Of a DNA stretch of 64,000 bases, positions 1 through 64,000 are shown piece after piece (the stretch's first letter is position 1; each line of letters begins with the position of its first letter). A program made the translations under genes and the position numbers. A model generated the notes under the pieces. The model had not been told where the DNA came from. It did no database searches and saw only the letters and a list, made by a program, of their open reading frames with translations. Where the stretch lies: positions 1-64,000 of the forward strand of contig KE560926.1 of assembly GCA_000442015.1 (NCBI GenBank), in the 5' to 3' direction. The stretch is from Rozella allomycis CSF55 (Eukaryota).

Positions 1-2374
1 ATTGTATTTACTATCTGTTCAATCACTGGCAACCATTCTTCTTTATTACATTGATTAATACAAAACAATTTCAATTTATTAAAGATTAAATTATCATATT
101 TCCATCTGATTCCATAATCTTCATTCAAATTTGTCTTTTTCAGTTTATGGAAATTGCTGCTTCTTTGTAGAATAATACATGAATATTTTGATATAATGGA
201 ATCATCTTCAAATCCCAATCTCAAAATAATCTCCATCTTTTCTTTAATCATTTCCTTTTTCACTTTACATATCATACTCAATATTATTATAGATCCTCTT
301 CTCACATTCAATTCTATTTTTAAATTAGAAAATAAGCCCCAAAACACATTTATTAAATTCTCACTAAACATTTCCTTCAACGCCATCAAACTAATCAATT
401 CTTCAAACGAAATCAATTCAGCCATTTTACATTCATTTATTATCTTTATCAAATTCATTCCAATCTCTTTCACATTCAAATCTTTCATCAATATTTCTCT
501 AAAACAATTAATCAAATGTTCCTTCAAACTCTTCTTTTCTTCTTCTTCTCCAACAACTGAATTGGAATTCTCTTTAAACCAAATCAAATGCACCATCCTC
601 TTTATCATCTCACTCTTCTTTTCTATCTTGTACACATAAAACAATACAATCAAATCTATCGCTTCAATTATCTCAGCCTTGTTGGTTGACCCCATCATTT
701 GTTGCACTATAGGTCCAACCTGCTTCAAACTGCCAACAAACTCTATTGCGTCCTTGTAATATTTAATTTGTAACTGGATTTCATTCAAATGCAATTCATC
801 TGTTCTTGTCAAGTTTTTAGCGTTCTTTGTTAAAGATTCACTTGGTTCTCTTTCACTTGGTTTACTCTCTCTTTCACTTTCACTTGGTTTACTCTTCCTT
901 TCAATACTCTCCTTTGATTCTTCACTCCCTTCAACACTAACTTCACCCCCTCTCTCAAATTTAACACCAATCTCATTCATACCCAAATTCATCTCTCTTT
1001 CAAGTCTCTCTTTCAACTCTTCATATTTTCTCTTAAATAATTCATCATCCAACTCTCCCCCATCTAAACAAAATGGATGCGTCTTTATCATCATTTTTAT
1101 CAATTGAACCGCCTTCTTCCTCACATTACTATTCTTATCCTTCAATCTCTCACACGTCAACTCCAACACCCTCCTTCTCTTACTAATCAACATCGCATTG
1201 CCCTCACACAATCCACTCATCACACTCATCACCTTGCTTCTCACAAATGCATTCACATCATGATATCTCTCCTCCAATATCGTATAAAATGTCTTCATTT
1301 GCTTAACTCCATGCTCATCCTTTTCTCCAATCAAATACCCATTAATCACATTCCCCAATATCTCTACTATCCCACACCTCATCACATAATTTTCATCATC
1401 CAAAAACTCTATCAATTTACTCATATTCTTCAACGTCTCTTTCGGTAACAATTCAGATATCTTTATCAGAAATTTACTAAATGTCTTGGCCATCTCTCCC
1501 TTAATCTCACTTTTATGAATATCATCCAACAAATCATCAATCAAATACCCACTCCCATACTCAACAACTATCATCTCCACCATCTCAGCCATCGCTTCCC
1601 CCAAATGCTCAAAATAATTCAAATTCTGCTTTATTCCAGTCTTTGCTCCTTCACCATACCCATACTTTTTCACCATCACGCTTATTATATGCTGCATTTG
1701 CACCTTTATGCCATTCTTCTTCACATTATTCACATTCTCCATCAAATAGTAAACCATCTTGGCTATCATGCTTTTCTAACACTACAAATATTCTTACTTT
1801 ACAAACACATCTCGCTCAGGTGAACTCGTCCAGAGTCTATTCAACCCCAAATTCATCAATTTTCTTATTCTTATCAACATCTCTTCCTTCAAATCCCCCC
1901 AAATATCCCCCTTGCTCTTCTTTCCACTCTTCTTCTCACAGTTTTGCACAGAATACCTCTCAAACACAGTTACGCCCCATTGCACCAACAACATATATTT
2001 CTCAAGCCCTTCTCTATCTCCAAACGCATCTCTAGACCCACTTCCAACTTGCTTTGTCAAATTCGCCACTCCAGCACTTAACAATCCTATAAATCTCCTT
2101 TGATGCGCCGCCTCCATCTCTCCATATTTTCTAAAACAGTACAACTCACGCATCTTACATTATAAAACTAACAATCATATTTAACACTCTCTCTGGCATT
2201 TCAAGCACATTCTCTTCTATGCTGTCTTGTATTTCTGCCTACTACAAACATTACAAAATTACCTTGCAAAAGTCTTTTCACATTGTTGCTATCAATTTGG
2301 ACTAGACTATCCAAATTTAACTGCTCTTGCTGTATATCTAAAAGAACCTGCGACAACGAAAAGTTCTCCCACAT
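1..2374 (-). CDS. YCS4: Condensin complex subunit 1 (Cnd1/Ycs4/NCAPD2), 3' end beyond window start
   Basis: Manual translation: MWENFSLSQ... then after ~27-28 nt introns LNRLWTSSPERDVFV, ERYHDVNAFVRSKV, RLKDKNSNVRKKAVQL, KTHPFC, MGSTNKAEIIEAIDL, WLPVIEQIVNT; HEAT-repeat Cnd1 motifs. The long exon runs off the window so the ORF track missed it. Confidence 0.85.
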
Positions 2375-2454
2375 CGAATTGGCGCCAAAAACCAGGAAAT
2401 TTCAAAAAAACAAAATACACTAAAGTTAAATCATTTTTATTAAACATCGACAGT

Positions 2455-4254
2455 TCACTCATTTAAAATTTCATTAAAAAATAGAATTAAAGAATCTAAC
2501 CCTTTAATGTACCCATCATCTGGAGTGCCCACTGTAATTTCAGAATCCAAGGCCAACGAATCGTCAAAATTAAGGGGAGACACACAATTTGTAAAATCAA
2601 TTATTTTTATATCGATTTTTCTTTTCGTATATGTTTCTAAGGGAATTTTATCCTTTAGTTTCAAAGTATTAGGAGTAGATGGATATGAACATCCAGGAAG
2701 ACTGTCATCTTGGTCTTTCTTTTCCGAATTGTTTTCATCACCACAAAATTCAAAATCTTCGGGCCAAAAGCCATCATATATTAACAAAAGAGAACTGCTG
2801 AAAAGTCGATATTGATGTGCTTCACTAATGACAGATTTAAGCTTCTTTAGTTTATGGATAATATATGGAATAAAATTTTTTAATACGACTCTGCCATTAT
2901 GAAGAAATTTTACAAGAGTTTGCTTGAACTGTTCAACTGTTAATTTTCTCCCGTCATATTTATTCTGAAAAAAATATGAGCCAGATGTTATCTGGTAAGA
3001 CTAATAAACATAAAAATGTCTTTCTTACTTGCATTCCACAAACTCTTACCCCCAAAGCTGCCGATGTCGTTCCTTGCACTTTTCTTATCTGCGATTCCTT
3101 CTTCTTCAAAGAGCACCCAACCCCGTATTGCCTATCACCCATTTTTAGATCAAGAACGCATGGATATCTGAGGCCATCAGTCAAATCTTGCAACAAAATG
3201 AATTGATGTGTGTCATTTCCAATCGAGACAGTAGAATTAGATTCCTCTCCAGAAAATTTGTAGCACATATTTTTATACATCTTCAGAGACCAGGGATTAT
3301 GGAATCTATTAGATCTAGAATTTTTCTTTCTTTCTGAAGGCGAGTTGGGAATCTCTTCCTCATCAATGGATTCATGATCTTCAGGGCACGAAACAGAATA
3401 TTTTTCAAAATCATTGCCTTCTTGCGGTGACCTAGTAATAATGTCGATAGGTTTTGAGGATTCTAAAGAAAGTTTTGTAATTGCTGATTCTTGTTTCTTA
3501 CATTCTTCATAAAACTCTTTGAGCGAACGTTGATAAGTTTCTTCCCAGTTTTTTCTCGAAGTAGGAGACAGCACATCTTTGAATACTTTGTACTGAAAGT
3601 TTTTAATCGCTTCGTCGTCAAGTGGTGATCTAGCACTAGAAAACGCTTCTTCAATCGTCACATTTTCTAAAATAGGGGATTGCCTTTTCTTTTCTTCTTG
3701 CTTTTTACACTCATTTGCTTCATTGCTATCAGGCCATAGCACAAAAGACGATGAACGGGGAGTCGGGCGATTTGGCTTTTTCTTGCTGTTGGCTACAATA
3801 ATTATTTTGCAAATGGGTTACTAGAGTCAGATGATTTGCTTCTCCGATGATTAACTGACTTTTTAAAGCCTTCAAATATATGTTTATTTTTTTCCAAGAT
3901 TACTTCTGGGGTTGAAGGCGTTTTATTAAATCTTTTCTCTATGTTACCATTACTCGGGTACGACACATTTATAACGCCAAGGTAAATAGGCGTAAATTCT
4001 TTAAGAGTTGGGTTAAATCGCTCAATACTCTCATAAAACTCCTTTTCTCTCAAGGTCATAGGCTTACATAAAGCTTTCTCAGTGAATCTTAAAAATGATG
4101 CATGACCACCAACTTGATTAGTGAATGGTATCAAGGGCACCGACGAAGGAGAATTTGAGAGGTCAAAGGGTGGTTCGGGCGTGGAACAAGATGATGAAGA
4201 TACATCAGATACCTTACTATTGTCACTTGAGTCAGATTTTGTATTAATATTCAT
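2455..4254 (-). CDS. KCS1: Inositol polyphosphate kinase (IP6K/Kcs1 family), 2 short introns
   Basis: QVGGH, PCVLDLKMGDRQYG (PxxxDxKxG), SSLLLIYDG, IIDF and PDDGYIKGLDSL motifs across ORFs 3802-4254, 2960-3742 and 2455-2787. Confidence 0.9.
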
Positions 4255-4736
4255 TTACACAAATTTCAGGTTGTAACTAAGGTGGCTCAGTCGAGTGGGG
4301 CTGTATGTTATCTCAAAAGGCAAACATGAATAAATCCGAGAATTTAACAACTATGATCAAATTTGTCTTAGAGAAAGTCTTCGATGCAAGGCAATATGTG
4401 TTAGCAATTCAGATCTTGAAACCAAATGACCTTCAAGTTCACAACTTCACATCGACATCTTAGGCGGGCGATTTGCAGTTTGTAACTTTGTATAAAGTGA
4501 TCGAAGATCCATGAGTCCGTGTAAATATTTATAATTGTTTTCTTATATATATATATATTCCGTGTGTAATTGGGTCTTATTCCGCGAACACGATTTTGTT
4601 TGCAAATTGCATTCCAATAGGACATAGTCACATAATTATGATTACATGATATAACGATAAAAAAATATGATCAGTATATAAAGTGAAATCTGGGATGATG
4701 TTTATTTATTCAATGTTTACTGATTCATTTAGTTGA

Positions 4737-6657
4737 ATGTCCCAAGAAACCTTTCCATCCAAAAGTATATTAGAGCTATCATCAAATCATCAAACTAATA
4801 GACGTGCTATTGACAAAATCAGAAATGACATTCAAAAGAGACCCTTTACTCCATTAAAACTTAGAAATAAAAGAATGAATCAAATATGTCAAAGAGGCAA
4901 GGAGACTGTCACATCGCCTAAAAATAACGAATCTTTAGATTTTCAAAACTTTTTGGGTAACATTAAACAAGCCCATTCTTATCCCGAGGATTTTATTAAT
5001 GGTTTAGATTTGTTGTATTTGTCTTTAAATGACATAGAGAAGCTAGATTTATTGAAATATCTGGATAAGACCAAAGTTATCAACACTAGTGTGTCTATTT
5101 TTGTCGCCATTTCGAAATATTTTTTACGGGTATGTGTCGTATATTTTTTGGAGCAAAGGTGAGAAGGAAGAAAATGTTGAGAGTCTTATTTAGCATTTCA
5201 CAAGAAGAAACAAATGATTCATTTTTCACAGAAGAGTTACTTCTTTCCATTTTCTCTATTTTGGAGTTTGAGCTGCCCACATTTTTGGAATCGAAAAGCA
5301 CGTCCTTTATTCACTCAATTGGACTCATTTTCAACTTAAGCATTTCCAAAATGAATCATTATAAGTTCATTGGCCATAAATTTTCAGATTTGCTCGATAA
5401 GATTATACTCCGTATTGTTAGGGATCAAACAAACACATCAAAGGAATATTCCTCAGACGTCTATGTAGTGGTACGTATTTCAGTATAATCTTAAAGCTTT
5501 CAAAATTAATTTTTTCCTCGAGTTTAACCTTGAAAGAATTAACTCTGACTTCTGGTACGCACTCGATTATTCATTCCATTGCAAATTTGCTATGTTGCAA
5601 TACAGAGTATCCTTTGTGTTCCTTAAGTATAGCGCACGCTTTGACGTAGAAATTATTAAATTAAATGATAGGCGATTTTTTATGATTGATGTAAACACTT
5701 CCTCTTTTCCAAGCGTCAATCCATTACTGATGGAGTATCTTGAGACAAACCTATACCTTTTTCCAACTGACGAGAATTGGCAGTTAGTTTTTGGTAGAAT
5801 ACTTTTTTGCGTCGTTGAATATTTTGATCATGAATTTGATGAATCTATTGACATTGTTAAGACAGTCAAAGTTATGGTCAAAATCCTCAAGCAAATTGAT
5901 GATGAAAAATTGGACGAACGTGTAGACAGTGTTTCAAATGTATTTTTTTACTTAAAATTATTTAGATTTTTAGATTTTTTGCCATCGTTAGCGCAGTTGA
6001 TCAAACGCACGGTATCTTCATGATGAACAATGATTACTTAAATGTCTTCTTGGACCTGTTTATGAATTTTAAATGGTAAATTCATTATCATTAAGTTCTT
6101 AGGGACACTCTTTGCTTCAGTTATGGCGTATGTCATCTAGCGAATTTGAGTTACAGTGAAGATGATTTTTTCACACTTTTGCCTGTTAATTTTTATTTGC
6201 GTCCATGTCTGGATGGTATACATATTTCATTTTACTAATAGATATTCTTGGCGCTTTAGAAAAAATTGATTTTCCAGACGCCGCCAGATTTTTGTTGAAC
6301 CTCTCTGCTAATGACAATATTTTGTATTTGATAAATTCTTCGGATACCTGTAAAAATATATATCTAATTAAAAAGATCTAAAACAACTGGTTAGAGTTTT
6401 GATCAACTGTGAGATCGATTCGAAAGCATTGCCTGATATCTTGAAGTCAGTTTGTAATTTACTTCGAAGTGATAATTTTCGTTCGCAGTTTGTTAAAAAT
6501 TTTGGGTGCACAGAGTAATTAATGAGTTTCAAAGTCATTTAGAATAAGAAGGCTACTAAAAAATGTAAGGGGCAGAACTGGAAGAGGCGATCTCAATTGT
6601 GTGAAGTTGCTAGAAATGGCTTGCGATTTGTTAAATGAAAATAAAATTGATCTATAA
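4737..6657 (+). CDS. Armadillo-repeat protein, ARMC2-like (divergent); multi-exon, 3' end approximate
   Basis: N-terminal IQKRPFTP, then LIFNLSISKMNH, HLANLSY, FLLNLSANDN resemble the order of motifs I recall for ARMC2; helical Leu-rich exons separated by short GT-AG introns. Confidence 0.45.
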
Positions 6658-6757
6658 TTCTAAGTAATAAGTAATGTAAATTATTTGTATTGTTGATTTA
6701 AATCATAATGAATTCCCAAAATTTAATCAAACTGGGCATCCTTAAATCGGAATTATC

Positions 6758-7183
6758 ATGAACGGGTCAGAACTCCCAGGACTAGCATCACTAAGTGGAT
6801 ATTTAGATAGTAAAATTTGGTTCCGTTTAATACAAGAAAAAATATTAGTGGTTTTAAGAGATGGCAGAAAGCTTATTGGAACACTTCGATCGTATGATCA
6901 ATTTGCAAACCTTGTTCTACAAGACACGGTAGAAAGGATATATGTTTCAAATATGTTTGGTGATATATCAAGAGGAGTATTTGTAGTTAGAGGCGAAAAT
7001 CTTGTGATGTTGGGTGAAGTCGCAGACTCGAACGATGAAGGGCTGATACGGAGACCGATTGAACAAATTTTGGCGGAACAAAAAATAGAGCTTGAAAATA
7101 GAGAAAGAATCGAAAAATGTAAACGAAAGATATTGCACCAGAGGGGATTTTCTTTTGATCCTACAGACAATGACATTTTTTAA
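6758..7183 (+). CDS. LSM1: Sm-like protein LSm1 (in-frame 27-nt intron 6810-6836)
   Basis: After removing gtaaaa...tacaag: [39 protein letters not shown]...[10 protein letters not shown]. Confidence 0.93.
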   Translation: [141 protein letters not shown]

Positions 7184-7257
7184 GGGTTAACGCTTGTGTA
7201 AAATTATGTATCAAAATAAATTGAATAATGTCAATTTATCATTTTTATTAAGTCAAA

Positions 7258-7836
7258 CTAACAAGGCAAGGGCACCGGGCTATCGGGAACAATCTCAGGT
7301 AATTCCAGTGTGCCCACTTGGAAATATTTATCACTTTCCTGGTAAAATTTGACCCAGTTTTTCAATTCTTCTATTTGATTTTCAGAAAGACCTCGTAAGT
7401 CATGTGTCAGATGACTTGCATCTGAGAAGCAACCGGTCACGAATGCTCTAGAGGCATCTTTACCCGCAAATATCGAGTAAGAGCCTTTCTTCCCGTAGTA
7501 TTCTTCGCCGTTTGAAACATCATATACTTGTCCCATTATTGAAATATAAATTGGCTGGTCCTTTACTGTCCCGTCATACTTCTTCAATTCCTGAAGAGTG
7601 AACACCTTCTGGGCTACATTTTTTGGTTTCGCATGAATGTTATTGGAACCATGTATTAAGTATCTATAGATTTTCAAGTGATACCTCTGTTGAAAACATA
7701 TTGCAGTTAGTGATACAACAATCAGCATGATAATGAAAAGAAAATTGAGCTTGCTTATTTGTTTCTTCTTTGGTTGTTCATTAGAATTAACGGATTGCAT
7801 TTTTCTCCTCATACGTAACTCATTACTTTGATCCAT
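7258..7836 (-). CDS. Cytochrome b5-like heme/steroid-binding protein (MAPR/neuferricin-like) with N-terminal TM
   Basis: FTLQELKKYDG, IYISIMGQVYDVS, YSIFAGKDASRAFVTGCF, WVKFY, YFQVG. Confidence 0.9.
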   Translation of the reverse strand: MDQSNELRMRRKMQSVNSNEQPKKKQISKLNFLFIIMLIVVSLTAICFQQRYHLKIYRYLIHGSNNIHAKPKNVAQKVFTLQELKKYDGTVKDQPIYISIMGQVYDVSNGEEYYGKKGSYSIFAGKDASRAFVTGCFSDASHLTHDLRGLSENQIEELKNWVKFYQESDKYFQVGTLELPEIVPDSPVPLPC

Positions 7837-7902
7837 TGGGGTCCACTGGAACGGACTAAATGATTAATAGAAATATCTTGAAAATTCAAAAACATGAATG
7901 AT

Positions 7903-8229
7903 TTATTCCTTGACCTTGCTTAAACGGCTTTGAATGCTGAGATCTTTATTGGCTGCAAATGTAAGCTGGATGAAGGAAGCAATATTTTCACATCCCATAT
8001 TTTGAATGACTGCAAAACAGTCTTTCACTGCTTTCATTATTTCGTCGAATTCCCCTTCTAAAGTACCATTAATAAAAAATAAGATACCAACATTAGTTCC
8101 TTGCGCGTGAACGTTTGAAATTAGGGAGTACCGGTCAAAGGTTTTGAGACATGCTTTAATGTAGTCACTGGTTGGCTTGTCTTTTGGATATTGGATAGGA
8201 AGAAATGTTATATCCGCAATAACGAACAT
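7903..8229 (-). CDS. Thiamine-binding/UPF0045 (MTH1187/Ecm15-like) protein (in-frame 30-nt intron 8058-8087)
   Basis: IADITFLPI...HAQGTNV/EGEFDEIMKAVKDC after intron removal; family-typical length of ~100 aa. Confidence 0.8.
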   Translation of the reverse strand: MFVIADITFLPIQYPKDKPTSDYIKACLKTFDRYSLISNVHAQGTNVGILFFINGTLEGEFDEIMKAVKDCFAVIQNMGCENIASFIQLTFAANKDLSIQSRLSKVKE

Positions 8230-8321
8230 TAAATTTGATGTATGCAGAGTTAAATTTATAGAGTTGCTTTGACGTTAGATCTGATTAAACATTAAATTTT
8301 TTAAAAATGTAATCATGAAAT

Positions 8322-11300
8322 TTATTTTTTATGCTTCTTTTTCAGGCTTTTTGTTTTGGCGTTGGCTGCTTCTTTTTGAACGTCTTTGAGAATCTCTAAA
8401 GATCTTTTCTTTGAAGGGTTTTGAATGCTGACGACATTTTTTAGTTTCTTTCCATTTTGAAGAGCGTCATTCCAATCTTTTTCAGTTCCAGCCACTGCAT
8501 ATCTATTGAATTTTAAGAATTTAATTTACTGGTCAACATCGATAGCTTTTATGAGCTCATTTTGCTTTTCTTTGAGTAATTTTGTTGCTTCATCAGAAGC
8601 TTCTTCGAGGTCTTCATCGAGGGTTTGACGAGTAGGATCCCATTGTTCTTCATCGGCATAATCCTTTTTTGGTTTTGATGCAATTGAATTATCATTGTCA
8701 AACTTTTTAGGTTCATTATCAACTGTTTGTTTTTCATTTCTTTCTTTTTCAAGATAAATGACGAATTTTTTAATGATTTTGACAAACATAGCCAAGAGTT
8801 GATTCATGGGAAGATTAATTTCCTTTTGAAGATCATCCAAAGATTTTCTTTGAGCTCCAACACCAGTAAGAATAGCTGATTGAACAGGGGACATTTCAAT
8901 GAGATTAGTATTAAGGTTGAAAAGAGCTAATTGAGGAACAAGATCAAGAATAAGATGATAGTCAACCAATTGATTAGAATAAGATCTCAATCTCTTCAAA
9001 TCGAATGACGTCAACTGAGACAAAAATTGATCATTAAAGTTATTTGAAGTATTTTCAACTTTGTAGTCTAGAATAGTCAAAGCAAGTTGAGGTGAAAATG
9101 CAGAAAAGTCAAACGATAATAATTGAATAAATCTCTTTTTAAAATCTTTGATTAATAAAGAAAAATAAAATTACCAACATAAAGTTCTTCCAACCAAGTG
9201 GCACTACAATCTGGACGATCCAATTTCTTTAACATGATGCAGGTGTGTTCTCCAGTCAATTCGTTTCTAGTTTGTCTTAGATAAACAGGAATGAAATTCT
9301 TTTTTTGATAAAATCTAAAAAGTTGAAGCGTAAGGCCATAAGAAACACCAACCCAATGAAGCAAAGGTGCTTTTACTTCAGACAGCTTTGACAACAATGG
9401 AGGAAGATTCTTTCTTGGTTGAATTTTCTCTTCCAAAAGAGATGCATGCCTTTGTTCTTCTGGTTGCATCTCATGCATTTCTTCATTAATAAATGGAATT
9501 TCGCCATTATAAAATTTTTCCAACAACGATAAAGCACGTGTTCCATATCCCATTTTTTGGTAATCCGGGTGTGTGGCAATTCTAACAATTCTAGCACCAG
9601 AAAGGCTAGAGAATTCATCATCCTGAAATTGCTGAGCGACAGTCCAAGGAATCAAATCACCACCACCACGTTGTCCTCTGGCCAAGGAAGCTAATATGCT
9701 CTTTTTAGAGATTTCACCTTCCAAACAAACCTGGATGACACATAAAATTTCAGGTATTTTATTTGAATTTGGATCTACTGGTGGTAACAAAACAAATAAA
9801 TGATGGGCAGGAGCGTCAGACATCAACTGGAGATCATTTGGCGTGTTTTTATAATGTGAAGAAACATAAAGAGCAACCATTCTCTGCAAAAAACTTTCAG
9901 CAGCATTATGAAAAGAAAACAAAGTATCTCTATTCACATAAAATAGTTCACATTCATCAGGATGAGGGCATCCAGCTGTTGTCTTTGGAGGAATCTGAGA
10001 ATCCAAACATAAAAGCCCATTCAACCATTTTTCTATTGGGTCATTAAGAGAATATCTAATTGGTTCATCCAGAGTAACTTCTTTTAAAACTTTGCCATTG
10101 CTATTTTCTCTCAATTGTTTAATTAGCTTCAATGATAACGATCTACCGGTTCCTTCATACCCATGAATTGTTGAAGCCATGAAAACCAAATAATTTCCTA
10201 TCAACTTTTTAACAACTGGAAGTGGAATAGCTGCAGCTTCATCAATCACAACTAATTCTGCTTGCCCAAGAACATGTGCATCTTGTGGTTGAATATATTG
10301 AATGGTCTGGCGATGGTTCTTAAAAATATTCACTCTAACTACCGCCTTGTTGAAATCAGGATTAGTCGATTGAACCAAATCATAATCCAAATGCTCTTCA
10401 AATCCAAGTGCATCAAATCCTTTCAAAATAAACTGAAATAAAGTCTTCAAATTTTCAGGTGACGGAGATGTCACAAAAATGTTCGAATACCCATAAGCTA
10501 CAGCTGCTGCAATTGCAAGCCCCAAGGCTGCTGATTTACCTCTTCCTCTAGACGCAGTCAATGTAGCAATGTTTCTTAAACTCTTATCAGCTATCGCCTC
10601 CACAAACACCAACAAAGCTTTTGCCTGATCAATCGTCTTTGCTAATTCAACTAAGCTCCCAACTGGTTGCGTCTCTTTCAATGATTCCTTCAATTCTATC
10701 AACTCTGGGTTACTCTCTTTTATTTTCTCCAAATCATTCTCATCAATAGCCTTTATTCCTCTAATGCTTTCAGATATCGGCAAGACATTCCATTGATCAT
10801 CTAAAACTATCGAATTTTCACATTTAGTCAAAGACAAAAGAAATCTCTCATTGAATCGCGCAACAACATCTTCATGGACCTCAGTGCGATAACGGCTATG
10901 AACATCCATAGTCATAGTATACAATTGTTTCAAAGAATCCATTGTTCTCAATAACAATACAACAATACCACCACCTTGCACAGTTTCAATCGTACGGGCT
11001 AACAAATTTGGCGTCAAAGCCTCAAAATCCTATAAATGACTGAATAGTATTAAATTTACCTGTAAAACACACATACCGTAGGTATTTCCTAAAATTTTTT
11101 CCGTCTCCTTATAATACGCATATCGTATATCCGTAGACGAAATGAAAAGTTCAAAAGGATCTTCAGTCTCGGGATCCAACATTCCCCTTTCCTTTTTCTT
11201 TTTGATTTGGTTCATTCTCTTCTTTCTATGAGTAGTAAATCCAAGCTCTTTCTTGTAACACCATAATACCGAGGGCCTCGTCATATTAGCTTTACACAAC

Positions 11301-11425
11301 ATGTAATGAAGGTGAACAACTTGGTCTTTGCCACGGTCCCCAATAAGAACAAATAAAGACCTTTGGTTCGCAGCTACACTATTTTCTAAAAGTGTTTTTA
11401 TCCTTGAATCAATTTTCTTTTTCAT
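8322..11425 (-). CDS. KRE33: RNA cytidine acetyltransferase NAT10/Kre33
   Basis: MKKKIDSRI, VLWCYKKELGF, ILGNTYGMCVLQ/DFEALTPNLLART, ASRGRGKSAALG, DEAAAIPLP, GYEGTGRSL, SHYKNTPNDLQ, RIVRIATHP; 3 short introns. Confidence 0.97.
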
Positions 11426-11494
11426 AAAAATATTTTTGTGGCTAGGTTATCTAAAAGGACAAAAGTAGAAAATTTTGTAAACTTTTATCATTAA

Positions 11495-12694
11495 CTAAAG
11501 TTTTTTGGCTTTATTAATCCATGATATCATCTCCATATCTGGTTTTGTAATAGGGTGCTTTAGCAGGAATGGGTGTGCTAGTAATTGAGAATAAGATGGT
11601 CTCATTTCAGGATCCTTGTTTAGGCTAGACAGAAAATTTCAAACTAATTACCATAATTCTATAAAGTTTGAGCATTCTGTTGAAAATCTATCCGTTGGAA
11701 GTGTGGGTGGGTCCCCTTTTACAATCGCCTAAACATAACTTTAATGAATCACTACTGTTATTTGTGCGAAAACGCTATCCTTTCTTGATAACGGAAATGG
11801 ATATCTCCCCAAACCAATTTCAAGCAATGACACACCTAAGCTCCTAACAAAATTCAAAACAACTCTTTACCAAACATCTGATATTGATTTATATGGCTTC
11901 ATATCACCGCTTGTTATTCGCTCTGGCGCCATGTAACTTTGACACCCAATATTTGTCTTGGCCAATGACCTAATCAATTTTCCACTAACACCAAAATCGC
12001 ATAATTTAATGTCTCCTCTACTATTGGCAAGAATATTGGTAGGTTTAACGTCTAACATAATTTTTATTTCAACGTACCACGGTGTATAATAGATAAATTA
12101 ACTTTTAAAAACTCCAGACCTCTCACGACAGATCCAGCAACTATACCTAAACAATGCTCATTGATAGGGTTAGCATATATTCTATCTATTGAACCAATGT
12201 CCATCAGCTCCATACAAATAGACACACTTGACTCACTAAAGTACGCTCCGTAAAACTCTATAATAAAGTCACTCCGACTGCGATGCAAAACGTCAAGCTC
12301 CATCAAAATCTGCTTCATTCCTGATTCTGTTAACTGAAGCTTGATTTTCTTTAAGGTCATGAAAATGTAATATGTACTTTAAGGGCCATTAATTTAACTG
12401 TGGACCTATGGAAGACCTTAAAAACTGATCCAAACTGCCCGCGACCAATCTCGTCCAAAATATCAATTTCATGGCTATTTAAGTCATAAGTCTCTCCATT
12501 AGTAAATTCTACACCATGATCGTTTAAAACTGCAGTGTCTGGAACAACTAGATGTCCTGTTGAGTCCCTATCATCTTTTAGAATATATTTTACATAAAAT
12601 TTTCAAAATCGCTATTCTGGTTTGTTTGAGCAATGCTCTTTGGTTTAAGATCAGAAAGGCGAAATGCTGGCCTTTTTGTGTGCATGAGCCTCAT
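11495..12694 (-). CDS. PBS2: MAP kinase kinase, Pbs2/Wis1-like (HOG pathway)
   Basis: [58 protein letters not shown]-terminal RPAFRLSD...GVEFTNG segment typical of fungal Pbs2; about 6 micro-introns. Confidence 0.85.
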
Positions 12695-12823
12695 TGAAAT
12701 GGAAGCTAAATGGCTTTTAGCATAAAATTACACAATTCGAATTTTAACGCGAATATAAATTAATCGTGCTCAAGTCTATTTATGATATCATGGCGTCATG
12801 AGGCGTGTTGTTTAACTGTTTTG

Positions 12824-14137
12824 TTATATTTCAAACATTGTATACGCAAATATTAAATATTTATTAATCCACGATTTTATACTTTCCAACTCGCATTTAT
12901 CTTGTTCTTGAGGCCAAAGAAATATTTCGGTATTTTTGTCAATTCTTTCATGTTTTACATTGTTTTCCGCGAAATTATTAGTGAACCAGTCCTTAACGAA
13001 TCTTTTTATTCTTGAATTTCTTGCTTACAATCGAGTAGTCGGCTCATCCAACTCCTTATTCAAATAAACTCGCCACTTCAATTTACAAAGAAAAGGAAGA
13101 TTGATAGGACACATTAAATACTCCATTTGATTAGCATTATGATGATTTTATGATACATTACTAATAGCGTCTTTTCTAGACTTTAAAGAAGAGCTAATTG
13201 TATGAAATGAAGCACTATCTTTCGTTATTGCTACCAGGAATGCATTTTCCTTTAATCCTAGTATGTACCCATGAAAACATCCTTCGTTAGCGTGTGATTT
13301 CGAAAGCCAAATCGGAACCCATGATTCTGAGTTTTGGAAGGAACTGGATGACCAAATCATATTGATTATGATGTGAATTTATATATTATATAAAAATATA
13401 CTTTCCTACCAACGGAATGAATCTTGAAGTCAGACTTTCTCGATAAAGTCATTAGCCTTGTCCCGTCCAGCACAAATAAGATACCTATGGGCTAGTTAAT
13501 GTCACCATAAAAAACTACTGTAGAAGACAATATATTTTCTAGCAATTTCACTTGTGAATGAGCCTGTATTGGATTTAATGGATAGACCCTGATTGTGGAT
13601 AACAAAACATCGAAATGGACGCAACAGTACTTAAGCCAGTTACCAACAATTTTCTCCGACCCTAAATATTTTTAAAACTACGACATATATACCTGATATA
13701 AGCCGGGAAAGATTGTAAGTCGGATTCCGATCAATTACGTACTCAATTGTTTTTTGTGAAACTATTGAAAAAATTTGTAAAGACAACAAATAAACTCTCT
13801 GAAGTAACAAATTAAATGAGTTATATTATATTTACCAAGGTGTAAGGCAATCTAAAGTCTTTTGAAACCACAATGAAAAGAAGTCCGTTAATCTTTGAAC
13901 AAACGAGTATTACGGTCGAGCTTCTTATAACTCTTTTCCATTAATAATTTTGCTCTTGCCTTAAACTAGAAAATGGATCACTGAAATGTGCCATTGTCGC
14001 AACTATAGCCCCAATTAGTTCAAAGACATTGTCGTGTGTAGTCCTTTTTTCCATGAAATTTTAGAATACTTATAATACAAAGGTTTTCCAGATTCGCCAA
14101 AGACGTACCATTCTTCGTCTTCAAGATTGATGAACAT
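12824..14137 (-). CDS. MON1: Vacuolar fusion protein Mon1 (Rab7/Ypt7 GEF subunit), divergent
   Basis: WYVFGESGKPLYYKY (Mon1 FILSxAGKPIY) and HIIINMIWSSSSFQNSESWVPIWL..EGCFHGYI (Mon1 LFNLISSSSSFxxxExWxPxCL..GFFHAHI); several short introns; boundaries approximate. Confidence 0.75.
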
Positions 14138-14162
14138 TTTGTAAAATTCAAGTTTGCAAGAT

Positions 14163-14450
14163 ATGATTGGGAAATTAGTCGGAAATCCAAACAACCCTGT
14201 TATCAATCCAGCTTATCTGTAACTGATCATTGAATTTCCTTATAGGAACATAAAGTTTACACCCAAAAGACCAAAACCAACGAGCAGTCAAGGCATGTAT
14301 CAAAGAAATTTGTTCACGCACTTTGCGATTGCCCATGCAATAGGTTTCGTGTTTGCTGAAGCTTGGTGGCACATATTCATTGTACCGCGTAGTGAAAAGC
14401 GTAATGCTTTCTTCAGAAAGCGCGGGTTCATTTACGAGCGCCCATTTTAA
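14163..14450 (+). CDS. COX9: Cytochrome c oxidase subunit Cox9/COX6C-like (one 27-nt intron); not in ORF track
   Basis: Spliced translation MIGKLVGNPNNPVINPAYLNIKFTPKRPKPTSSQGMYQRNLFTHFAIAHAIGFVFAEAWWHIFIVPRSEKRNAFFRKRGFIYERPF: GM..R motif, single TM, W...VP...R.AF pattern. Confidence 0.7.
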
Positions 14451-14568
14451 TAAATGGCTCTATCTCTGCCTTTACAAAAGTATATTTATTTAAAGTTGTA
14501 TTTTGACTCAAGCTGGCTCAATATCGAGGCTTAGTTCGTCACGGAAAAATAGCAGAAGTTTAAACGTT

Positions 14569-15165
14569 ATGTCTGAGAATAATTCTATTTCCATGCTTCG
14601 TTTAACTGAAGAAAGAAAAAAGTGGAGAAAAGATCATCCTATTGTACTTTAAAAACTATTTTTCAAATAGGGATTCGTAGCAAAGCCTAGGAGAAAACCG
14701 GATGGATCTATGGACATGTTCACATGGGATTGTTTCATTCCCGGTGTTTCAGGAGTATTATAGTTTTTTTTTCAGAAACTAGACTGCGTGGGAGAATGGC
14801 TTGTATCCCTTATCAATGGTTTTTCCTCCTTCTTATCCATCTCAGGCTCCAAAATGTAATTTATTTAACGAAGCCTAATCAGGTAAATTTCCTGCTGGTT
14901 TTTATCACCCCAACGTTTATCCCTCTGGGAATGTCTGCTTAGATATTATAGGAGACCACTGGAAACCTTCCATAACAATTAAACAAGTACTATCGATTCA
15001 TGTATCTACAGCTAGGTTTTGCTAGGCATTCAGGAATTACTGAATGATCCAAACGATTTAAGTCCAGCGCAACATGAAGCCTATAAAGATCATCAAAACA
15101 AAAAACAGGTCTATGAACAAAATGTTAAGAAGCAAGCTTTAAAATATAAACCCAAAGACGAATAA
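14569..15165 (+). CDS. UBC9: SUMO-conjugating enzyme Ubc9 (4 micro-introns)
   Basis: [20 protein letters not shown]...WDCFIPG...WENGLYPL...[16 protein letters not shown]...[26 protein letters not shown]. Confidence 0.93.
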
Positions 15166-15438
15166 ATTGATTTCTTGTTATTTTTTCAATACTCTAAAAC
15201 TGCAACGAAAAGTCCTTTTTACACCCAAGATAATTTTTCATTGAATCAATCCATTCCTCAAAAATATGAAAACTATATTTTGGAGATCATTTTGGCGCCA
15301 AAGAGTTTTCTCACCGTTTTTTGTAATAAATCTACAAATGAAGAAAGAGAAGCAATGTTAAATTATTTATTAGATTCTGAAGGAAAGAAAATAACTTTCG
15401 ATATTTAATTTATACTCAAATTTTTCAGGTTATTTACG

Positions 15439-16260
15439 TCAATTTCTATCGATTAAATGATCCGCCGACGTAACCAGAGCAGCACCAAAGACAGCACCTC
15501 CTCCAGCATAGATCAATGGTTTCATTAAGTTATTTGCTGATTTCGTTATAAGAACATCATTATTGTTTAAATCATGACTGTATCTTTTTTCGTACGTTTC
15601 TAGCCACTTTATCGCTGATAGCCCATCAAGATTTGCCTTTACTAGATGTCTGATGATTGGATTCAATTCTTCTTGAGAGTATTTGCTTAATTTATATGAA
15701 ATAATGAAATCATCTGCATTTTTCAAGGCTGCTTCTACGATATCCTGATTAACCCTAAACGGCTTTTTGGTAACTTCGACAGACTGCCTGATCCATTTCA
15801 TCGCTAGACGAAGATTACGGCTGATATCTGGTGGAAATTCTTTGATCTCCAAAAGGATCTTGATTCTTGGTGACAATTGGTCTTTCACTACACCTGGCAA
15901 TTTGGAATTGTACAACAATGATTTTGTCAGAATGTAATCGTAAGTAAGTCGATCTGTTTCTTTAAGTAAGGATAATTCCTTGCGAACCTGAATCTGATCC
16001 TCAGTGCCACGCAAATATACGGCAGTGGTTTTACCAGTTTTTTGGAGCTTTGTATGAACGAATATTAATCTGTCTTTAGTTGGATGGGCTTTTGTGTATC
16101 CGCTTTCTTCTATAATTGGTTTATGCAAAGTATGGGTTTGTTGTGTTTCGTGTGTTTGTTGCATGTGGATCGGAATTGTACCTAATGTGTTTGATACTTT
16201 CCCAGCGTAAATTAATCGTCCAAATGTCATTATAGTCATTAAAAAAGCTTTCATTTTCAA
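15439..16260 (-). CDS. Hypothetical intronless protein with N-terminal signal-like peptide and C-terminal hydrophobic segment
   Basis: 273-aa uninterrupted ORF; MKAFLMTIMTFGRLIYA at the N-terminus; LIYAGGGAVFGAALVTSA near the C-terminus; no family recognised. Confidence 0.6.
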   Translation of the reverse strand: MKMKAFLMTIMTFGRLIYAGKVSNTLGTIPIHMQQTHETQQTHTLHKPIIEESGYTKAHPTKDRLIFVHTKLQKTGKTTAVYLRGTEDQIQVRKELSLLKETDRLTYDYILTKSLLYNSKLPGVVKDQLSPRIKILLEIKEFPPDISRNLRLAMKWIRQSVEVTKKPFRVNQDIVEAALKNADDFIISYKLSKYSQEELNPIIRHLVKANLDGLSAIKWLETYEKRYSHDLNNNDVLITKSANNLMKPLIYAGGGAVFGAALVTSADHLIDRN

Positions 16261-16356
16261 AATGTGAACTTAAATCACTGCATGGTTTATATAATGTGTG
16301 AACGTGAACAAGTCTATATTTAGCCGCCAACGAATTTATTGTTTTTAAAAATATAT

Positions 16357-18305
16357 CTACCATTTCCCCCATTTTTCAAGATCTAAATCTAGATTTTCCC
16401 AGCCATTTTTTGAATCATCTTTCAAATTCGATTTTACAGTTTTGGGAGAACTTATTGGAACTAACATTGGTTCATTATAAGCTAACTTTTGAGATTGTGC
16501 TTTTGGCTCCGTAAAATGACCCTGTTGACGCTTGATTATTTCAATGGAATCCGACATAACCTTTAAAGAATGTTCACAAAAAGTATTTCTATGTCATTCT
16601 AAATCATCATTTACGATTCAGGGCGATTTACCATCAAAGGGCAAACCAGAGGTAAAATTTTCGATGCCAAGTCAGTAACGTCAATGTGATCAAGGGAGTC
16701 AATAATTGATATTCAAAAATATCGATTACTTGAAATAACTTTTAGTGTAGATTCTCTAGCAGCTTTGAATGTATCTTGAAGGCCCAAAATGAGCGCATCT
16801 ACAAAATACTTTTTTCTGGAAGTTTGAGACAATATTGGACACAACTTTCCTATCGCTATGATTGCATTGGTTCTTATCCCAGGTTGCTCATCAGACAATA
16901 ATTTAAATACATTGGAAATTAAATCATCGTTTAATGTTTTTTCACTGAGCTTTCTAAAGTATAATAATATTTCTTACTTTTGAGGTAAGCAAAAGTGACG
17001 CGATCATTGTATTTTCGCGGACAGATGGCACACAATCTGAGAACCCGCTTGCCATCATCTTATAAATTTTATTGTTTATTATTTTAGGGTCTAATTTCTC
17101 TGCGAAAACTTCTATATTTTTTAAAAGGTCTATCCTGACGGAACGATCGTTAGAATTAAAAAGTAATGACAGAATATCCATAACAGGGCCATCAGTATTT
17201 CCAAACTTTAGAACGTGCAATATAATGGGAATGACTGTCTTCAAAACTATCTCACACGAAAATTAGTCTTACAAGGCAACAAAGTATCAAAGTACTGAAG
17301 AAAACACGGTAGTACTTTGAAAGACAAATAATTAATGGGAATTTGTTCAATTTTTTCACTTAACGATCTATTTTGTATTTTACAGTCATTTACCTTAAGA
17401 ACACTTCTCTATCAGATACTACTATGAACGACTCCATTTGTTTCGATGTAGAAATAAAGAAATCGTCAAAATATCCTCCGGGAAGACATTCCTTTCTTAT
17501 AAATTCTGAAATTGATATCCGAGATTCTGGCGAATCTTTCAAAAGTAAATTGATAGATCCATGCAGTTCCTATACTCAATATCGTCAACCCTTACATAAG
17601 GCACCTTCCCAGGTGAACATCCATAATAATAATCCGTTTCGTTAAACAATTCAAAAATAAATACACCTAGTGTGTAAGAATCAATTTTCTTCAAATCATT
17701 CCTACTCCGTCAAACTTTTTGTTCTTACATTCTTTTGAACGAGGAACATTCTGGCGGTTTAGCTATCTTGGCTGAATTAAACAGAGATGAACAATCCTAT
17801 GAAAGAAAAATTGTGCCTATACATTAAAAAGGTATTCATTGCTCCCAGAAAATTCGAATCCTCCTAGCCGACATTCATTGCTTTGTGTCATGTATGCAGA
17901 GTATTTCATTAAATGGTTCATATGATATAAGTTACATTCCTCGTTCAAGAATGATATAGCCTCCGCAATTTGAAAAATAGCCAACTTTTTCTCTGCTGCC
18001 TTTAGACTCGATGCCACAGAAAATGTTAAAGGAACTACAAGTTCTGTTGAAATATATATTTGTCTATCGATATTGAGACCCTGTTTGAAATCTAGAATAA
18101 ATGGATGTTTTAATGTCTTCCATATCTTGAAGGCATTTTCAGTTGCTTCGTTACAAGTTGAAATGAAGATTCCAACTTTAGCGTCATCAGATCTTCTTTT
18201 TCCTTCATAAAATTTCCATAAATCATTTTCCATTAGTTGCTTTTCTTTGGTATAAGGAAAGTTTGCATGCAAACTGGAAGAGAACAGTTTAGTAAAAACT
18301 TGCAT
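16357..18305 (-). CDS. SCY1-like pseudokinase with HEAT repeats (SCYL1/Cex1)
   Basis: KTLKHPFIL, EAISFLNEEC, CRLGGFE, LFNSNDRSVRIDLL, GFSDCVPSVRENT, SDEQPGIRTNAIIAIGKL; multiple introns. Confidence 0.85.
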
Positions 18306-18848
18306 TTTTGATTAAAATTTGGAAAATTACAAAAATCTCTACCTACAGCCTGTGTTCAGAGACAGTGGTAATATTTCTTCTTAGTTCTTATAATAGCTTC
18401 AATGAAATAATTTTATCATTGAAAGTGGTAATGAATAAGAATATATTTAATAACCATTTGTGGCAAAGTGTTCTACGTATTAAAATAACAGAATGGGTGC
18501 ATGACAATAATACAAATTATTCATTAATTTTTTTAAAATATGAAAGGGAATTTGAAATAACTCTCAACTGTTAAGCGTTAGAAAACAATTTAATTAGCTT
18601 TTGCTATGTTTCTACTCCAGGCTATCAAAGTTGAGGGTCGAGGGAAATCGCGGGCTCGATTTATGCCAACCATGACACTTTTAATAAGAAAATAAATTAT
18701 GACACCTTATCTTTTCACGGTTAAATTTATGAAATAGTAGGTTTTAGTGAATTGAAAGAATTATGTTTTATATCACTTTTAACATGCCTATTTATTAATG
18801 ATACTTTATCACGATTCACAAATAGGATAGCCTTATTTATTCTATAGT

Positions 18849-19612
18849 CTATACTATGTATCTATATTTATATGTTAAAAGCAAAATAGTCCCCAAAAAT
18901 GCTACGACTTGACTGGAAGTCATTGTTATGTAAAAAAATGCATTCATAATAAAGAATGAATACGCCAAATTTATATCTAGAAGCAATCGACAGAAGGATG
19001 CGTATTGAAAATAACAATTAAACAGAACATCCAAAATAAGCACGTAAAGATGAACTGAATCATATAGCTTCTTATGTTTAAATAAATTCCAAAATATATA
19101 AACTTTCACAAATGAAAAGGCAACACATATTCCACATGAAATCAGGAGGTGCAAAGATTCAAGGAACAAAAATTTATAGGTCGTGGGTGTTAAAGACGTC
19201 ATGGATATGCTATAGATTAAAATTCCAAACGATATGACAGATAATAATAAATGCGCCTTTAAAAAGAACTCTTTCTCGTCAAACTTTTGCATACCCGGTT
19301 GAGGCTTGGCAGTTGGTATAGACGAAATCTTTCATCTTGTGTATTGGCACAAGTGAAGTTTTACTAACACAAATATTAGCGGTTAGCCCACAATGAGATT
19401 TTTCATCCGATATTGATATTGACACATTGACCAGATGAAAAAGGAAAGAAGATACGAAAAGCCACTCATCGTCAAATGCAATTCGGATCACAACCAGCAC
19501 CCACCAAAGAGCAACAAATTTTTATGAGACAAATAGTTATGACTTCTTTTACCATTGCCGCTACTTCGTCTGCTATTTTAGCACTCCGTAATGTATTTCG
19601 TTTTTGAAACAT
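18849..19612 (-). CDS. Hypothetical multi-pass membrane protein; 5' structure unresolved
   Basis: ORF 18849-19292 has about 4 hydrophobic segments; upstream ORF 19279-19500 is in another frame and I could not find a clean frame-restoring intron. Confidence 0.4.
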
Positions 19613-19819
19613 AGTTCCCAACATTGTCAATGCATTTATTAGTCAGTAGACAGTAGGATGATTTATAATCAGAATTATGGAGAAATAAATTACTATTTTG
19701 TATTTAAAGACTAAAGTAACCATCTTTTTTACTCATCTTTTTGCTTGATCCATGTTTTGTTAAGGTCGCTATTTTAAAAGCAAATAACTATTATAACTTT
19801 GAACTTTCTGTAGAAATAC

Positions 19820-21332
19820 ATGAATCTGATTGCATTTTATCATGCAAACAAACCCCGGCAAAGTGAGATGACGAAGCAAAATACTGTTGATTTGATAGTA
19901 CAAGGTAGTAAAGATATTCTGTACGTATATAGGCATACATGATAGTCTAACAAATGCTATGCAACGTGTTCACAATGAATTTGAAAATTTTTCCTTGTCT
20001 AAGAGACTCAACGTGGACGGAAACACTGAACCGATCCTAAAATATCTTAGAAATCAAGAGATGACTATGACTGAGTTTATTAGTCACTATGAACCCACTA
20101 TAGTTATTGAAAATGAAAGTAAAGTGAAGGCAAATTTCAAATCATCGTTTGAACTATTGAATCTGTGTTGGCGGCGACAATTTTACAGGTAAATAGTGAA
20201 GTCAAATTTAAAAGATACAAGGAGACAGCTTTAGTCGCCCTTCTGATAACGAATATTAAGAAGAGCATGGAAAGACTCTTTGCAAAGCTTGTCACACTTA
20301 AGCTATCTAAGGATCAAGCGTCGACTGTTTTACAAATTGTTGCATCTAGAATTTTTAATTCTCTTAGATTTGATGACAAGAAGGGGTTTACAGCTGACTG
20401 GCTAACGAAATCAGCAACGTATACAAGTGTAGGTTCGTTTGTGGATATGAATAATCTTATTAAAAAGACGCAAGTTGTTTTGTCTGAATGCCTTAATCAA
20501 ATTGATGAAGATATTCAAGTGCCTCAACTTTTCTATCGGGAAGTAAAGCAATTTTTCGCTCCAAACACGGACAACATGGAGAATGGTAAGAGTATAGATG
20601 AGTGTAAATTTAGCATTTCGCGAGCTTCAAAGCAGATGTTTGGGCTGTATTGATATTTACTTGACTGCAATTGGCAATCTAGCCTGCTCGCATAAGAATA
20701 GTTTAAATTTATCATTTTCGAGAAATTCGTCTATCTTGATGCAAATATATAAAGATGTTATTTCATCTTCACATAAAATAATTAAAGAGTTTATTCGCGA
20801 TATCAACAATAAAGTAGCGAAACAGGAGAATGTCTTTGGAATAGTTAGGGAATCTATAGCTCTATTCGAAGGAGACTTTTTCGCTGTTTTGAATAAAAAT
20901 TATGCGATATACAAAGCAAATGTGCACGATGATACATTGAATGTTTTCGATGCGATTTGTACTGAAGTTATAGCTGAGAAAATCGAGGAATTTAGAAAAG
21001 AGTTGATGGATCATTTTCATTTTAATGGGCGTGAATTTCCAATAATGAAAAGCTCTACTGAAGATGCCAGCACGAGTGTGACGGGTTTGGAAGGGAAACA
21101 CCAATCTAGTAGATCAACTACAAAAAAGAAGAAGAAGTCTAGAAAAAATAAACCTTTAAATGAATTAAATCAAAGACAGAATCGAATGAAACCTTATAGG
21201 AACCCCACATTGGATGATATTATTCTGGGTCTGAGCCACATGTGTTTGAAATGTTGGGCTAAAACGTTCTTTCCAGAAGAAATTGAAATATTACGTGAAA
21301 TTTCATCACAAAAACTTAATAAAAATAAATAA
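19820..21332 (+). CDS. Hypothetical protein (lineage-specific), multi-exon
   Basis: ORFs 19959-20192, 20165-20653 and 20598-21332 join in frame via a 26-nt intron (20190-20215) and a 28-nt intron (about 20586-20613); basic KKKKKSRKNK stretch; start approximate. Confidence 0.55.
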
Positions 21333-21366
21333 TTAATGTTAATAATATTGAATAGTTTAGTCTTTA

Positions 21367-24023
21367 TTAAAGTGATATTTCTTCGAATAGAGTTCGCAAT
21401 CTGATTTCCTTTTCTTCTAGGAAATTAATAATTTCATCTGCTGAAATGTTGAAATTCAAACGAACAGGTAATAAATACAAATCTGTTATGATAAACGAGA
21501 ATAGAAGTTACATTTTGAGAATGGAATGGAGCGTATAGCTTGAATGTAAATGCCTGAAACTTTTTCAGGACAAAAGAAGCTGGAGAAATGAATAAAACAA
21601 ATCCATAATTCCAATGAATGTGGAAATCTTAAAAAAGGAATGAATAAATGATTACTGGGTTGATGCTTTAAGAAATAGAGAGTAAATTTTATTCTTATTG
21701 TTTGATTTGAGACATTCAAATAGAATTAAGTTGAACCAATCGAGTGGAGATTGAGGAGTGGGAAGCATTGATTCATTTATTGTATTTTTTAGTTTGAATC
21801 TAATGATCCAAGATTTTAATGATGAATGGCCTTTTAATGCATCTATCAAGGGTTTAATGAAGAATTTGTCATTTTCAATGTAATCTTCTAAAAGATCCCA
21901 AGATACAAAAGAAGAATTTTGAAGATAAATTTCTGGATTGTTGGAATTTAAATAATTGAAATAATCTGAGATTAAAGGATATTTTTGTAATTCTTTTTTA
22001 AAAATGAGAAATTTTGTATTTGATGAATCAAAATTGTTAATTAATTTAAATAGAATCTTCTTTTTGGTGTCTAAATTTGATTCTAATTTTGACCAATGAA
22101 AAAGAATCCAGGGGTAATGGGAATGATCTTTAACGAAATCAATTATATTTTTATAAACTTCAACGCTCTAAAATTTATGGTGAAATTGAAAATTACGTTT
22201 TCTGAAATCAAAGCAAAAATATCCCACAAGAGGGCATTTGATTGATCTTTCTTTAATTTTTCTTTAAGAATTTTTTCTGCTCTGAAAATTCAAAGTTAAA
22301 TCTTTTACCTCTTTTTTGATAATTGAAATTCAAGTGAAATAAACAAAGTTAAAAATAGATTATCAAATTCAGAAATAGATTGAAGAATTCTTCTTACAAA
22401 TTCTAATGATTTCTGATTAAACATTCCAGGAATCCAATTATTTAAACCCCAAAATGAATTTTTATTTAAAAAGATAGATCCAACTAAATCTTCATTAATT
22501 TCATGATAAAAATGATCAAAATTTAGTGGATCTATCCATGGGAAAATAAATGGCTTTGCAGTTTCAAAACTATTCAAAAGATTAAAAGCTAAAAAATTAT
22601 TAATTGGAATCCCCAAATGGACTAAAAATGATTTCAAAAAAGTTGTTTTTAGTTTGTCTGGTATAATAAAGAGAAATGGTTCAACATCATCAAAGAAAAT
22701 TGTTCTATCTGGATCTTCATTAACATCATTATCATCAGATGCTTTTTTTGGTAGAAAATAGTTTTCGCTTCTCTTATCTTCTTCAGCAAGCCACAAAGTT
22801 AAATCATGCTCAGAAAAGAATTGAGTCTTTTTCCATGGAACATCAAATATTTTTATTTCTTCATATTTTAATTTCCCATTCCATCCACGCGCATTCTCTT
22901 CTCCAACCCTGGCTTCATCACTCTCCCAAAACATTTCAAACTCTTCTATTCTCTCCTTGAACTTCATCTCAGGAAATGGACAAAAGAAATTAAACTCTAT
23001 CAACGCTTGATTCAAACAAATAAATCTCTCAAAATACCCAGATTCTTTAACAAATTCACATAGTTTATTAAAGAAATCTACAAGATGAATTGTTAATTCT
23101 CTCTTTTTAAAATGATAAAAGATCCTTTTAAATACGTCAACACAAGATGAAAAATTAAAAATAGAAAAATTGTACAAATGATAATCTAAATAGAATCCCC
23201 AAACTAGCTTGGATTCTGGAAACATTTCCAACGCCCTCTCAAATTTACTCAACACTATTGATGTTCTATTCTCATCTTATTTAAAAAAAATTACTCCATA
23301 AATGAACTTGTCAATTTTAAATACAAAACTTCCAACTCTTCATTTCCTGGAATTTCTTTTCTAGCTCTTTCACAAATCGCCAACTGTTTCTCGTATCTAC
23401 CAAGATTGGTTATATTAGTCAACTCTTTCTGATGATCAATCAATGCTATCCAATTATCAATGTTTTGCGGATCTTCGCTCAATTTCTCATTTAGCCGCAT
23501 TTGTTTTTCAGTAAAACTTTTCTCTTGCATTGACACATCTTGAGCAGTATACGCTAATATTTCATCCCACTCAATGCCAAAATCAATAAAATTATTTGAA
23601 TCATTAGTCTTAAACGATTCAATCTTACGTATTCTATTTCATTCCTGAAATCATTCATTACTTTTCCACAGGTATGGGATTATCACTCCAGTCTCTAAAC
23701 AAGTCATATTTCTGTGACTTGAATGAATATCTATCAATCAACGTTAGTCCAGTGCTTTTATTAAACAACAATCGCCATTTATTCGGTAGACCCAAAACAT
23801 ATCCACCCTCAAATCTTTTAAAGCTAGGAACCTCATTCCTATACGTGCCTTGAAGCATCAACAATGTCTTGTCTGGTTTGCCATCCAAACAAAAACCGTC
23901 TTCAGTCAATTTCGGCTCAGTTCTCGCCTTGTCCAATTTTCTCTTTCTCTTTTCCTTCTTCTCCTTTTTCTTCACCTCAACTGTCTCTTCCTTTTTTACC
24001 TTAAATGATGAAAATGACTGCAT
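21367..24023 (-). CDS. NRDE2: NRDE2 (DUF1740) nuclear RNA surveillance/splicing-associated protein
   Basis: MQSFSSF start, EDPQNIDNWIALIDHQ, ESGYFERFICLNQALIEFNFF, FEMFWESDEARVGEENARGW, EDPDRTIFFDDV, C-terminal LEEKEIRLRT. Confidence 0.88.
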
Positions 24024-24059
24024 AAATTCGGTTGGGAAATATCCAAGTGGCAGAGCCAA

Positions 24060-24362
24060 ATGGCAAAAAGTATTCGTTCAAAAAGACAAAAGTCTTTTCG
24101 CACTACAAAAAGAAATGGCTTTTTCAAACAAGTCGAAGAAGAAAGATTAAAAAAATGTATAGAAGCCGGTACAGATTTTTTAACGTCTCAAATAGATTCT
24201 GTAGCCTTGCCGGTACCAACGGAAGACACTGAAATGTCTGTACAACCTGAAATAAAAGACCAAGAAATGAAAGATAAAACAACAAATGACACAAAAAAAT
24301 CCAGCTTGAAGAACAAGAAAAAATCAAAAAAGTCAAAGAAAAAACCTCAACTTTTGTTTTGA
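24060..24362 (+). CDS. LLPH/DUF2423-like small basic nucleolar protein
   Basis: MAKSIRSKRQKSFRTTKR N-terminus (MAKSxRSK motif) and Lys-rich C-terminus. Confidence 0.75.
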   Translation: MAKSIRSKRQKSFRTTKRNGFFKQVEEERLKKCIEAGTDFLTSQIDSVALPVPTEDTEMSVQPEIKDQEMKDKTTNDTKKSSLKNKKKSKKSKKKPQLLF

Positions 24363-24438
24363 TAATAAATGCATTTAAAATTTACATTTTTATACTTAAT
24401 TTATAATTGTTTGGTTCTCGATTTATGAATTTTACAGA

Positions 24439-25062
24439 ATGGAGGAATTTCAAAACCACATCACAGCAGAGCGAGAAATCGAATTCTATGGCTTTTCTCC
24501 AATCTCTCTAATAGACGATATAATAAACAGTGTTAATGAACGCATGTATCAGGGAGTAGACAAGTTTCAATCAAATCTAGTGGAAAATTGCGCGGATGAA
24601 CTCTCAACAGAAAATATTGACCACGTAATGAGCTTTTAAAATTATAAAAGGGAATACAAAAAGTTCTAACGATGCTAGAGTCCTCTGCAGATCAGAATTT
24701 TATGGTTTATGAAGAATTCTCGATAAAACATATCTTAAAAATTCCCACAGAGATATCACTTCCACATCACAAAGTATATTTCTTTTACAATATTTTACAA
24801 GATAAATTCTGGAGCTCCAGTTGAAGAGGCAAATACATTTTTGAAAGAAGCCATTGAAATTCAAGAACATATCAAACAATTAATGGACTTGAAAACAAGG
24901 CTGACTTTTTGGCATGAACAAATCGCTAGTCTAAATTCATCTCTAGATCCCGTCGAAATTTCCCCAGATTTTATTCAAGAACTCTCATCCTTTTTTGAAG
25001 ATAAATTTCAACCATGCCTATCGCAGCTTGAAAAGGCGCTAAATAAATCTACAAGTTTATAA
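24439..25062 (+). CDS. MIS12: Kinetochore protein Mis12/Mtw1
   Basis: EFYGFSPISLIDDIINSVNE, GIQKVLTMLESSADQNFMVYEEF, ILKIP; two short introns. Confidence 0.85.
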
Positions 25063-25144
25063 TTCATTTATTGTCTTTCAAAAGCCTGTTCCATTTGGTT
25101 TTCCTAAAATTCCGAAAATACCCTGGTCTGGAAAAATATTTCAA

Positions 25145-25386
25145 ATGGTACAGAAATTTTGTACCCTTTATTATAGGAAACAGCTACCAAAGAAAAAGTT
25201 ACCATTGCCAAAGTTACTAAAGTTTTAGGAAGAACTGGTTCCCGTGGAGGAGTTACACAAGTCCGTGTCGAACTTACAAACGAAGAAAAGAACCGTTCAA
25301 TTGTTCGCAACGTTAAAGGACCAGTCAGAGAAGGAGATATGCTTGTTCTTTTGGAAGCTGAACGTGAAGCTAGACGTTTAAGATAA
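25145..25386 (+). CDS. RPS28: 40S ribosomal protein S28 (ATG then 29-nt intron 25148-25176); ORF track shows only the antisense frame
   Basis: [22 protein letters not shown]...[30 protein letters not shown]. Confidence 0.97.
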
Positions 25387-25533
25387 TAAACTATTGTGCA
25401 CATCAAAAGCGACAATTATATCAGATATGTTATTAGACATATATTTTTATTTTAAGATTGTTTTGATAATTTTTAAGTTGCTTTATTGATTCAATGAGCT
25501 TCCTCAAATATTTGTGTGGCTTACACAAGGACA

Positions 25534-26448
25534 ATGGACGCTTGGAAAATAATTTTATCCCATATTTCTTTTGAAGACTTGCCCAAATTCTTGACACTTA
25601 ACAAATCTTTCTTTGAAGTTTTTCAAGATGACGAATTTTGGAAACAGCGTGTTTGTCTTGAGTTTGGTTATCCATGGCTTTACCGAGACATATTAAAACA
25701 GAACAGTATATTTGCTTCATTTCCCTCTAAATTTGACGTAGAGCCGATTTCTTTTCATAAATATTATCTACAAAGACATAAAGAAAATACTGAAAATGTT
25801 AACGTACAAAATATGTTGAATACGGCGAGAACTGGGATATTAAATTTTCAAAGAAATCCATCGGATATGGAAGTGCTATCAAAAGCGACAGATATATTGA
25901 TAGAATGCCTTGAAATTGAACCCACATCTTTCGAATCTGTGTATCTACTAGCCTACTCTTGCTATGTATTAAATGACTTTTCTACGTGCATGAAATTCTT
26001 TGATTTGTTAGATGAAACGGAAACGAACTTTCCAGCGGCTGATGAATTAAAACATGAGGTTTTGCAGCTTTTGGAAGGTGTCCAAGGAACTATTGAATAT
26101 CCCCCTTTAATTCTCGAAAATGAGTTGTCACAAGAAGCAGAGCATATACTTACTGAAATATTTAAGGTTCTTGACACTGAGAATAAGGGATACCTAGGTA
26201 TTGATGAATTTAACAGGCATATACTTTTTACGGGTGGATCGCACAAAGTGGATGCAGAGCAATTTAATCAAATAACTAGAAATTATAATGAAAATGCACA
26301 GCTTGGATTAAGCCTTCAGGGATTTATGAATTTATATTATGAACAAATACTTCATGATCCATCCGAATTTAGAAAGGATTTAGAACTTTACAACATGGAT
26401 CCGTATCTACTAAAACCAAAATCAATAAAAGCTGCTCAATGTGCATAG
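25534..26448 (+). CDS. F-box protein with TPR-like and EF-hand-like regions
   Basis: DAWKIILSHISFEDLPKFLTLNKSFFEVFQDDEFWK (F-box); ECLEIEPTSFESVYLLAYSCYVLNDF (TPR-like); IFKVLDTENKGYLGIDEF and LGLSLQGFMNLY (EF-hand pair). Confidence 0.7.
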   Translation: MDAWKIILSHISFEDLPKFLTLNKSFFEVFQDDEFWKQRVCLEFGYPWLYRDILKQNSIFASFPSKFDVEPISFHKYYLQRHKENTENVNVQNMLNTARTGILNFQRNPSDMEVLSKATDILIECLEIEPTSFESVYLLAYSCYVLNDFSTCMKFFDLLDETETNFPAADELKHEVLQLLEGVQGTIEYPPLILENELSQEAEHILTEIFKVLDTENKGYLGIDEFNRHILFTGGSHKVDAEQFNQITRNYNENAQLGLSLQGFMNLYYEQILHDPSEFRKDLELYNMDPYLLKPKSIKAAQCA

Positions 26449-26502
26449 ATAATAAAAATATACTGTTGAGATTGTATTAGAATCGGATTTTATTATCACA
26501 GA

Positions 26503-27132
26503 CTAATGAGTTCTTGCTTCCAATACCTTTTTATGTGTGGATGAATCCGATGTCTCTTTATCTTTTTTGCCCTTCTTTTCGTGGGGAGGAATAAAATCAT
26601 CTGGGGAGACCGTGTATCTAACAGTAGGCATCCACACCTCATATATTCCCTATTTTAAAAGCTATATCAACTTTACAAGTTCTTCGGGAGAGTTAATACC
26701 CAGTTCGTCCATTAACGGTTTAAAGTACTCCAGATACTCATGATAGTGGGTCAGCTTTGGAGTAATAGAACGACTATGTTTATGCAATAGATTCATTTAC
26801 AGAGCCACAAAGATTCGGACACACGTTGGAAAATCATTAAAAAGCCGTGCCTTCTTAATTGCAGCTTCAATAATAGGGGCAGTCGGCACAACATCGTAGC
26901 CAAAGACATTTGTTAGCACACATTGAAGCTCAATTATGTCGTATGACTTATTTATATTGTTGATCCAGGTCTTTTCAAACTCTTCTAGGTTGAACTCTCC
27001 GTGGTTAAAGCGAAAACGGTGAGCATTGACATTTTTGCTAATTAAATTTGGGGTAATACATAAGAAGGAACTTACCCTGCGATAATGAACATTATATGGC
27101 TTAATCATTCTTATCAATGGAGTCAATATCAT
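26503..27132 (-). CDS. COX6: Cytochrome c oxidase subunit Va/VI (fungal Cox6) with C-terminal extension; start 27132 or 27092
   Basis: ELQCVLTNVFGYDVVPTAPIIEAAIKKARLFNDFPTCVRIF...YLEYLKPLMDELGINSPEELG. Confidence 0.85.
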
Positions 27133-27343
27133 TGCAGAATCTGAAATTTCCTGAATTTGAACTCTTGAAGTCATCATTGAACATTTTTGTGCTATCCGCA
27201 AATGCTTTAAAAAGGTTTCAAATTGTTGGTTTTAAAATACCTTTGAAAAATAAAATAATCAATAAAAAGTTGCATATTAGTACAGAAACGGAATAAACAA
27301 TTATCGCGCTGAATTTTTTTCTGTAACTAAGGAACTGTAAGCA

Positions 27344-28898
27344 ATGGAAAGTTCAAATCAGTCATCGAAAACAAAGCCAAACAATGCATCCCGCCATTCC
27401 AAAGCCAAATCAGAAAGCGCAGCTTCTTCGAAAACGGAGAAGTTTATGGACTCTATTAAAAGAGAACTATCATCCCTAAATTTAAATCAGGTTGTTAAAT
27501 ATTTATCTAGCAATGTTGCCCGAAATCCTACTAATATGAACAATATTCCTATTACTTCAAAGCGGTAACTTGCACTCTTTACACTAAGAGCCAAAAGAGA
27601 GTTTACTTTGTGTAGATACACCCCTAATGATTTCAGTTTTTTGAAACTACTTGGAAAAGGCGGATCAGGGAAAGTATTTTTGGTTGAATGCTCTAATGGA
27701 TTTCGCTACGCCGCCAAAGTTATGTCAAAAGAAGATTTGCTTATTAAACAAGCTGTAAGACGATTTAGTGCCCATTTAAAGGAAAAAAGGGCCACAACAG
27801 AATTACATATACTAATGTCATTACGACATCCTTTTGTCTTAAAGCTGTTTCATTCAATGAAAGACGACAAGTTTCTATATTTTATTGTACAGTATTGTTC
27901 ACGAGGGGAATTTTTTAAACTGCTAAAGCGCCTGCCAGACAAAAGGATCGATGGTAACAAATAATCCTTTTGTTAAACCTTTAGAAGCAAGCGCTATATT
28001 TTATTCCTCGGAGATACTAACAGCATTAGAATATTTGCAAACATTAGGCATTATTTATCGTGACTTAAAACCTGGTAGAATATGAATGTGAATGACATTA
28101 GAAAATGTATTACTGGCTGACTCCGGTCACATTGTACTTTCTGATTTTGATATGTCCAAATTTGATAAAGACAGCACATTTCAAGGAAATAGAGAAAACA
28201 GCCTTAAACGAGCAGGTTTATACAGATCCAAATCTATCGGTAGATTATATTAAACATAGTTCCTAGTTGGTACTGATGAGTATCTCGCTCCTGAGATAAT
28301 AAGCGGTATAGGTCACGACAGGTAATTGGCGAAAATCAAAATTCATGATTTTAGGACAGTGGATTACTGGTCTTTTGGCATTCTATTGTACGAGATGATG
28401 GTATCACAATGTAATATTAAAAATCTTAGGTCGGTTACACCCCATTTAGGGCCAAAAATAAAAGCCAAACGTACCAAAAGATACTTTACGAAAAATTTGA
28501 CTTCCCTTGTGATATTATAGTAAGCAATGCATGGTTTTCTGATTGTCTAATGACATGCAATCAACTATCAAAAAATTGTTGATCAAAGTTCCGCAGAAAA
28601 GATTAGGAAACGAAAACGGCATAGCAGACATCAAATCGGAGAAAATATTTGTAAATGTACAATGGGCTTGTAAAATTTTCACTTTTTCGGGTTAGTGTTA
28701 CACAATAAAGTTCCACCGCTTCGTCATATCAATACCTATTGTGAAACCGCCGAGGAAAATCCGGAAAAAATCTCCTTAAGAAATGCTTTAGAGAAATATT
28801 TTTTTAAAAATGTGATGCCATCTGACGAAACGGCCTTTTCGGATTTTGAAAGCATAACCATGGTCGAGAATTTGCACGAAGCCCAACAAGGGAAATAA
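27344..28898 (+). CDS. AGC Ser/Thr kinase, Fpk1/Kin82/Nrc-2 type
   Basis: [29 protein letters not shown] (DFD instead of DFG), [36 protein letters not shown]; many micro-introns. Confidence 0.85.
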
Positions 28899-28940
28899 AA
28901 AAGAATTACATCTATATTTTTTTAATTAAAAAGCAAACAA

Positions 28941-31900
28941 ATGTTTCAGCAATATACTTTACTAGTTTCTGAAATTCATTTAATTACCATGGCGATGTTG
29001 GTAAAAATCCAGCTGGAAAGATTATTAGCGGAAAGTCCAGTTAATCAAAAAGAAATCAGGCAAGTTATATTTAAATGTCTTGAGACGATTGTAGGAAATC
29101 CAGCATCAAAGTATTCCGTTGAATTTTTGTGGGTGCCATTTAAGACAGCGCTAAATTCGCCCATTGTACAAGTTAAGGCCACTTGCTTGGACTCATTAAA
29201 CAAATTGATAGCCTTTAATATATTTGGTGGGGCTACAACAGTATTTAATGAACAAAATGAAGAATTTCTGGACCATTTGAGGCCGAACCTTTTTGGACAA
29301 GAAGAATGTCATATACCTGCGAAGGAGGGCATATTGATTCTGGATGAGATAAGTAGAATTCACTAATTAATATTAGCGGTATTCGCTTTATGTACCACAT
29401 ATAGTTCACAAGAAAACCTTCAAATCATGACATGTAAATTGCTTCTAACATGTACTGTCAATCCAAATCTCATTTTTCATGGTGTTTCATTAATATATTC
29501 ACTAAACCTGGCCTTTCGAATATTGATTGATTCAAGTACTGACAAAGTGAAGTGGACAACTGCCAAGGCAACTTTAATTCAAATGATAAACACATTCTTT
29601 CAAAAGCTGCGACTTAAAAGTCGAGGAGAAAATTTTTGTGCTAAGGATCTTCAAACTGATACGATTTTAATTATTCGATATTTATGTCAAGTGGGACATT
29701 TGCCCGATAATGACGTTGTGGCAGTTGCAGTGAGTTTACTAAATGCTAGTCTATTATACACTGACATACCAATGTTCCTAGATTCCAATTTCAGCAAAGT
29801 TTTAAAAGAAAATGTTTGTCCGCTTCTCTTACATCTTGGATCTACAACAAGACATGATATTCTGGAGGATACCATTTTAATTGGCTTTTCATTATTAAAA
29901 TTCCATCATACCTATTTAAAGCCTGAAATAGAATCCTTATTTTTGAACATCTACTTTAAAATCTTGGAAAATGCTGGTAATAAGAAAGAAGCAAATTTTG
30001 TTGTCGATTTCTTTTCCAAAATATGTTCTGAACCTCAATTATTGCTTGATTTATATGTAAATTATGATTGCGATCCCTGTATGGAATCTTTATACGAGAA
30101 ATTTGCATTTGAATTATGTCGAATCCCGGCACTGGATTGCTTGAAATTATTGGTCGAATCGTTGATGCAATGGTGCTTGAATAAAAGAGAAGGTTTAGAC
30201 ATAGGAAACAATGTTTCAGATGTTCTCGTTAGTCCAATAGATTCTGACACAATAATTTTGGATGAGCAAAGCTCAAGAAAAAGGCTATTGAAAGATTTAA
30301 TATCAGAATTTAACAAGTCTCCAATAAAAACCATTCAAAAATTCATAAATAATGGATTTTGTTTAGAAGACAGCAAAAGTGTAGCTGAATTTATACTACA
30401 TGAAAAGTCTTTGTCAAAGAAGGCAATAGGTAAGTAATACAAATGGATCATAATAGGCGAATTACTTGGAGAAAATGATTCATTCTTTATTAAAGTTATG
30501 CATTCTTTTGTTGATCAACTTGATTTTAGAGAAATGAAATTTGTGACCGCTCTAAGGTCTTTCCTTCAAAAGTTTAGATTACCTGGTGAATCACAAAAAA
30601 TTGATAGACTTATGGAGAAATTTGCGGAAAGATACGTGGCGTGCAATCCATGTGTGTTTTCTACTGCGGATACAGCATACACTCTTGCGTATTCTATAAT
30701 AATGTAAGAGATCAATTATATTTAAGAAAAGGTTAAATACTGATCAACATTCAAAGCAAGTGAAAAAGAAAATGGACAAATCAGCATTTATAAAAAACAA
30801 TCGCGGTATTAATAACAATAAGGATTTGCCTGATGTCTTTTTAGAGGAAATATTTAATGAAATATCAGAAAATGAAATAGTTTTAGAAGATGAAAGAAAC
30901 ATTAGAAGATCTAGCTTCATTCTCAATCAGCCTATATCAATTAAAGTAACAAAACAAAAGGGAACACCTTCTGAATATCAAAAAGCAAAATCAGTAGATC
31001 ATGTGAAGTATATGTTTTCTTCCATAAACAAAGAAATGATAGCATGCATTGAAAAAGAATATGAAACGAATGGTGGATTTAAATATCTTGAAATTTATCC
31101 AGCGTGTTTGAACATTTGTAGTTTGTTTGGGCTAGTCTTGGAACGTGATTCTATAATTGAATCGTTAAAGAAACTTTCAACTTTGAAAGGAAAAAGTACA
31201 GAGGCAATGAAAGCGATAATAAATTTGGGAAACTATTTTGGGAACTTTTTGGATGCAAATTGGGCTCATGTTCTGGAAACAGTCGCTACTATAGAATCTA
31301 GCAATTCAATAGATGATTTTAATGAATTTGAAAACCAAAATTTACTCGTTTCAATTGATAGAATCTTTTCACATTCTGTTGACTTGGATGGAGAAGCAAT
31401 TATTTATTTTTTCACTGCGTTAATTGGAACATACAAGAAAATTGATGAAAGTCGTCTAGTTTCCTTGAGAAGAGTTGTTGAAGTTTGCTTCTTTAATACA
31501 AACAGAATTCGATTGGAATGGAATCAAATCTGGAAAATCGTCGCGCCGTTATTTAAAGAATTGGGCAGTAATTTAAACGAAAGAATTTCTATCTTTGCTA
31601 TTGATTCCTTGCGACAACTTTCACTTAAACTTTTGGAAAAGGATGAATTGGCTCATTTTCATGGGCAGAGTTCCTTTCTTTCAATCTTTGAAGAAATATT
31701 TAAATCAAATTCTCTGATTAATATAAAAGAATTAATTATTGATTCAATTTCTCAAATGATTGATTCTAAAAGCAAAAACCTTAAATCTGGTTGGGTAATC
31801 GTTTTCCGAATTTTATCAAATGCAGCCCAGAGTAAAAACTTAATTTTAATTGAAAAATCGTTTGCTGTTCTTAAAATAATCAAGCAAAAATATCTTTCTT

Positions 31901-32889
31901 TTGTGACTTGTTATTCTTTTGATACGCTAATACAGACAGTAATCTGTTTCCATCTCAATGAAACTTCTGAAAAGATTTCTTTAGAAAGTTTAAACATATT
32001 CGAGTTTATTTGTACATTTTGTGTACAAGATAATGTTGATTACTCTTGGGAAACTATTCTATTCGCATTTGAGAACATTCTTTTTAAAGACGGTTACACA
32101 TTGGCAAACGAGAAAGTTTCATCTCTTTTAAATATTTTAAATGTCTTGAGTGTCAATTTTAAATTGAATGATTGGGATGTATTCTGTGATTCTTTTTTAA
32201 AGCCAGCAATTGGCTATTTAACCGAACTGTCGAGTTTTGGTTTGCTTTCATTAATTTTGCAAATATTTGATAACAAATACCAACATTTCCCAAGAAATGA
32301 ATTTTTATATCTCTTTTTTGAAATTTTAAAAGAGGCAGCAATCAAGAACATTTCGCCCGAATTTACTGTAGGATGCTTTTCAAAATTCTTGAAACTAAAA
32401 ATTGATTCGGATAACTCTCACATTAAAAGTTTTATAGTACATGTATTGCTTCATAACAAAGACATTCCCATTACTGAAGGCCTTTTACATCAAATTGCAA
32501 TTGATTATCAGCTACTTGAATTTTGTCACGTTGAGTTACTTGAAATTCTCCACGAGAACTATATTCATTATTACAATATGAAAAACATTGAATGCTCAAA
32601 GGCTGCAATGCTTGTAATCATTGCCGTCGTTTTCTCAAATTTATCGAATGGTGCAATTGTAACTCAAGGTTTCAAAACCATAATCTTTCATTTTCAAAAT
32701 AATGAACCTGTACTTTATGATCTATCCATAAATATTCTTGATAAATTATCTGATATTAACCTTCGCTTGTATCCAACTATCCCTATTCCCCTATTGTACG
32801 AATCCAGCGTCATGCTTTTGTCCAACAGCTCTCCACTTGTAAATTCTATTAAAAATTTCCTTATAAATTTAAAATCAAGTATATTTTAA
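28941..32889 (+). CDS. SEC7: Large Arf-GEF, Sec7/BIG family
   Basis: [10 protein letters not shown] (DCB), LYVNYDCD (HUS), [33 protein letters not shown] (Sec7 domain), [25 protein letters not shown] (HDS). Start may be ATG 28989. Confidence 0.95.
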
Positions 32890-32953
32890 GAAACAAACAA
32901 TAAATAAATTTAGTCAATTCCTTAAATTACAAAACAATTATCAAAAAGTTACA

Positions 32954-32978
32954 TGCGAACATCGTGGATCGAACACGA

Positions 32979-33020
<42 letters not shown>

Positions 33021-33026
33021 GTTCGC
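32954..33026 (-). tRNA. tRNA-Phe(GAA), intronless
   Basis: Minus strand GCGAACATAGCTCAGTTGGGAGAGCGTCAGACTGAAGATCTGAAGGTCTCGTGTTCGATCCACGATGTTCGCA: 7-bp acceptor stem, D loop, anticodon loop CTGAAGA, TTCGA T loop. Confidence 0.97.
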
Positions 33027-33198
33027 TTGTGATTTGACAAGTTTACATATTATGAAAATTACATTTGCGTCTTAATTCGATACATATTAGTGGTATAGGT
33101 TCCTAACCCCTTTAGGATTACGAAATTATAGTTATGCTTAAAGCATCACCCAATCTGGTTCGTGAACTGAATTTCCTAAATTAGAAAAACTCATCATT

Positions 33199-33996
33199 AT
33201 GAAATTGTTTCGATTCAATGTATTAAAGCAAATTTCCACCTTGAAAGTCAGAAACTATGGGGTTATATCAGATGCTGATTATAAGCACAAACAAAGCAGC
33301 GTCATTAGAAATCGAATCTATGCTGGTGAACTTGATATCATAATGGGTCAGCGTTTTATTGATGAATACGCGTCGGAGACAAGTGCTGTTAAAAGAGCAG
33401 GACTAATAACAAAGCAGGCGGCCAGGCGCCTCTACGGGTACAAATTTTGACATGGCTTTTTAAAGGGAATTCGTTTTGAAAAAAGAACTGGATGGTTTTA
33501 ATCTAAATTCATTTAAAATTGAAGCTGAAAATCTCTATAAAACACTGAACTTGGCTATCACAGAGTAATTGGATTAGAAGTCGTTTGTAGGGGTGACTTG
33601 ATAACACTGTCTAATATCTGCACAATGAAATATATGACCGAAATTAAAAAGTACGCAAGACAAGAAAATAAAAGACGAACAAAGTTAAAGTGGGAACTGA
33701 TAAAGATGGAAAAGACACCTTCGATCGTTGATGTGATTGTTGCCTCTTTTGAAGGAATCAAAGGGAATACTGAGCTAGTTGCGCAAATAACTTTAATGTT
33801 TAATTCCAAACAAGTAAATTATGAACACTATTTTTAAAAGCGATTGACAAGAATGGTAGGTGACGCAAATCCAGTACCAGTTCCCTTCGAGCCTAAAGAT
33901 CCTATCCGTGATATAATAGTTTTCGAAAGATATCTTAAAAACCCGTTTGACATTTGGAAAATAGCGGGCAGAATGCAAAAATATATCGGAGAATAA
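33199..33996 (+). CDS. Tim44-like domain mitochondrial protein (MRPL45/Mba1-like)
   Basis: Basic presequence; AENLYK, KWELIK, VAQITLMFNSKQ, DIIVFERYLKNPFDIWKIAGR; two introns. Confidence 0.7.
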
Positions 33997-34134
33997 ACAT
34001 TTCTCTATATTTAAAAAACTCTGGTTTTTGGATTAAATTAGACACACACTTGAACCAGGGCCCATAGTGAGTAGTCTAATAACGAAATTTTTCGCTCATT
34101 ACTCAGTAAGGTCGAAAAATTATTTTGATGACCC

Positions 34135-34778
34135 ATGTCCGCCATTCAAATCAAGGTTGGAATCCTTGGTCTTCAAGGCAACTTTCTGGAACATATGAAT
34201 GCACTTTCGAAATTTAACGTAGATTCCATAAAAATTATACGAAAAGAAGACCTGCAATTAATCGACGCGCTCATCATTCCTGGAGGTGAATCCACGACAA
34301 TTTCGACCATAGCCCTTTCAATGGACTTAATGGATAGTATTAGGGCCTTTATAAGTTCAAAAAAGCCGGTTTGGGTAATCCTTCTACGTTATGTTTATAG
34401 GGAACTTGTGCAGGCTTAATAATGTTGAGCGAGTTCATAGATGGTAATTCCGAAATTAAGACATTTGGTGGATTATCTGTTATTGTTCAAAGGAACTATT
34501 TCGGTTCACAATTGAACTCGGCTATACGAACAGTGAATATTCATGACAAAGATCTAGGAAAAGATCAAATCAAAGCAATATTTATTAGGGCGCCAGTTAT
34601 AAAGTCAATACTTAATTCGCCATTGACATCCATAAAAATACTCGGTACATTAGAGTCAGGTGAAATTGTAGCCGTGCGCCAAGGAAATATTTTGGCAACT
34701 TGCTTCCATCCAGAATTGTCGGACGATGATACTGTTTTTCATGAATATTTTTTCAACATGATTAAAGAAAGCAAATAA
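34135..34778 (+). CDS. SNO1: Pyridoxal 5'-phosphate synthase glutaminase subunit (Pdx2/Sno)
   Basis: GILGLQGNFLEH, IIPGGESTT, W/GTCAGLI across an intron, RNYFGSQ, FIRAP, TCFHPEL (Cys-His-Glu triad). Confidence 0.95.
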
Positions 34779-35142
34779 GCACCTAAATAAACAAAACATT
34801 TCAAAATTCATGCAAAACAACTGGAAGCACAATCTATTTCTAAAGTTCTGGACAACCGATATTTAAGAATTGGTCCCGCTCTCCCAAATTCCAGATTTTT
34901 CTTGAAGTTGATATATTTATTTCTTGCATTGAATGAGGAGTTTCACTTTCATGTACTAATAGTGATTTCATAAACCCTGAGGCCTGAATTCGTCATTAAC
35001 ATTCTCCTTGAATTTCTAGCTTTAGTATTAAATTCCCAAATATTCCAAGGATATTCAAAATATTTCAGGATATGATCCATTATTGCAAGATCTAAGTACT
35101 TTAGGTCGTAGATGTACGATTAGCAAATTTCAAAATAGAGTA

Positions 35143-35442
35143 ATGAGATTCAAAATATACAATTCCCCTAAAAGAGGACAATTCTTCACAGAACAAGAAG
35201 TTGAAAGGCTCGCCTACAAATTCATGACTAATTGTGAATTCTTCCCGCTCAGGACTCGCATGATCGCGGCCAATAAATTGCACCACATGCCTCGTGCTTC
35301 GTCTAAAATATTCTATAAAAAACGATGCATTGTTACTGGCCACGCTCGTTCTTTGGTACAAAACTTTCAAATCTCAAGACATGTAATGCGTCAAAGGGCA
35401 TTGAATGAAAAGCTTCCATTTGTAACAAGAGCATGCTGGTAA
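35143..35442 (+). CDS. MRP2: Mitochondrial ribosomal protein S14 (Mrp2); start uncertain (ORF open from 35083)
   Basis: EVERLAYK, LPLRTR-like segment, RCIVTGHAR, ISRHVMRQRA...LPFVTRACW C-terminus. Confidence 0.85.
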   Translation: MRFKIYNSPKRGQFFTEQEVERLAYKFMTNCEFFPLRTRMIAANKLHHMPRASSKIFYKKRCIVTGHARSLVQNFQISRHVMRQRALNEKLPFVTRACW

Positions 35443-35835
35443 AGATAAATAAATATGTAATTCTTTTTCAAGTTATGATATTATTACAAGTTGACACATG
35501 GCTTTTTGATAATAGGCAACGGGGCCCGTGTTTAGGGCTAAATTCTAGTTGGGACATTAGAAGACGACAGGTGATGACGTAGGCGCTCACTTCGATGTGA
35601 CAATCAGAGATTACCAAAACTTAGTATATGTGTTTTTATTTAACATACTCTCGATATAATCTAGCAAGAGAAATCGACAAAAATGAATTTTATTTCTTTC
35701 CTACGTAAGTTCTTAGTCTTAAATAGTTGACAAGTTTAAAATTGCCAGTATAATATGAATTTCATTGTTATTTGTTCAATGGACAGAAATTGACTCCAAT
35801 TTTTAACTTAGAAACCAACTTGATTTCCATTTATA

Positions 35836-36296
35836 ATGTCGAAAGCACAAAACCAAGTACATCAAAATTCTATTCTGGCGGAAACTATTAAAAAAGAAAC
35901 CAAAAGATTCGAACTATATTCAAAATATTCTTATACTCCAAATATGATCAAAAGTAATCAGTACTTATTAACTAATGAAAAGGTATCGTAACTACCCAAA
36001 AACCTAATCAAATAACACTTAATAGAGACTCATCTAAAATCTTAGATGGTAATCTTTTATAGAAAAAAGTAGGAAGATGAATATGAAAAATTGCTAAAAC
36101 GGACACAGGCAACCCCTAAAGAGTTGTACGAAAAACCAATAACTACATCACACGAATATGGCTGGGAAACTAGGCAGTTTGTAATTTAATTAACAACTTA
36201 CGATAGTTACCTGAAAATTTTCATCCAAGGTTTCGTCATCCTAAGTTGAGTTCAGAAATAACCAAGTTATATGGTACGCCATTAAATAGGAAATAA
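35836..36296 (+). CDS. CFAP144: FAM183/CFAP144 ciliary microtubule inner protein (3 micro-introns); not in ORF track
   Basis: Spliced: MSKAQNQVHQNSILAETIKKETKRFELYSKY...TQKPN...ATPKELYEKPITTSHEYGWETRQF/LPENFHPRFRHPKLSSEITKLYG; matches the FAM183 pattern VHQNxIL..., PxxKYxxPxTxSxExGW, HPxxxSEITK. Confidence 0.8.
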
Positions 36297-36382
36297 ATGG
36301 TCCTCATTCAAAAACATGATCAATCACATGACATCAATAATCATTTAAGGAAGGTGCTAAAAATAATTTAAAATATTCCGTT

Positions 36383-37987
36383 ATGAGGTTAGCACTAATC
36401 GCCCACTCAAGTAAGCATGCCAACCTACTTCGCCACCAGAGGCTCTTTTCGAATACAGTGGCGGAAAGCAGTGAGACACAAAAAAGATCTATGGCATTTA
36501 GGAACAAATCCACTTTTAACCTACTAATATCTCTTACTGTTTACAAGTTATGCTCCTTTCAATCCCTTATCAGAATATCACCAAAATTGATATCCGCTAC
36601 TGAGAAACTAAAATTAAACGGACCTCTTTACTGGATGATTAGGCATACCTTCTTCAAGCATTTCTGTGGTGGTGAGAATGAAAAGGACGTTATACCAACA
36701 ATAAAATCACTGCATTCAGAAAACATCGGCAGCATTTTAGACCTCTCCGTGGAAAGTGATTTAGTACATGAAGGCGGAAATAAGAGTTTAATGTACGAGT
36801 CAATAAGATTGAAGCAGGATGATATCGCTGCTAAAATAATCAAAGGAATTGAAATTGCGCGCAATGTTCCTCAAAGCTTTGTAGCTTTAAAAGTGACTTC
36901 ATTGGTCCCTCCAATATTGCTCGAGTCCATATCAAAGGTTTTAAAAGGGATTGATAGCAGTTTAAATTCCATTGTAGTCGATCCAGGAAATATCACGTAT
37001 GAAGAGTTTGAAAAGATTGTACTTCACCTTCCGAATGGCGATTCCATATGTAAAAGCGACATTGTGACTTTATATGAAAATATTGAAGAAAGTGGAATTG
37101 TTGATTGCCTTCAAGTTAAAGCGTTCTTACACCCCTTAAATAGCGACATTTCCTATTTTTTCATCAAAAAGGACTTGTTAACAAATGATTGTATTCAGGA
37201 ATTAAAAACTGCTATTCAAAGACTAGATAATATAAACAGTTTTGCTAAAGAAAATGGTGTTAAACTGATGTATGATGCCGAACAATCGTACTTCCAGCCA
37301 GCAATAGATTTGTTAACTTTTTATTTCAGTAAATCTTGGAATAAAAGCACCAATCTGCCAATAATTTTCAGCACGTACCAAATGTACCTCAAAGAAAGTT
37401 TTTCAAAATTAAAGAATGATGTAAAATTATCTCAGCGTTTTGATTACACATTCGCAGCGAAAATAGTAAGGGGTGCCTATATGGTATCAGAAAATAATCT
37501 AGCACAAACGCTTAGTCGCCCCAAGATAATCCATGAATCCATTGAAGACACACATAAATCTTATGACGATGCCGTTTCTTTTCTTTTGGACATGAAAAAA
37601 AGCTCAAGGAACGGGATACAATTTATGGTCGCTACTCATAACATTTCATCTATGACCAAGACAATTAAAAAAGCTGAAGATTTAAGCCTATCCATTAAAG
37701 ATGATTCTTCAGTATCCTTTGGACAATTACTTGGAATGTGTGATTTTATGTCATACGATCTTAGCAGAAAAGGCTATAAAGTATACAAATATGTACCTTA
37801 CGGACCTTTACAAGAGGTTATCCCCTACTTAATGCGACGTGCACAGGAAAACTCATCAATTTTAGGAACCTCAGGACACGATCAATATTTTATTCGACAA
37901 GAGTTGCAAAATAGATTTTTCGGGTTATCCAAATGGAAGAGAATATTTGAGTATCAAAATGAAGATAAAATTAAACCAGTCAAATAA
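36383..37987 (+). CDS. PUT1: Mitochondrial proline dehydrogenase
   Basis: TFFKHFCGGE, FVALKVT, MYDAEQSYFQPAID, TYQMYLK, KIVRGAYM, MVATHN, FGQLLGMCD, YKYVPYGP...PYLMRRAQEN. Confidence 0.96.
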   Translation: MRLALIAHSSKHANLLRHQRLFSNTVAESSETQKRSMAFRNKSTFNLLISLTVYKLCSFQSLIRISPKLISATEKLKLNGPLYWMIRHTFFKHFCGGENEKDVIPTIKSLHSENIGSILDLSVESDLVHEGGNKSLMYESIRLKQDDIAAKIIKGIEIARNVPQSFVALKVTSLVPPILLESISKVLKGIDSSLNSIVVDPGNITYEEFEKIVLHLPNGDSICKSDIVTLYENIEESGIVDCLQVKAFLHPLNSDISYFFIKKDLLTNDCIQELKTAIQRLDNINSFAKENGVKLMYDAEQSYFQPAIDLLTFYFSKSWNKSTNLPIIFSTYQMYLKESFSKLKNDVKLSQRFDYTFAAKIVRGAYMVSENNLAQTLSRPKIIHESIEDTHKSYDDAVSFLLDMKKSSRNGIQFMVATHNISSMTKTIKKAEDLSLSIKDDSSVSFGQLLGMCDFMSYDLSRKGYKVYKYVPYGPLQEVIPYLMRRAQENSSILGTSGHDQYFIRQELQNRFFGLSKWKRIFEYQNEDKIKPVK

Positions 37988-38051
37988 ATCTCTTTTTAAT
38001 AAGCTTGACAATACTTTACTTTCGTGGCTTTGACAATTGAGAAATTGGGAG

Positions 38052-38650
38052 ATGGTAATTATGGTAGTCTTTTGCCGTCATAGTCTAACACACTTCGACC
38101 TTACTTAAACGCTGTGAGATCCACAATATCGGCCGCTATATGCATACAAAATTTCGCTTCACAAGTTGTGGAAAGACATAACAAACCGGAAGTGGAGGTC
38201 GGGTAAAATTTTGTAACTACTCTGATCTAGAAAAAGTAAAGAAATAATATTGAATCCCGTCACTATATCAAGGAATGAAAATGAACGTGTATTGATTGAG
38301 GCATCCATTAATTCGATTAGAGTATCTATTCGTATAAAGCAAGCCGATGATACGGAAAAATTACTCTGCCATAAATTTACAAGATTTCTTATGCAGAGAG
38401 CAGAACATTTTATTATTCTTAGACGAAAACCAGTCGAAGTAAAAAAGGTTATTGTATTCTATGTACACAGGGTTATGACTTAAGCTTTTTAATCACCAAT
38501 TTTCATACAGAACAAATGTACCGTCATAAAATTGTAGATTTCGTTATCACCTTCATGGAGGAAGTTGACAAGGAAATAAGTGACATGAAGCTAACACTAA
38601 ATGCTAGAGCTCGTATTGTAGCTGAAGAATATCTGAAGCAATTTGCTTAA
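38052..38650 (+). CDS. ARPC4: Arp2/3 complex subunit 4 (p20)
   Basis: [13 protein letters not shown]...[70 protein letters not shown]. Confidence 0.96.
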
Positions 38651-38687
38651 TAAACTTTTTCAATTATTTTTTGAAATTCAATTTTTT

Positions 38688-39761
38688 ATGATAATTTTTG
38701 CCTTAAGTTGGATTTTTTCTGGCTGTTGCAGCAATGTTTACACACTGGAATACCTTGTGAGGTACTATATAATAGGCCCGTTAATATAGTCAAGAGAAGT
38801 CTTCTGGCAATTTAATAACATTTGCGCAGTTTTTATTTATTAGTATAGAAGGTTCACTGTATTTTTTCCTACAAAAAATACGAGGTTCCAAAGTCTTTCA
38901 TGTTCCGAAAAGTGAGTGGATTAAGGTGGTAATTATATTCTTTGTTGTCTCTTGCATCAATAACTGGGTATTTGCCTTTTCAATACCGGTTACGCTACAT
39001 ATCATTTTCCGATCTTCATCTTTAGTAATTACCATGATTATCGGTTCGTTTTTTCTAAATAGACAGTAAAAATCATATACATTCATTCTTGATATTCCAA
39101 GAAAGCAATTTATGGAGTGCTCATGGTCTCAATAGGTGTCATTGTATCAACCGTTTCCCAAGTAAACTGCATATATACTATACAATTAGCTTAAATCAGA
39201 AAATCTAAACACCAGTGATCATAATCATATAGCTGGTCTCCTATTGCTGTTCGTAGCAGTAGTATTAAGTTGCATACTAGGAACTATACAAGAATCCATT
39301 TACATTAAATATGGTAAACATTGGAGGGAAGCACTTTTCTTTACAGTATATTCTGTAGCTGAATTTTATTTTTAGCATCTTTTTTCTTTGCCGGGATTTT
39401 TAATAATCTCACCATCAATTGTTGAGGCTGCTAGGCACTACGATGATTATCGCCTTTTTCAATTATGGACATTTCGATTTCAAAATTTATGGGCGGTTTT
39501 GATTCTAAACGTAATAAGCCAGTAAGTAATGAAGGTATCTTTTGTAGGTATGTTTGCATTAGAGGGGTTCACCAATTAAGTTCATTGACGTCCTCAGTAA
39601 CTTTGAATTTGGTTTTGAGTTTAAGAAAATTAGTCTCACTTCTTCTGTCTGCTTATATTTTCGACAATCCGATTTCAGTTAATGGGTGGGTAGGATGTGT
39701 CATAGCCTCATTAGGGACCATTCTATACTCAATGGCAGATATTAAACGGAAAAAGGAATAA
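38688..39761 (+). CDS. YEA4: UDP-GlcNAc/UDP-xylose transporter (Yea4/SLC35B4)
   Basis: IFSGCCSNVYTLE, HIIFRS, YQESIYIKYGKHWREALFF, QYVCIRGVHQL, SVTLNLVLSLRKLVSLLLS; several introns. Confidence 0.9.
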
Positions 39762-39985
39762 AATAAATGTAATCCTTAATGTACACATCTCCTAATGTAA
39801 GCGTCCTTTTCCATAGTTTGGATTGGTGCATTTCAACTTTGACAATAGGCATATTTGACAACCTTGAAACGAGTAAATTTTGCCAGGAACTTGTGCTTAT
39901 GATCACCCTATAACTCAAATTTTGGCCAGTTTCTCAGACTCACATTTTTAAAACTCATTGATGGAATAATAATGAGCAAATATAT

Positions 39986-40302
39986 TTATAATGTATCAGA
40001 TTCATCTTTTTTCTTGGGAGAAACTTCATCCATATACCTCTGAAAGCATCCCGGGCAGACATTGTTTACCAGTTTTGGCTTGCCGCATACTTTACACTTG
40101 GTTACATTGCTTATTAATCTTTGCAATCTCAAACATAATTTTACTTTGGAACCTGTAAAAAGAACTTCCTTCTCGTATAACGTCTATTGTGTTTAGAATA
40201 CGGGACAGCTAATAATACTTCAAGTCCTTTCGCAATATATTCACAAATAAGAGGAACTTTGGATATTAGTCCAGGAATAACAGGTGCGATAATGCTTCCC
40301 AT
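39986..40302 (-). CDS. MRPL32: Mitochondrial ribosomal protein L32 (divergent)
   Basis: Presequence then LLAVPYSKHNRRYTRRK...; second exon NVTKCKVCGKPKLVNNVCPGC (CxxC...CxxC). Confidence 0.72.
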
Positions 40303-40404
40303 TTTAGTAAATTGAATAAATCGGAAAGACAAAATACAAATGTAATAGAAAAACATTCTCTATAACTTATCAAACTCTAATGCAAAGATGACATAGTTGT
40401 TTAT

Positions 40405-40657
40405 TTAGAGGTTCAACTTGGTTCTTCTCCAGTGTCTTCTTTTCGCGTTGTAACTAAAATAACATACGACATTATTAATTACCGAATTTTGTTGTCAGTG
40501 CGAAGTCTAATCCAGTGGGGGATAGGACGATTCTGCTTCATTTTCTTTCCAAGAATACGCTTAATTTTAAAAGACTTTTGAGAAGGCTAATATTAGTATA
40601 AAAAAGAAAAGGATCAGACAAAATAAAAGAAGTTGTTAAATATATACTTCATACCAT
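40405..40657 (-). CDS. RPL39: 60S ribosomal protein L39 (68-nt first intron, short second intron); not in ORF track
   Basis: [51 protein letters not shown]. Confidence 0.97.
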
Positions 40658-40725
40658 TTGAAAAAAAGTCGGCAGGGGTGAACAACGCTGAGCCACCCCT
40701 ACGTAACTTGAAATTTCTTTTATTG

Positions 40726-41473
40726 TTAGTAAAAATTCACATTATCTGAAGAATAAGATGAACAAGTGTCATTGTCACTAGAAATTTCATCTGGGTAATC
40801 GTTCCCAAAATAGCTTTCAGCTAGCACTTAACGCGACATATTTAATTTACCATTGGAATCTTCTGATAGGCCGGATGATTCATCTCCGTCTTCTGAAGCT
40901 AAAAATATATCTTGATCAAAGTAAGGATTCCAGTGTACAATAGGATATGAAGATTGGGGTAGCATACCCTCATTGTCGCTACATGTTATGTAGTAATCAT
41001 AGACATGAAAATTATCTTCACTGAGCGACAAATTCTCAAATTTTAAAGGATCTTTTCTAAATAGTTCAATGTCTTGTTCTTCTCGGTCAAGAATTCCTTC
41101 GTACATGACGCTGTAGTCAACATTTAAACTTGAATATATTCGAATGTGTTAAGTTACTTATCTTCTTGTAATATTTTCCTCTTTTTTAAAATTTTAATGA
41201 ATTTAGAATCATGGGCATCCTCTTTCTTCAATGAATTCGGAAACTGTAAATTGTCTAGACAAAATTCAGCGTTCATAAGATTCTTGTAAATATAATTTGA
41301 AAAAAAGTACTTTCAACTTGTCATCTTCAACATCTGTTCGAAATAATTTGAAAACTTCAGGCTTGTCCTTTTTGAATGGAGGTTGGAGAACTACTTGTTT
41401 TTAACAAAATAAAATCACCTATATTTTCGTATGGAGTATCTGTTTTCTTTCTTTTAATTCGTAATAAAGACAT
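40726..41473 (-). CDS. IWR1: Iwr1/SLC7A6OS-like RNA polymerase II nuclear import factor
   Basis: MSLLRIKRKK N-terminus, VYDYY, acidic EDSN/AESYFGNDYPDE motif. Confidence 0.8.
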
Positions 41474-41656
41474 TCTAATATTTTTTGAAACCAGCCACAC
41501 GAACAGACGAAATTCAGCGCAGACAAAACATAATGGTTATTTATAAAAGAGCATCTATTAAAACTAAAAAATGAAGAAATGTTGCTTTCACCAATAGTTT
41601 TACTTTGATGCTATTCATAGAGCTCCTTCACCAAATGTTTTACCCCTTGACTTCAT

Positions 41657-43630
41657 ATGGAAGGGAAACAAAGCTATACAGAACCCACTAAATTTAATGA
41701 TGAAGAAGATTTTATTAGTGTGACCACGCTACCACAGGTCAGTAGCAGAAGAAGAGTAAGAGCCCATAAGAAGGCAAAGGCAAGCGTGCACCTTCCTATA
41801 AGTACGCTTTTGGCAGATTCCCATAGATTTCAGAAAGCTAATGACGATCATCCTGAAGGCAATGTTAGCTCTGATGAAACAGATGACGAAATCGATGCTA
41901 TAAACCAACAATTAGTCCCATCACAAGGCGACACTGATGAAGAAGAATCTGAAAATCGAAGCCATTATATCCCAAAAAGCATAATGATTTTTTCAAAGTC
42001 GTGGTTGAAGTACTTTATTCAATTTGGACTATTAATTTTGATTTGCATTACCCCGGGTATCCTATGTAAATACAGCGCTATTCAATGCCTTGTTATATCT
42101 AATCTGTCTATTTGGGATATATCATTGTTTATTACAATAGCTGTAACTTCTCTGTTTATTATTCAAGTCATCACTTCTCTTGCTATTTACATTGTGGAAT
42201 ACTCCGAAAGCCGAATTTCATATTACATAAAGCCAATGCGAAGGCCTGTTGTCCTATTTTTATGGAGCGTCTCGCTGTTATTAATATGGAATTTATGGTT
42301 TCGTTTGAGTCTCTCCGATTCCACAAAAGAAGCGATCAAGTTTGGTGAAAAAGCTATATTTACTGGTCTTATAATGTCCAGCATTGGGTTTTCAGTTAAG
42401 GTTATCTGTATGCGGTACCTTGCTATACGATTTCACAGAGGAGCTTACATTAATAGGATAAGGATAAATTTGATTATGGAATACTTAATAGAAAAGTTCT
42501 ATTCGATGTCAAGTACCTTGGTGGGAACAGGGCGGGCTTCAGTTTACATGCTAAAACATCATACCGGTGACGATTCTAACGTTAAAATTAAGTACTTGAA
42601 AGTGAACGAAAAAATCCTATTGCATAACGATTTTTCATCTCATCAATTAGCTGATTTCATTGAGTACTTTAAAGGCAATGCAACATTTAATGCTTGGAAT
42701 GGTGAACTAGAAGAAAATGGTAAACTCTATGGCAAAAGAAAAGCTATCAAAATTATTGGAGAAAACATTTTTAAAAAGTTTCAGCATAATGCTGGTGGTG
42801 CGATTTCTGAAAACGACTTTCGTTTGATATTTAAGTCACATCAACTGTCCAAACAAGCCTTCAGTTTCTTCGATTCAAATTTAGATGGCTTTGTGTCAAA
42901 AGGAGAATTTCAAGCAGCTCTTTTACTTTTATTTAAAGAGAGGAAAGCCTTAACCAGAGCATTGCATGAAGGAGAAAATTCAATCGGGAAACTAGATTCT
43001 GTGATTACAGTGCTATTTATGGTTGTTCTCATTTTGTTGACAATGTTATTTCTTGGAGTAGACATGACCGGATTTTTGGTTACAATTTCATCGGTATTAG
43101 TTTCCTTATCTTTCTCATGTGGTCAATCTCTTCAAAGAATAGTAGATTCAGTGCAATTCGTCTTCTTCATGCACCCTTTCGATATTGGAGATCGTGTTAT
43201 GATAGATGGCATTATTTACCTTATTCATAAAGTGAACATCCTTACCACGGAAATGATAACTCATGATAATACCAAAGTAATTCACCCAAATGCCAAACTG
43301 ATTCATTCGCCCATACATAACTTTAGAAGAAGCCCCGATCAATTTGATATTACTCAATTTGAAATAGATTACAGTACATCACCTGAAAAATTGAAAGAAC
43401 TGGAGCAACGAATAAGCAAGTTTCTCAAATATCAATCCATGCATTTTTATCGTTCCTATGAGATGGAAATAAAGGAAGTCCAAGGAAGAGAAAAGATGTT
43501 GTTAAGACTTTGGATTCAGCATAGAAGTAATTTCCAAAATATGAAGCGTTTTAGAGAGAGACGAACCCTCGCTATCATGAACGTGAAGGCAATATTTGAA
43601 GATTTGCAAATTCTGTATAAAGTGTTATAA
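41657..43630 (+). CDS. MscS-like mechanosensitive channel with EF-hand (Msy1/2 type)
   Basis: AIRFHRGAYINRI, FDSNLDGFVSKGEF (EF-hand), FVFFMHPFDIGDRV, HPNAKL...IHNFRRS; multiple TM segments. Confidence 0.92.
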   Translation: MEGKQSYTEPTKFNDEEDFISVTTLPQVSSRRRVRAHKKAKASVHLPISTLLADSHRFQKANDDHPEGNVSSDETDDEIDAINQQLVPSQGDTDEEESENRSHYIPKSIMIFSKSWLKYFIQFGLLILICITPGILCKYSAIQCLVISNLSIWDISLFITIAVTSLFIIQVITSLAIYIVEYSESRISYYIKPMRRPVVLFLWSVSLLLIWNLWFRLSLSDSTKEAIKFGEKAIFTGLIMSSIGFSVKVICMRYLAIRFHRGAYINRIRINLIMEYLIEKFYSMSSTLVGTGRASVYMLKHHTGDDSNVKIKYLKVNEKILLHNDFSSHQLADFIEYFKGNATFNAWNGELEENGKLYGKRKAIKIIGENIFKKFQHNAGGAISENDFRLIFKSHQLSKQAFSFFDSNLDGFVSKGEFQAALLLLFKERKALTRALHEGENSIGKLDSVITVLFMVVLILLTMLFLGVDMTGFLVTISSVLVSLSFSCGQSLQRIVDSVQFVFFMHPFDIGDRVMIDGIIYLIHKVNILTTEMITHDNTKVIHPNAKLIHSPIHNFRRSPDQFDITQFEIDYSTSPEKLKELEQRISKFLKYQSMHFYRSYEMEIKEVQGREKMLLRLWIQHRSNFQNMKRFRERRTLAIMNVKAIFEDLQILYKVL

Positions 43631-43752
43631 TAAAACTTTAAATTTTAATTGCTTCATAGTTTTATCATTTGGAAGATTTTTATCAACCTTGGAAAATCAA
43701 GTAGAAAACATATTTATTGCATGAACTTTCCAGTATTTAATAACCCATTAAT

Positions 43753-43923
43753 TCAAAACGATGCAAAAACACTTCCATATGCTCGAAACACAGCAATCGC
43801 TGTTGCAAAAACAGTAAGGCTTATAGCTAATTCAGTATTAGGAGATAACTTTTTCTTTGCTTCTCTTTGACCACCTTGACTTGCAAATAATTGGGCAAGA
43901 GCTTCCATTTGTTCAGCGTCCAT
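43753..43923 (-). CDS. 56-aa tail-anchored protein, possibly Tom6-like
   Basis: MDAEQMEALAQLFASQGGQREAKKKLSPNTELAISLTVFATAIAVFRAYGSVFASF: clean ATG-to-stop ORF filling an intergenic gap, with one C-terminal TM. Confidence 0.5.
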   Translation of the reverse strand: MDAEQMEALAQLFASQGGQREAKKKLSPNTELAISLTVFATAIAVFRAYGSVFASF

Positions 43924-44176
43924 GACGAGATTGAAATTTCCTAAAAAGGAATTTTCTTATGTGTTGAAAATGGTGCAGCACAAAAGCAAAATTTTGATGG
44001 TTAAATACAAGTTTTCTAACTTTAGTAAACCAGGTTCTTTCGATTATCCTTGACACAAGGTATTATTAAATTGCTTTTGTTGGAATAACATCACATCAGT
44101 AGAAAATGTATAAATAAAATAAAAGACATTTTTAGTTCCAATTCTAGTTTAATGAGATGAGATAAACAGTAAGAAT

Positions 44177-46091
44177 ATGTCGAAATTTGCTAAAATGAAT
44201 TCTGACAAGAAGCGCAAGATCGACGAAACTTTACCAACTGAAGACACTGAAAAAAAAGTATTTTCATACCTATAGTAATAAAAGGATGATTTCAATTTGT
44301 TGGAATTCCAAAAGAAAGCTATTTGGGTGAAAATGAGAGAGTATAAAGCTCAAAACGAAACTAACCTTTTAAAAATTCAAAATATAAGTGAAAAAAATAA
44401 TAAACTAATAAAGCAAAACGAAAAATATCGATTAACTTTAGAGATGGTATCAAAATGGATAATTTTTAAAACATAGCTTCAGTCTATTTGCAGGAAAGTA
44501 TTAGGAAGAGAAGTAGATTTGGCAAATGAAGAAAATAATGTGGATAAAATGTTAAAAATGATTACAGGTATGAAATGACAAAATGCAGAACAAAAGGACT
44601 TGACAGTGAGAATTTCAAGGAATTGTTGGAAGAAATTAAAGAGGGAGTGACTGTATCAGTGGAAGTTAAGGAAAACTCTGCAAGCGTTGCTGAACTAAAC
44701 AAAGATATAGAGGGAATGAAAGAGGATATTTCTAACTTGCAAAGAAAGTATAATCGATTACTTTTGGAGAATGAAAAACTAAAACAAAAGAAAAACAATA
44801 ATCCTGTCGCTGAAAATAAAAATGAAAATGAGAGTTTAGAAAATAAAGATTTGATAATTGAATTAGATTACCTCAAAAAGCAAAATGAGATGTTTATGAA
44901 TGAAATAGAAGCATTGAAGAAAGTTAAGGTGGATTTAATGACAAAATCAGAAGAATTAAAGGATGAAACTCAAGAGAAAAGATCTAATGATTCTTATGAA
45001 AGGCAAAAAGACGTAATAAAGCAATTGAGAAGAAATATTGATGATTGCAAAGATAGGCTTGCTAAAGAATATGATAAAAGGCATGATTACATTAGAAGGC
45101 TTCAGAGAGAAAATGCTGAAAAATTGGATGATGCAATAAAGCTAGTTCAAGGGCATGATTCTCAAGATATAAAAATGGCAAAAGAGCTGGAAAAGGCAAA
45201 AATCGAATTAAAAGAGTTACGCAATAAATACGAATACTTAAAAAAGAAGAATGAAGAATTCTCAAAGTTAAATACTATAATGGGTCATTACGACTCGTGT
45301 TTGAAGAGAATAAATGCAGATCTTTCTGAGTCTGAATGGATGGCAGAGATTGAGAACATGGCAAAAGCTTTTGAGGAAATGCAGGAACATAATGAAAAGT
45401 TGGAGAAACAACTTTTACAAAAAGAAGATTTAATTTTGCAACTCTTGGGAGAAAAGGTAAAAGTTGACCAGGGTCACAACTTGTTGGAAAAGGAAAGACA
45501 ACTTTTTCAAGAGACTGTTAGTCATTGGAGGAAGAAAGAAGTGACTTTAAATGAATCATTGAAAAAATTGAAAAAGAAGGAACTGGATCTGGAATCTGAA
45601 AAGACTCGTCTAGACAAGGAAATAGCTCTTCGTTACGAAGGTGCAGAATCCATGAAATGGAAGTATAATAATGAAGTTTTAAAATCGAATGAATTAACAT
45701 CCAAACTTGAAAAATTGTCTGGAAAAATGGACAATTTGCAAAAGTCTTTCAAGGAAAAGTTAGTTCAATATGAAAAGGATGTTTTGTATCGTAAAAAATT
45801 TGAAGATGAATGTAAAATGCTAAGGAAAAAGATCCAAGTTATTAAAGGCGAGTCTTCTGAAGATTTTGATGAAATTGCAGCTTACAAAGTAATTCTTATT
45901 AATAGATCCAATGTTAGAAACTACTGTATTGTAGCGCATGTGAAATTCGCCAGAAAGGGGTGATAATAACGCGTTGCATGCATTTATTTTGTAAAGAATG
46001 CATTGATGACCGTTTGGATTCAAGACAGCGCAAATGTCCTTCTTGTGGTGAAGGTTTTGGCCAAAACGACGTAAAGCCAGTTTATTTGTAA
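44177..46091 (+). CDS. BRE1: Histone H2B ubiquitin ligase Bre1
   Basis: EFQKKAIWVKMREYK, long coiled coil, EIENMAKAFEEMQE, C-terminal RING CSAC...CMHLFCKECID...RQRKCPSC. Confidence 0.92.
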
Positions 46092-46133
46092 TAAATTATC
46101 ATTTTACATTTATTAGTTTAGCGTTTTTGTTTG

Positions 46134-47152
46134 TTAATGTCTTTTTGTTAGCTTTCTCTTCTTTCGTTCTTCTTCAAGTTCCATTTCACGTCTATCCTCT
46201 ATTTTAGCAATTTTAGAACTTCGAAGTTCTTCTCTTCTTATTGTTTCCGGGTCTGCTTCCATATCGCTGTCACTAAAGTCGTCACGTCGAGCATATCTTA
46301 TAAACAAGTTTCAACATCTTTTACTTTTGCCTGTTGTATCCAAAGATTTCTCCTATCACTGAGGAAATCATGTTTGGATTACAATCGTCTATATCCTCAC
46401 TGTATTCGTCTTCATCGTAATACTCATCTTCATATTCATCTCGTACTGGTTTAATTCGTCTTTCTGAAACATTTTGCGGTGCCTTTGTAGAACTTCTACC
46501 ATTATTAACCGTGACATTCTTAGCTATAACATTCTTAGCCATAACATTATTAGCTGCGTGGTTCCCTGTAGTTTTCGGCTTTGTTTTGCCTCCATTTGAA
46601 GTTGAAGGTCGCGAGCTGTCCTTCATTGTTACAGCTTTCTTGGATGTCATGGAACTGGTAATCTCTTCTATAGTTCTTAAATCTCTCTTTTTAGTATTAA
46701 GTTTAACTAAATCTCTGGAAAAGGGATCCTTTTCTGTCGTTTTACTAGTTTTAGTTTGAATTGGGATCTTTTTGAGAAACTTTGGCTCTTTAATCTTCTT
46801 TTTTTTTCTTTCTTCTGTAATTTGTCCATCCATTCTCTTAATAAAATCAGGCGTCTTGACCTTTTTCATGTTGACTTGTTCCATTTTTTCCTTGATTGCT
46901 TTTCTTTTTGCTTCATCCATTAACTTTCTAATCTCATCCAGACTCTCCTTTTCTTTCGCAGACTGAAGCGCGCTAATCACATTTTTTCTTTCAGATTCTT
47001 TTCGTTTTTCCAACTCCTTCTTTTCTGATTCTTCTTTCAGCCTTTGTTTCTTCAAGGCATCTGACATGATCTTTTGCTTTATGGACTGCTCTTCAGCCTG
47101 TTTCATGAGTTTATTAAACTAGATTATAATTTTCACGTATAGTTACATCCAT
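46134..47152 (-). CDS. SPT2: Spt2 chromatin protein
   Basis: MD/FNKLMKQA start; SSVIGEIFGYNRQK/YARRDDFSDSDMEA...REELRSSKIAKIEDRRE (SPT2 C-terminal domain). Confidence 0.88.
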
Positions 47153-47215
47153 AAAGGCTCTAAAAATTCAAAAAGTAGAAATTCAAATTTATGAAATATT
47201 GTTTTGGCAATAACC

Positions 47216-47923
47216 ATGTCGTCGATAAAATGGTGGGATGAAAAAAAGTATTCAGCGATATTATTGAATGGATTTAAAGGCTTTGTTGACTGGCCATTGT
47301 TCAGGAATGTTTGGGAAAATGCGCAATGTAAATTGTGCGCTGATGGAGCAGCGAATTCTCTTTTAGCCGAGACCAAGGAAAAATTTAGTTCAGTAAATTT
47401 TGTACCTGACGCTATTGTTGGGGATTTAGATTCTTTAGACGAATTAACAAGAATAGAGTACCAAAAGGCCAATGTTGCAATTATACATGATTCGTGCCAA
47501 GATACTACAGATTTAACTAAATGCCTTAAATGTTTGGAAAAAATTCCATTATCGAATCCAGTTTTCGTATTTGGTGCATTCGGTGGTAGAGTGGACCAAT
47601 CTCTTTCATCTATTCACAGCTCACTTTTATTTAATCATAAACGAATATATTTAATGAATAAAGAATGCTTATCAACAGTATTACAACCAGGAAACTCTAG
47701 CATTATCATTAACGAAAAACATGAAGGACCTATTTGCGGGGTTTTGCCTATTGTTCAAAGTAAAACGGTGGTTAGTACCACTGGCTTGAAATGGAATTTG
47801 GATAATGCAAACTTATCATATGGCTCACTTATTAGCTCCTCAAACAAAGCGGTAGACACAGTCGTAACAATTACGACTAATCAACCAGTATTATGGACAA
47901 TTTGCTTTAAAAATGTTTCATAA
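47216..47923 (+). CDS. THI80: Thiamine pyrophosphokinase
   Basis: ILLN, CADGAAN, PDAIVGDLDS, QDTTDLTKCL, GAFGGRVDQ, CGVLP, TTGLKWNL, LISSSN. Confidence 0.95.
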   Translation: MSSIKWWDEKKYSAILLNGFKGFVDWPLFRNVWENAQCKLCADGAANSLLAETKEKFSSVNFVPDAIVGDLDSLDELTRIEYQKANVAIIHDSCQDTTDLTKCLKCLEKIPLSNPVFVFGAFGGRVDQSLSSIHSSLLFNHKRIYLMNKECLSTVLQPGNSSIIINEKHEGPICGVLPIVQSKTVVSTTGLKWNLDNANLSYGSLISSSNKAVDTVVTITTNQPVLWTICFKNVS

Positions 47924-47952
47924 AGAATAATTATAATTTTGTCACTTAATAT

Positions 47953-48602
47953 TTATTGCTGATAACTATTGACCCATTCCTGATAATGAGCTTCATGCTT
48001 GCGACTTTGGTATCTCACCAATGACAAGGAAGCCAAAACTTTAACATTGATGTGACCATAGTATCCCGCTTTTTTCAACAGCGAGACAATAGTCTCATAC
48101 TTTGTCCATCCTTTGAATGTGATCGTTCATACGTTTTTACCTTGATTATGAGCTACTTCTGGTAGATAAGTTGCAGAATGAGATTTGTAGTTTATCTTTA
48201 TTCCATGAATTCCGACATCCCAGTTGTCCCACTTTAGATCATCTTCAAAATCGTCCAAAATTGATACAGCACAAGACAAGTGAGATATCTCTTCCACGGT
48301 AATTGGTGAAAATCTTGAATCATTAAATGCACTTGTACTATTAGCTAGTCTAGGTTACCTCGTCAATGCATACTTTTTGATTCCACTGTGCAAATCAAGG
48401 GGATTGAAAGTTCCGATGCACCCTCGCAATTCCTTTTTCCCATTTTGATGTGTATACCAGGTAATAAACAGTGGCCAAATATACCCAATGTATTTTAATG
48501 TTACTTTTTAGAGTTTTCAAATTGCGGCTCTGTAGGGGGTGAATCGCCGTTTAAATGATTTGATAAAATCTCAAAACAATAGAAACAATGATCTGGAGTC
48601 AT
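47953..48602 (-). CDS. AMMECR1-family protein (3 micro-introns); not in ORF track
   Basis: [73 protein letters not shown]. Confidence 0.93.
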
Positions 48603-48652
48603 TTAAGAGATTTGAATAAAGTTACGGAATATCACCAGGGTTAAATAATTTT

Positions 48653-51600
48653 ATGGGAGTTCCGGCGCTTTTCCGTTGGCTTAATAATAAGTATCCAAAA
48701 ATTACGAGGAGTGTTATAGAAGAAGCTGCAACTGCGAATAATACTGTTTGTGGCAGGCTGGATGCTTCTGGGCCGAATCCCAATGGGGAAGAAAATGATA
48801 ATTTGTATTTGGACATGAATGGAATTATCCATCCTTGTTGTAAACCGGAAGGCAGAGAGGCACCGAAAACGGAGGAGGATATGTTTTTGGCGATATTTGA
48901 GTATATAGACAGAATATTTGCGATGGTCCGACCGAGGAAGCTGCTTTATATGGCTATAGATGGTGTTGCGCCTAGAGCAAAGATGAACCAACAGAGAAGC
49001 AGAAGATTTAGGTCTGTGAAAGAGTTGGCGATGAAAAAGGCGAAAGAGGAAGAGATGATTGAGAATGGATTTGAGGTACCCAACACAGAGGATGGAGGAG
49101 AAGAATTTGATAGAAACTGTATTACCCCTGGGACAATGTTTATGTATAATTTGTCAAAGGCATTAAGATATTATGTGCATGATAGATTGAGTAATGATCC
49201 TGGCTGGAAGAATGTGAAAGTGATGTTTTCAGACGCGAGTGTACCTGGAGAGGGAGAGCATAAAATAATGACTTTTATTAGACAGCAAAGAATGAGTGAA
49301 GATCACGATATGAATACTAGTCATGTGATGTATGGACTTGACGCTGATTTGATAATGTTGGCGTTGGCTACACATGAACCACATTTTAAAATATTGAGAG
49401 AAGATGTATTTGCAGAAGATAGTACTAAAAGGTTTACGTGTACAAAATGCCAAAAGACTGGCCACATTGCAGCAGATTGTCCATTGGATAATCCAGAGAA
49501 GAGTGCCGTCCAGCCAAAGCCATTTATATTTTTAGATGTTGGGATTTTGAGAGAGTATTTGGAAGCAGAAATGAAAACAAATCCAAAATTAGATTTAGAG
49601 AGACTGATTGATGATTGGGTGTTTTTGTGTTTCTTTGTTGGAAATGATTTTCTTCCGCATCTTCCGTCATTAGAGATTAGAGAAGGAGCGATTGATAAAC
49701 TTTTAGAAATATACAAGAGAAGATTTGATGAAATGGGAGATTATTTAACGAATAATGGAATTGTAGATTTATCACGTGTGGCAATCATTATGGAAGAATT
49801 AGGGAGAATTGAAGATTCGGTTTTTAAGTCTAGAAGAGACAGAGAAGAAAGAAGAAGAGCGAATTTTAAAAGAAGAAGAATGGAAAATAATAATCCAATT
49901 CCAAACCAAGAAGAAATCATCGCTGCAAAGAATATTGAAATGGCGTCTCTTTTAAGATCTAAATTAGCCAAGAAATCTATTAAAGAAAATGAAGAAAACG
50001 AAGAAGAGAAAAGAAATTCAAGTGAAGCCAAAGATAAAGATAAAGAAGAGATTAGTGACAAAGTAGAAGTAGAAGAATTAAAAGAAGAGAAGGAAGAAGG
50101 GAATGGGGACAAGGAAGAAATAAAAGTTCTCAAAGGTGATTTGAATGCTCAGCTTACTGAATCAAAAGCTGAAGATTTTAAAGTGGAAACCAAAAATAGT
50201 TTAGAATCTACTGAAACTAAAGATGAAAATACTGAAATCATGGAATCTAAAAGCGTCACTGAAGTTGGATCAACAATCACAGAAATTAAAAGGCCAATCG
50301 ATGAAGATGAAAGTGACCCTGAACCTTACGATGACGTCAGACTTTGGGAAAATGGTTGGAAAGAAAGATATTACTCTTCTAAATTTGGGATTGAATTGTC
50401 TGATACTTCATTTATAGATGATCTAGTATTCAATTACGTCCAAGGTCTTTGTTGGGTTTTACAATACTATTACAGGGGTTGTCCATCATGGAATTGGTAT
50501 TTCCCATATCATTACGCTCCATTCGCTTCTGATTTCACAAAAATATCCAATCTGGATATTAAATTTGATCTAGGAACTCCATTTAAACCACTTGAACAGT
50601 TGATGGGTGTGTTGCCAGCTGAAAGTAGACAATTTCTTCCTCCAGGGTTACAAAAACTAATGATTGACGATGATTCACCAATAATTGATTTTTATCCAAA
50701 AGATTTTTCGATTGATTTGAATGGAAAAATTCATGCTTGGCAAGGGGTTGCACTTTTACCTTTTATTGATGAACAAAGACTTTTAGAAGCAATTTCAAAT
50801 GTTCAATTATCAAAAGAAGAAGAGAAGATGAATGAACAAGGCGAAGAGTCTATTTATCTTGGAAACTCGCATCCTGCATTTTCAATTGTTTTAGATCTTT
50901 ATGAACCAACAATAAAAGAAGAAATAATAGAAGTGGATGCAAAACTATTTGATGGTTTATCTGGATTAATTGGCCCCGATTCTAATGCTGTTCTCCCTGG
51001 TCAGATCTTTCCTAGACCATTTAAACAAGTTTCAGATTTGGAAAACAACAATGCTATTTCGTAATTAATTTTAATTTCTTTAATAAAAGATGTTTGTATT
51101 TCCATCCGCAGTTTCAAGACAAGCATGGATTCCAGTCAGAGTTACTTCCAGGTGTAGAACTTAAAGAGCGAGTTTTGACAAGAAATGATACTGATATGGT
51201 TAAAAGTGGCAGAAAGCATCTGTCACATGCATCCATGCACAGAGAATCTCATCAACAGAGAGAAGGAAGATCCATGCATGGCAAGTTAGACAGAAGATCC
51301 AACAGAAATGATAATTATGTTCCTAACCAAAGACAAGAATATAAACCTTACAATCGTCCAAGCAATCGCAGTAATGAGCGTTCTAGAGAACGTCCAAGTG
51401 ACAGACACAATGAATATCGTTCGTATGATCAATACAATCGTTCTTATGATCAGTATCAAGCATCAAATTATCAATCTGGATATTCTAATCAAAATCAATC
51501 TTACAGCTCTAATTCTAATCAAAATCTATCTTACAGTTCTAACTCTTATCACAATCAATCTTATAGCTCTCAATCTAGTCACAATCAATCATATTACAAT

Positions 51601-52605
51601 CAATATTATCCAAACAACAATTTTGATCAATATTCTCAATATCAAAGTCATCAACATGGTCATCATGTACAAAGTAATTCAAATCTCCATAGTCAACACG
51701 CTCATAATCAACATGGTCATCCTAATCAACANTTGTCACATGCATCCATGCACAGAGAATCTCATCAACACAGAGAAGGAAGATCCATGTATGGTAAATT
51801 AGATAGAAGATCCAACAGAAATGATAATTATGTTCCTAACCAAAGACAAGAATATAAACCTTACAATCGTCCAAGCAATCGCAGTAATGAGCGTTCTAGA
51901 GAACGTCCAAGTGACAGACACAGTGAATATCGTTCGTATGATCAATACAATCGTTCTTATGATCAGTATCAAGCATCAAATTATCAATCTGGATATTCTA
52001 ATCAAAATCAATCTTACAGCTCTAATTCTAATCAAAATCTATCTTACAGTTCTAACTCTTATCACAATCAATCTTATAGCTCTCAATCTAGTCACAATCA
52101 ATCTTATAGCTCTCAATCTAGTCACAATCAATCATATTACAATCAATATTATCCAAACAACAATTTTGATCAATATTCTCAATATCAAAGTCATCAACAT
52201 GGTCATCATGTACAAAGTAATTCAAATCTCCATAGTCAACACGCTCATAATCAACATGGTCATCCTAATCAACACGCTCCACTCGCTCACCAACAAGCAT
52301 TTCCACCGTCAAACTATTCAAACAATCCAGCTCAACAATACGGCTACCAACAGCCACAATACAGCAACATGAATTACTATGGCCCACAATCAGGATACAA
52401 TTGGAACGCACAGTATCAAACACATAATCAACATCAAGCACCAGCCCATAATCAAAACTATTATGTTCAACAATTACAAAACTACCATGGGCAGCAACAG
52501 CAGCAAAGACCATCAAGAGATCCAAGATCAAGTATCAGAAATCAAACCACGACAAACACTGCTAATCTCGCGTGGTCTAGGAACATTAATCGTCAGAAAA
52601 AGTAA
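48653..52605 (+). CDS. RAT1: 5'-3' exoribonuclease Xrn2/Rat1 with zinc knuckle and Q/N/S/Y/H-rich C-terminal tail
   Basis: MGVPALFRWL, DNLYLDMNGIIHPC, AIDGVAPRAKMNQQRSRRF, PGEGEHKIM, CTKCQKTGHIAADC, GNDFLPHLPSL, WYFPYHYAP; one intron about 51061-51089. Confidence 0.96.
51220..52274. repeat. Near-identical tandem duplication (512 and 542 nt) separated by a single N at 51732
   Basis: The copies differ by about 7 substitutions and one extra 30-nt unit (SYSSQSSHNQ) in copy 2. Confidence 0.9.
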
Positions 52606-52668
52606 TAAAAGTTCAAGTTAAATTCAAAAATCTTTTAATTTCATATCCATTATCCATTATAAGTTTAT

Positions 52669-55600
52669 TTATTTGTAGAATCTCTGTCTGAAAGCATCCA
52701 CAGTTTTAGCATTCCTCTCTTTCCTCACAAAACTCGGTTTCATTTCATAAAGCGATCTAGGAAACTGTTTAACAGCCCTTTCTTCAACCTCAATAAACGG
52801 CGGCGGTCTCTTTAGAATAAACGAAATATCCAAATCCACATCAACATTGACCAAATCCAGCACATTCTGAATAGAAACATCATGCACGGTATAAGACGCG
52901 TGGTTGACTACAGAGTTGACAATGTGATCGTCGTCGTATTGAAACAGAGAGCATTTGTGGTTGTATTCTTGCTGTTTCAATACTTCGAATGATTTCTTCA
53001 ATTGGTAAAATAGAGCGGGTGATGATCGCAGGGGATCGGCAGCGAGTAGTTCAAATGTTTTCAGGATTGATTCTCTGGATTTGAAGAGATTCAGGGGATC
53101 AATGTTTTCCTATACTTTGAATTTATGCATATTACTGAATCGAATGCAGAGTCTGGGTTGATTTCAAAAGAAAGTTTTTCTAGTTTATCAAGGATGGCTA
53201 GATCAGATTGATGTGAAGTAGACCATGAATTTATTTTGAAAGAAAGGGGATCCAAGTATATTTCTTTTGAGATTTCATTTGGATGCAAAATCTATATTAA
53301 GATGGATAACAATTTACGTTTTCTATTTTCGAATTGTTAATTAATGATTTTATTTTCTCATTGAATACAATTCTTGTGCCTAAACCTTTAAAGGGAAGAG
53401 TGAATGATTTTTCATGGCAAATGATTGAAAGGGATCCATTCAATGATCCAGTTTTATTGGCGATTAAATTCAAGTCGATTTGTTTTGATTGTTTTGATAA
53501 AATAGAAAAAGATTCTGGTAAAATTAACTTGTAGTCTTTTGATTCAACTGAAGTAATGACTACGTTGGCAGTAACATCGCCCTTGTTTATTAACTGAATT
53601 TTAGCTTGTTGAATGAAATAACAAGGACAGAAACCTTTTTAATTAAAATTATGTTTGTATTACCAAAGTTTAGAATAGAAGAGGGTTTGATTAGTAGATT
53701 GAATGTACCGCCGACACCAAAGGCGATTATTTCCTTGTAATTTGTTCCTTTGCATTCAACAATAAAATTTTCTTGAAATTTAATGAAATTATTTGGTGTG
53801 AATGAAAGATCTACATTTTCAGATTCATGGACATTCAAAGTTCCATGTAATTTTGACAATCTAAAGACATCTTTTTGATGATAATTGATAGACCATTTAA
53901 GTGGTACTTTACCTAATGATTATTCAATAGGTTTCTATTTACCTAATTATTATTAAAGCATATTATTACCTCTGTTAACTAGCGTGAATGATTTGCTGTA
54001 TAAACAATCCACAGCACACACGCCAAAATCCAAACAAGAATGCCTAATAAACAAATCGGGCTGCACCGACTTTCCTCTCACCGTGCAATCAAACACACCC
54101 ACATTAGTCTTCAAGTGAATCTGGCTTCTCAGTTCATACGCGCCAGAAGGCAGCCAGCTAATTTTAACCATTGCTCTATCCAGCCCATTAATAGAAATAC
54201 AATTCGGCTCTACTCTGATGGGGAATGCAGCAATAATGTCAATTTGGAGTGGATACTTTCCAATATTTACCAAAGGAATTTCCCTCGTCGACAGTTCAAA
54301 GACGGGACAGGTGGACAGGTTTATTGATTCGATTAGAGATAAATCCAGAAGAGCTTCTTCGCATTGCCCCATCAAGTCGACGTGATAGAATTTGTCATTG
54401 GCGTCTGTTTTAATAACTATTTTTTCTTCGAATGGGCCAGTTTTGAATGGAATGCAGCTTGTAGAGATTTCAACAGACTTTTTAGGTAGAACTAGTCCTT
54501 TGAATGTGTGCAGTTGAATGAATGAAGGTTTTGTTAATGGTTTAATAGAAAACTTTGTTTTAACAGAGCCAATGTTTTTAATTATGAAAGATAGTTTGGG
54601 TTTGGTGGATTTTTCAAAAAAGCCGAAATCTAATTTTGATTTTGACACTTCTAGACTGATTGTGCCAGAATGTAATTTGATTGGAATTAGATGCCTTGAA
54701 TAAGGAGAAGAAACTAATAAATGAAGTTGCAAATCTAAATCTTTTGGTGGTTTAAAATAAATCATTAAATTTGATTCTTCAAATGGTAAAATAGTTAAAT
54801 TGGATGGTTGAAGAATTATTAAATTATTAACAATTGAATCTAAAAATAGAAATCTAATAATAATACCCTTGTCTTTATCTTTATCTTTTTCATGAATAGA
54901 AAATGTTAATGGATAATTAACTTGACCAACATTTTTAAAAGTAATTGAATCAGAATATGTATTCCCTTTGAATATAATTGTATGTTATTTACCAACAATG
55001 CAGTCTATGAATTCAAGAGATGATTTTGAGATTAGCAAGACAGATTCTCTTCCAGTTCCAATTAATTCAATTTCATATTTTTCTAATAAAGTTCCAATTA
55101 TAACTTTTCCTGCTGGAGGATTCTCTTCCATTGGCATAAAAATTAATGGCAAATTAAATGTCGTTCCTTTAAATTGTTAACAATCAATGTTACCTGGTTG
55201 AAGTGATATTCTATCCATTGGCCATTCAATTCCTTTAACTGTGAGAATAGATTAATTACCTCTAGAATAATGTTTAGATTCAACCAAATCAAACAATGTT
55301 AAATGAAGAATTGCATTTCCTTCATTTGTTATTGGCAAATAAGACAATGTTTGTTTTCCCAGCATACACAACCCAAAATCAAACCTATATATGTTAAAAG
55401 TAAAGATTTATACCTATTTCAAAGATTAACAATTGATTACCTAGATTATCTACTCTACCTTTTTCTACCTTTTAAATTTGGTTAAACTGATTCGCGCAAA
55501 TCCACCCCCACCAAACATCCCCAACCTAATCCTCTGCGAACAATCAGGTTCAAAATACACAGGCGCACTCTGCACAGCTTCTTCCGTCGGCTTAAAAATA

Positions 55601-58600
55601 AACGCAATAGTAACAGACTCATTAACATTTAAATTACCCTTATTAGGAACAACAACCAGCGATGAATTTTCATTAACAATTTTAAATGAAATAGATTTAT
55701 GCCCAACATTTCTGAAATTTCTGTAAATAGTTTCAGATTGGCCCAACGGCTGTCGACCAAAATTTAAAGTTGAATTGTCGTCTACTAGAATTGTGACTAG
55801 TTTGGGAGAGGCTGTGATTAATGTTTCAATGTTTTTGGTGTTTGGTATGTCTACTTTGCCAATGAGGGTGGATGAGAATGATTCTTCGTTGGGAAGTAAT
55901 AGTTCTATTGTTATTTCAATCTCTGAATGTCCATTGATCATTGTTTCTGATGGGAATACTTTGATAAATGGTTTTGTTGTGCATAGTGATTGTGAACCAA
56001 CTGGATTTGTTGTTATTAAATGATAAAACATTTGCTTCTTTTTCAATTGAATTGATAATATATTCAACATGTTCTTTTTAGTCAATTGTTTAATATCTAT
56101 CAATGATAATAGATGATTATTTACCCAACCCTTTCTCTAAACAACTCTCAAAGCTTACCTTGATCTTTTAGTACCATTCGTTTAATCAACATCCAATAAT
56201 CTTTAGCTTTAAATTCAACAGATTCATTTCTATCCTTTTTCTCTTTAATTAATTGATTTCTTAAAAAGGGAGATCTTGGATCTGTAACTGAAAATTGTTC
56301 TTCTAGATTAACAAAAGATCCATTAGTTTTATTCTGTCCAACAATTGAAAATTCAAATTTTATTCTCGTTGAAATTGAACCCGCATTCGTTATTTTAATC
56401 TTCTTTTGATAAGCATACATGGCTGCTATATCACTAAAATTCAAATCTCCATTAAACGCTAAATTAATTGTTCCACTCTTGCCTATTCTAATCATTTGTG
56501 TTATTTCAAACCTTTTAATGGAATAGTCAAGTCATTTCTTTCAGCAAATATGTGAATAAATGAAGTAACACTCTCTTCTACTCTACTATTAAATCTAACT
56601 AGAAAATCCATGGCACTTGAAGCATTCAACATGAATTGACCATCTTTAATCCAATTAAAGCTAGTAACCTTTAAAAGTACAATTAAAATTAAATTATTTA
56701 CCTATTAATCAAATATAGTTGAATTCTTTCACCTAGTAATCATTTACCAGTACTACTTTACCTATATTAATCATTCCAACTACTACTTTACCTAGTAATC
56801 ATCCAAATTATTCTCCTTTACCTTTTTTCTCTTCTCTTCTTTGATTCTCTCCACAGGATACGCACTGCCAACCACACAAGTACTAAAATCCTGCCCATCC
56901 TGCCTAACATTAAACTGCATCGACACAAGCCCCACATTAATCAGCCTAAAATAACAATCAAAACTAGTAAACAGTGGAATAGTCCCAAAATCAATACACT
57001 CAATTCTAAATCCATCCAGACTCTCCACCTGCAGCTTGCCCAGTCCACCCATCCCAACAACTTTAAGTGAAATGCACTCCTTTTCATACAAGATCTTCAA
57101 ATTGGCAATATATTTGCTATCAGTGCGTGGCTTGAACACAAATCTTAGAGGAATTACACTGTTGGCTTCAATGTAGCCTCGTCGTGGTTGGATGTCCATT
57201 TCACGGATTCCTGTTGGCTGGATCAAATAGTCGATTGAAAAACACGATGAATTTACAAGCTTGAAATTGTTTATCATGCAAGTTAACACTGGCTGCACCT
57301 TTAAATCCAATTCTACATTCTTGTCTGTTGAACTAATTGTTCTTTCGTTGGAATCAATCAGCGATAATCTTGGAACACTACTGGCTCCATTCAATTCCAC
57401 ATCTACAAATTCTTTTCGTGTGTAAATTCTTATAATCTTTTTAAATTCAATTGATTCTGCTGGATTGAATACTATTTTACATTTAATCTTGGAATATGCA
57501 TCTACACACCCTTGATTTGGTTCAATAAACAGTCCATCGTTTTCTAATTCAATCATCCATCTTGTTTTGCCATCCTTTTTTATTGTTTCATAGTCATCAT
57601 CTTCCAATAAACTCCAATCCAAGTTTCCTGGTTGTGGTCGAACCTAAAAGATTTAGGGGTTTAAAAGTACATTACCTTGAAATTAATGCCTAAATTACTC
57701 AAGTTACCTATTATCAAATTATTCAGTATAGATACCTATATTCAAATTATTTCAGTATAGATACCTATTATCAAATTATTTCATCTTATTACCTTGAAAT
57801 TGAATGGCAAATTGCCTTTGTTTTCAATAAGAATCTCTTTTTTAAAAGTAGATTCAACTCTACACATCCCAAAGTCTACAAACAATTCATCAACAGCCAA
57901 CACAGCTTTCCCTATTAAACACCCACAAACACTCATTACCACCATGCCCTCTCACCAGCGTAACAAACGAGCTAAACCCATAATAAAATTCAATCTTATA
58001 ATCATAAAGCACCATTTCAGTCGGTTTAAACGCCAGCTTCACTTCTACCCCCTTATCAACCTTCAATTCTCCCTTATTCGGCTCAACAGTAAATGGACTG
58101 GCTGAATCATACACGTATCGTCCCTCTTTCACCTTTAAAAACCTAACTTGGAATTTAATATCAATGTTGCCGTGGTTAAACAGCTTAAACTTTTTCACCT
58201 CAAAAGACTCAATCTGACACACCCCAAATTCAATACAGTTCATAAACGTTTCTGGTTCAATCACAATCTTTGGAGCGCCAACCTTGCCCTTCAACTGGAT
58301 AGTAAAATAGTCGCCTCTAGCATCATTAGACCTAACGTAGATTTTCACATCCAAGTCTTCAATAACAGTCGGAGTAAACAGAACATTCGCTTTGGCGACA
58401 CTGTTTGGGGGAATACACACCATCCCATTGTCGCTGTTGCTCTCCAATTTAATCTGTGGATGGTAACACGCAAAAGTTAGTGATGCTTCTGCTGGGCCCT
58501 TGTTCTCAATTTCAATGGATTTCACATTCAACACGCCAATCAATGCAACATCAAAGTCTAATTCTTTTGTTAACACTTGGATCTCTGGGTATCCGCCACT

Positions 58601-61600
58601 TCCTTTAAATGATATCACTAGTGGTTTGGGTGTGTTTATTTCTTCTGATTGAACGTGGACTTTTAATTGTCCTTTGATGTTGCAAACACTTTTTGGTTGA
58701 AATTTAATCATCAAATAAACAATTCCATCACCTCATTTCAACAATTCAAACTAGTTACCTTATTATGTCAATATCTTAAACTTTTACCTAATATTTCAAC
58801 CCCGTAAACTTTTTACCTTCAATAGTACCATTCTCTGGTTCAACAGACACTTGCGGGTCGCTACTCTCAATATAAAACTTTGCNACAGACACTTGCGGAT
58901 CGCTACTCTCAATATAAAACTTTGCCGACATAACACCCTGATTAGTAACAGTAACATGATCGACATAAACAATCTGCCCCACACAAACACACTTAAAGTC
59001 AATAAAATCAGTTGAACAAGTTAAACTCGTAGACGCCCCCACTCCCTGCACAAGAATACTGCAGGTGGAATAATCTTCAGTAACCAAATGCAAAATACTC
59101 TGCATTTGGTACTGCGGCATTGACGGCTTGAACACCACATCAACAGTCTGCGTGCACCCGGGATACAATCGACCGTGCAATGGGAATATTTCTAGACAAG
59201 TTGTTAGCAATCTTTGCACTGAGAAATTGGTGTTTGTTATTTGGCCTTGCAGTGCTTTGATTAGGTTTGCGTTTTTGCCGGCTTTTCTGTAGACCATTTC
59301 TTCTTGCTCAATGCACCAGTTTAATGGGACTAGACCATTGTTAGTGAATTTAATTTCTTTTAAATGTTTATCTTGGACTCCACAAATGCCAAAATCAATC
59401 TTTTTCTCTGTTACTATTAATGGTGGTTGCAAACTGGCTTTGGTAGAGTAAACAAATTCTGTGATTGTATTGTTTATTGAAGACACTTTAAATGTTACAT
59501 CAGATTCATATTCTCCCTTATTATAAAGTTTCATCGTAATTTACTTTGGATAGTCCACCAAATGCAAAAACAAAATCTATAAATTGATTTGGCGCTAATC
59601 TTATAGGAAACAATCTCTTCAATGTCTATCATTCTCTATTTAAAACAAATCTTACATTGTCGTTGAATTTAAGTTTAAAGGTGAAATCTAATTCATCCCA
59701 ATCAACACAAATAGAATCTGGTTTTTCATCTTGCAATTCAAATTGATTCTTGAATGGATTCAATGCTTCATGATAAGATTTTACATCATCCAATGCTATC
59801 AATTGATTTGTTCTGTAATCTACAACATTCCAAGCTAATAAATCTGGATTTGAACAATTTAAATTCATCAAACTCAATTCAAATGTACTTGTATTAAACA
59901 ATCTAAATGTTTTTGTTTTACACGAACCAACTCCAACCAATCCAAAATCTATCAAGCTTGGCAAATCTTTAATTGAAACAAATTCAACATTATTAAATAC
60001 ATCAACTGCATTTTCATTCTCTTTCAATAGTTTGGCATCTTTCAACACTGAATCTTTTAACGTTGAGTCTTTTAAGATTGAAGAATCTTTCTGTTTCAAC
60101 TCCTTTATATCTTTCACCTCCTTGACCTCTTTCAACTCATGTTCTTCAACTCCTTCAACTTCAATTATCCTCTTCACACTCTTAGGCCTCGCCAAATTAT
60201 TCTCCAACACAATCTTCCCACTATTAGCCATCAAAGACACAGCAAATGTTTTTCCTTTATGACAAATACAAATAAAATCAGAAAAATAATCAGTCAAAAT
60301 TGGCTGAAACGAAATACTCAACACAATCTTACTCAACTTTGGTATCATCTTGATAATAGACTTTCCATTCAACATAAACGGTTGCTTTGGCGGTAATAAT
60401 GAAATAAAAGTATCCATTGGTGAATTATTATAGATTGTTATTGATTTGTTCACTGAATTGCCAACTTGTACATCGCCAAATGATATTGATTCATTAGTGA
60501 ATTGGATCTCTCCTTCGCCAATACTAGACTCCAAATTTATTATCTTTATTGGAACATTTATCAATTTATTCTTTTCATGCTCCAAACAGTTAATCTCCAT
60601 CTTTGAATGATAGTTTCCTTGTCTCAATGCTTGAAACGACACATCAACACAATACATTTCATATCCATACAACTTGCCATGCGTAGTATTCAATGAAAAT
60701 GGCACTGTAACCTTTTCTTCATTTACTTTATCTAAATATATCTTTGCCTCCCATGACACTTCAATTGGAAATCTATTATAGATCATCAACCGCTCACTCG
60801 TCTTTTCATTCGATTTCGGTGATCCTATTTGAATAACACTTTTAGTTCTTGTTTCTGTCCATATTTGGTTTTGATACACTCCATACAAACTACATCCAAC
60901 ACAACTCTTTCCTATCTCAACCCTTCACCATTAATTACCTTGATCATCACACACAGAAATCGATCCAACAATCGTATTGCTCTGATCTTCAATAAACAAA
61001 TCAAAATAGTTATAATCAATCCCCACAACCAACTCTACACTCTTGTTCGGATACAACGTTCCTTCAACTTCATTCACTACAAAGAATGGCCACGACACTA
61101 CAATTCTATACTTTTGCACTATAGAAGCCACACACGTCAATGTAACTGAAACATTCTTATTCACTTTCAAATACAACGCATTGCAACTCAATTTAAATAT
61201 TTCTGGAGGCGCTTGAATAGATTCAACAACTTCAACCAAATAATCACTCTCACTAAACATCAATCTTCTATCCTCTTCTCGCCCAAACAATGTTCTTATT
61301 TGCGCTACAGTCTTCACCTTCAAAAACGCTTCACTCAAACTCATTCCAAATATCACATAAACTACTTTCGGCATCTTTATCGGCTCACTCATCTTTACAC
61401 TCAAATTACTTTTATAAATCCCTCCCTTGGCTGGATTAAACACCAAATCCACAAAATACACTGAACAACTCGGCATACACAACACCAACACTTGCTCATC
61501 CTCTTCATTCTTCATCTCTGCCTTTACCATCTCATTCTTATTATAAACACTATTAGGCTTCATACTGAACACACCATTCTTCTTTTCTATTCTAACTTCC

Positions 61601-64000
61601 ACTCTGCTACTCTCCAAATGCGGATTATAAATGGGAACAACGATATTCACACTAGCCTTCGGATTCACCGCAGGCATCACAATCGTCTGTCCAAACGGCA
61701 CATTCACCATACAATTCACCTTGCAAACACACTCAACACTCTTAACTTCACTATTAGGGCTATAAATATTCAACACACTATTCTTCATCCCTCCAAAATT
61801 CGGTTTAAAATACACACAAACTTTCCTCTTCTCACCAGGTCTCAACACAAGCGCCTCCATCTCCTCTTCAATCAATACCTCCCTTGACCCACTCTGTATA
61901 ATAACAGGCACACTCTCCTTTTCATCTTTATTAATCAGCGTCAAACTCTTTTCAACCTTCTCCATCGACACATCACACACCCCAAAATCTAAGCGGTCTT
62001 CAACTACCTCCAACGCACTAAAACAGCGTCCTTTCAATTTCACAAAATGCTTCTCCCCATACGCCGTCAATATCATCAGCTCATCCTCAATCTCATCCTC
62101 CTCACACTGCGGCTGGAACGTTATCCATATCTGCTGCTTGTTCCTCGGCCCAATAGTCATGCTACCCACACTGCTCGCAAAAAATGAACTCGTTTTGCTA
62201 GGCACAACACTAAATATACAGTTCAAATCCATCCCCGATAAATTAGACACAACCAGCAACGCCTTTCTCTCGTCTTTAACAATACACGTTCCGAAATTCA
62301 GTCTCTGTGCTGATAAATGCAAAACTGGAATATTAAACGCTCTCAATGACAGTCTATTCCATCTTTGATAGTTTATTACCTCTCCAACAGGAATCCATTC
62401 ACATTCCTCACACGCAAATACCCATTAATGTCTCTGCCCATCGTAATCTCCAACGGTCTGGGCGTATACTGGATGCTCAAATTGGCATTCGAATTCGCCT
62501 TCAAAAACACATACCCAGGCTCTGCTACAAACAGATTCGGTGGATATGTTTGCAAACACAGCGATACATCCACATCCGATTTATTGTAAATGTTAACCTC
62601 TTTAGACAAATTAAACTTGTTGAATATCAAACCGGTTGGCAAACTAAATGTTATAGTGGCCGGATCAAGAACAAAATCTCTTTGCTTGTCATTGCCAGAT
62701 GCGATTTCATCAAGAAACGTTATAGAAGAAAATTTCCCCATCAAATCTATTTTAGCGATGTGTTTAATTTACTATTGAGAGAGAACGAGCGCAACGACGC
62801 TGACACTTTACGTTGCCTCTGTGCGATGGTCTCAATATCATCCCTTAATTCTTGGCGCGCAAATACCGTATAAACTGGCGGCTCAACTATATTTTCCTCA
62901 TTAAAAGCTCGTTACCATTTTTATCATCATCAAAATACGGAAGCGCTTGCACCATGCCATTAGCCTTTTTCTTATTAGCATTTGCAAACTTTTTAGATCT
63001 CGTCCATCCAAATTCTGCATTATGCTTTATATCACCCGATTTCCCTGAATCAAACCTAGTAGCATCTTCAACCATCCATTTCCTTCTACGCACAGCATAC
63101 CCGCAATCACCCAAATACTTTTCATTGCCTTCCAAATTGGCCTGCAAAGATGGAAGCTGCGCAATGTGAGAATCAGAGGGCAGCGGATACCATTTGTTCC
63201 AAAACTTGGAAATTGCCTTTACCAGGTGCGGATGGTAGTCTTCATTCATGGATCCGATTTCATCAAACAAATTAAATGATAGCTCTTTGACAGCAACAAA
63301 GAAAGTATTCATTCTTTGTCGATTGCGATTGGTCATATCCAATCGACACAAAAACGACAATACCTCTGCTTGCAACAGGAAATGCACATTCTCATTCAAC
63401 AGATGCAAAAGCACCATGTCAATGTAATCTGCTATATGCTGCTTTATAGCCTTGTTTTCATCACGCATGAAATACGACAAGGCATTCAATATCATTATAC
63501 GATTCTTGGTATGCTCATCAGCAACAAAATACTCCTTGTGTGGCGGCTTCTGTGTATGCACAGCAACAGGAAACAGCTTCACAAACATATTCACAACAAC
63601 AATACAACCCAAACGCAATGAGACACTGTAATTCTCGCCAAATGCGGAATTCAAATAACCAAGCACAACATACGCCAGAAACCTGTTCTGCTCCACCTTT
63701 TATCATCAAAGATATACACCATACTTCATCACTGCTGGCAATATCAGTAACCCGTACGATCAACGCGCGGATACTTTCAGCATTCAGCAACGTGCTTTGG
63801 ATAGCATTGGCGCCCATATTAAATAACATTTTCATAGTGGTCAATCTAATGAATGTCTCGGGAGACTTTAGCGCATTAAGGATATTGTTCCAATGTTCTT
63901 CATAACACTTCATATTCATATAATTCTATTAATGCAATACCAATTCTTTACATAGTCACAAGAAAGCATGGAATATGCTTGTATTATTTGCTTAAAAATT
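52669..64000 (-). CDS. Giant ciliary-type protein with many tandem ASH/Ig-like domains (HYDIN/CFAP47/CFAP65-like) and a helical N-terminal region; 5' end outside window
   Basis: Repeated units of the form LDFG.C......i.i.N.G.....F......F.v.P..G.l......v.i.F.P........l.i......i.l.G.G across ORFs 53091-62744. Exons join in frame through about 22 intervening sequences over more than 3000 codons. Confidence 0.8.
53913..53969 (-). other. Stacked intron array A: 2 abutting GT..AG units (27+30 nt)
   Basis: AGA G|GTAATAATATGCTTTAATAATAATTAG|GTAAATAGAAACCTATTGAATAATCATTAG|GT AAA GTA CCA; removal gives LVNRGKVPLKW. Confidence 0.8.
55385..55468 (-). other. Stacked intron array B: 3 abutting units (28+27+29 nt)
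   Basis: AAA AG|GTAGAAAAAGGTAGAGTAGATAATCTAG|GTAATCAATTGTTAATCTTTGAAATAG|GTATAAATCTTTACTTTTAACATATATAG|G TTT GAT; removal gives KFKRFDFGLC. Confidence 0.8.
56669..56821 (-). other. Stacked intron array C: 5 abutting units (30+30+29+31+33 nt)
   Basis: AAG|GTAAAGGAG..GATTACTAG|GTAAAGTAG..ATTAATATAG|GTAAAGTAG..GATTACTAG|GTGAAAG..GATTAATAG|GTAAATA..TTTTAAAG|GTT ACT; removal gives KRKKVTSFNW. Confidence 0.82.
57644..57792 (-). other. Stacked intron array D: 5 abutting units (28+29+28+32+32 nt)
   Basis: TTC AAG|GTAATAAG..GATAATAG|GTATCTATAC..GAATATAG|GTATCTATAC..GATAATAG|GTAACTTG..TTTCAAG|GTAATGTAC..CTTTTAG|GTT CGA; removal gives NKGNLPFNFKVRPQPG. Confidence 0.82.
58732..58816 (-). other. Stacked intron array E: 3 abutting units (29+29+27 nt)
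   Basis: GAA G|GTAAAAAG..AAATATTAG|GTAAAAG..CATAATAAG|GTAACTAG..GAAATGAG|GT GAT; removal gives EPENGTIEGDGIVYLMIKFQP. Confidence 0.8.
58843..58925. repeat. 41-nt tandem duplication separated by a single N at 58884, with one synonymous difference
   Basis: acagacacttgcgggtcg...tttgc N acagacacttgcggatcg...tttgc (GAC versus GAT on the coding strand). Confidence 0.9.

What the first reader, a model, noticed from the sequence alone, without database searches (positions are those of the whole stretch)
53913..58816. Arrays of back-to-back micro-introns with zero-length exons (candidate recursive splicing system)
Seen: five intervening sequences in the giant ASH-repeat gene (53913-53969, 55385-55468, 56669-56821, 57644-57792, 58732-58816; minus strand) split exactly into 2, 3, 5, 5 and 3 consecutive GT..AG units. 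All 18 units are 27-33 nt, the size of ordinary introns in this window. Each starts GTA (one GTG) and most have a branch-like TGA/TAA shortly before the AG. Removing a whole array restores the frame and the ASH motifs. Established: recursive splicing at AG|GT ratchet points is known in long animal introns, and nested stwintrons in fungi. Inference: a spliceosome tuned to about 30-nt introns removes these units one at a time. I do not know of a description of such regular multi-unit micro-intron stacks.
Basis: partly seen in the sequence, partly recalled or inferred. Interest (0 to 1): 0.92.

Follow-up and report, generated by a model that had tools for sequence, protein, structure and literature searches.

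The report
Tandem stacks of duplicated micro-introns
In one giant cilium-type gene of a eukaryote whose normal introns are only about 28 bases long, five intervening sequences are head-to-tail stacks of two to five complete mini-introns, and the number of copies differs between strains, so introns here multiply like a minisatellite and probably have to be cut out one at a time.

Summary
All five intervening sequences tile exactly into 18 GT..AG units of 27-33 nt. Removing them whole, together with 16 single introns, gives one open 3353-codon frame. Stacks of three or more units are far beyond chance.

They are not assembly errors. Three independent DNA runs carry the same stacks with different whole-unit counts, and the rebuilt variants still tile exactly.

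New findings:
- Neighbouring units in three stacks are recognisable tandem duplicates.
- All 5 stacks sit in an exon context AG|..|GT, against 0 of 33 single introns (Fisher p 2e-6). This AGGT microhomology allows precise in-register duplication of an intron.
- Units carry ordinary splice-site motifs.
- The stacks have no special RNA fold.

Best reading: these are intron minisatellites, each copy a self-sufficient micro-intron. They are most likely removed unit by unit, which would be recursive splicing across zero-length exons.

No RNA data exist for this organism in the tools, so stepwise removal against one-step removal is untested. I found no published description.

The parts
52669..63925 (-). 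Giant gene of repeated Ig/ASH-type (HYDIN/CFAP65/CFAP74-like) domains. It has 16 single micro-introns plus the 5 arrays, and an open 3353-codon frame from 63699 to the stop at 52671-52669. A further 28-nt intron at 63697-63724 and a start near 63920 come from my own gene finder.
53913..53969 (-). Array 1: 2 units (53969-53943, 27 nt; 53942-53913, 30 nt), codon phase 1. It splits an Ig/ASH domain. In run X4 it has 4 units (27, 30, 30, 30).
55385..55468 (-). Array 2: 3 units (55468-55441, 28 nt; 55440-55414, 27 nt; 55413-55385, 29 nt), phase 2, at a domain boundary. Contigs of X1 and X2 stop at its edge and continue with different unit sequences.
56669..56821 (-). Array 3: 5 units (56821-56792, 30 nt; 56791-56762, 30 nt; 56761-56733, 29 nt; 56732-56702, 31 nt; 56701-56669, 33 nt), phase 0. 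Units 1-3 are tandem duplicates (TRF period 30). X1, X2 and X4 have only 3 units.
57644..57792 (-). Array 4: 5 units (57792-57765, 28 nt; 57764-57736, 29 nt; 57735-57708, 28 nt; 57707-57676, 32 nt; 57675-57644, 32 nt), phase 0. Units 1-3 are tandem duplicates (TRF period 29, 90% matches). It is 29 nt shorter in X1 and X4. It splits an Ig/ASH domain near profile position 37 of 100.
58732..58816 (-). Array 5: 3 units (58816-58788, 29 nt; 58787-58759, 29 nt; 58758-58732, 27 nt), phase 1. TRF finds period 28 with 73% matches.
56097..56158 (-). Near-array: two consensus 28-nt introns (56158-56131 and 56124-56097) separated by a 6-nt exon (56130-56125). The alternative reading is one atypical 38-nt intron at 56137-56174.

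Best explanation
The five intervening sequences are intron minisatellites.

Origin (inferred). An ordinary ~28-nt intron lay in an exon context ...AG|intron|GT.... It therefore carried the same four letters, AGGT, at both of its junctions. Slippage or unequal exchange between these two copies duplicated the intron precisely and in register. Once two like copies exist, further unequal exchange expands and contracts the stack. That explains why unit number differs between strains.

Why it is tolerated. Each copy keeps a full set of ordinary splice signals. The pre-mRNA is therefore most likely cleared by the normal spliceosome taking out one ~29-nt unit at a time. Each excision re-creates an AG|GT junction, so order does not matter, and any in-register pairing of a donor with a later acceptor also ends in the same mRNA. 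Functionally this is recursive splicing across zero-length exons. It arises as a by-product of duplication in a genome whose intron recognition is set to ~24-30 nt.

Shown: the anatomy, non-randomness, duplication, whole-unit polymorphism, exon context, and restoration of the frame.
Inferred: the slippage origin and the unit-wise excision.
For: - Exact tiling into 18 units; far beyond chance for stacks of 3 or more units.
- One open 3353-codon frame only after full removal. 77 of 79 possible unit-retention patterns break the frame.
- Domain halves flank arrays 1 and 4.
- The ordinary intron size is real. Three single introns (27, 28 and 30 nt) are confirmed by seamless Sec7 and TmcA_N profile continuity. 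All 33 curated single introns are 24-30 nt.
- Units score like introns beyond GT/AG: mean 1.49 against -4.09 for background spans.
- Tandem duplication. TRF finds period 30, 29 and 28 repeats in arrays 3, 4 and 5. Adjacent-unit identity is 0.66 against 0.56 between arrays (permutation 78 of 5000). The clearest pairs score 0.87, 0.77, 0.75 and 0.74.
- Whole-unit polymorphism in independent DNA runs. Array 1 is +60 nt in X4. Array 3 is -61 nt in X1 and X2 and -60 nt in X4. Array 4 is -29 nt in X1 and X4. The rebuilt variants tile exactly as 27,30,30,30; 28,31,33; and 29,31,33.
- Loose contig ends at arrays 2 and 3 (table 7). Read by eye, they show other unit sequences, but the five ends I could read across a boundary all show AG|GT.
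- Exon context AG|..|GT in 5 of 5 arrays against 0 of 33 single introns (Fisher p 2e-6).
- No stabilising RNA structure that could bridge the outer sites: z -0.56 and +0.13.
- No DNA contig lacks a whole array (table 5), so removal is not at the DNA level.
Against: - No RNA evidence of any kind. There are no junction reads, intermediates or lariats, so unit-wise excision is inference only.
- 8 of 13 adjacent unit pairs are no more alike than unrelated introns. A duplication origin is therefore shown only for part of each stack.
- Conserved internal AG|GT could be inherited from recent duplication and gene conversion, not kept by selection.
- My gene finder proposes three 35-39-nt introns elsewhere (2226-2458, low confidence). 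If real, the length ceiling is softer than 30 nt.
- Arrays occur in only one gene of this window (5 of 22 intron sites there; none among the intron sites my gene finder called in the other genes), and the genome is not held. Generality is unknown.
- A two-unit stack by itself is within chance.
Confidence: 0.55

Rival explanations
1. One-step removal. Each array is spliced as a single 57-153-nt intron from the first GT to the last AG. The internal splice sites are unused relics of recent tandem duplication.
For: - Some units are clearly young duplicates, so their internal sites need no selection to be present.
- Whole-unit polymorphism follows from unequal exchange alone.
- Nothing in the sequence forbids a longer intron, and three 35-39-nt introns may exist.
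Against: - Internal donors and acceptors are as good as those of ordinary introns, and each lies nearer to its own unit's partner site than to the outer ones. A machinery that pairs sites 24-30 nt apart in 33 of 33 curated single introns would have to ignore them.
- 8 of 13 adjacent pairs have diverged to background identity yet keep GT, AG and a 27-33-nt length.
- No intron of more than 40 nt that cannot be tiled was found in the window.
- No bridging RNA fold.
Confidence: 0.25
2. The dissimilar units did not arise by duplication. They arose because a very short exon between two formerly separate introns was lost or shrank to nothing, leaving the introns abutting.
For: - The same gene holds two 28-nt introns separated by only 6 nt of exon (56158-56097) and by 39 nt (55194-55232).
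- 8 of 13 adjacent pairs show no similarity above background.
Against: - It does not explain the 5 of 5 AG|..|GT exon context.
- It does not explain the whole-unit gains seen between strains.
- It does not explain the TRF-detectable repeats.
- Arrays 1 and 4 lie inside a domain with no residues missing by the Pfam profile coordinates.
Confidence: 0.1
3. Repeated insertion of a small mobile intron (introner-like element) into the same AG|GT target.
For: All arrays sit at AG|GT, a classic proto-splice or target-like site. A 12-nt identical stretch is shared by the last units of arrays 3 and 4.
Against: - Identity between arrays (0.56) equals that between unrelated single introns (0.54).
- There are no dispersed near-identical copies, and no arrays in other genes of the window.
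- Neighbours are the most alike, as duplication predicts.
- 28-30 nt is far below known introners (recalled, not from a call).
Confidence: 0.04
4. Assembly or sequencing artefact.
For: The window has an N at 58884 beside a 42-nt exact exonic duplication that other runs lack. The assembly is therefore not flawless near array 5.
Against: Contigs from three DNA runs in three studies cover or enter all five arrays. Record 6 of X1 and record 20 of X4 span array 4, and record 19 of X4 spans arrays 1 and 2. Variants differ by whole units and remain tileable.
Confidence: 0.02

Closest known systems
Recursive splicing at ratchet points / zero-length exons in long Drosophila and vertebrate introns (papers seen only as search listings and abstract starts: PMC2773006, PMC5126111, PMC6110456)
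   Same: Juxtaposed acceptor and donor (AG|GT) with no exon between them. Removing the upstream segment regenerates a donor, so the product is reached through several splicing reactions.
   Different: There the segments are kilobases long, lie in introns of tens to hundreds of kb, and are conserved regulatory sites. Here the segments are 27-33 nt, the same size as every ordinary intron. Up to five are stacked, they arose by tandem duplication, and their number varies between strains. No RNA intermediates have been seen here.
Fungal stwintrons and complex intervening sequences (PMC7138796: abstract and found passages read; PMC9024468, PMC8469720: listings only)
   Same: An intervening sequence made of more than one U2-type intron, excised by consecutive reactions. 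Small duplications of splice elements are proposed as the origin, and intron definition favours the smallest unit.
   Different: Stwintrons are nested: the inner intron interrupts the donor, branch point or acceptor of the outer one. Here the units abut end to end, each is complete on its own, and order of removal should not matter.
Intron gain by tandem genomic duplication across AGGT (PMC3265369, PMC4974935, PMC2891723: listings and abstract starts only)
   Same: A tandem duplication bounded by AGGT yields a new spliceable GT..AG segment. The AG|GT context is the enabling feature.
   Different: In the classical cases exon sequence is duplicated and part of it becomes a new intron at a new position. 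Here an existing whole intron is duplicated in place, giving zero-length exons and stacks.
Intron number polymorphism by repeat expansion in a Cryptococcus gene (PMC2395259: found passages read)
   Same: Slippage or unequal crossing-over in a repetitive gene region changes the number of introns within a population.
   Different: There the repeat unit contains exon plus intron, so exons separate the copies. Here the repeat unit is the intron alone.
Genomes with ultra-short introns: Paramecium, Stentor, nucleomorphs, dicyemids, myxozoans (PMC13644364: passages read; PMC12862383 and PMC13685798: searched for 'tandem' and 'recursive'; others: listings)
   Same: A narrow intron length distribution below 30 nt and weak internal signals.
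   Different: None of the passages I read mentions abutting or tandem introns. This organism uses the standard stop codons, and its XRN2 is nearest (about 50% identity) to chytrid and other fungal proteins.

Membership tests
Recursive splicing (ratchet point / zero-length exon) | Acceptor directly followed by donor (AG|GT) inside an intervening sequence | tested here: met
   13 of 13 internal unit junctions are AG|GT[A/G]
Recursive splicing (ratchet point / zero-length exon) | Removal of the upstream segment regenerates a usable 5' splice site | tested here: met
   At sequence level only. The upstream exon ends AG in 5 of 5 arrays and every unit begins GTA or GTG, so each ligation gives AG|GTA.
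Recursive splicing (ratchet point / zero-length exon) | Partly spliced intermediates and one lariat per segment observed in RNA | not testable with these tools
   No RNA run holds the gene. The one RNA run laid gave only a 33-nt partial match.
Recursive splicing (ratchet point / zero-length exon) | Host intron is very long (kb to hundreds of kb) | tested here: not met
   Arrays are 57-153 nt
Stwintron (nested spliceosomal twin intron) | An inner intron interrupts the donor, branch element or acceptor of an outer intron | tested here: not met
   Units abut at complete GT..AG boundaries, each with its own intact donor and acceptor motifs
Intron gain by tandem duplication at AGGT | AGGT at both ends of the duplicated segment | tested here: met
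   5 of 5 arrays are flanked by exon AG and exon GT; 0 of 33 single introns have both
Intron gain by tandem duplication at AGGT | Copies are recognisably similar | tested here: inconclusive
   Clear for units 1-3 of arrays 3 and 4 and units 1-2 of array 5. 8 of 13 adjacent pairs are at background identity.
Intron gain by tandem duplication at AGGT | Duplicated exon sequence becomes intronic | tested here: not met
   Matches of units to exon ends are 9-10 nt and as common elsewhere in the window. The repeat unit is the intron itself.
Minisatellite / VNTR | Head-to-tail units of 10-100 nt with copy-number differences between individuals or strains | tested here: met
   TRF periods 28-30 in 3 of 5 arrays. 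Unit number differs in X1, X2 and X4 for arrays 1, 3 and 4.
Introner-like mobile introns | Many dispersed, near-identical copies in unrelated genes | tested here: not met
   Identity between arrays is 0.56 against 0.54 for unrelated single introns. No arrays outside this gene in the window. The whole genome is not available.

The most novel reading that the evidence does not exclude
In this organism intron recognition has a hard upper length limit near 30-35 nt. An intervening sequence can therefore only grow in quanta of whole introns. Stacks of up to five abutting micro-introns are cleared by iterated ordinary splicing across zero-length exons, in any order. They expand and contract like minisatellites, so the number of introns at a single site is polymorphic within the species. 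Precise intron duplication (and by symmetry precise intron loss) at AGGT microhomology would then be a live, observable mechanism of intron turnover.
Probability: 0.45. Interest if true: 0.8.

Novelty: new variant of a known kind. Interest (0 to 1): 0.64.

Why it matters
If the units are removed one by one, this is recursive splicing stripped to its minimum: zero-length exons between introns that are each the standard size. It would be a natural experiment on whether spliceosomes in ultra-short-intron genomes measure intron length. It would also show introns being duplicated precisely in place, with unit number still varying between strains. That would give a directly observable route of intron gain and loss through AGGT microhomology, a question usually approached only by deep comparisons. 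For annotation, gene finders that cap intron length or forbid zero-length exons will break such genes. If instead the arrays are spliced in one step, they remain a curiosity: introns that lengthen by self-duplication.

Tried and rejected
- Whole genome of the window: not held, so no genome-wide census of intron lengths or arrays.
- RNA evidence: no RNA holder listed. The one RNA run laid (X13) gave a single 33-nt partial match.
- Homologues of the exon between arrays 3 and 4: none at E<=1e-5 among proteins of 481-2000 residues.
- Relatives in metagenome contigs: none by protein patterns and none by an exact 24-mer.
- XRN2 homologues could not confirm the 29-nt intron at 51061-51089, because conservation ends at 51055.
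- First attempts at an intron catalogue were too noisy and were replaced by junction tiling and a small dynamic-programming gene finder (all GT..AG spans joining open frames; codon log-odds filter; replacements).
- Exon-derived origin of unit ends: the 9-nt match of array 4 unit 4 to the upstream exon end is no better than chance matches elsewhere.
- The branch-point-like motif as a unit feature is not above chance in ordinary introns.
- RNA structure bridging the arrays: none.
- Naming the organism: only an affinity could be given. XRN2 is about 50% identical to chytrid and other fungal proteins, with no near-identical protein in the database.
- Literature: six phrase searches found no description of abutting or tandem micro-introns. 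The library lacks most subscription journals, and supplements were not opened.
Full report
**What the window is.** The window has about 33% G+C. It carries long open frames under the standard stop codons for ordinary eukaryotic genes: XRN2-type exonuclease, NAT10, a Sec7/BIG-type exchange factor, a PDS5-like protein, proline dehydrogenase and an MscS-like channel. The XRN2 frame is about 50% identical to chytrid and other fungal proteins, and no near-identical protein is in the database. I can give only that affinity.

**Ordinary introns.** I tiled the junctions between neighbouring open frames with GT..AG spans, read difficult places directly and curated 33 single introns.
- They are 24-30 nt long. 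30 of 33 begin GTAA, and they end [A/T]AG, mostly with A at -4.
- They are not RNA-verified. I left out ambiguous candidates and those not starting GTA.
- Three are confirmed by conserved-domain continuity. The Sec7 profile runs 1-53, 51-134 and 135-183 across the 27-nt and 28-nt introns at 30430-30456 and 30704-30731. TmcA_N runs 2-105 and 105-178 across the 30-nt intron at 11030-11059.
- A small gene finder of my own proposed three introns of 35-39 nt at 2226-2458 in a poorly coding stretch. I treat these as low confidence.

**The observation.** On the minus strand the five stretches split at AG|GT into 27+30, 28+27+29, 30+30+29+31+33, 28+29+28+32+32 and 29+29+27 nt.
- The first unit of the second array contains one more AG|GT, which would give pieces of 10 and 18 nt. 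These are too short to be units.
- Seventeen units start GTA and one starts GTG.
- Removing the five arrays whole, together with 16 single introns, yields a single open frame of 3353 codons from 63699 to a TAA at 52671-52669.
- Of the 79 possible ways of leaving one or more units in, 77 break the frame. The exceptions are unit 5 of array 3 alone (33 nt) and units 3+4 of array 4 (60 nt).
- Pfam on the flanking exons shows the gene is a chain of HYDIN/CFAP65/CFAP74-type Ig (ASH-like) domains.
- The 39-residue exon before array 4 matches profile positions 2-37 of 100 right up to its last residues.
- The exon after array 1 starts at about profile position 33-48 of such a domain.
- Together these show that the two arrays interrupt domains which become continuous on removal.

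**More than chance.** Shuffled interiors of the two five-unit arrays were tileable in 0 of 20000 trials each. The three-unit arrays were tileable in 5 and 82 of 20000, and the two-unit array in 266 of 20000.
- A scan of both strands found four chains of three or more units, all at the reported sites, against 0.95 expected from block shuffles.
- Two-unit chains (20 seen, 34.2 expected) are not remarkable by themselves. Array 1 therefore rests on its position at an exon junction and on the four-unit allele described below.

**Not an assembly error, and polymorphic.** No RNA run holds the gene. I laid three DNA runs from three studies and one RNA run. The RNA run gave only a 33-nt partial match.
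- The DNA contigs differ from the window by about 1-2% in exons, break preferentially at the arrays, and carry whole-unit differences.
- Array 1 is 60 nt longer in X4.
- Array 3 is 61 nt shorter in X1 and X2 and 60 nt shorter in X4.
- Array 4 is 29 nt shorter in X1 (record 6) and X4 (record 20).
- I rebuilt the variants from the reported joints. Array 1 tiles as 27,30,30,30. Array 3 tiles as 28,31,33 or 29,31,33, or 29,31,28 if a second 5-nt joint in X4 is real.
- Read by eye, five loose contig ends at arrays 2 and 3 run into different unit sequences, yet each shows AG|GT at the boundary and unit lengths of 28-32 nt (table 7). This is my reading, not a computed result.
- No contig joins exon to exon, so nothing is removed at the DNA level (table 5).

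**Origin.** Tandem Repeats Finder reports period 30 (85% matches) in array 3, period 29 (90%) in array 4 and period 28 (73%) in array 5.
- With the fixed ends trimmed, adjacent units average 0.66 identity, units within an array 0.60, units of different arrays 0.56 and unrelated single introns 0.54.
- Shuffling array labels reached the observed within-array mean in 78 of 5000 trials.
- The clear duplicates are units 2/3 and 1/3 of array 4, units 1-3 of array 3, and units 1/2 of array 5. The other 8 of 13 adjacent pairs are at background.
- The new and, I think, telling point is the exon context. All five arrays are preceded by exon AG and followed by exon GT. Of 33 single introns, 8 have AG before, 2 have GT after and none has both (Fisher p 2e-6).
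- An intron in that context has AGGT at both junctions, one intron length apart. Slippage or misaligned repair between these repeats duplicates, or deletes, exactly one intron in register.
- This explains why stacks exist only at such sites. Later unequal exchange between like units explains the copy-number variation.

**How the stacks are probably removed.**
- Beyond GT and AG, the units carry the same flanking preferences as ordinary introns. Mean score is 1.49, against 2.37 for single introns scored left-one-out and -4.09 for all 3281 GT..AG spans of 24-33 nt in the window. All 18 units fall within the single-intron range.
- A machinery that pairs a donor with an acceptor 24-30 nt away at every ordinary site should do the same at unit 1, then at the regenerated AG|GTA junction, and so on. 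Removing an internal unit first leaves a shorter but still valid stack.
- The arrays have no unusual RNA fold (z -0.56 and +0.13). In the window I found no intron over 40 nt that cannot be tiled.
- These points favour unit-wise, recursive-type removal. They are inference.
- Young duplicates keep their sites by descent, unequal exchange keeps unit lengths without selection, and there is no RNA. I put unit-wise removal at roughly 0.6 to 0.65, and the combined origin-plus-mechanism reading at 0.55.

**What did not hold.** Its excess in units (for example TGAT/TGAA/TAAT in 16 of 18 against 7.9) probably reflects shared descent. Apparent copies of exon ends inside units are no longer than chance matches.

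**Comparison with what is known.**
- The junction logic is that of recursive splicing at zero-length exons. But the host intervening sequences are 57-153 nt, not kilobases, and the segments equal the standard intron size.
- Stwintrons are nested, not abutting (PMC7138796, abstract and passages read).
- The AGGT tandem-duplication model of intron gain applies to the origin, except that a whole intron is copied instead of exon sequence (PMC3265369, PMC4974935: listings only).
- A Cryptococcus gene varies in intron number by repeat expansion, but its repeat includes exon (PMC2395259, passages read).
- Six phrase searches, plus term searches inside three recent short-intron papers, found no description of stacks of abutting micro-introns. 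The library misses most subscription journals, and I opened no supplements.

**Verdict.** The arrays are real, non-random, tandemly duplicated in part, polymorphic in whole units, and confined to AG|GT exon contexts. The recursive-splicing interpretation is plausible and is the default expectation from the anatomy, but it is untested. I rate it a new variant of known kinds (recursive splicing; intron gain by tandem duplication), of good interest to people working on intron evolution and splice-site pairing.

Noticed in passing
window 58843-58925 (N at 58884): An exact 42-nt tandem duplication inside an exon (14 residues repeated), with an N in it. The X4 contig skips 42 nt here, and an X1 loose end also joins across it. 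It is probably an assembly join artefact or a strain-specific duplication, just upstream of array 5.
   Followed up: partly
window 56097-56158, minus strand: Two consensus 28-nt introns separated by a 6-nt exon. The alternative is a single atypical 38-nt intron at 56137-56174. Both keep the frame. This could be a stage between separate introns and an abutting pair.
   Followed up: partly
window 57671-57660, 56681-56670, 55402; also 57850 and 54943 (minus strand): The last units of arrays 3 and 4 share an identical 12-mer, and the last unit of array 2 shares 9 of its letters. All 5 occurrences of that 9-mer in the whole window (both strands) lie in this gene: three in last units and two in exons, where it encodes part of the repeated domain motif. 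Significance unclear.
   Followed up: partly
window 52669-63925 versus the rest: Intron density is very uneven. The giant gene has 22 intron sites in about 10 kb of coding sequence, and the arrays all lie in its 3' half. XRN2 has 1 intron in 4 kb and several genes have none.
   Followed up: no
window 2226-2458, minus strand: My gene finder needs three introns of 35-39 nt in a weakly coding part of the PDS5-like gene. If real, they are the longest single introns in the window and soften any strict length ceiling.
   Followed up: partly
window 52600-64000 in runs X1, X2, X4: Contig depths and alternative letters show two or more haplotypes or strains within single runs, about 1-2% apart in exons.
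   Followed up: no
window 56822-56854 and 58817-58850, minus strand: The last 33-34 nt of the exons before arrays 3 and 5 are themselves GT..AG spans of unit length, so a motif scan extends these chains to 6 and 4 units. The stretch before array 5 codes for conserved domain residues, so I count both as exon.
   Followed up: partly
window 51732: A second N lies in the C-terminal, non-conserved part of the XRN2-like gene.
   Followed up: no

What the first reader, a model, noticed from the sequence alone, without database searches (positions are those of the whole stretch)
52669..64000. Stacking occurs only where the flanking exons read AG|GT
Seen: all 5 arrays lie at exon junctions whose upstream exon ends in AG and whose downstream exon begins with GT (AGA G|GT, AAA AG|G T, AAG|GTT twice, GAA G|GT). 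The roughly 17 other introns I traced in this gene are single and none has both features (for example AG|GA near 60912-60938, AG|GC near 56483-56511, TG|GT near 53635-53663, AA|GT near 63697-63724). Inference: AGGT at both intron ends is a direct repeat that lets slippage or unequal crossover duplicate the intron precisely. Alternatively, introns are repeatedly inserted at a regenerated proto-splice site. Either gives a testable rule for intron multiplication.
Basis: partly seen in the sequence, partly recalled or inferred. Interest (0 to 1): 0.8.

Follow-up and report, generated by a model that had tools for sequence, protein, structure and literature searches.

The report
Stacked mini-introns at AG|GT exon junctions
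In one large cilium-type gene of a eukaryote with tiny introns, five exon junctions hold head-to-tail runs of two to five intron-sized units, always where the exons read AG|GT, and the unit number differs between public DNA samples, so introns seem to multiply here by local tandem duplication.

Summary
Window 64000-52669 (minus strand) is one open frame of 3433 codons once 35 GT..AG units at 22 sites are removed. Five sites are head-to-tail arrays of 2, 3, 5, 5 and 3 units of 27-33 nt. All 5 have exon flanks AG|GT. None of 17 single sites in the gene does, nor any of 74 strictly predicted or 44 further loosely predicted single introns in the window (Fisher 3.8e-5 in the gene, 4.4e-8 in the window). 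A scan that uses no gene model finds 19 AGGT-bounded intron-like segments, and 18 of them are the array units.

Neighbouring units are related. All five arrays differ by about whole units (28-61 nt) between public DNA assemblies, and no such joint lies at a single intron. This supports tandem duplication with later expansion and contraction, and argues against repeated insertion of unrelated introns.

It is not shown whether AGGT acts as slippage microhomology or marks introns born by duplication of exonic AGGT (Rogers model). No RNA data or whole genome was available, so splicing of the units and the genome-wide rule remain untested. I found no published description. I rate it a new variant of tandem-duplication intron gain.

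The parts
52669..64000 (-). Host gene, 5' end cut by the window. It gives 3433 codons after splicing and encodes a large protein with many ASH / Ig-like (HYDIN/CFAP65/CFAP74/Cep192-type) domains. The stop codon is at 52671-52669.
   Evidence: one open frame with only the terminal stop; 7 of 8 exon translations hit PF22544, PF24507, PF24798, PF22073 or PF15780; only 1 weak homologue (E 5.6e-6), so the protein evolves fast.
58732..58816 (-). Array A5, 3 units: 58816-58788 (29 nt), 58787-58759 (29 nt), 58758-58732 (27 nt). Exon flanks are AG|GT, phase 1. The total of 85 nt shifts the frame.
   Evidence: U1/U2 similarity is 0.40. TRF reports period 28. Run X5 shows about +29 nt here (table 5c, depth 5.7, weak).
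57644..57792 (-). Array A4, 5 units: 57792-57765 (28 nt), 57764-57736 (29 nt), 57735-57708 (28 nt), 57707-57676 (32 nt), 57675-57644 (32 nt). Flanks are AAG|GTT, phase 0. The total of 149 nt shifts the frame.
   Evidence: U1-U3 similarity is 0.42-0.75. TRF reports period 29, 2.8 copies, 90% matches. Long contigs of X1 and X5 are 29 nt shorter and one of X6 is 28 nt shorter across it; a contig of X2 shows none of these deletions at 57740-57773.
57676..57707 (-). Unit A4 U4. Its 3' part is a copy of the last ~21 nt of the upstream exon (exon tail at 57813-57793).
   Evidence: 17 of 28 ungapped matches to its own exon tail, against a null mean of 10.1 (p = 0.0023, uncorrected for 18 tests). Read directly.
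56669..56821 (-). Array A3, 5 units: 56821-56792 (30 nt), 56791-56762 (30 nt), 56761-56733 (29 nt), 56732-56702 (31 nt), 56701-56669 (33 nt). Flanks are AAG|GTT, phase 0. The total is 153 nt, with an in-frame stop if retained.
   Evidence: U1-U3 similarity is 0.35-0.48. X6 is 61 nt shorter (side 255) and X5 is 60 nt shorter (side 56). The same joint appears in X1 and X2 with only 21 letters on one side.
55385..55468 (-). Array A2, 3 units: 55468-55441 (28 nt), 55440-55414 (27 nt), 55413-55385 (29 nt). Flanks are AG|GT, phase 2. The total is 84 nt, with an in-frame stop if retained.
   Evidence: The units are not alike. In X6, 73 letters replace 18 (net +55, side 255). The same joint appears in X1 with side 18. 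X5 has the window's form.
55454..55473 (-). Perfect 10-nt tandem duplication that spans the exon/intron boundary at the 5' edge of A2 (5 exon letters plus 5 intron letters, twice).
   Evidence: TRF: period 10, 2.0 copies, 100% matches. Read.
53913..53969 (-). Array A1, 2 units: 53969-53943 (27 nt), 53942-53913 (30 nt). Flanks are AG|GT with the downstream exon starting GTAAAG, phase 1. The total is 57 nt, with an in-frame stop if retained.
   Evidence: Splicing the array out restores an N-x-G-x-x-P-x-x-W motif (..LVNRGKVPLKW..) like those of the other ASH domains in the same translation. An X5 contig is 60 nt longer here (side 255).
56097..56158 (-). Composite site counted as a single. It is either one 62-nt intron or two introns (22 or 28 nt, plus 28 nt) around a 12- or 6-nt micro-exon. 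All three readings keep the frame. Flanks are AG|AT.
   Evidence: and by reading. Not resolved without RNA.

Best explanation
The arrays are minisatellite-like runs of complete, self-sufficient mini-introns.

Origin (inferred). A ~27-30-nt intron whose exon flanks read AG|GT is bounded on both sides by the same word, AGGT, often longer (AGGTA). A slipped or unequal alignment in that register copies exactly one GT..AG unit. Because the copy is a whole intron, the gene stays intact.

Dynamics (copy-number differences are shown; the mechanism is inferred). Once two units exist, their ~28 nt of homology lets slippage or unequal exchange add and remove units quickly, so unit number becomes polymorphic and older units diverge.

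Splicing (inferred). The spliceosome removes the units. Each inner boundary is a 3' splice site abutting a 5' splice site, and removing any one unit regenerates AG|GT, so the units can be taken out one after another, or from the outermost sites at once, until the exons join at AG|GT.

Shown here: the anatomy, the AG|GT association, the relatedness of neighbouring units and the copy-number differences. Inferred: the causal role of AGGT, the molecular route (replication slippage versus unequal exchange) and the splicing itself.
For: 1. The association is complete: 5 of 5 arrays at AG|GT, against 0 of 74 strictly predicted and 0 of 44 laxly predicted single introns. In a model-free scan, 18 of the 19 AGGT-bounded intron-like segments in the window are array units.
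2. Neighbouring units are related. Adjacent pairs have a mean score of 0.25 against -0.04 for single-single pairs (Mann-Whitney 1.4e-5), and 8 of 10 pairs above the 99th percentile lie within an array. TRF reports periods of 28-30.
3. Unit number is polymorphic at all 5 arrays, at about 0.5-1.7% nucleotide difference in the listed contig pieces: A1 +60 (X5); A2 +55 (X6); A3 -61 (X6) and -60 (X5); A4 -29 (X1, X5) and -28 (X6); A5 +29 (X5, weak). Every 'skips' or 'goes back' joint in table 5 lies in an array or at the assembly join at 58884. None lies at any of the 17 single sites.
4. Differences of 29, 55 and 61 nt are not multiples of three, and every array carries a stop or a frameshift. The arrays therefore cannot be coding.
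5. Each unit looks like a working intron. Unit scores do not differ from leave-one-out scores of 73 singles (Mann-Whitney p = 0.81), and all 18 units score above at least 95% of 435 exonic GT..AG decoys.
6. There are small-scale slippage footprints at the same boundaries: a perfect 10-nt duplication across the A2 exon/intron edge and an exon-tail copy inside A4 U4.
Against: - No RNA holder was listed, so removal of the units, and whether it is stepwise, is untested.
- All arrays lie in one gene: 5 of its 28 mature-mRNA AGGT sites are arrays, against 0 of 55 in the other modelled genes. A gene-specific cause is therefore possible.
- Four letters of microhomology are a weak driver. Ten single sites have 3 nt of boundary microhomology and two have 4 or more, and none is stacked. 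Shifted-register duplications such as A4 U4 need only the AG flank, yet 0 of 14 AG|-only sites is stacked.
- If arrays can shrink to one unit, single AG|GT introns should exist. None was seen, although only about 0.8 would be expected from the flank frequencies (my arithmetic).
- The units of A2, and the 3'-most units of A3 and A4, show no similarity to their neighbours.
- One 28-letter length difference in an X6 contig between 55409 and 56744 could not be placed. That interval includes parts of A2 and A3 but also two single sites.
Confidence: 0.55

Rival explanations
1. Rogers-type birth. The five sites were once intron-less exonic AGGT. A ~28-nt tandem duplication spanning AGGT created a GT..AG segment that splices out. 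Further slippage of the new repeat then built the array. AG|GT flanks follow by construction, with no role for microhomology.
For: - It explains the all-or-none pattern and the unstacked half-sites (0 of 18).
- Exonic AGGT targets are plentiful: 23 uninterrupted in this gene and 55 in other genes, against 18 half-site introns. By my arithmetic, random short duplications filtered only for splice-ability would fall mostly on exonic AGGT.
- A4 U4 contains exon-tail sequence.
- The model is established elsewhere. I read passages of PMC3265369 (ATP2A1 intron, re-enacted in a minigene), PMC4974935, and PMC3629103 (24-nt repeat units forming introns in fission yeasts).
Against: - 17 of 18 units show no likeness to their flanking exons.
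- In 4 of 5 arrays the downstream exon starts GTT or GTG, whereas position 3 of the intron is A in nearly all introns here (PWM). A unit copied from that exon head would have had a poor 5' site. In A2 and A5 that third letter cannot change synonymously (phases).
- Whether the positions are lineage-specific could not be tested.
Confidence: 0.25
2. Repeated insertion. Excised introns are put back by reverse splicing, or by an introner-like element, at the proto-splice site AG|GT. That site is regenerated after each insertion, so the introns pile up.
For: The flanks equal the classical proto-splice word. Several units (all of A2, A4 U4/U5, A3 U4/U5) are unlike their neighbours.
Against: - The related units are neighbours. 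The best unit-versus-single scores are no higher than single-versus-single scores (99th percentile 0.29 against 0.32), so no source intron is seen in the window.
- The allelic differences are gains or losses among the similar units.
- Insertion next to an existing intron needs only one flank, but 0 of 18 half-sites is stacked.
- At 27-33 nt the units have no room for transposon features.
Confidence: 0.05
3. Selection only. Duplications hit all introns equally, but only stacks at AG|GT junctions splice well enough to survive, because every intermediate keeps the same splice-site context.
For: With AG|GT flanks, each unit sees AG before its 5' site and GT after its 3' site, in whatever order the units are removed (read).
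Against: - Of the 74 singles, 60 lack AG| and 70 lack |GT, so neither context is needed for splicing here.
- A filter of this kind would still pass stacks at AG|-only or |GT-only sites.
Confidence: 0.07
4. Each array is simply one longer intron (57-153 nt) with internal repeats. The inner AG|GT boundaries are never used.
For: The outermost GT and AG suffice to restore the frame. A 62-nt candidate intron exists at 56158-56097.
Against: - 73 of 74 single introns are 24-30 nt, so long introns are at best rare here.
- Every inner unit keeps GT, a (T/A)AG-type end, intron-like composition and a length of 27-33 nt, although many have diverged beyond recognition. That suggests each unit is kept functional.
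Confidence: 0.2
5. Assembly artefact: the repeats come from mis-assembly.
For: A true artefact lies nearby: a 42-nt duplication around the N at 58884, which an X5 contig skips.
Against: - Arrays are present in contigs of four independent runs from four studies.
- As read, the most similar pair of units (A4 U2/U3) shares no exact stretch near the 31 letters of the index words named, so collapse of repeats is unlikely.
- The arrays sit exactly where the reading frame needs an intron.
Confidence: 0.02

Closest known systems
[quoted passage not shown] Cases: vertebrate ATP2A1 (PMC3265369), potato RdRp (PMC4974935), and 24-nt repeat units in Schizosaccharomyces genes (PMC3629103). I read passages of these three papers. 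Rogers 1989 itself I did not see.
   Same: Tandem duplication supplies GT and AG. The new intron is flanked by AG|GT and the protein is unchanged. In the fission-yeast case several short repeat units lie within the intron.
   Different: - Here the repeated unit is itself a full-size intron for this organism (27-33 nt), so duplication yields several abutting introns with zero-length exons, not one intron.
- 17 of 18 units show no exon-derived sequence.
- Unit number is polymorphic between samples.
- In the yeast case the repeat word is AGGC, and one intron spans several units.
Recursive splicing at zero-length-exon 'ratchet' sites in long Drosophila and vertebrate introns (recalled; no paper read here).
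   Same: A 3' splice site directly abuts a 5' splice site (AG|GT), and removing the upstream part regenerates a usable 5' site.
   Different: Those sites subdivide very long introns and are conserved functional signals. Here the pieces are minimal introns of repeat origin, and stepwise removal is not shown.
Minisatellites / VNTRs.
   Same: Tandem units of about 30 nt, internal divergence, and copy-number differences between alleles.
   Different: The period and the unit borders are tied to splice signals, and the arrays sit inside a coding region where every unit must be spliced out.
Intron transposition and introner-like elements (Oikopleura, Mycosphaerella, Cladosporium; as summarised in the introduction of PMC3629103, passages read, and in the search listing of PMC3609843).
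   Same: Multiplication of intron sequences, and related introns within one gene.
   Different: Those copies lie at separate positions, are longer, and form dispersed families. Here the copies abut and resemble only their neighbours.
Ultra-short intron genomes: dicyemids at 26.2 +/- 1.9 nt (PMC2222250) and a median of 27 nt (PMC6543705), myxobolids at 22-27 nt (PMC13644364), Paramecium at about 25 nt (as cited in PMC2222250). I read passages or abstracts.
   Same: A narrow intron length class. In this window it is 24-30 nt with a mode of 26.
   Different: - None of the passages I read mentions abutting or tandem introns. 'Tandem' occurs 0 times in PMC13644364 and once, about zinc fingers, in PMC2222250.
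- This organism carries SNO/PdxT and MscS-type genes and is probably not an animal.

Membership tests
Spliceosomal GT-AG mini-intron (each unit) | GT at the 5' end and AG at the 3' end | tested here: met
   All 18 units (assert; sequences).
Spliceosomal GT-AG mini-intron (each unit) | Length and internal signals like the organism's ordinary introns | tested here: met
   Unit scores against leave-one-out scores of 73 singles give Mann-Whitney p = 0.81. Sixteen of 18 units are at or above the singles' 10th percentile. The units are somewhat longer (mean 29.3 against 27.5 nt, p = 1.3e-4; range 27-33 against 24-30).
Spliceosomal GT-AG mini-intron (each unit) | Removal is required for an open reading frame | tested here: met
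   This is shown for each array as a whole. It cannot be shown for single units from DNA alone.
Spliceosomal GT-AG mini-intron (each unit) | Absent from mature RNA | not testable with these tools
   No RNA holder was listed. All four laid runs keep the introns.
Tandem-duplication intron gain (Rogers model) | The intron lies at an AG|GT exon junction | tested here: met
   5 of 5 arrays.
Tandem-duplication intron gain (Rogers model) | The intron sequence is derived from the flanking exon sequence | tested here: inconclusive
   One of 18 units (A4 U4, p = 0.002 uncorrected) matches its exon tail. The other 17 do not differ from the null. Age could have erased the signal.
Tandem-duplication intron gain (Rogers model) | The intron position is absent in relatives (recent gain) | not testable with these tools
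   No related loci were found in metagenome or genome contigs, and only one weak protein homologue was found.
Recursive (zero-length-exon) splice sites | A 3' splice site directly abuts a 5' splice site | tested here: met
   All 13 inner boundaries read AG|GT.
Recursive (zero-length-exon) splice sites | Stepwise removal with detectable intermediates | not testable with these tools
   No RNA data were available.
Minisatellite / VNTR | Head-to-tail units with copy-number variation between alleles | tested here: met
   TRF periods of 28-30. Length differences of about whole units at all 5 arrays (A5 rests on weak support).
Introner-like / transposed introns | Dispersed family of near-identical introns at unlinked sites | tested here: not met
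   Within this 64-kb window, units are no more similar to the 73 single introns than the singles are to each other. This was not tested genome-wide.

The most novel reading that the evidence does not exclude
In this tiny-intron genome, any intron bounded by AGGT on both sides is an unstable, length-quantised repeat. The same register that copies a unit also deletes one, down to precise intron loss. The number of introns at a junction would then be a fast-evolving polymorphic trait, and intron gain and loss could be watched at population level. This would explain three things: why no single AG|GT intron is seen, why exonic AGGTA is scarce (4 of 28 AGGT sites in the mature mRNA), and why the arrays are the only length-variable introns. 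It would be a natural system of obligate recursive splicing of minimal introns.
Probability: 0.3. Interest if true: 0.85.

Novelty: new variant of a known kind. Interest (0 to 1): 0.7.

Why it matters
How spliceosomal introns multiply is a long-standing question with few caught-in-the-act cases. Here one gene shows five junctions where whole introns are present in 2-5 abutting copies. The copy number differs between samples that are only about 1% diverged, and a simple sequence rule (AG|GT) separates these junctions from about 118 ordinary ones.

If the rule holds genome-wide, it gives three things:
- a predictive, testable mutational mechanism for intron gain, and possibly for precise loss;
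- natural substrates with zero-length exons, for asking how a spliceosome tuned to ~27-nt introns handles abutting sites;
- a caution for gene annotation in tiny-intron genomes, where stacks would be called as odd long introns or as frameshifts.

Tried and rejected
- RNA evidence: no RNA holder was listed. The four laid runs are intron-bearing contigs, so nothing can be said about expression or splicing.
- Relatives: the search for related loci with the exon between A4 and A3 found no relative in metagenome contigs (122 pattern hits, 0 confirmed) or in genome contigs (75 hits, 0 confirmed). A search for longer homologues of a 497-aa exon gave 1 weak hit. Intron-position conservation could therefore not be examined.
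- First gene models: a minimum-intron path search gave spurious introns. The strict gene finder read two in-frame stretches of the arrays as coding (A3 U5; A4 U3+U4), merged correctly only after curation, and missed the ARPC4 and UAA-transporter genes at 38.0-39.8 kb. A laxer run added 44 candidates, some surely false.
- Candidate counter-examples rejected:
  - +30704-30756 is a single intron followed by exon; the Sec7 profile is contiguous, 134|135.
  - At +39511-39580 the second 'unit' is coding; the UAA profile starts there.
  - +5130-5193, +20165-20214, +44540-44596 and -17422-17368 each pair a real intron with an exon stretch that begins GT and ends AG.
  - The 25 nt after A3 score like an intron, but removing them would break the frame.
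- Exon-likeness of the units (Rogers test): negative for 17 of 18 units.
- Depletion of exonic AGGT: 28 observed against 34.2 +/- 5.4 in codon shuffles, not significant.
- Organism: the intron sizes suggested a dicyemid. The SNO/PdxT and MscS-EF-hand genes and XRN2 best hits to chytrid fungi argue for a flagellated fungus-like opisthokont instead. I did not name it.
- Literature: ten searches found no description of abutting spliceosomal mini-introns. Subscription papers (for example Ogino 2010, Rogers 1989) and supplementary files were not visible and could hold such a note.

Full report
WHAT IS THERE

The window is AT-rich (GC 0.30-0.40) and gene-dense. It reads in the standard code, with stop-free frames of up to 1491 nt. 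A small gene finder trained on the window finds introns of 24-32 nt that start GTA(A) and end (T/A)AG. The 73 single introns used later are 24-30 nt long with a mode of 26.

The finding lies in one minus-strand gene. After curation, removing 35 GT..AG units at 22 sites turns 64000..52669 into a single frame of 3433 codons whose only stop is the last codon. The frame is still open at the window edge. Each of the 22 sites would shift the frame or bring a stop if it were retained.

Seven of 8 exon translations hit HYDIN/CFAP65/CFAP74/Cep192-type ASH/Ig domains. The protein has only one weak homologue in the large protein set, so it evolves fast.

Other genes in the window include:
- an XRN2-type exonuclease whose best hits are chytrid fungi, then molluscs, at about 50% identity;
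- SNO/PdxT, an MscS-type channel with an EF hand, proline dehydrogenase, TPK, LSM and cytochrome b5;
- Sec7, ARPC4 and UAA-transporter genes.

I read this as a flagellated, fungus-like opisthokont and probably not an animal. I did not try to name it.

THE OBSERVATION

Five sites are head-to-tail arrays:

| Array | + coordinates (minus strand) | Unit lengths (nt) |
|---|---|---|
| A5 | 58816-58732 | 29, 29, 27 |
| A4 | 57792-57644 | 28, 29, 28, 32, 32 |
| A3 | 56821-56669 | 30, 30, 29, 31, 33 |
| A2 | 55468-55385 | 28, 27, 29 |
| A1 | 53969-53913 | 27, 30 |

All 5 arrays have AG|GT exon flanks. None of the 17 single sites in the gene has, nor any of the 74 single sites of the strict model in the whole window. 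Fisher exact gives 3.8e-5 for the gene and 4.4e-8 for the window. Forty-four further candidates from a laxer model also show none.

Among the 74 singles, 14 end in AG| and 4 begin |GT, so half-sites exist but are unstacked. One of them, +30704-30731 (AT|GT), is verified because the Sec7 profile is contiguous across it, positions 134|135.

A scan that uses no gene model finds 19 intron-like segments bounded by AGGT on both sides, on both strands. Eighteen are the array units. The other one lies antisense to the Sec7 gene.

Chains of three or more intron-scoring units occur at 4 loci, against 0 in 60 Markov simulations. Two-unit chains are within chance, so A1 rests on the reading frame and on the ASH-domain motif that splicing restores (..LVNRGKVPLKW..).

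Apparent counter-examples were checked and rejected.

ARE THE UNITS INTRONS?

Each unit starts GT, ends AG and is AT-rich (0.68-0.88, against 0.64 for the coding sequence). The units score like the ordinary introns (Mann-Whitney p = 0.81), and each scores above at least 95% of the exonic GT..AG decoys.

The units are slightly longer than single introns (29.3 against 27.5 nt, p = 1.3e-4), and none has the modal length of 26 nt.

No RNA run holds the locus, so removal of the units is inferred from the frame and from the allelic length differences described next.

VARIATION BETWEEN SAMPLES

Contigs of four public DNA runs from four studies were laid on 52600-64000. In the listed pieces they differ from the window at about 0.5% (X1), 1.0% (X2), 1.7% (X5) and 1.5% (X6) of letters; this is my sum from table 8.

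All five arrays differ by about whole units:
- A1: +60 in X5 (side 255).
- A2: 73 letters replace 18, net +55, in X6 (side 255). The same joint is in X1 with only 18 letters on one side. X5 has the window's form.
- A3: -61 in X6 (side 255) and -60 in X5 (side 56). X1 and X2 show the X6 joint with a side of 21.
- A4: -29 in long contigs of X1 and X5, and -28 in X6. A contig of X2 shows none of these deletions at 57740-57773.
- A5: about +29 in X5, seen only in table 5c at depth 5.7 (weak).

Every 'skips' or 'goes back' joint listed lies in an array or at the assembly join at 58884. None lies at a single intron. Differences of 29, 55 and 61 nt cannot be coding.

Two caveats apply. The table of small indels was cut ('28 more are not shown'). 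One 28-letter difference in an X6 contig between 55409 and 56744 could not be placed; that interval holds parts of A2 and A3 but also two single sites.

ORIGIN

Neighbouring units are related: A4 U1-U3 score 0.42-0.75, A3 U1-U3 score 0.35-0.48, A5 U1-U2 scores 0.40 and A1 scores 0.35. Eight of the 10 pairs above the 99th percentile of single-single scores lie within an array. Units are no closer to the 73 single introns than those introns are to each other. TRF reports periods of 28-30. The allelic differences fall among the related units in A3, A4 and A5.

Two slippage footprints sit on array borders. One is a perfect 10-nt duplication across the A2 exon/intron edge. The other is a copy of about 21 nt of the upstream exon tail inside A4 U4 (17 of 28 matches, p = 0.002 uncorrected).

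Together this supports tandem duplication followed by expansion, contraction and divergence, as in a minisatellite. It speaks against piling-up of unrelated introns.

WHY AG|GT?

Three readings remain.

An intron at an AG|GT junction is bounded by the direct repeat AGGT, so slippage in that register copies exactly one working intron. The difficulties are these:
- Four letters are a weak driver.
- Two singles with boundary microhomology of 4 or more but without AGGT are unstacked.
- Out-of-register events such as A4 U4 need only the AG flank, yet 0 of 14 AG|-only sites is stacked.

(b) Rogers-type birth at exonic AGGT. This gives both flanks by construction. Exonic AGGT targets (23 in this gene and 55 in others) outnumber half-site introns (18). 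By my arithmetic, random ~28-nt duplications filtered only for splice-ability would land mostly there. The difficulties are these:
- 17 of 18 units show no exon likeness.
- In 4 of 5 arrays the downstream exon begins GTT or GTG, which is a poor 5' site in this organism.

(c) Selection on splicing context. This is unlikely, because most single introns lack either flank.

I put (a) at about 0.55, including the shared core of tandem duplication, and (b) at about 0.25. Insertion and selection-only are each below 0.1.

The same AGGT register could also delete the last unit precisely. That would help explain why no single AG|GT intron is seen. This is speculation; only about 0.8 such introns would be expected by chance.

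UNEXPLAINED

All five arrays lie in one gene, within 5 kb of it. Five of its 28 mature-mRNA AGGT sites are arrays, against 0 of 55 in the other modelled genes (about p = 0.003 by my arithmetic).

COMPARISON WITH WHAT IS KNOWN

The nearest known process is intron gain by tandem duplication of an AGGT-bearing segment. I read passages of PMC3265369, PMC4974935 and PMC3629103. The last describes 24-nt repeat units within gained introns of fission yeasts.

The present case differs in three ways:
- The repeat unit is itself a full-size intron, so duplication gives several abutting introns with zero-length exons.
- The copy number is polymorphic.
- Exon-derived sequence is nearly absent from the units.

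The inner boundaries have the form of recursive-splicing ratchet sites. That comparison is recalled, not read here.

Papers on ultra-short introns (passages or abstracts of PMC2222250, PMC6543705, PMC6736024 and PMC13644364) do not mention abutting introns in what I saw. Ten literature searches found no description. Subscription papers and supplementary files were not visible.

VERDICT

The tandem-duplication reading is supported, and is strengthened by copy-number polymorphism at all five arrays. The causal role of AGGT, the splicing of the units and the genome-wide validity of 'only' remain open. I class it as a new variant of a known kind and score interest at 0.7.

Noticed in passing
window 58843-58925 (N at 58884): A 42-nt direct duplication flanks the single N (TRF: 2.0 copies, 97% matches) and doubles a 14-residue peptide in the translation. 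An X5 contig skips 42 nt here. It looks like a scaffold-join artefact and not biology.
   Followed up: partly
window 56097-56158 (-): This is a 62-nt interruption. It can be read as one long intron, or as two mini-introns around a 6- or 12-nt micro-exon. All three readings keep the frame. It may be a decayed or offset stack at an AG|AT junction.
   Followed up: partly
window 56644-56668 (-): The first 25 nt of the exon after array A3 begin GT, end AG and score like a weak intron (-0.3, about the 10th percentile of singles). Using it would break the frame, so it is a possible cryptic site for unproductive splicing.
   Followed up: partly
whole window, both strands: The 73 single introns are 24-30 nt long (mode 26), with a GTA(A) start and a (T/A)AG end. 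The genome also carries SNO/PdxT and an MscS-EF-hand channel, and its XRN2 is closest to chytrid fungi. Such a narrow ultra-short intron class is described mainly for ciliates, dicyemids, myxozoans and nucleomorphs in the papers I saw.
   Followed up: partly
window 51482-51617 and 51997-52153 (+), inside the XRN2-type gene 48653-52605: Two blocks of 30-nt-period tandem repeats (3.6 and 4.6 copies, 84-88% matches) lie in the 3' coding part of the exonuclease gene, about 500 nt apart. An N at 51732 lies between them. The two blocks may themselves be a duplication or an assembly effect.
   Followed up: no
window 38052-39761 (+): An ARPC4 gene and a UAA-family nucleotide-sugar transporter gene, each with several mini-introns, were missed by my strict gene finder. 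They were found only by ORF reading, Pfam and a laxer run.
   Followed up: partly
window 53933/54498, 58701/60786, 61048/61462 (table 5): Low-depth 'opposite strands' joints appear in runs X5 and X6. They look like amplification chimeras in those libraries and not rearrangements of the locus.
   Followed up: no
array units compared with single introns: Stacked units are on average 1.9 nt longer than single introns (29.3 against 27.5 nt, p = 1.3e-4). None has the modal 26-nt length, and the 3'-most units of A3 and A4 are the longest (33 and 32 nt).
   Followed up: partly
mature CDS of the host gene: Only 4 of the 28 AGGT sites in the spliced coding sequence are followed by A (AGGTA). This could reflect avoidance of cryptic 5' splice sites in exons. 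It was not tested against a proper null.
   Followed up: no
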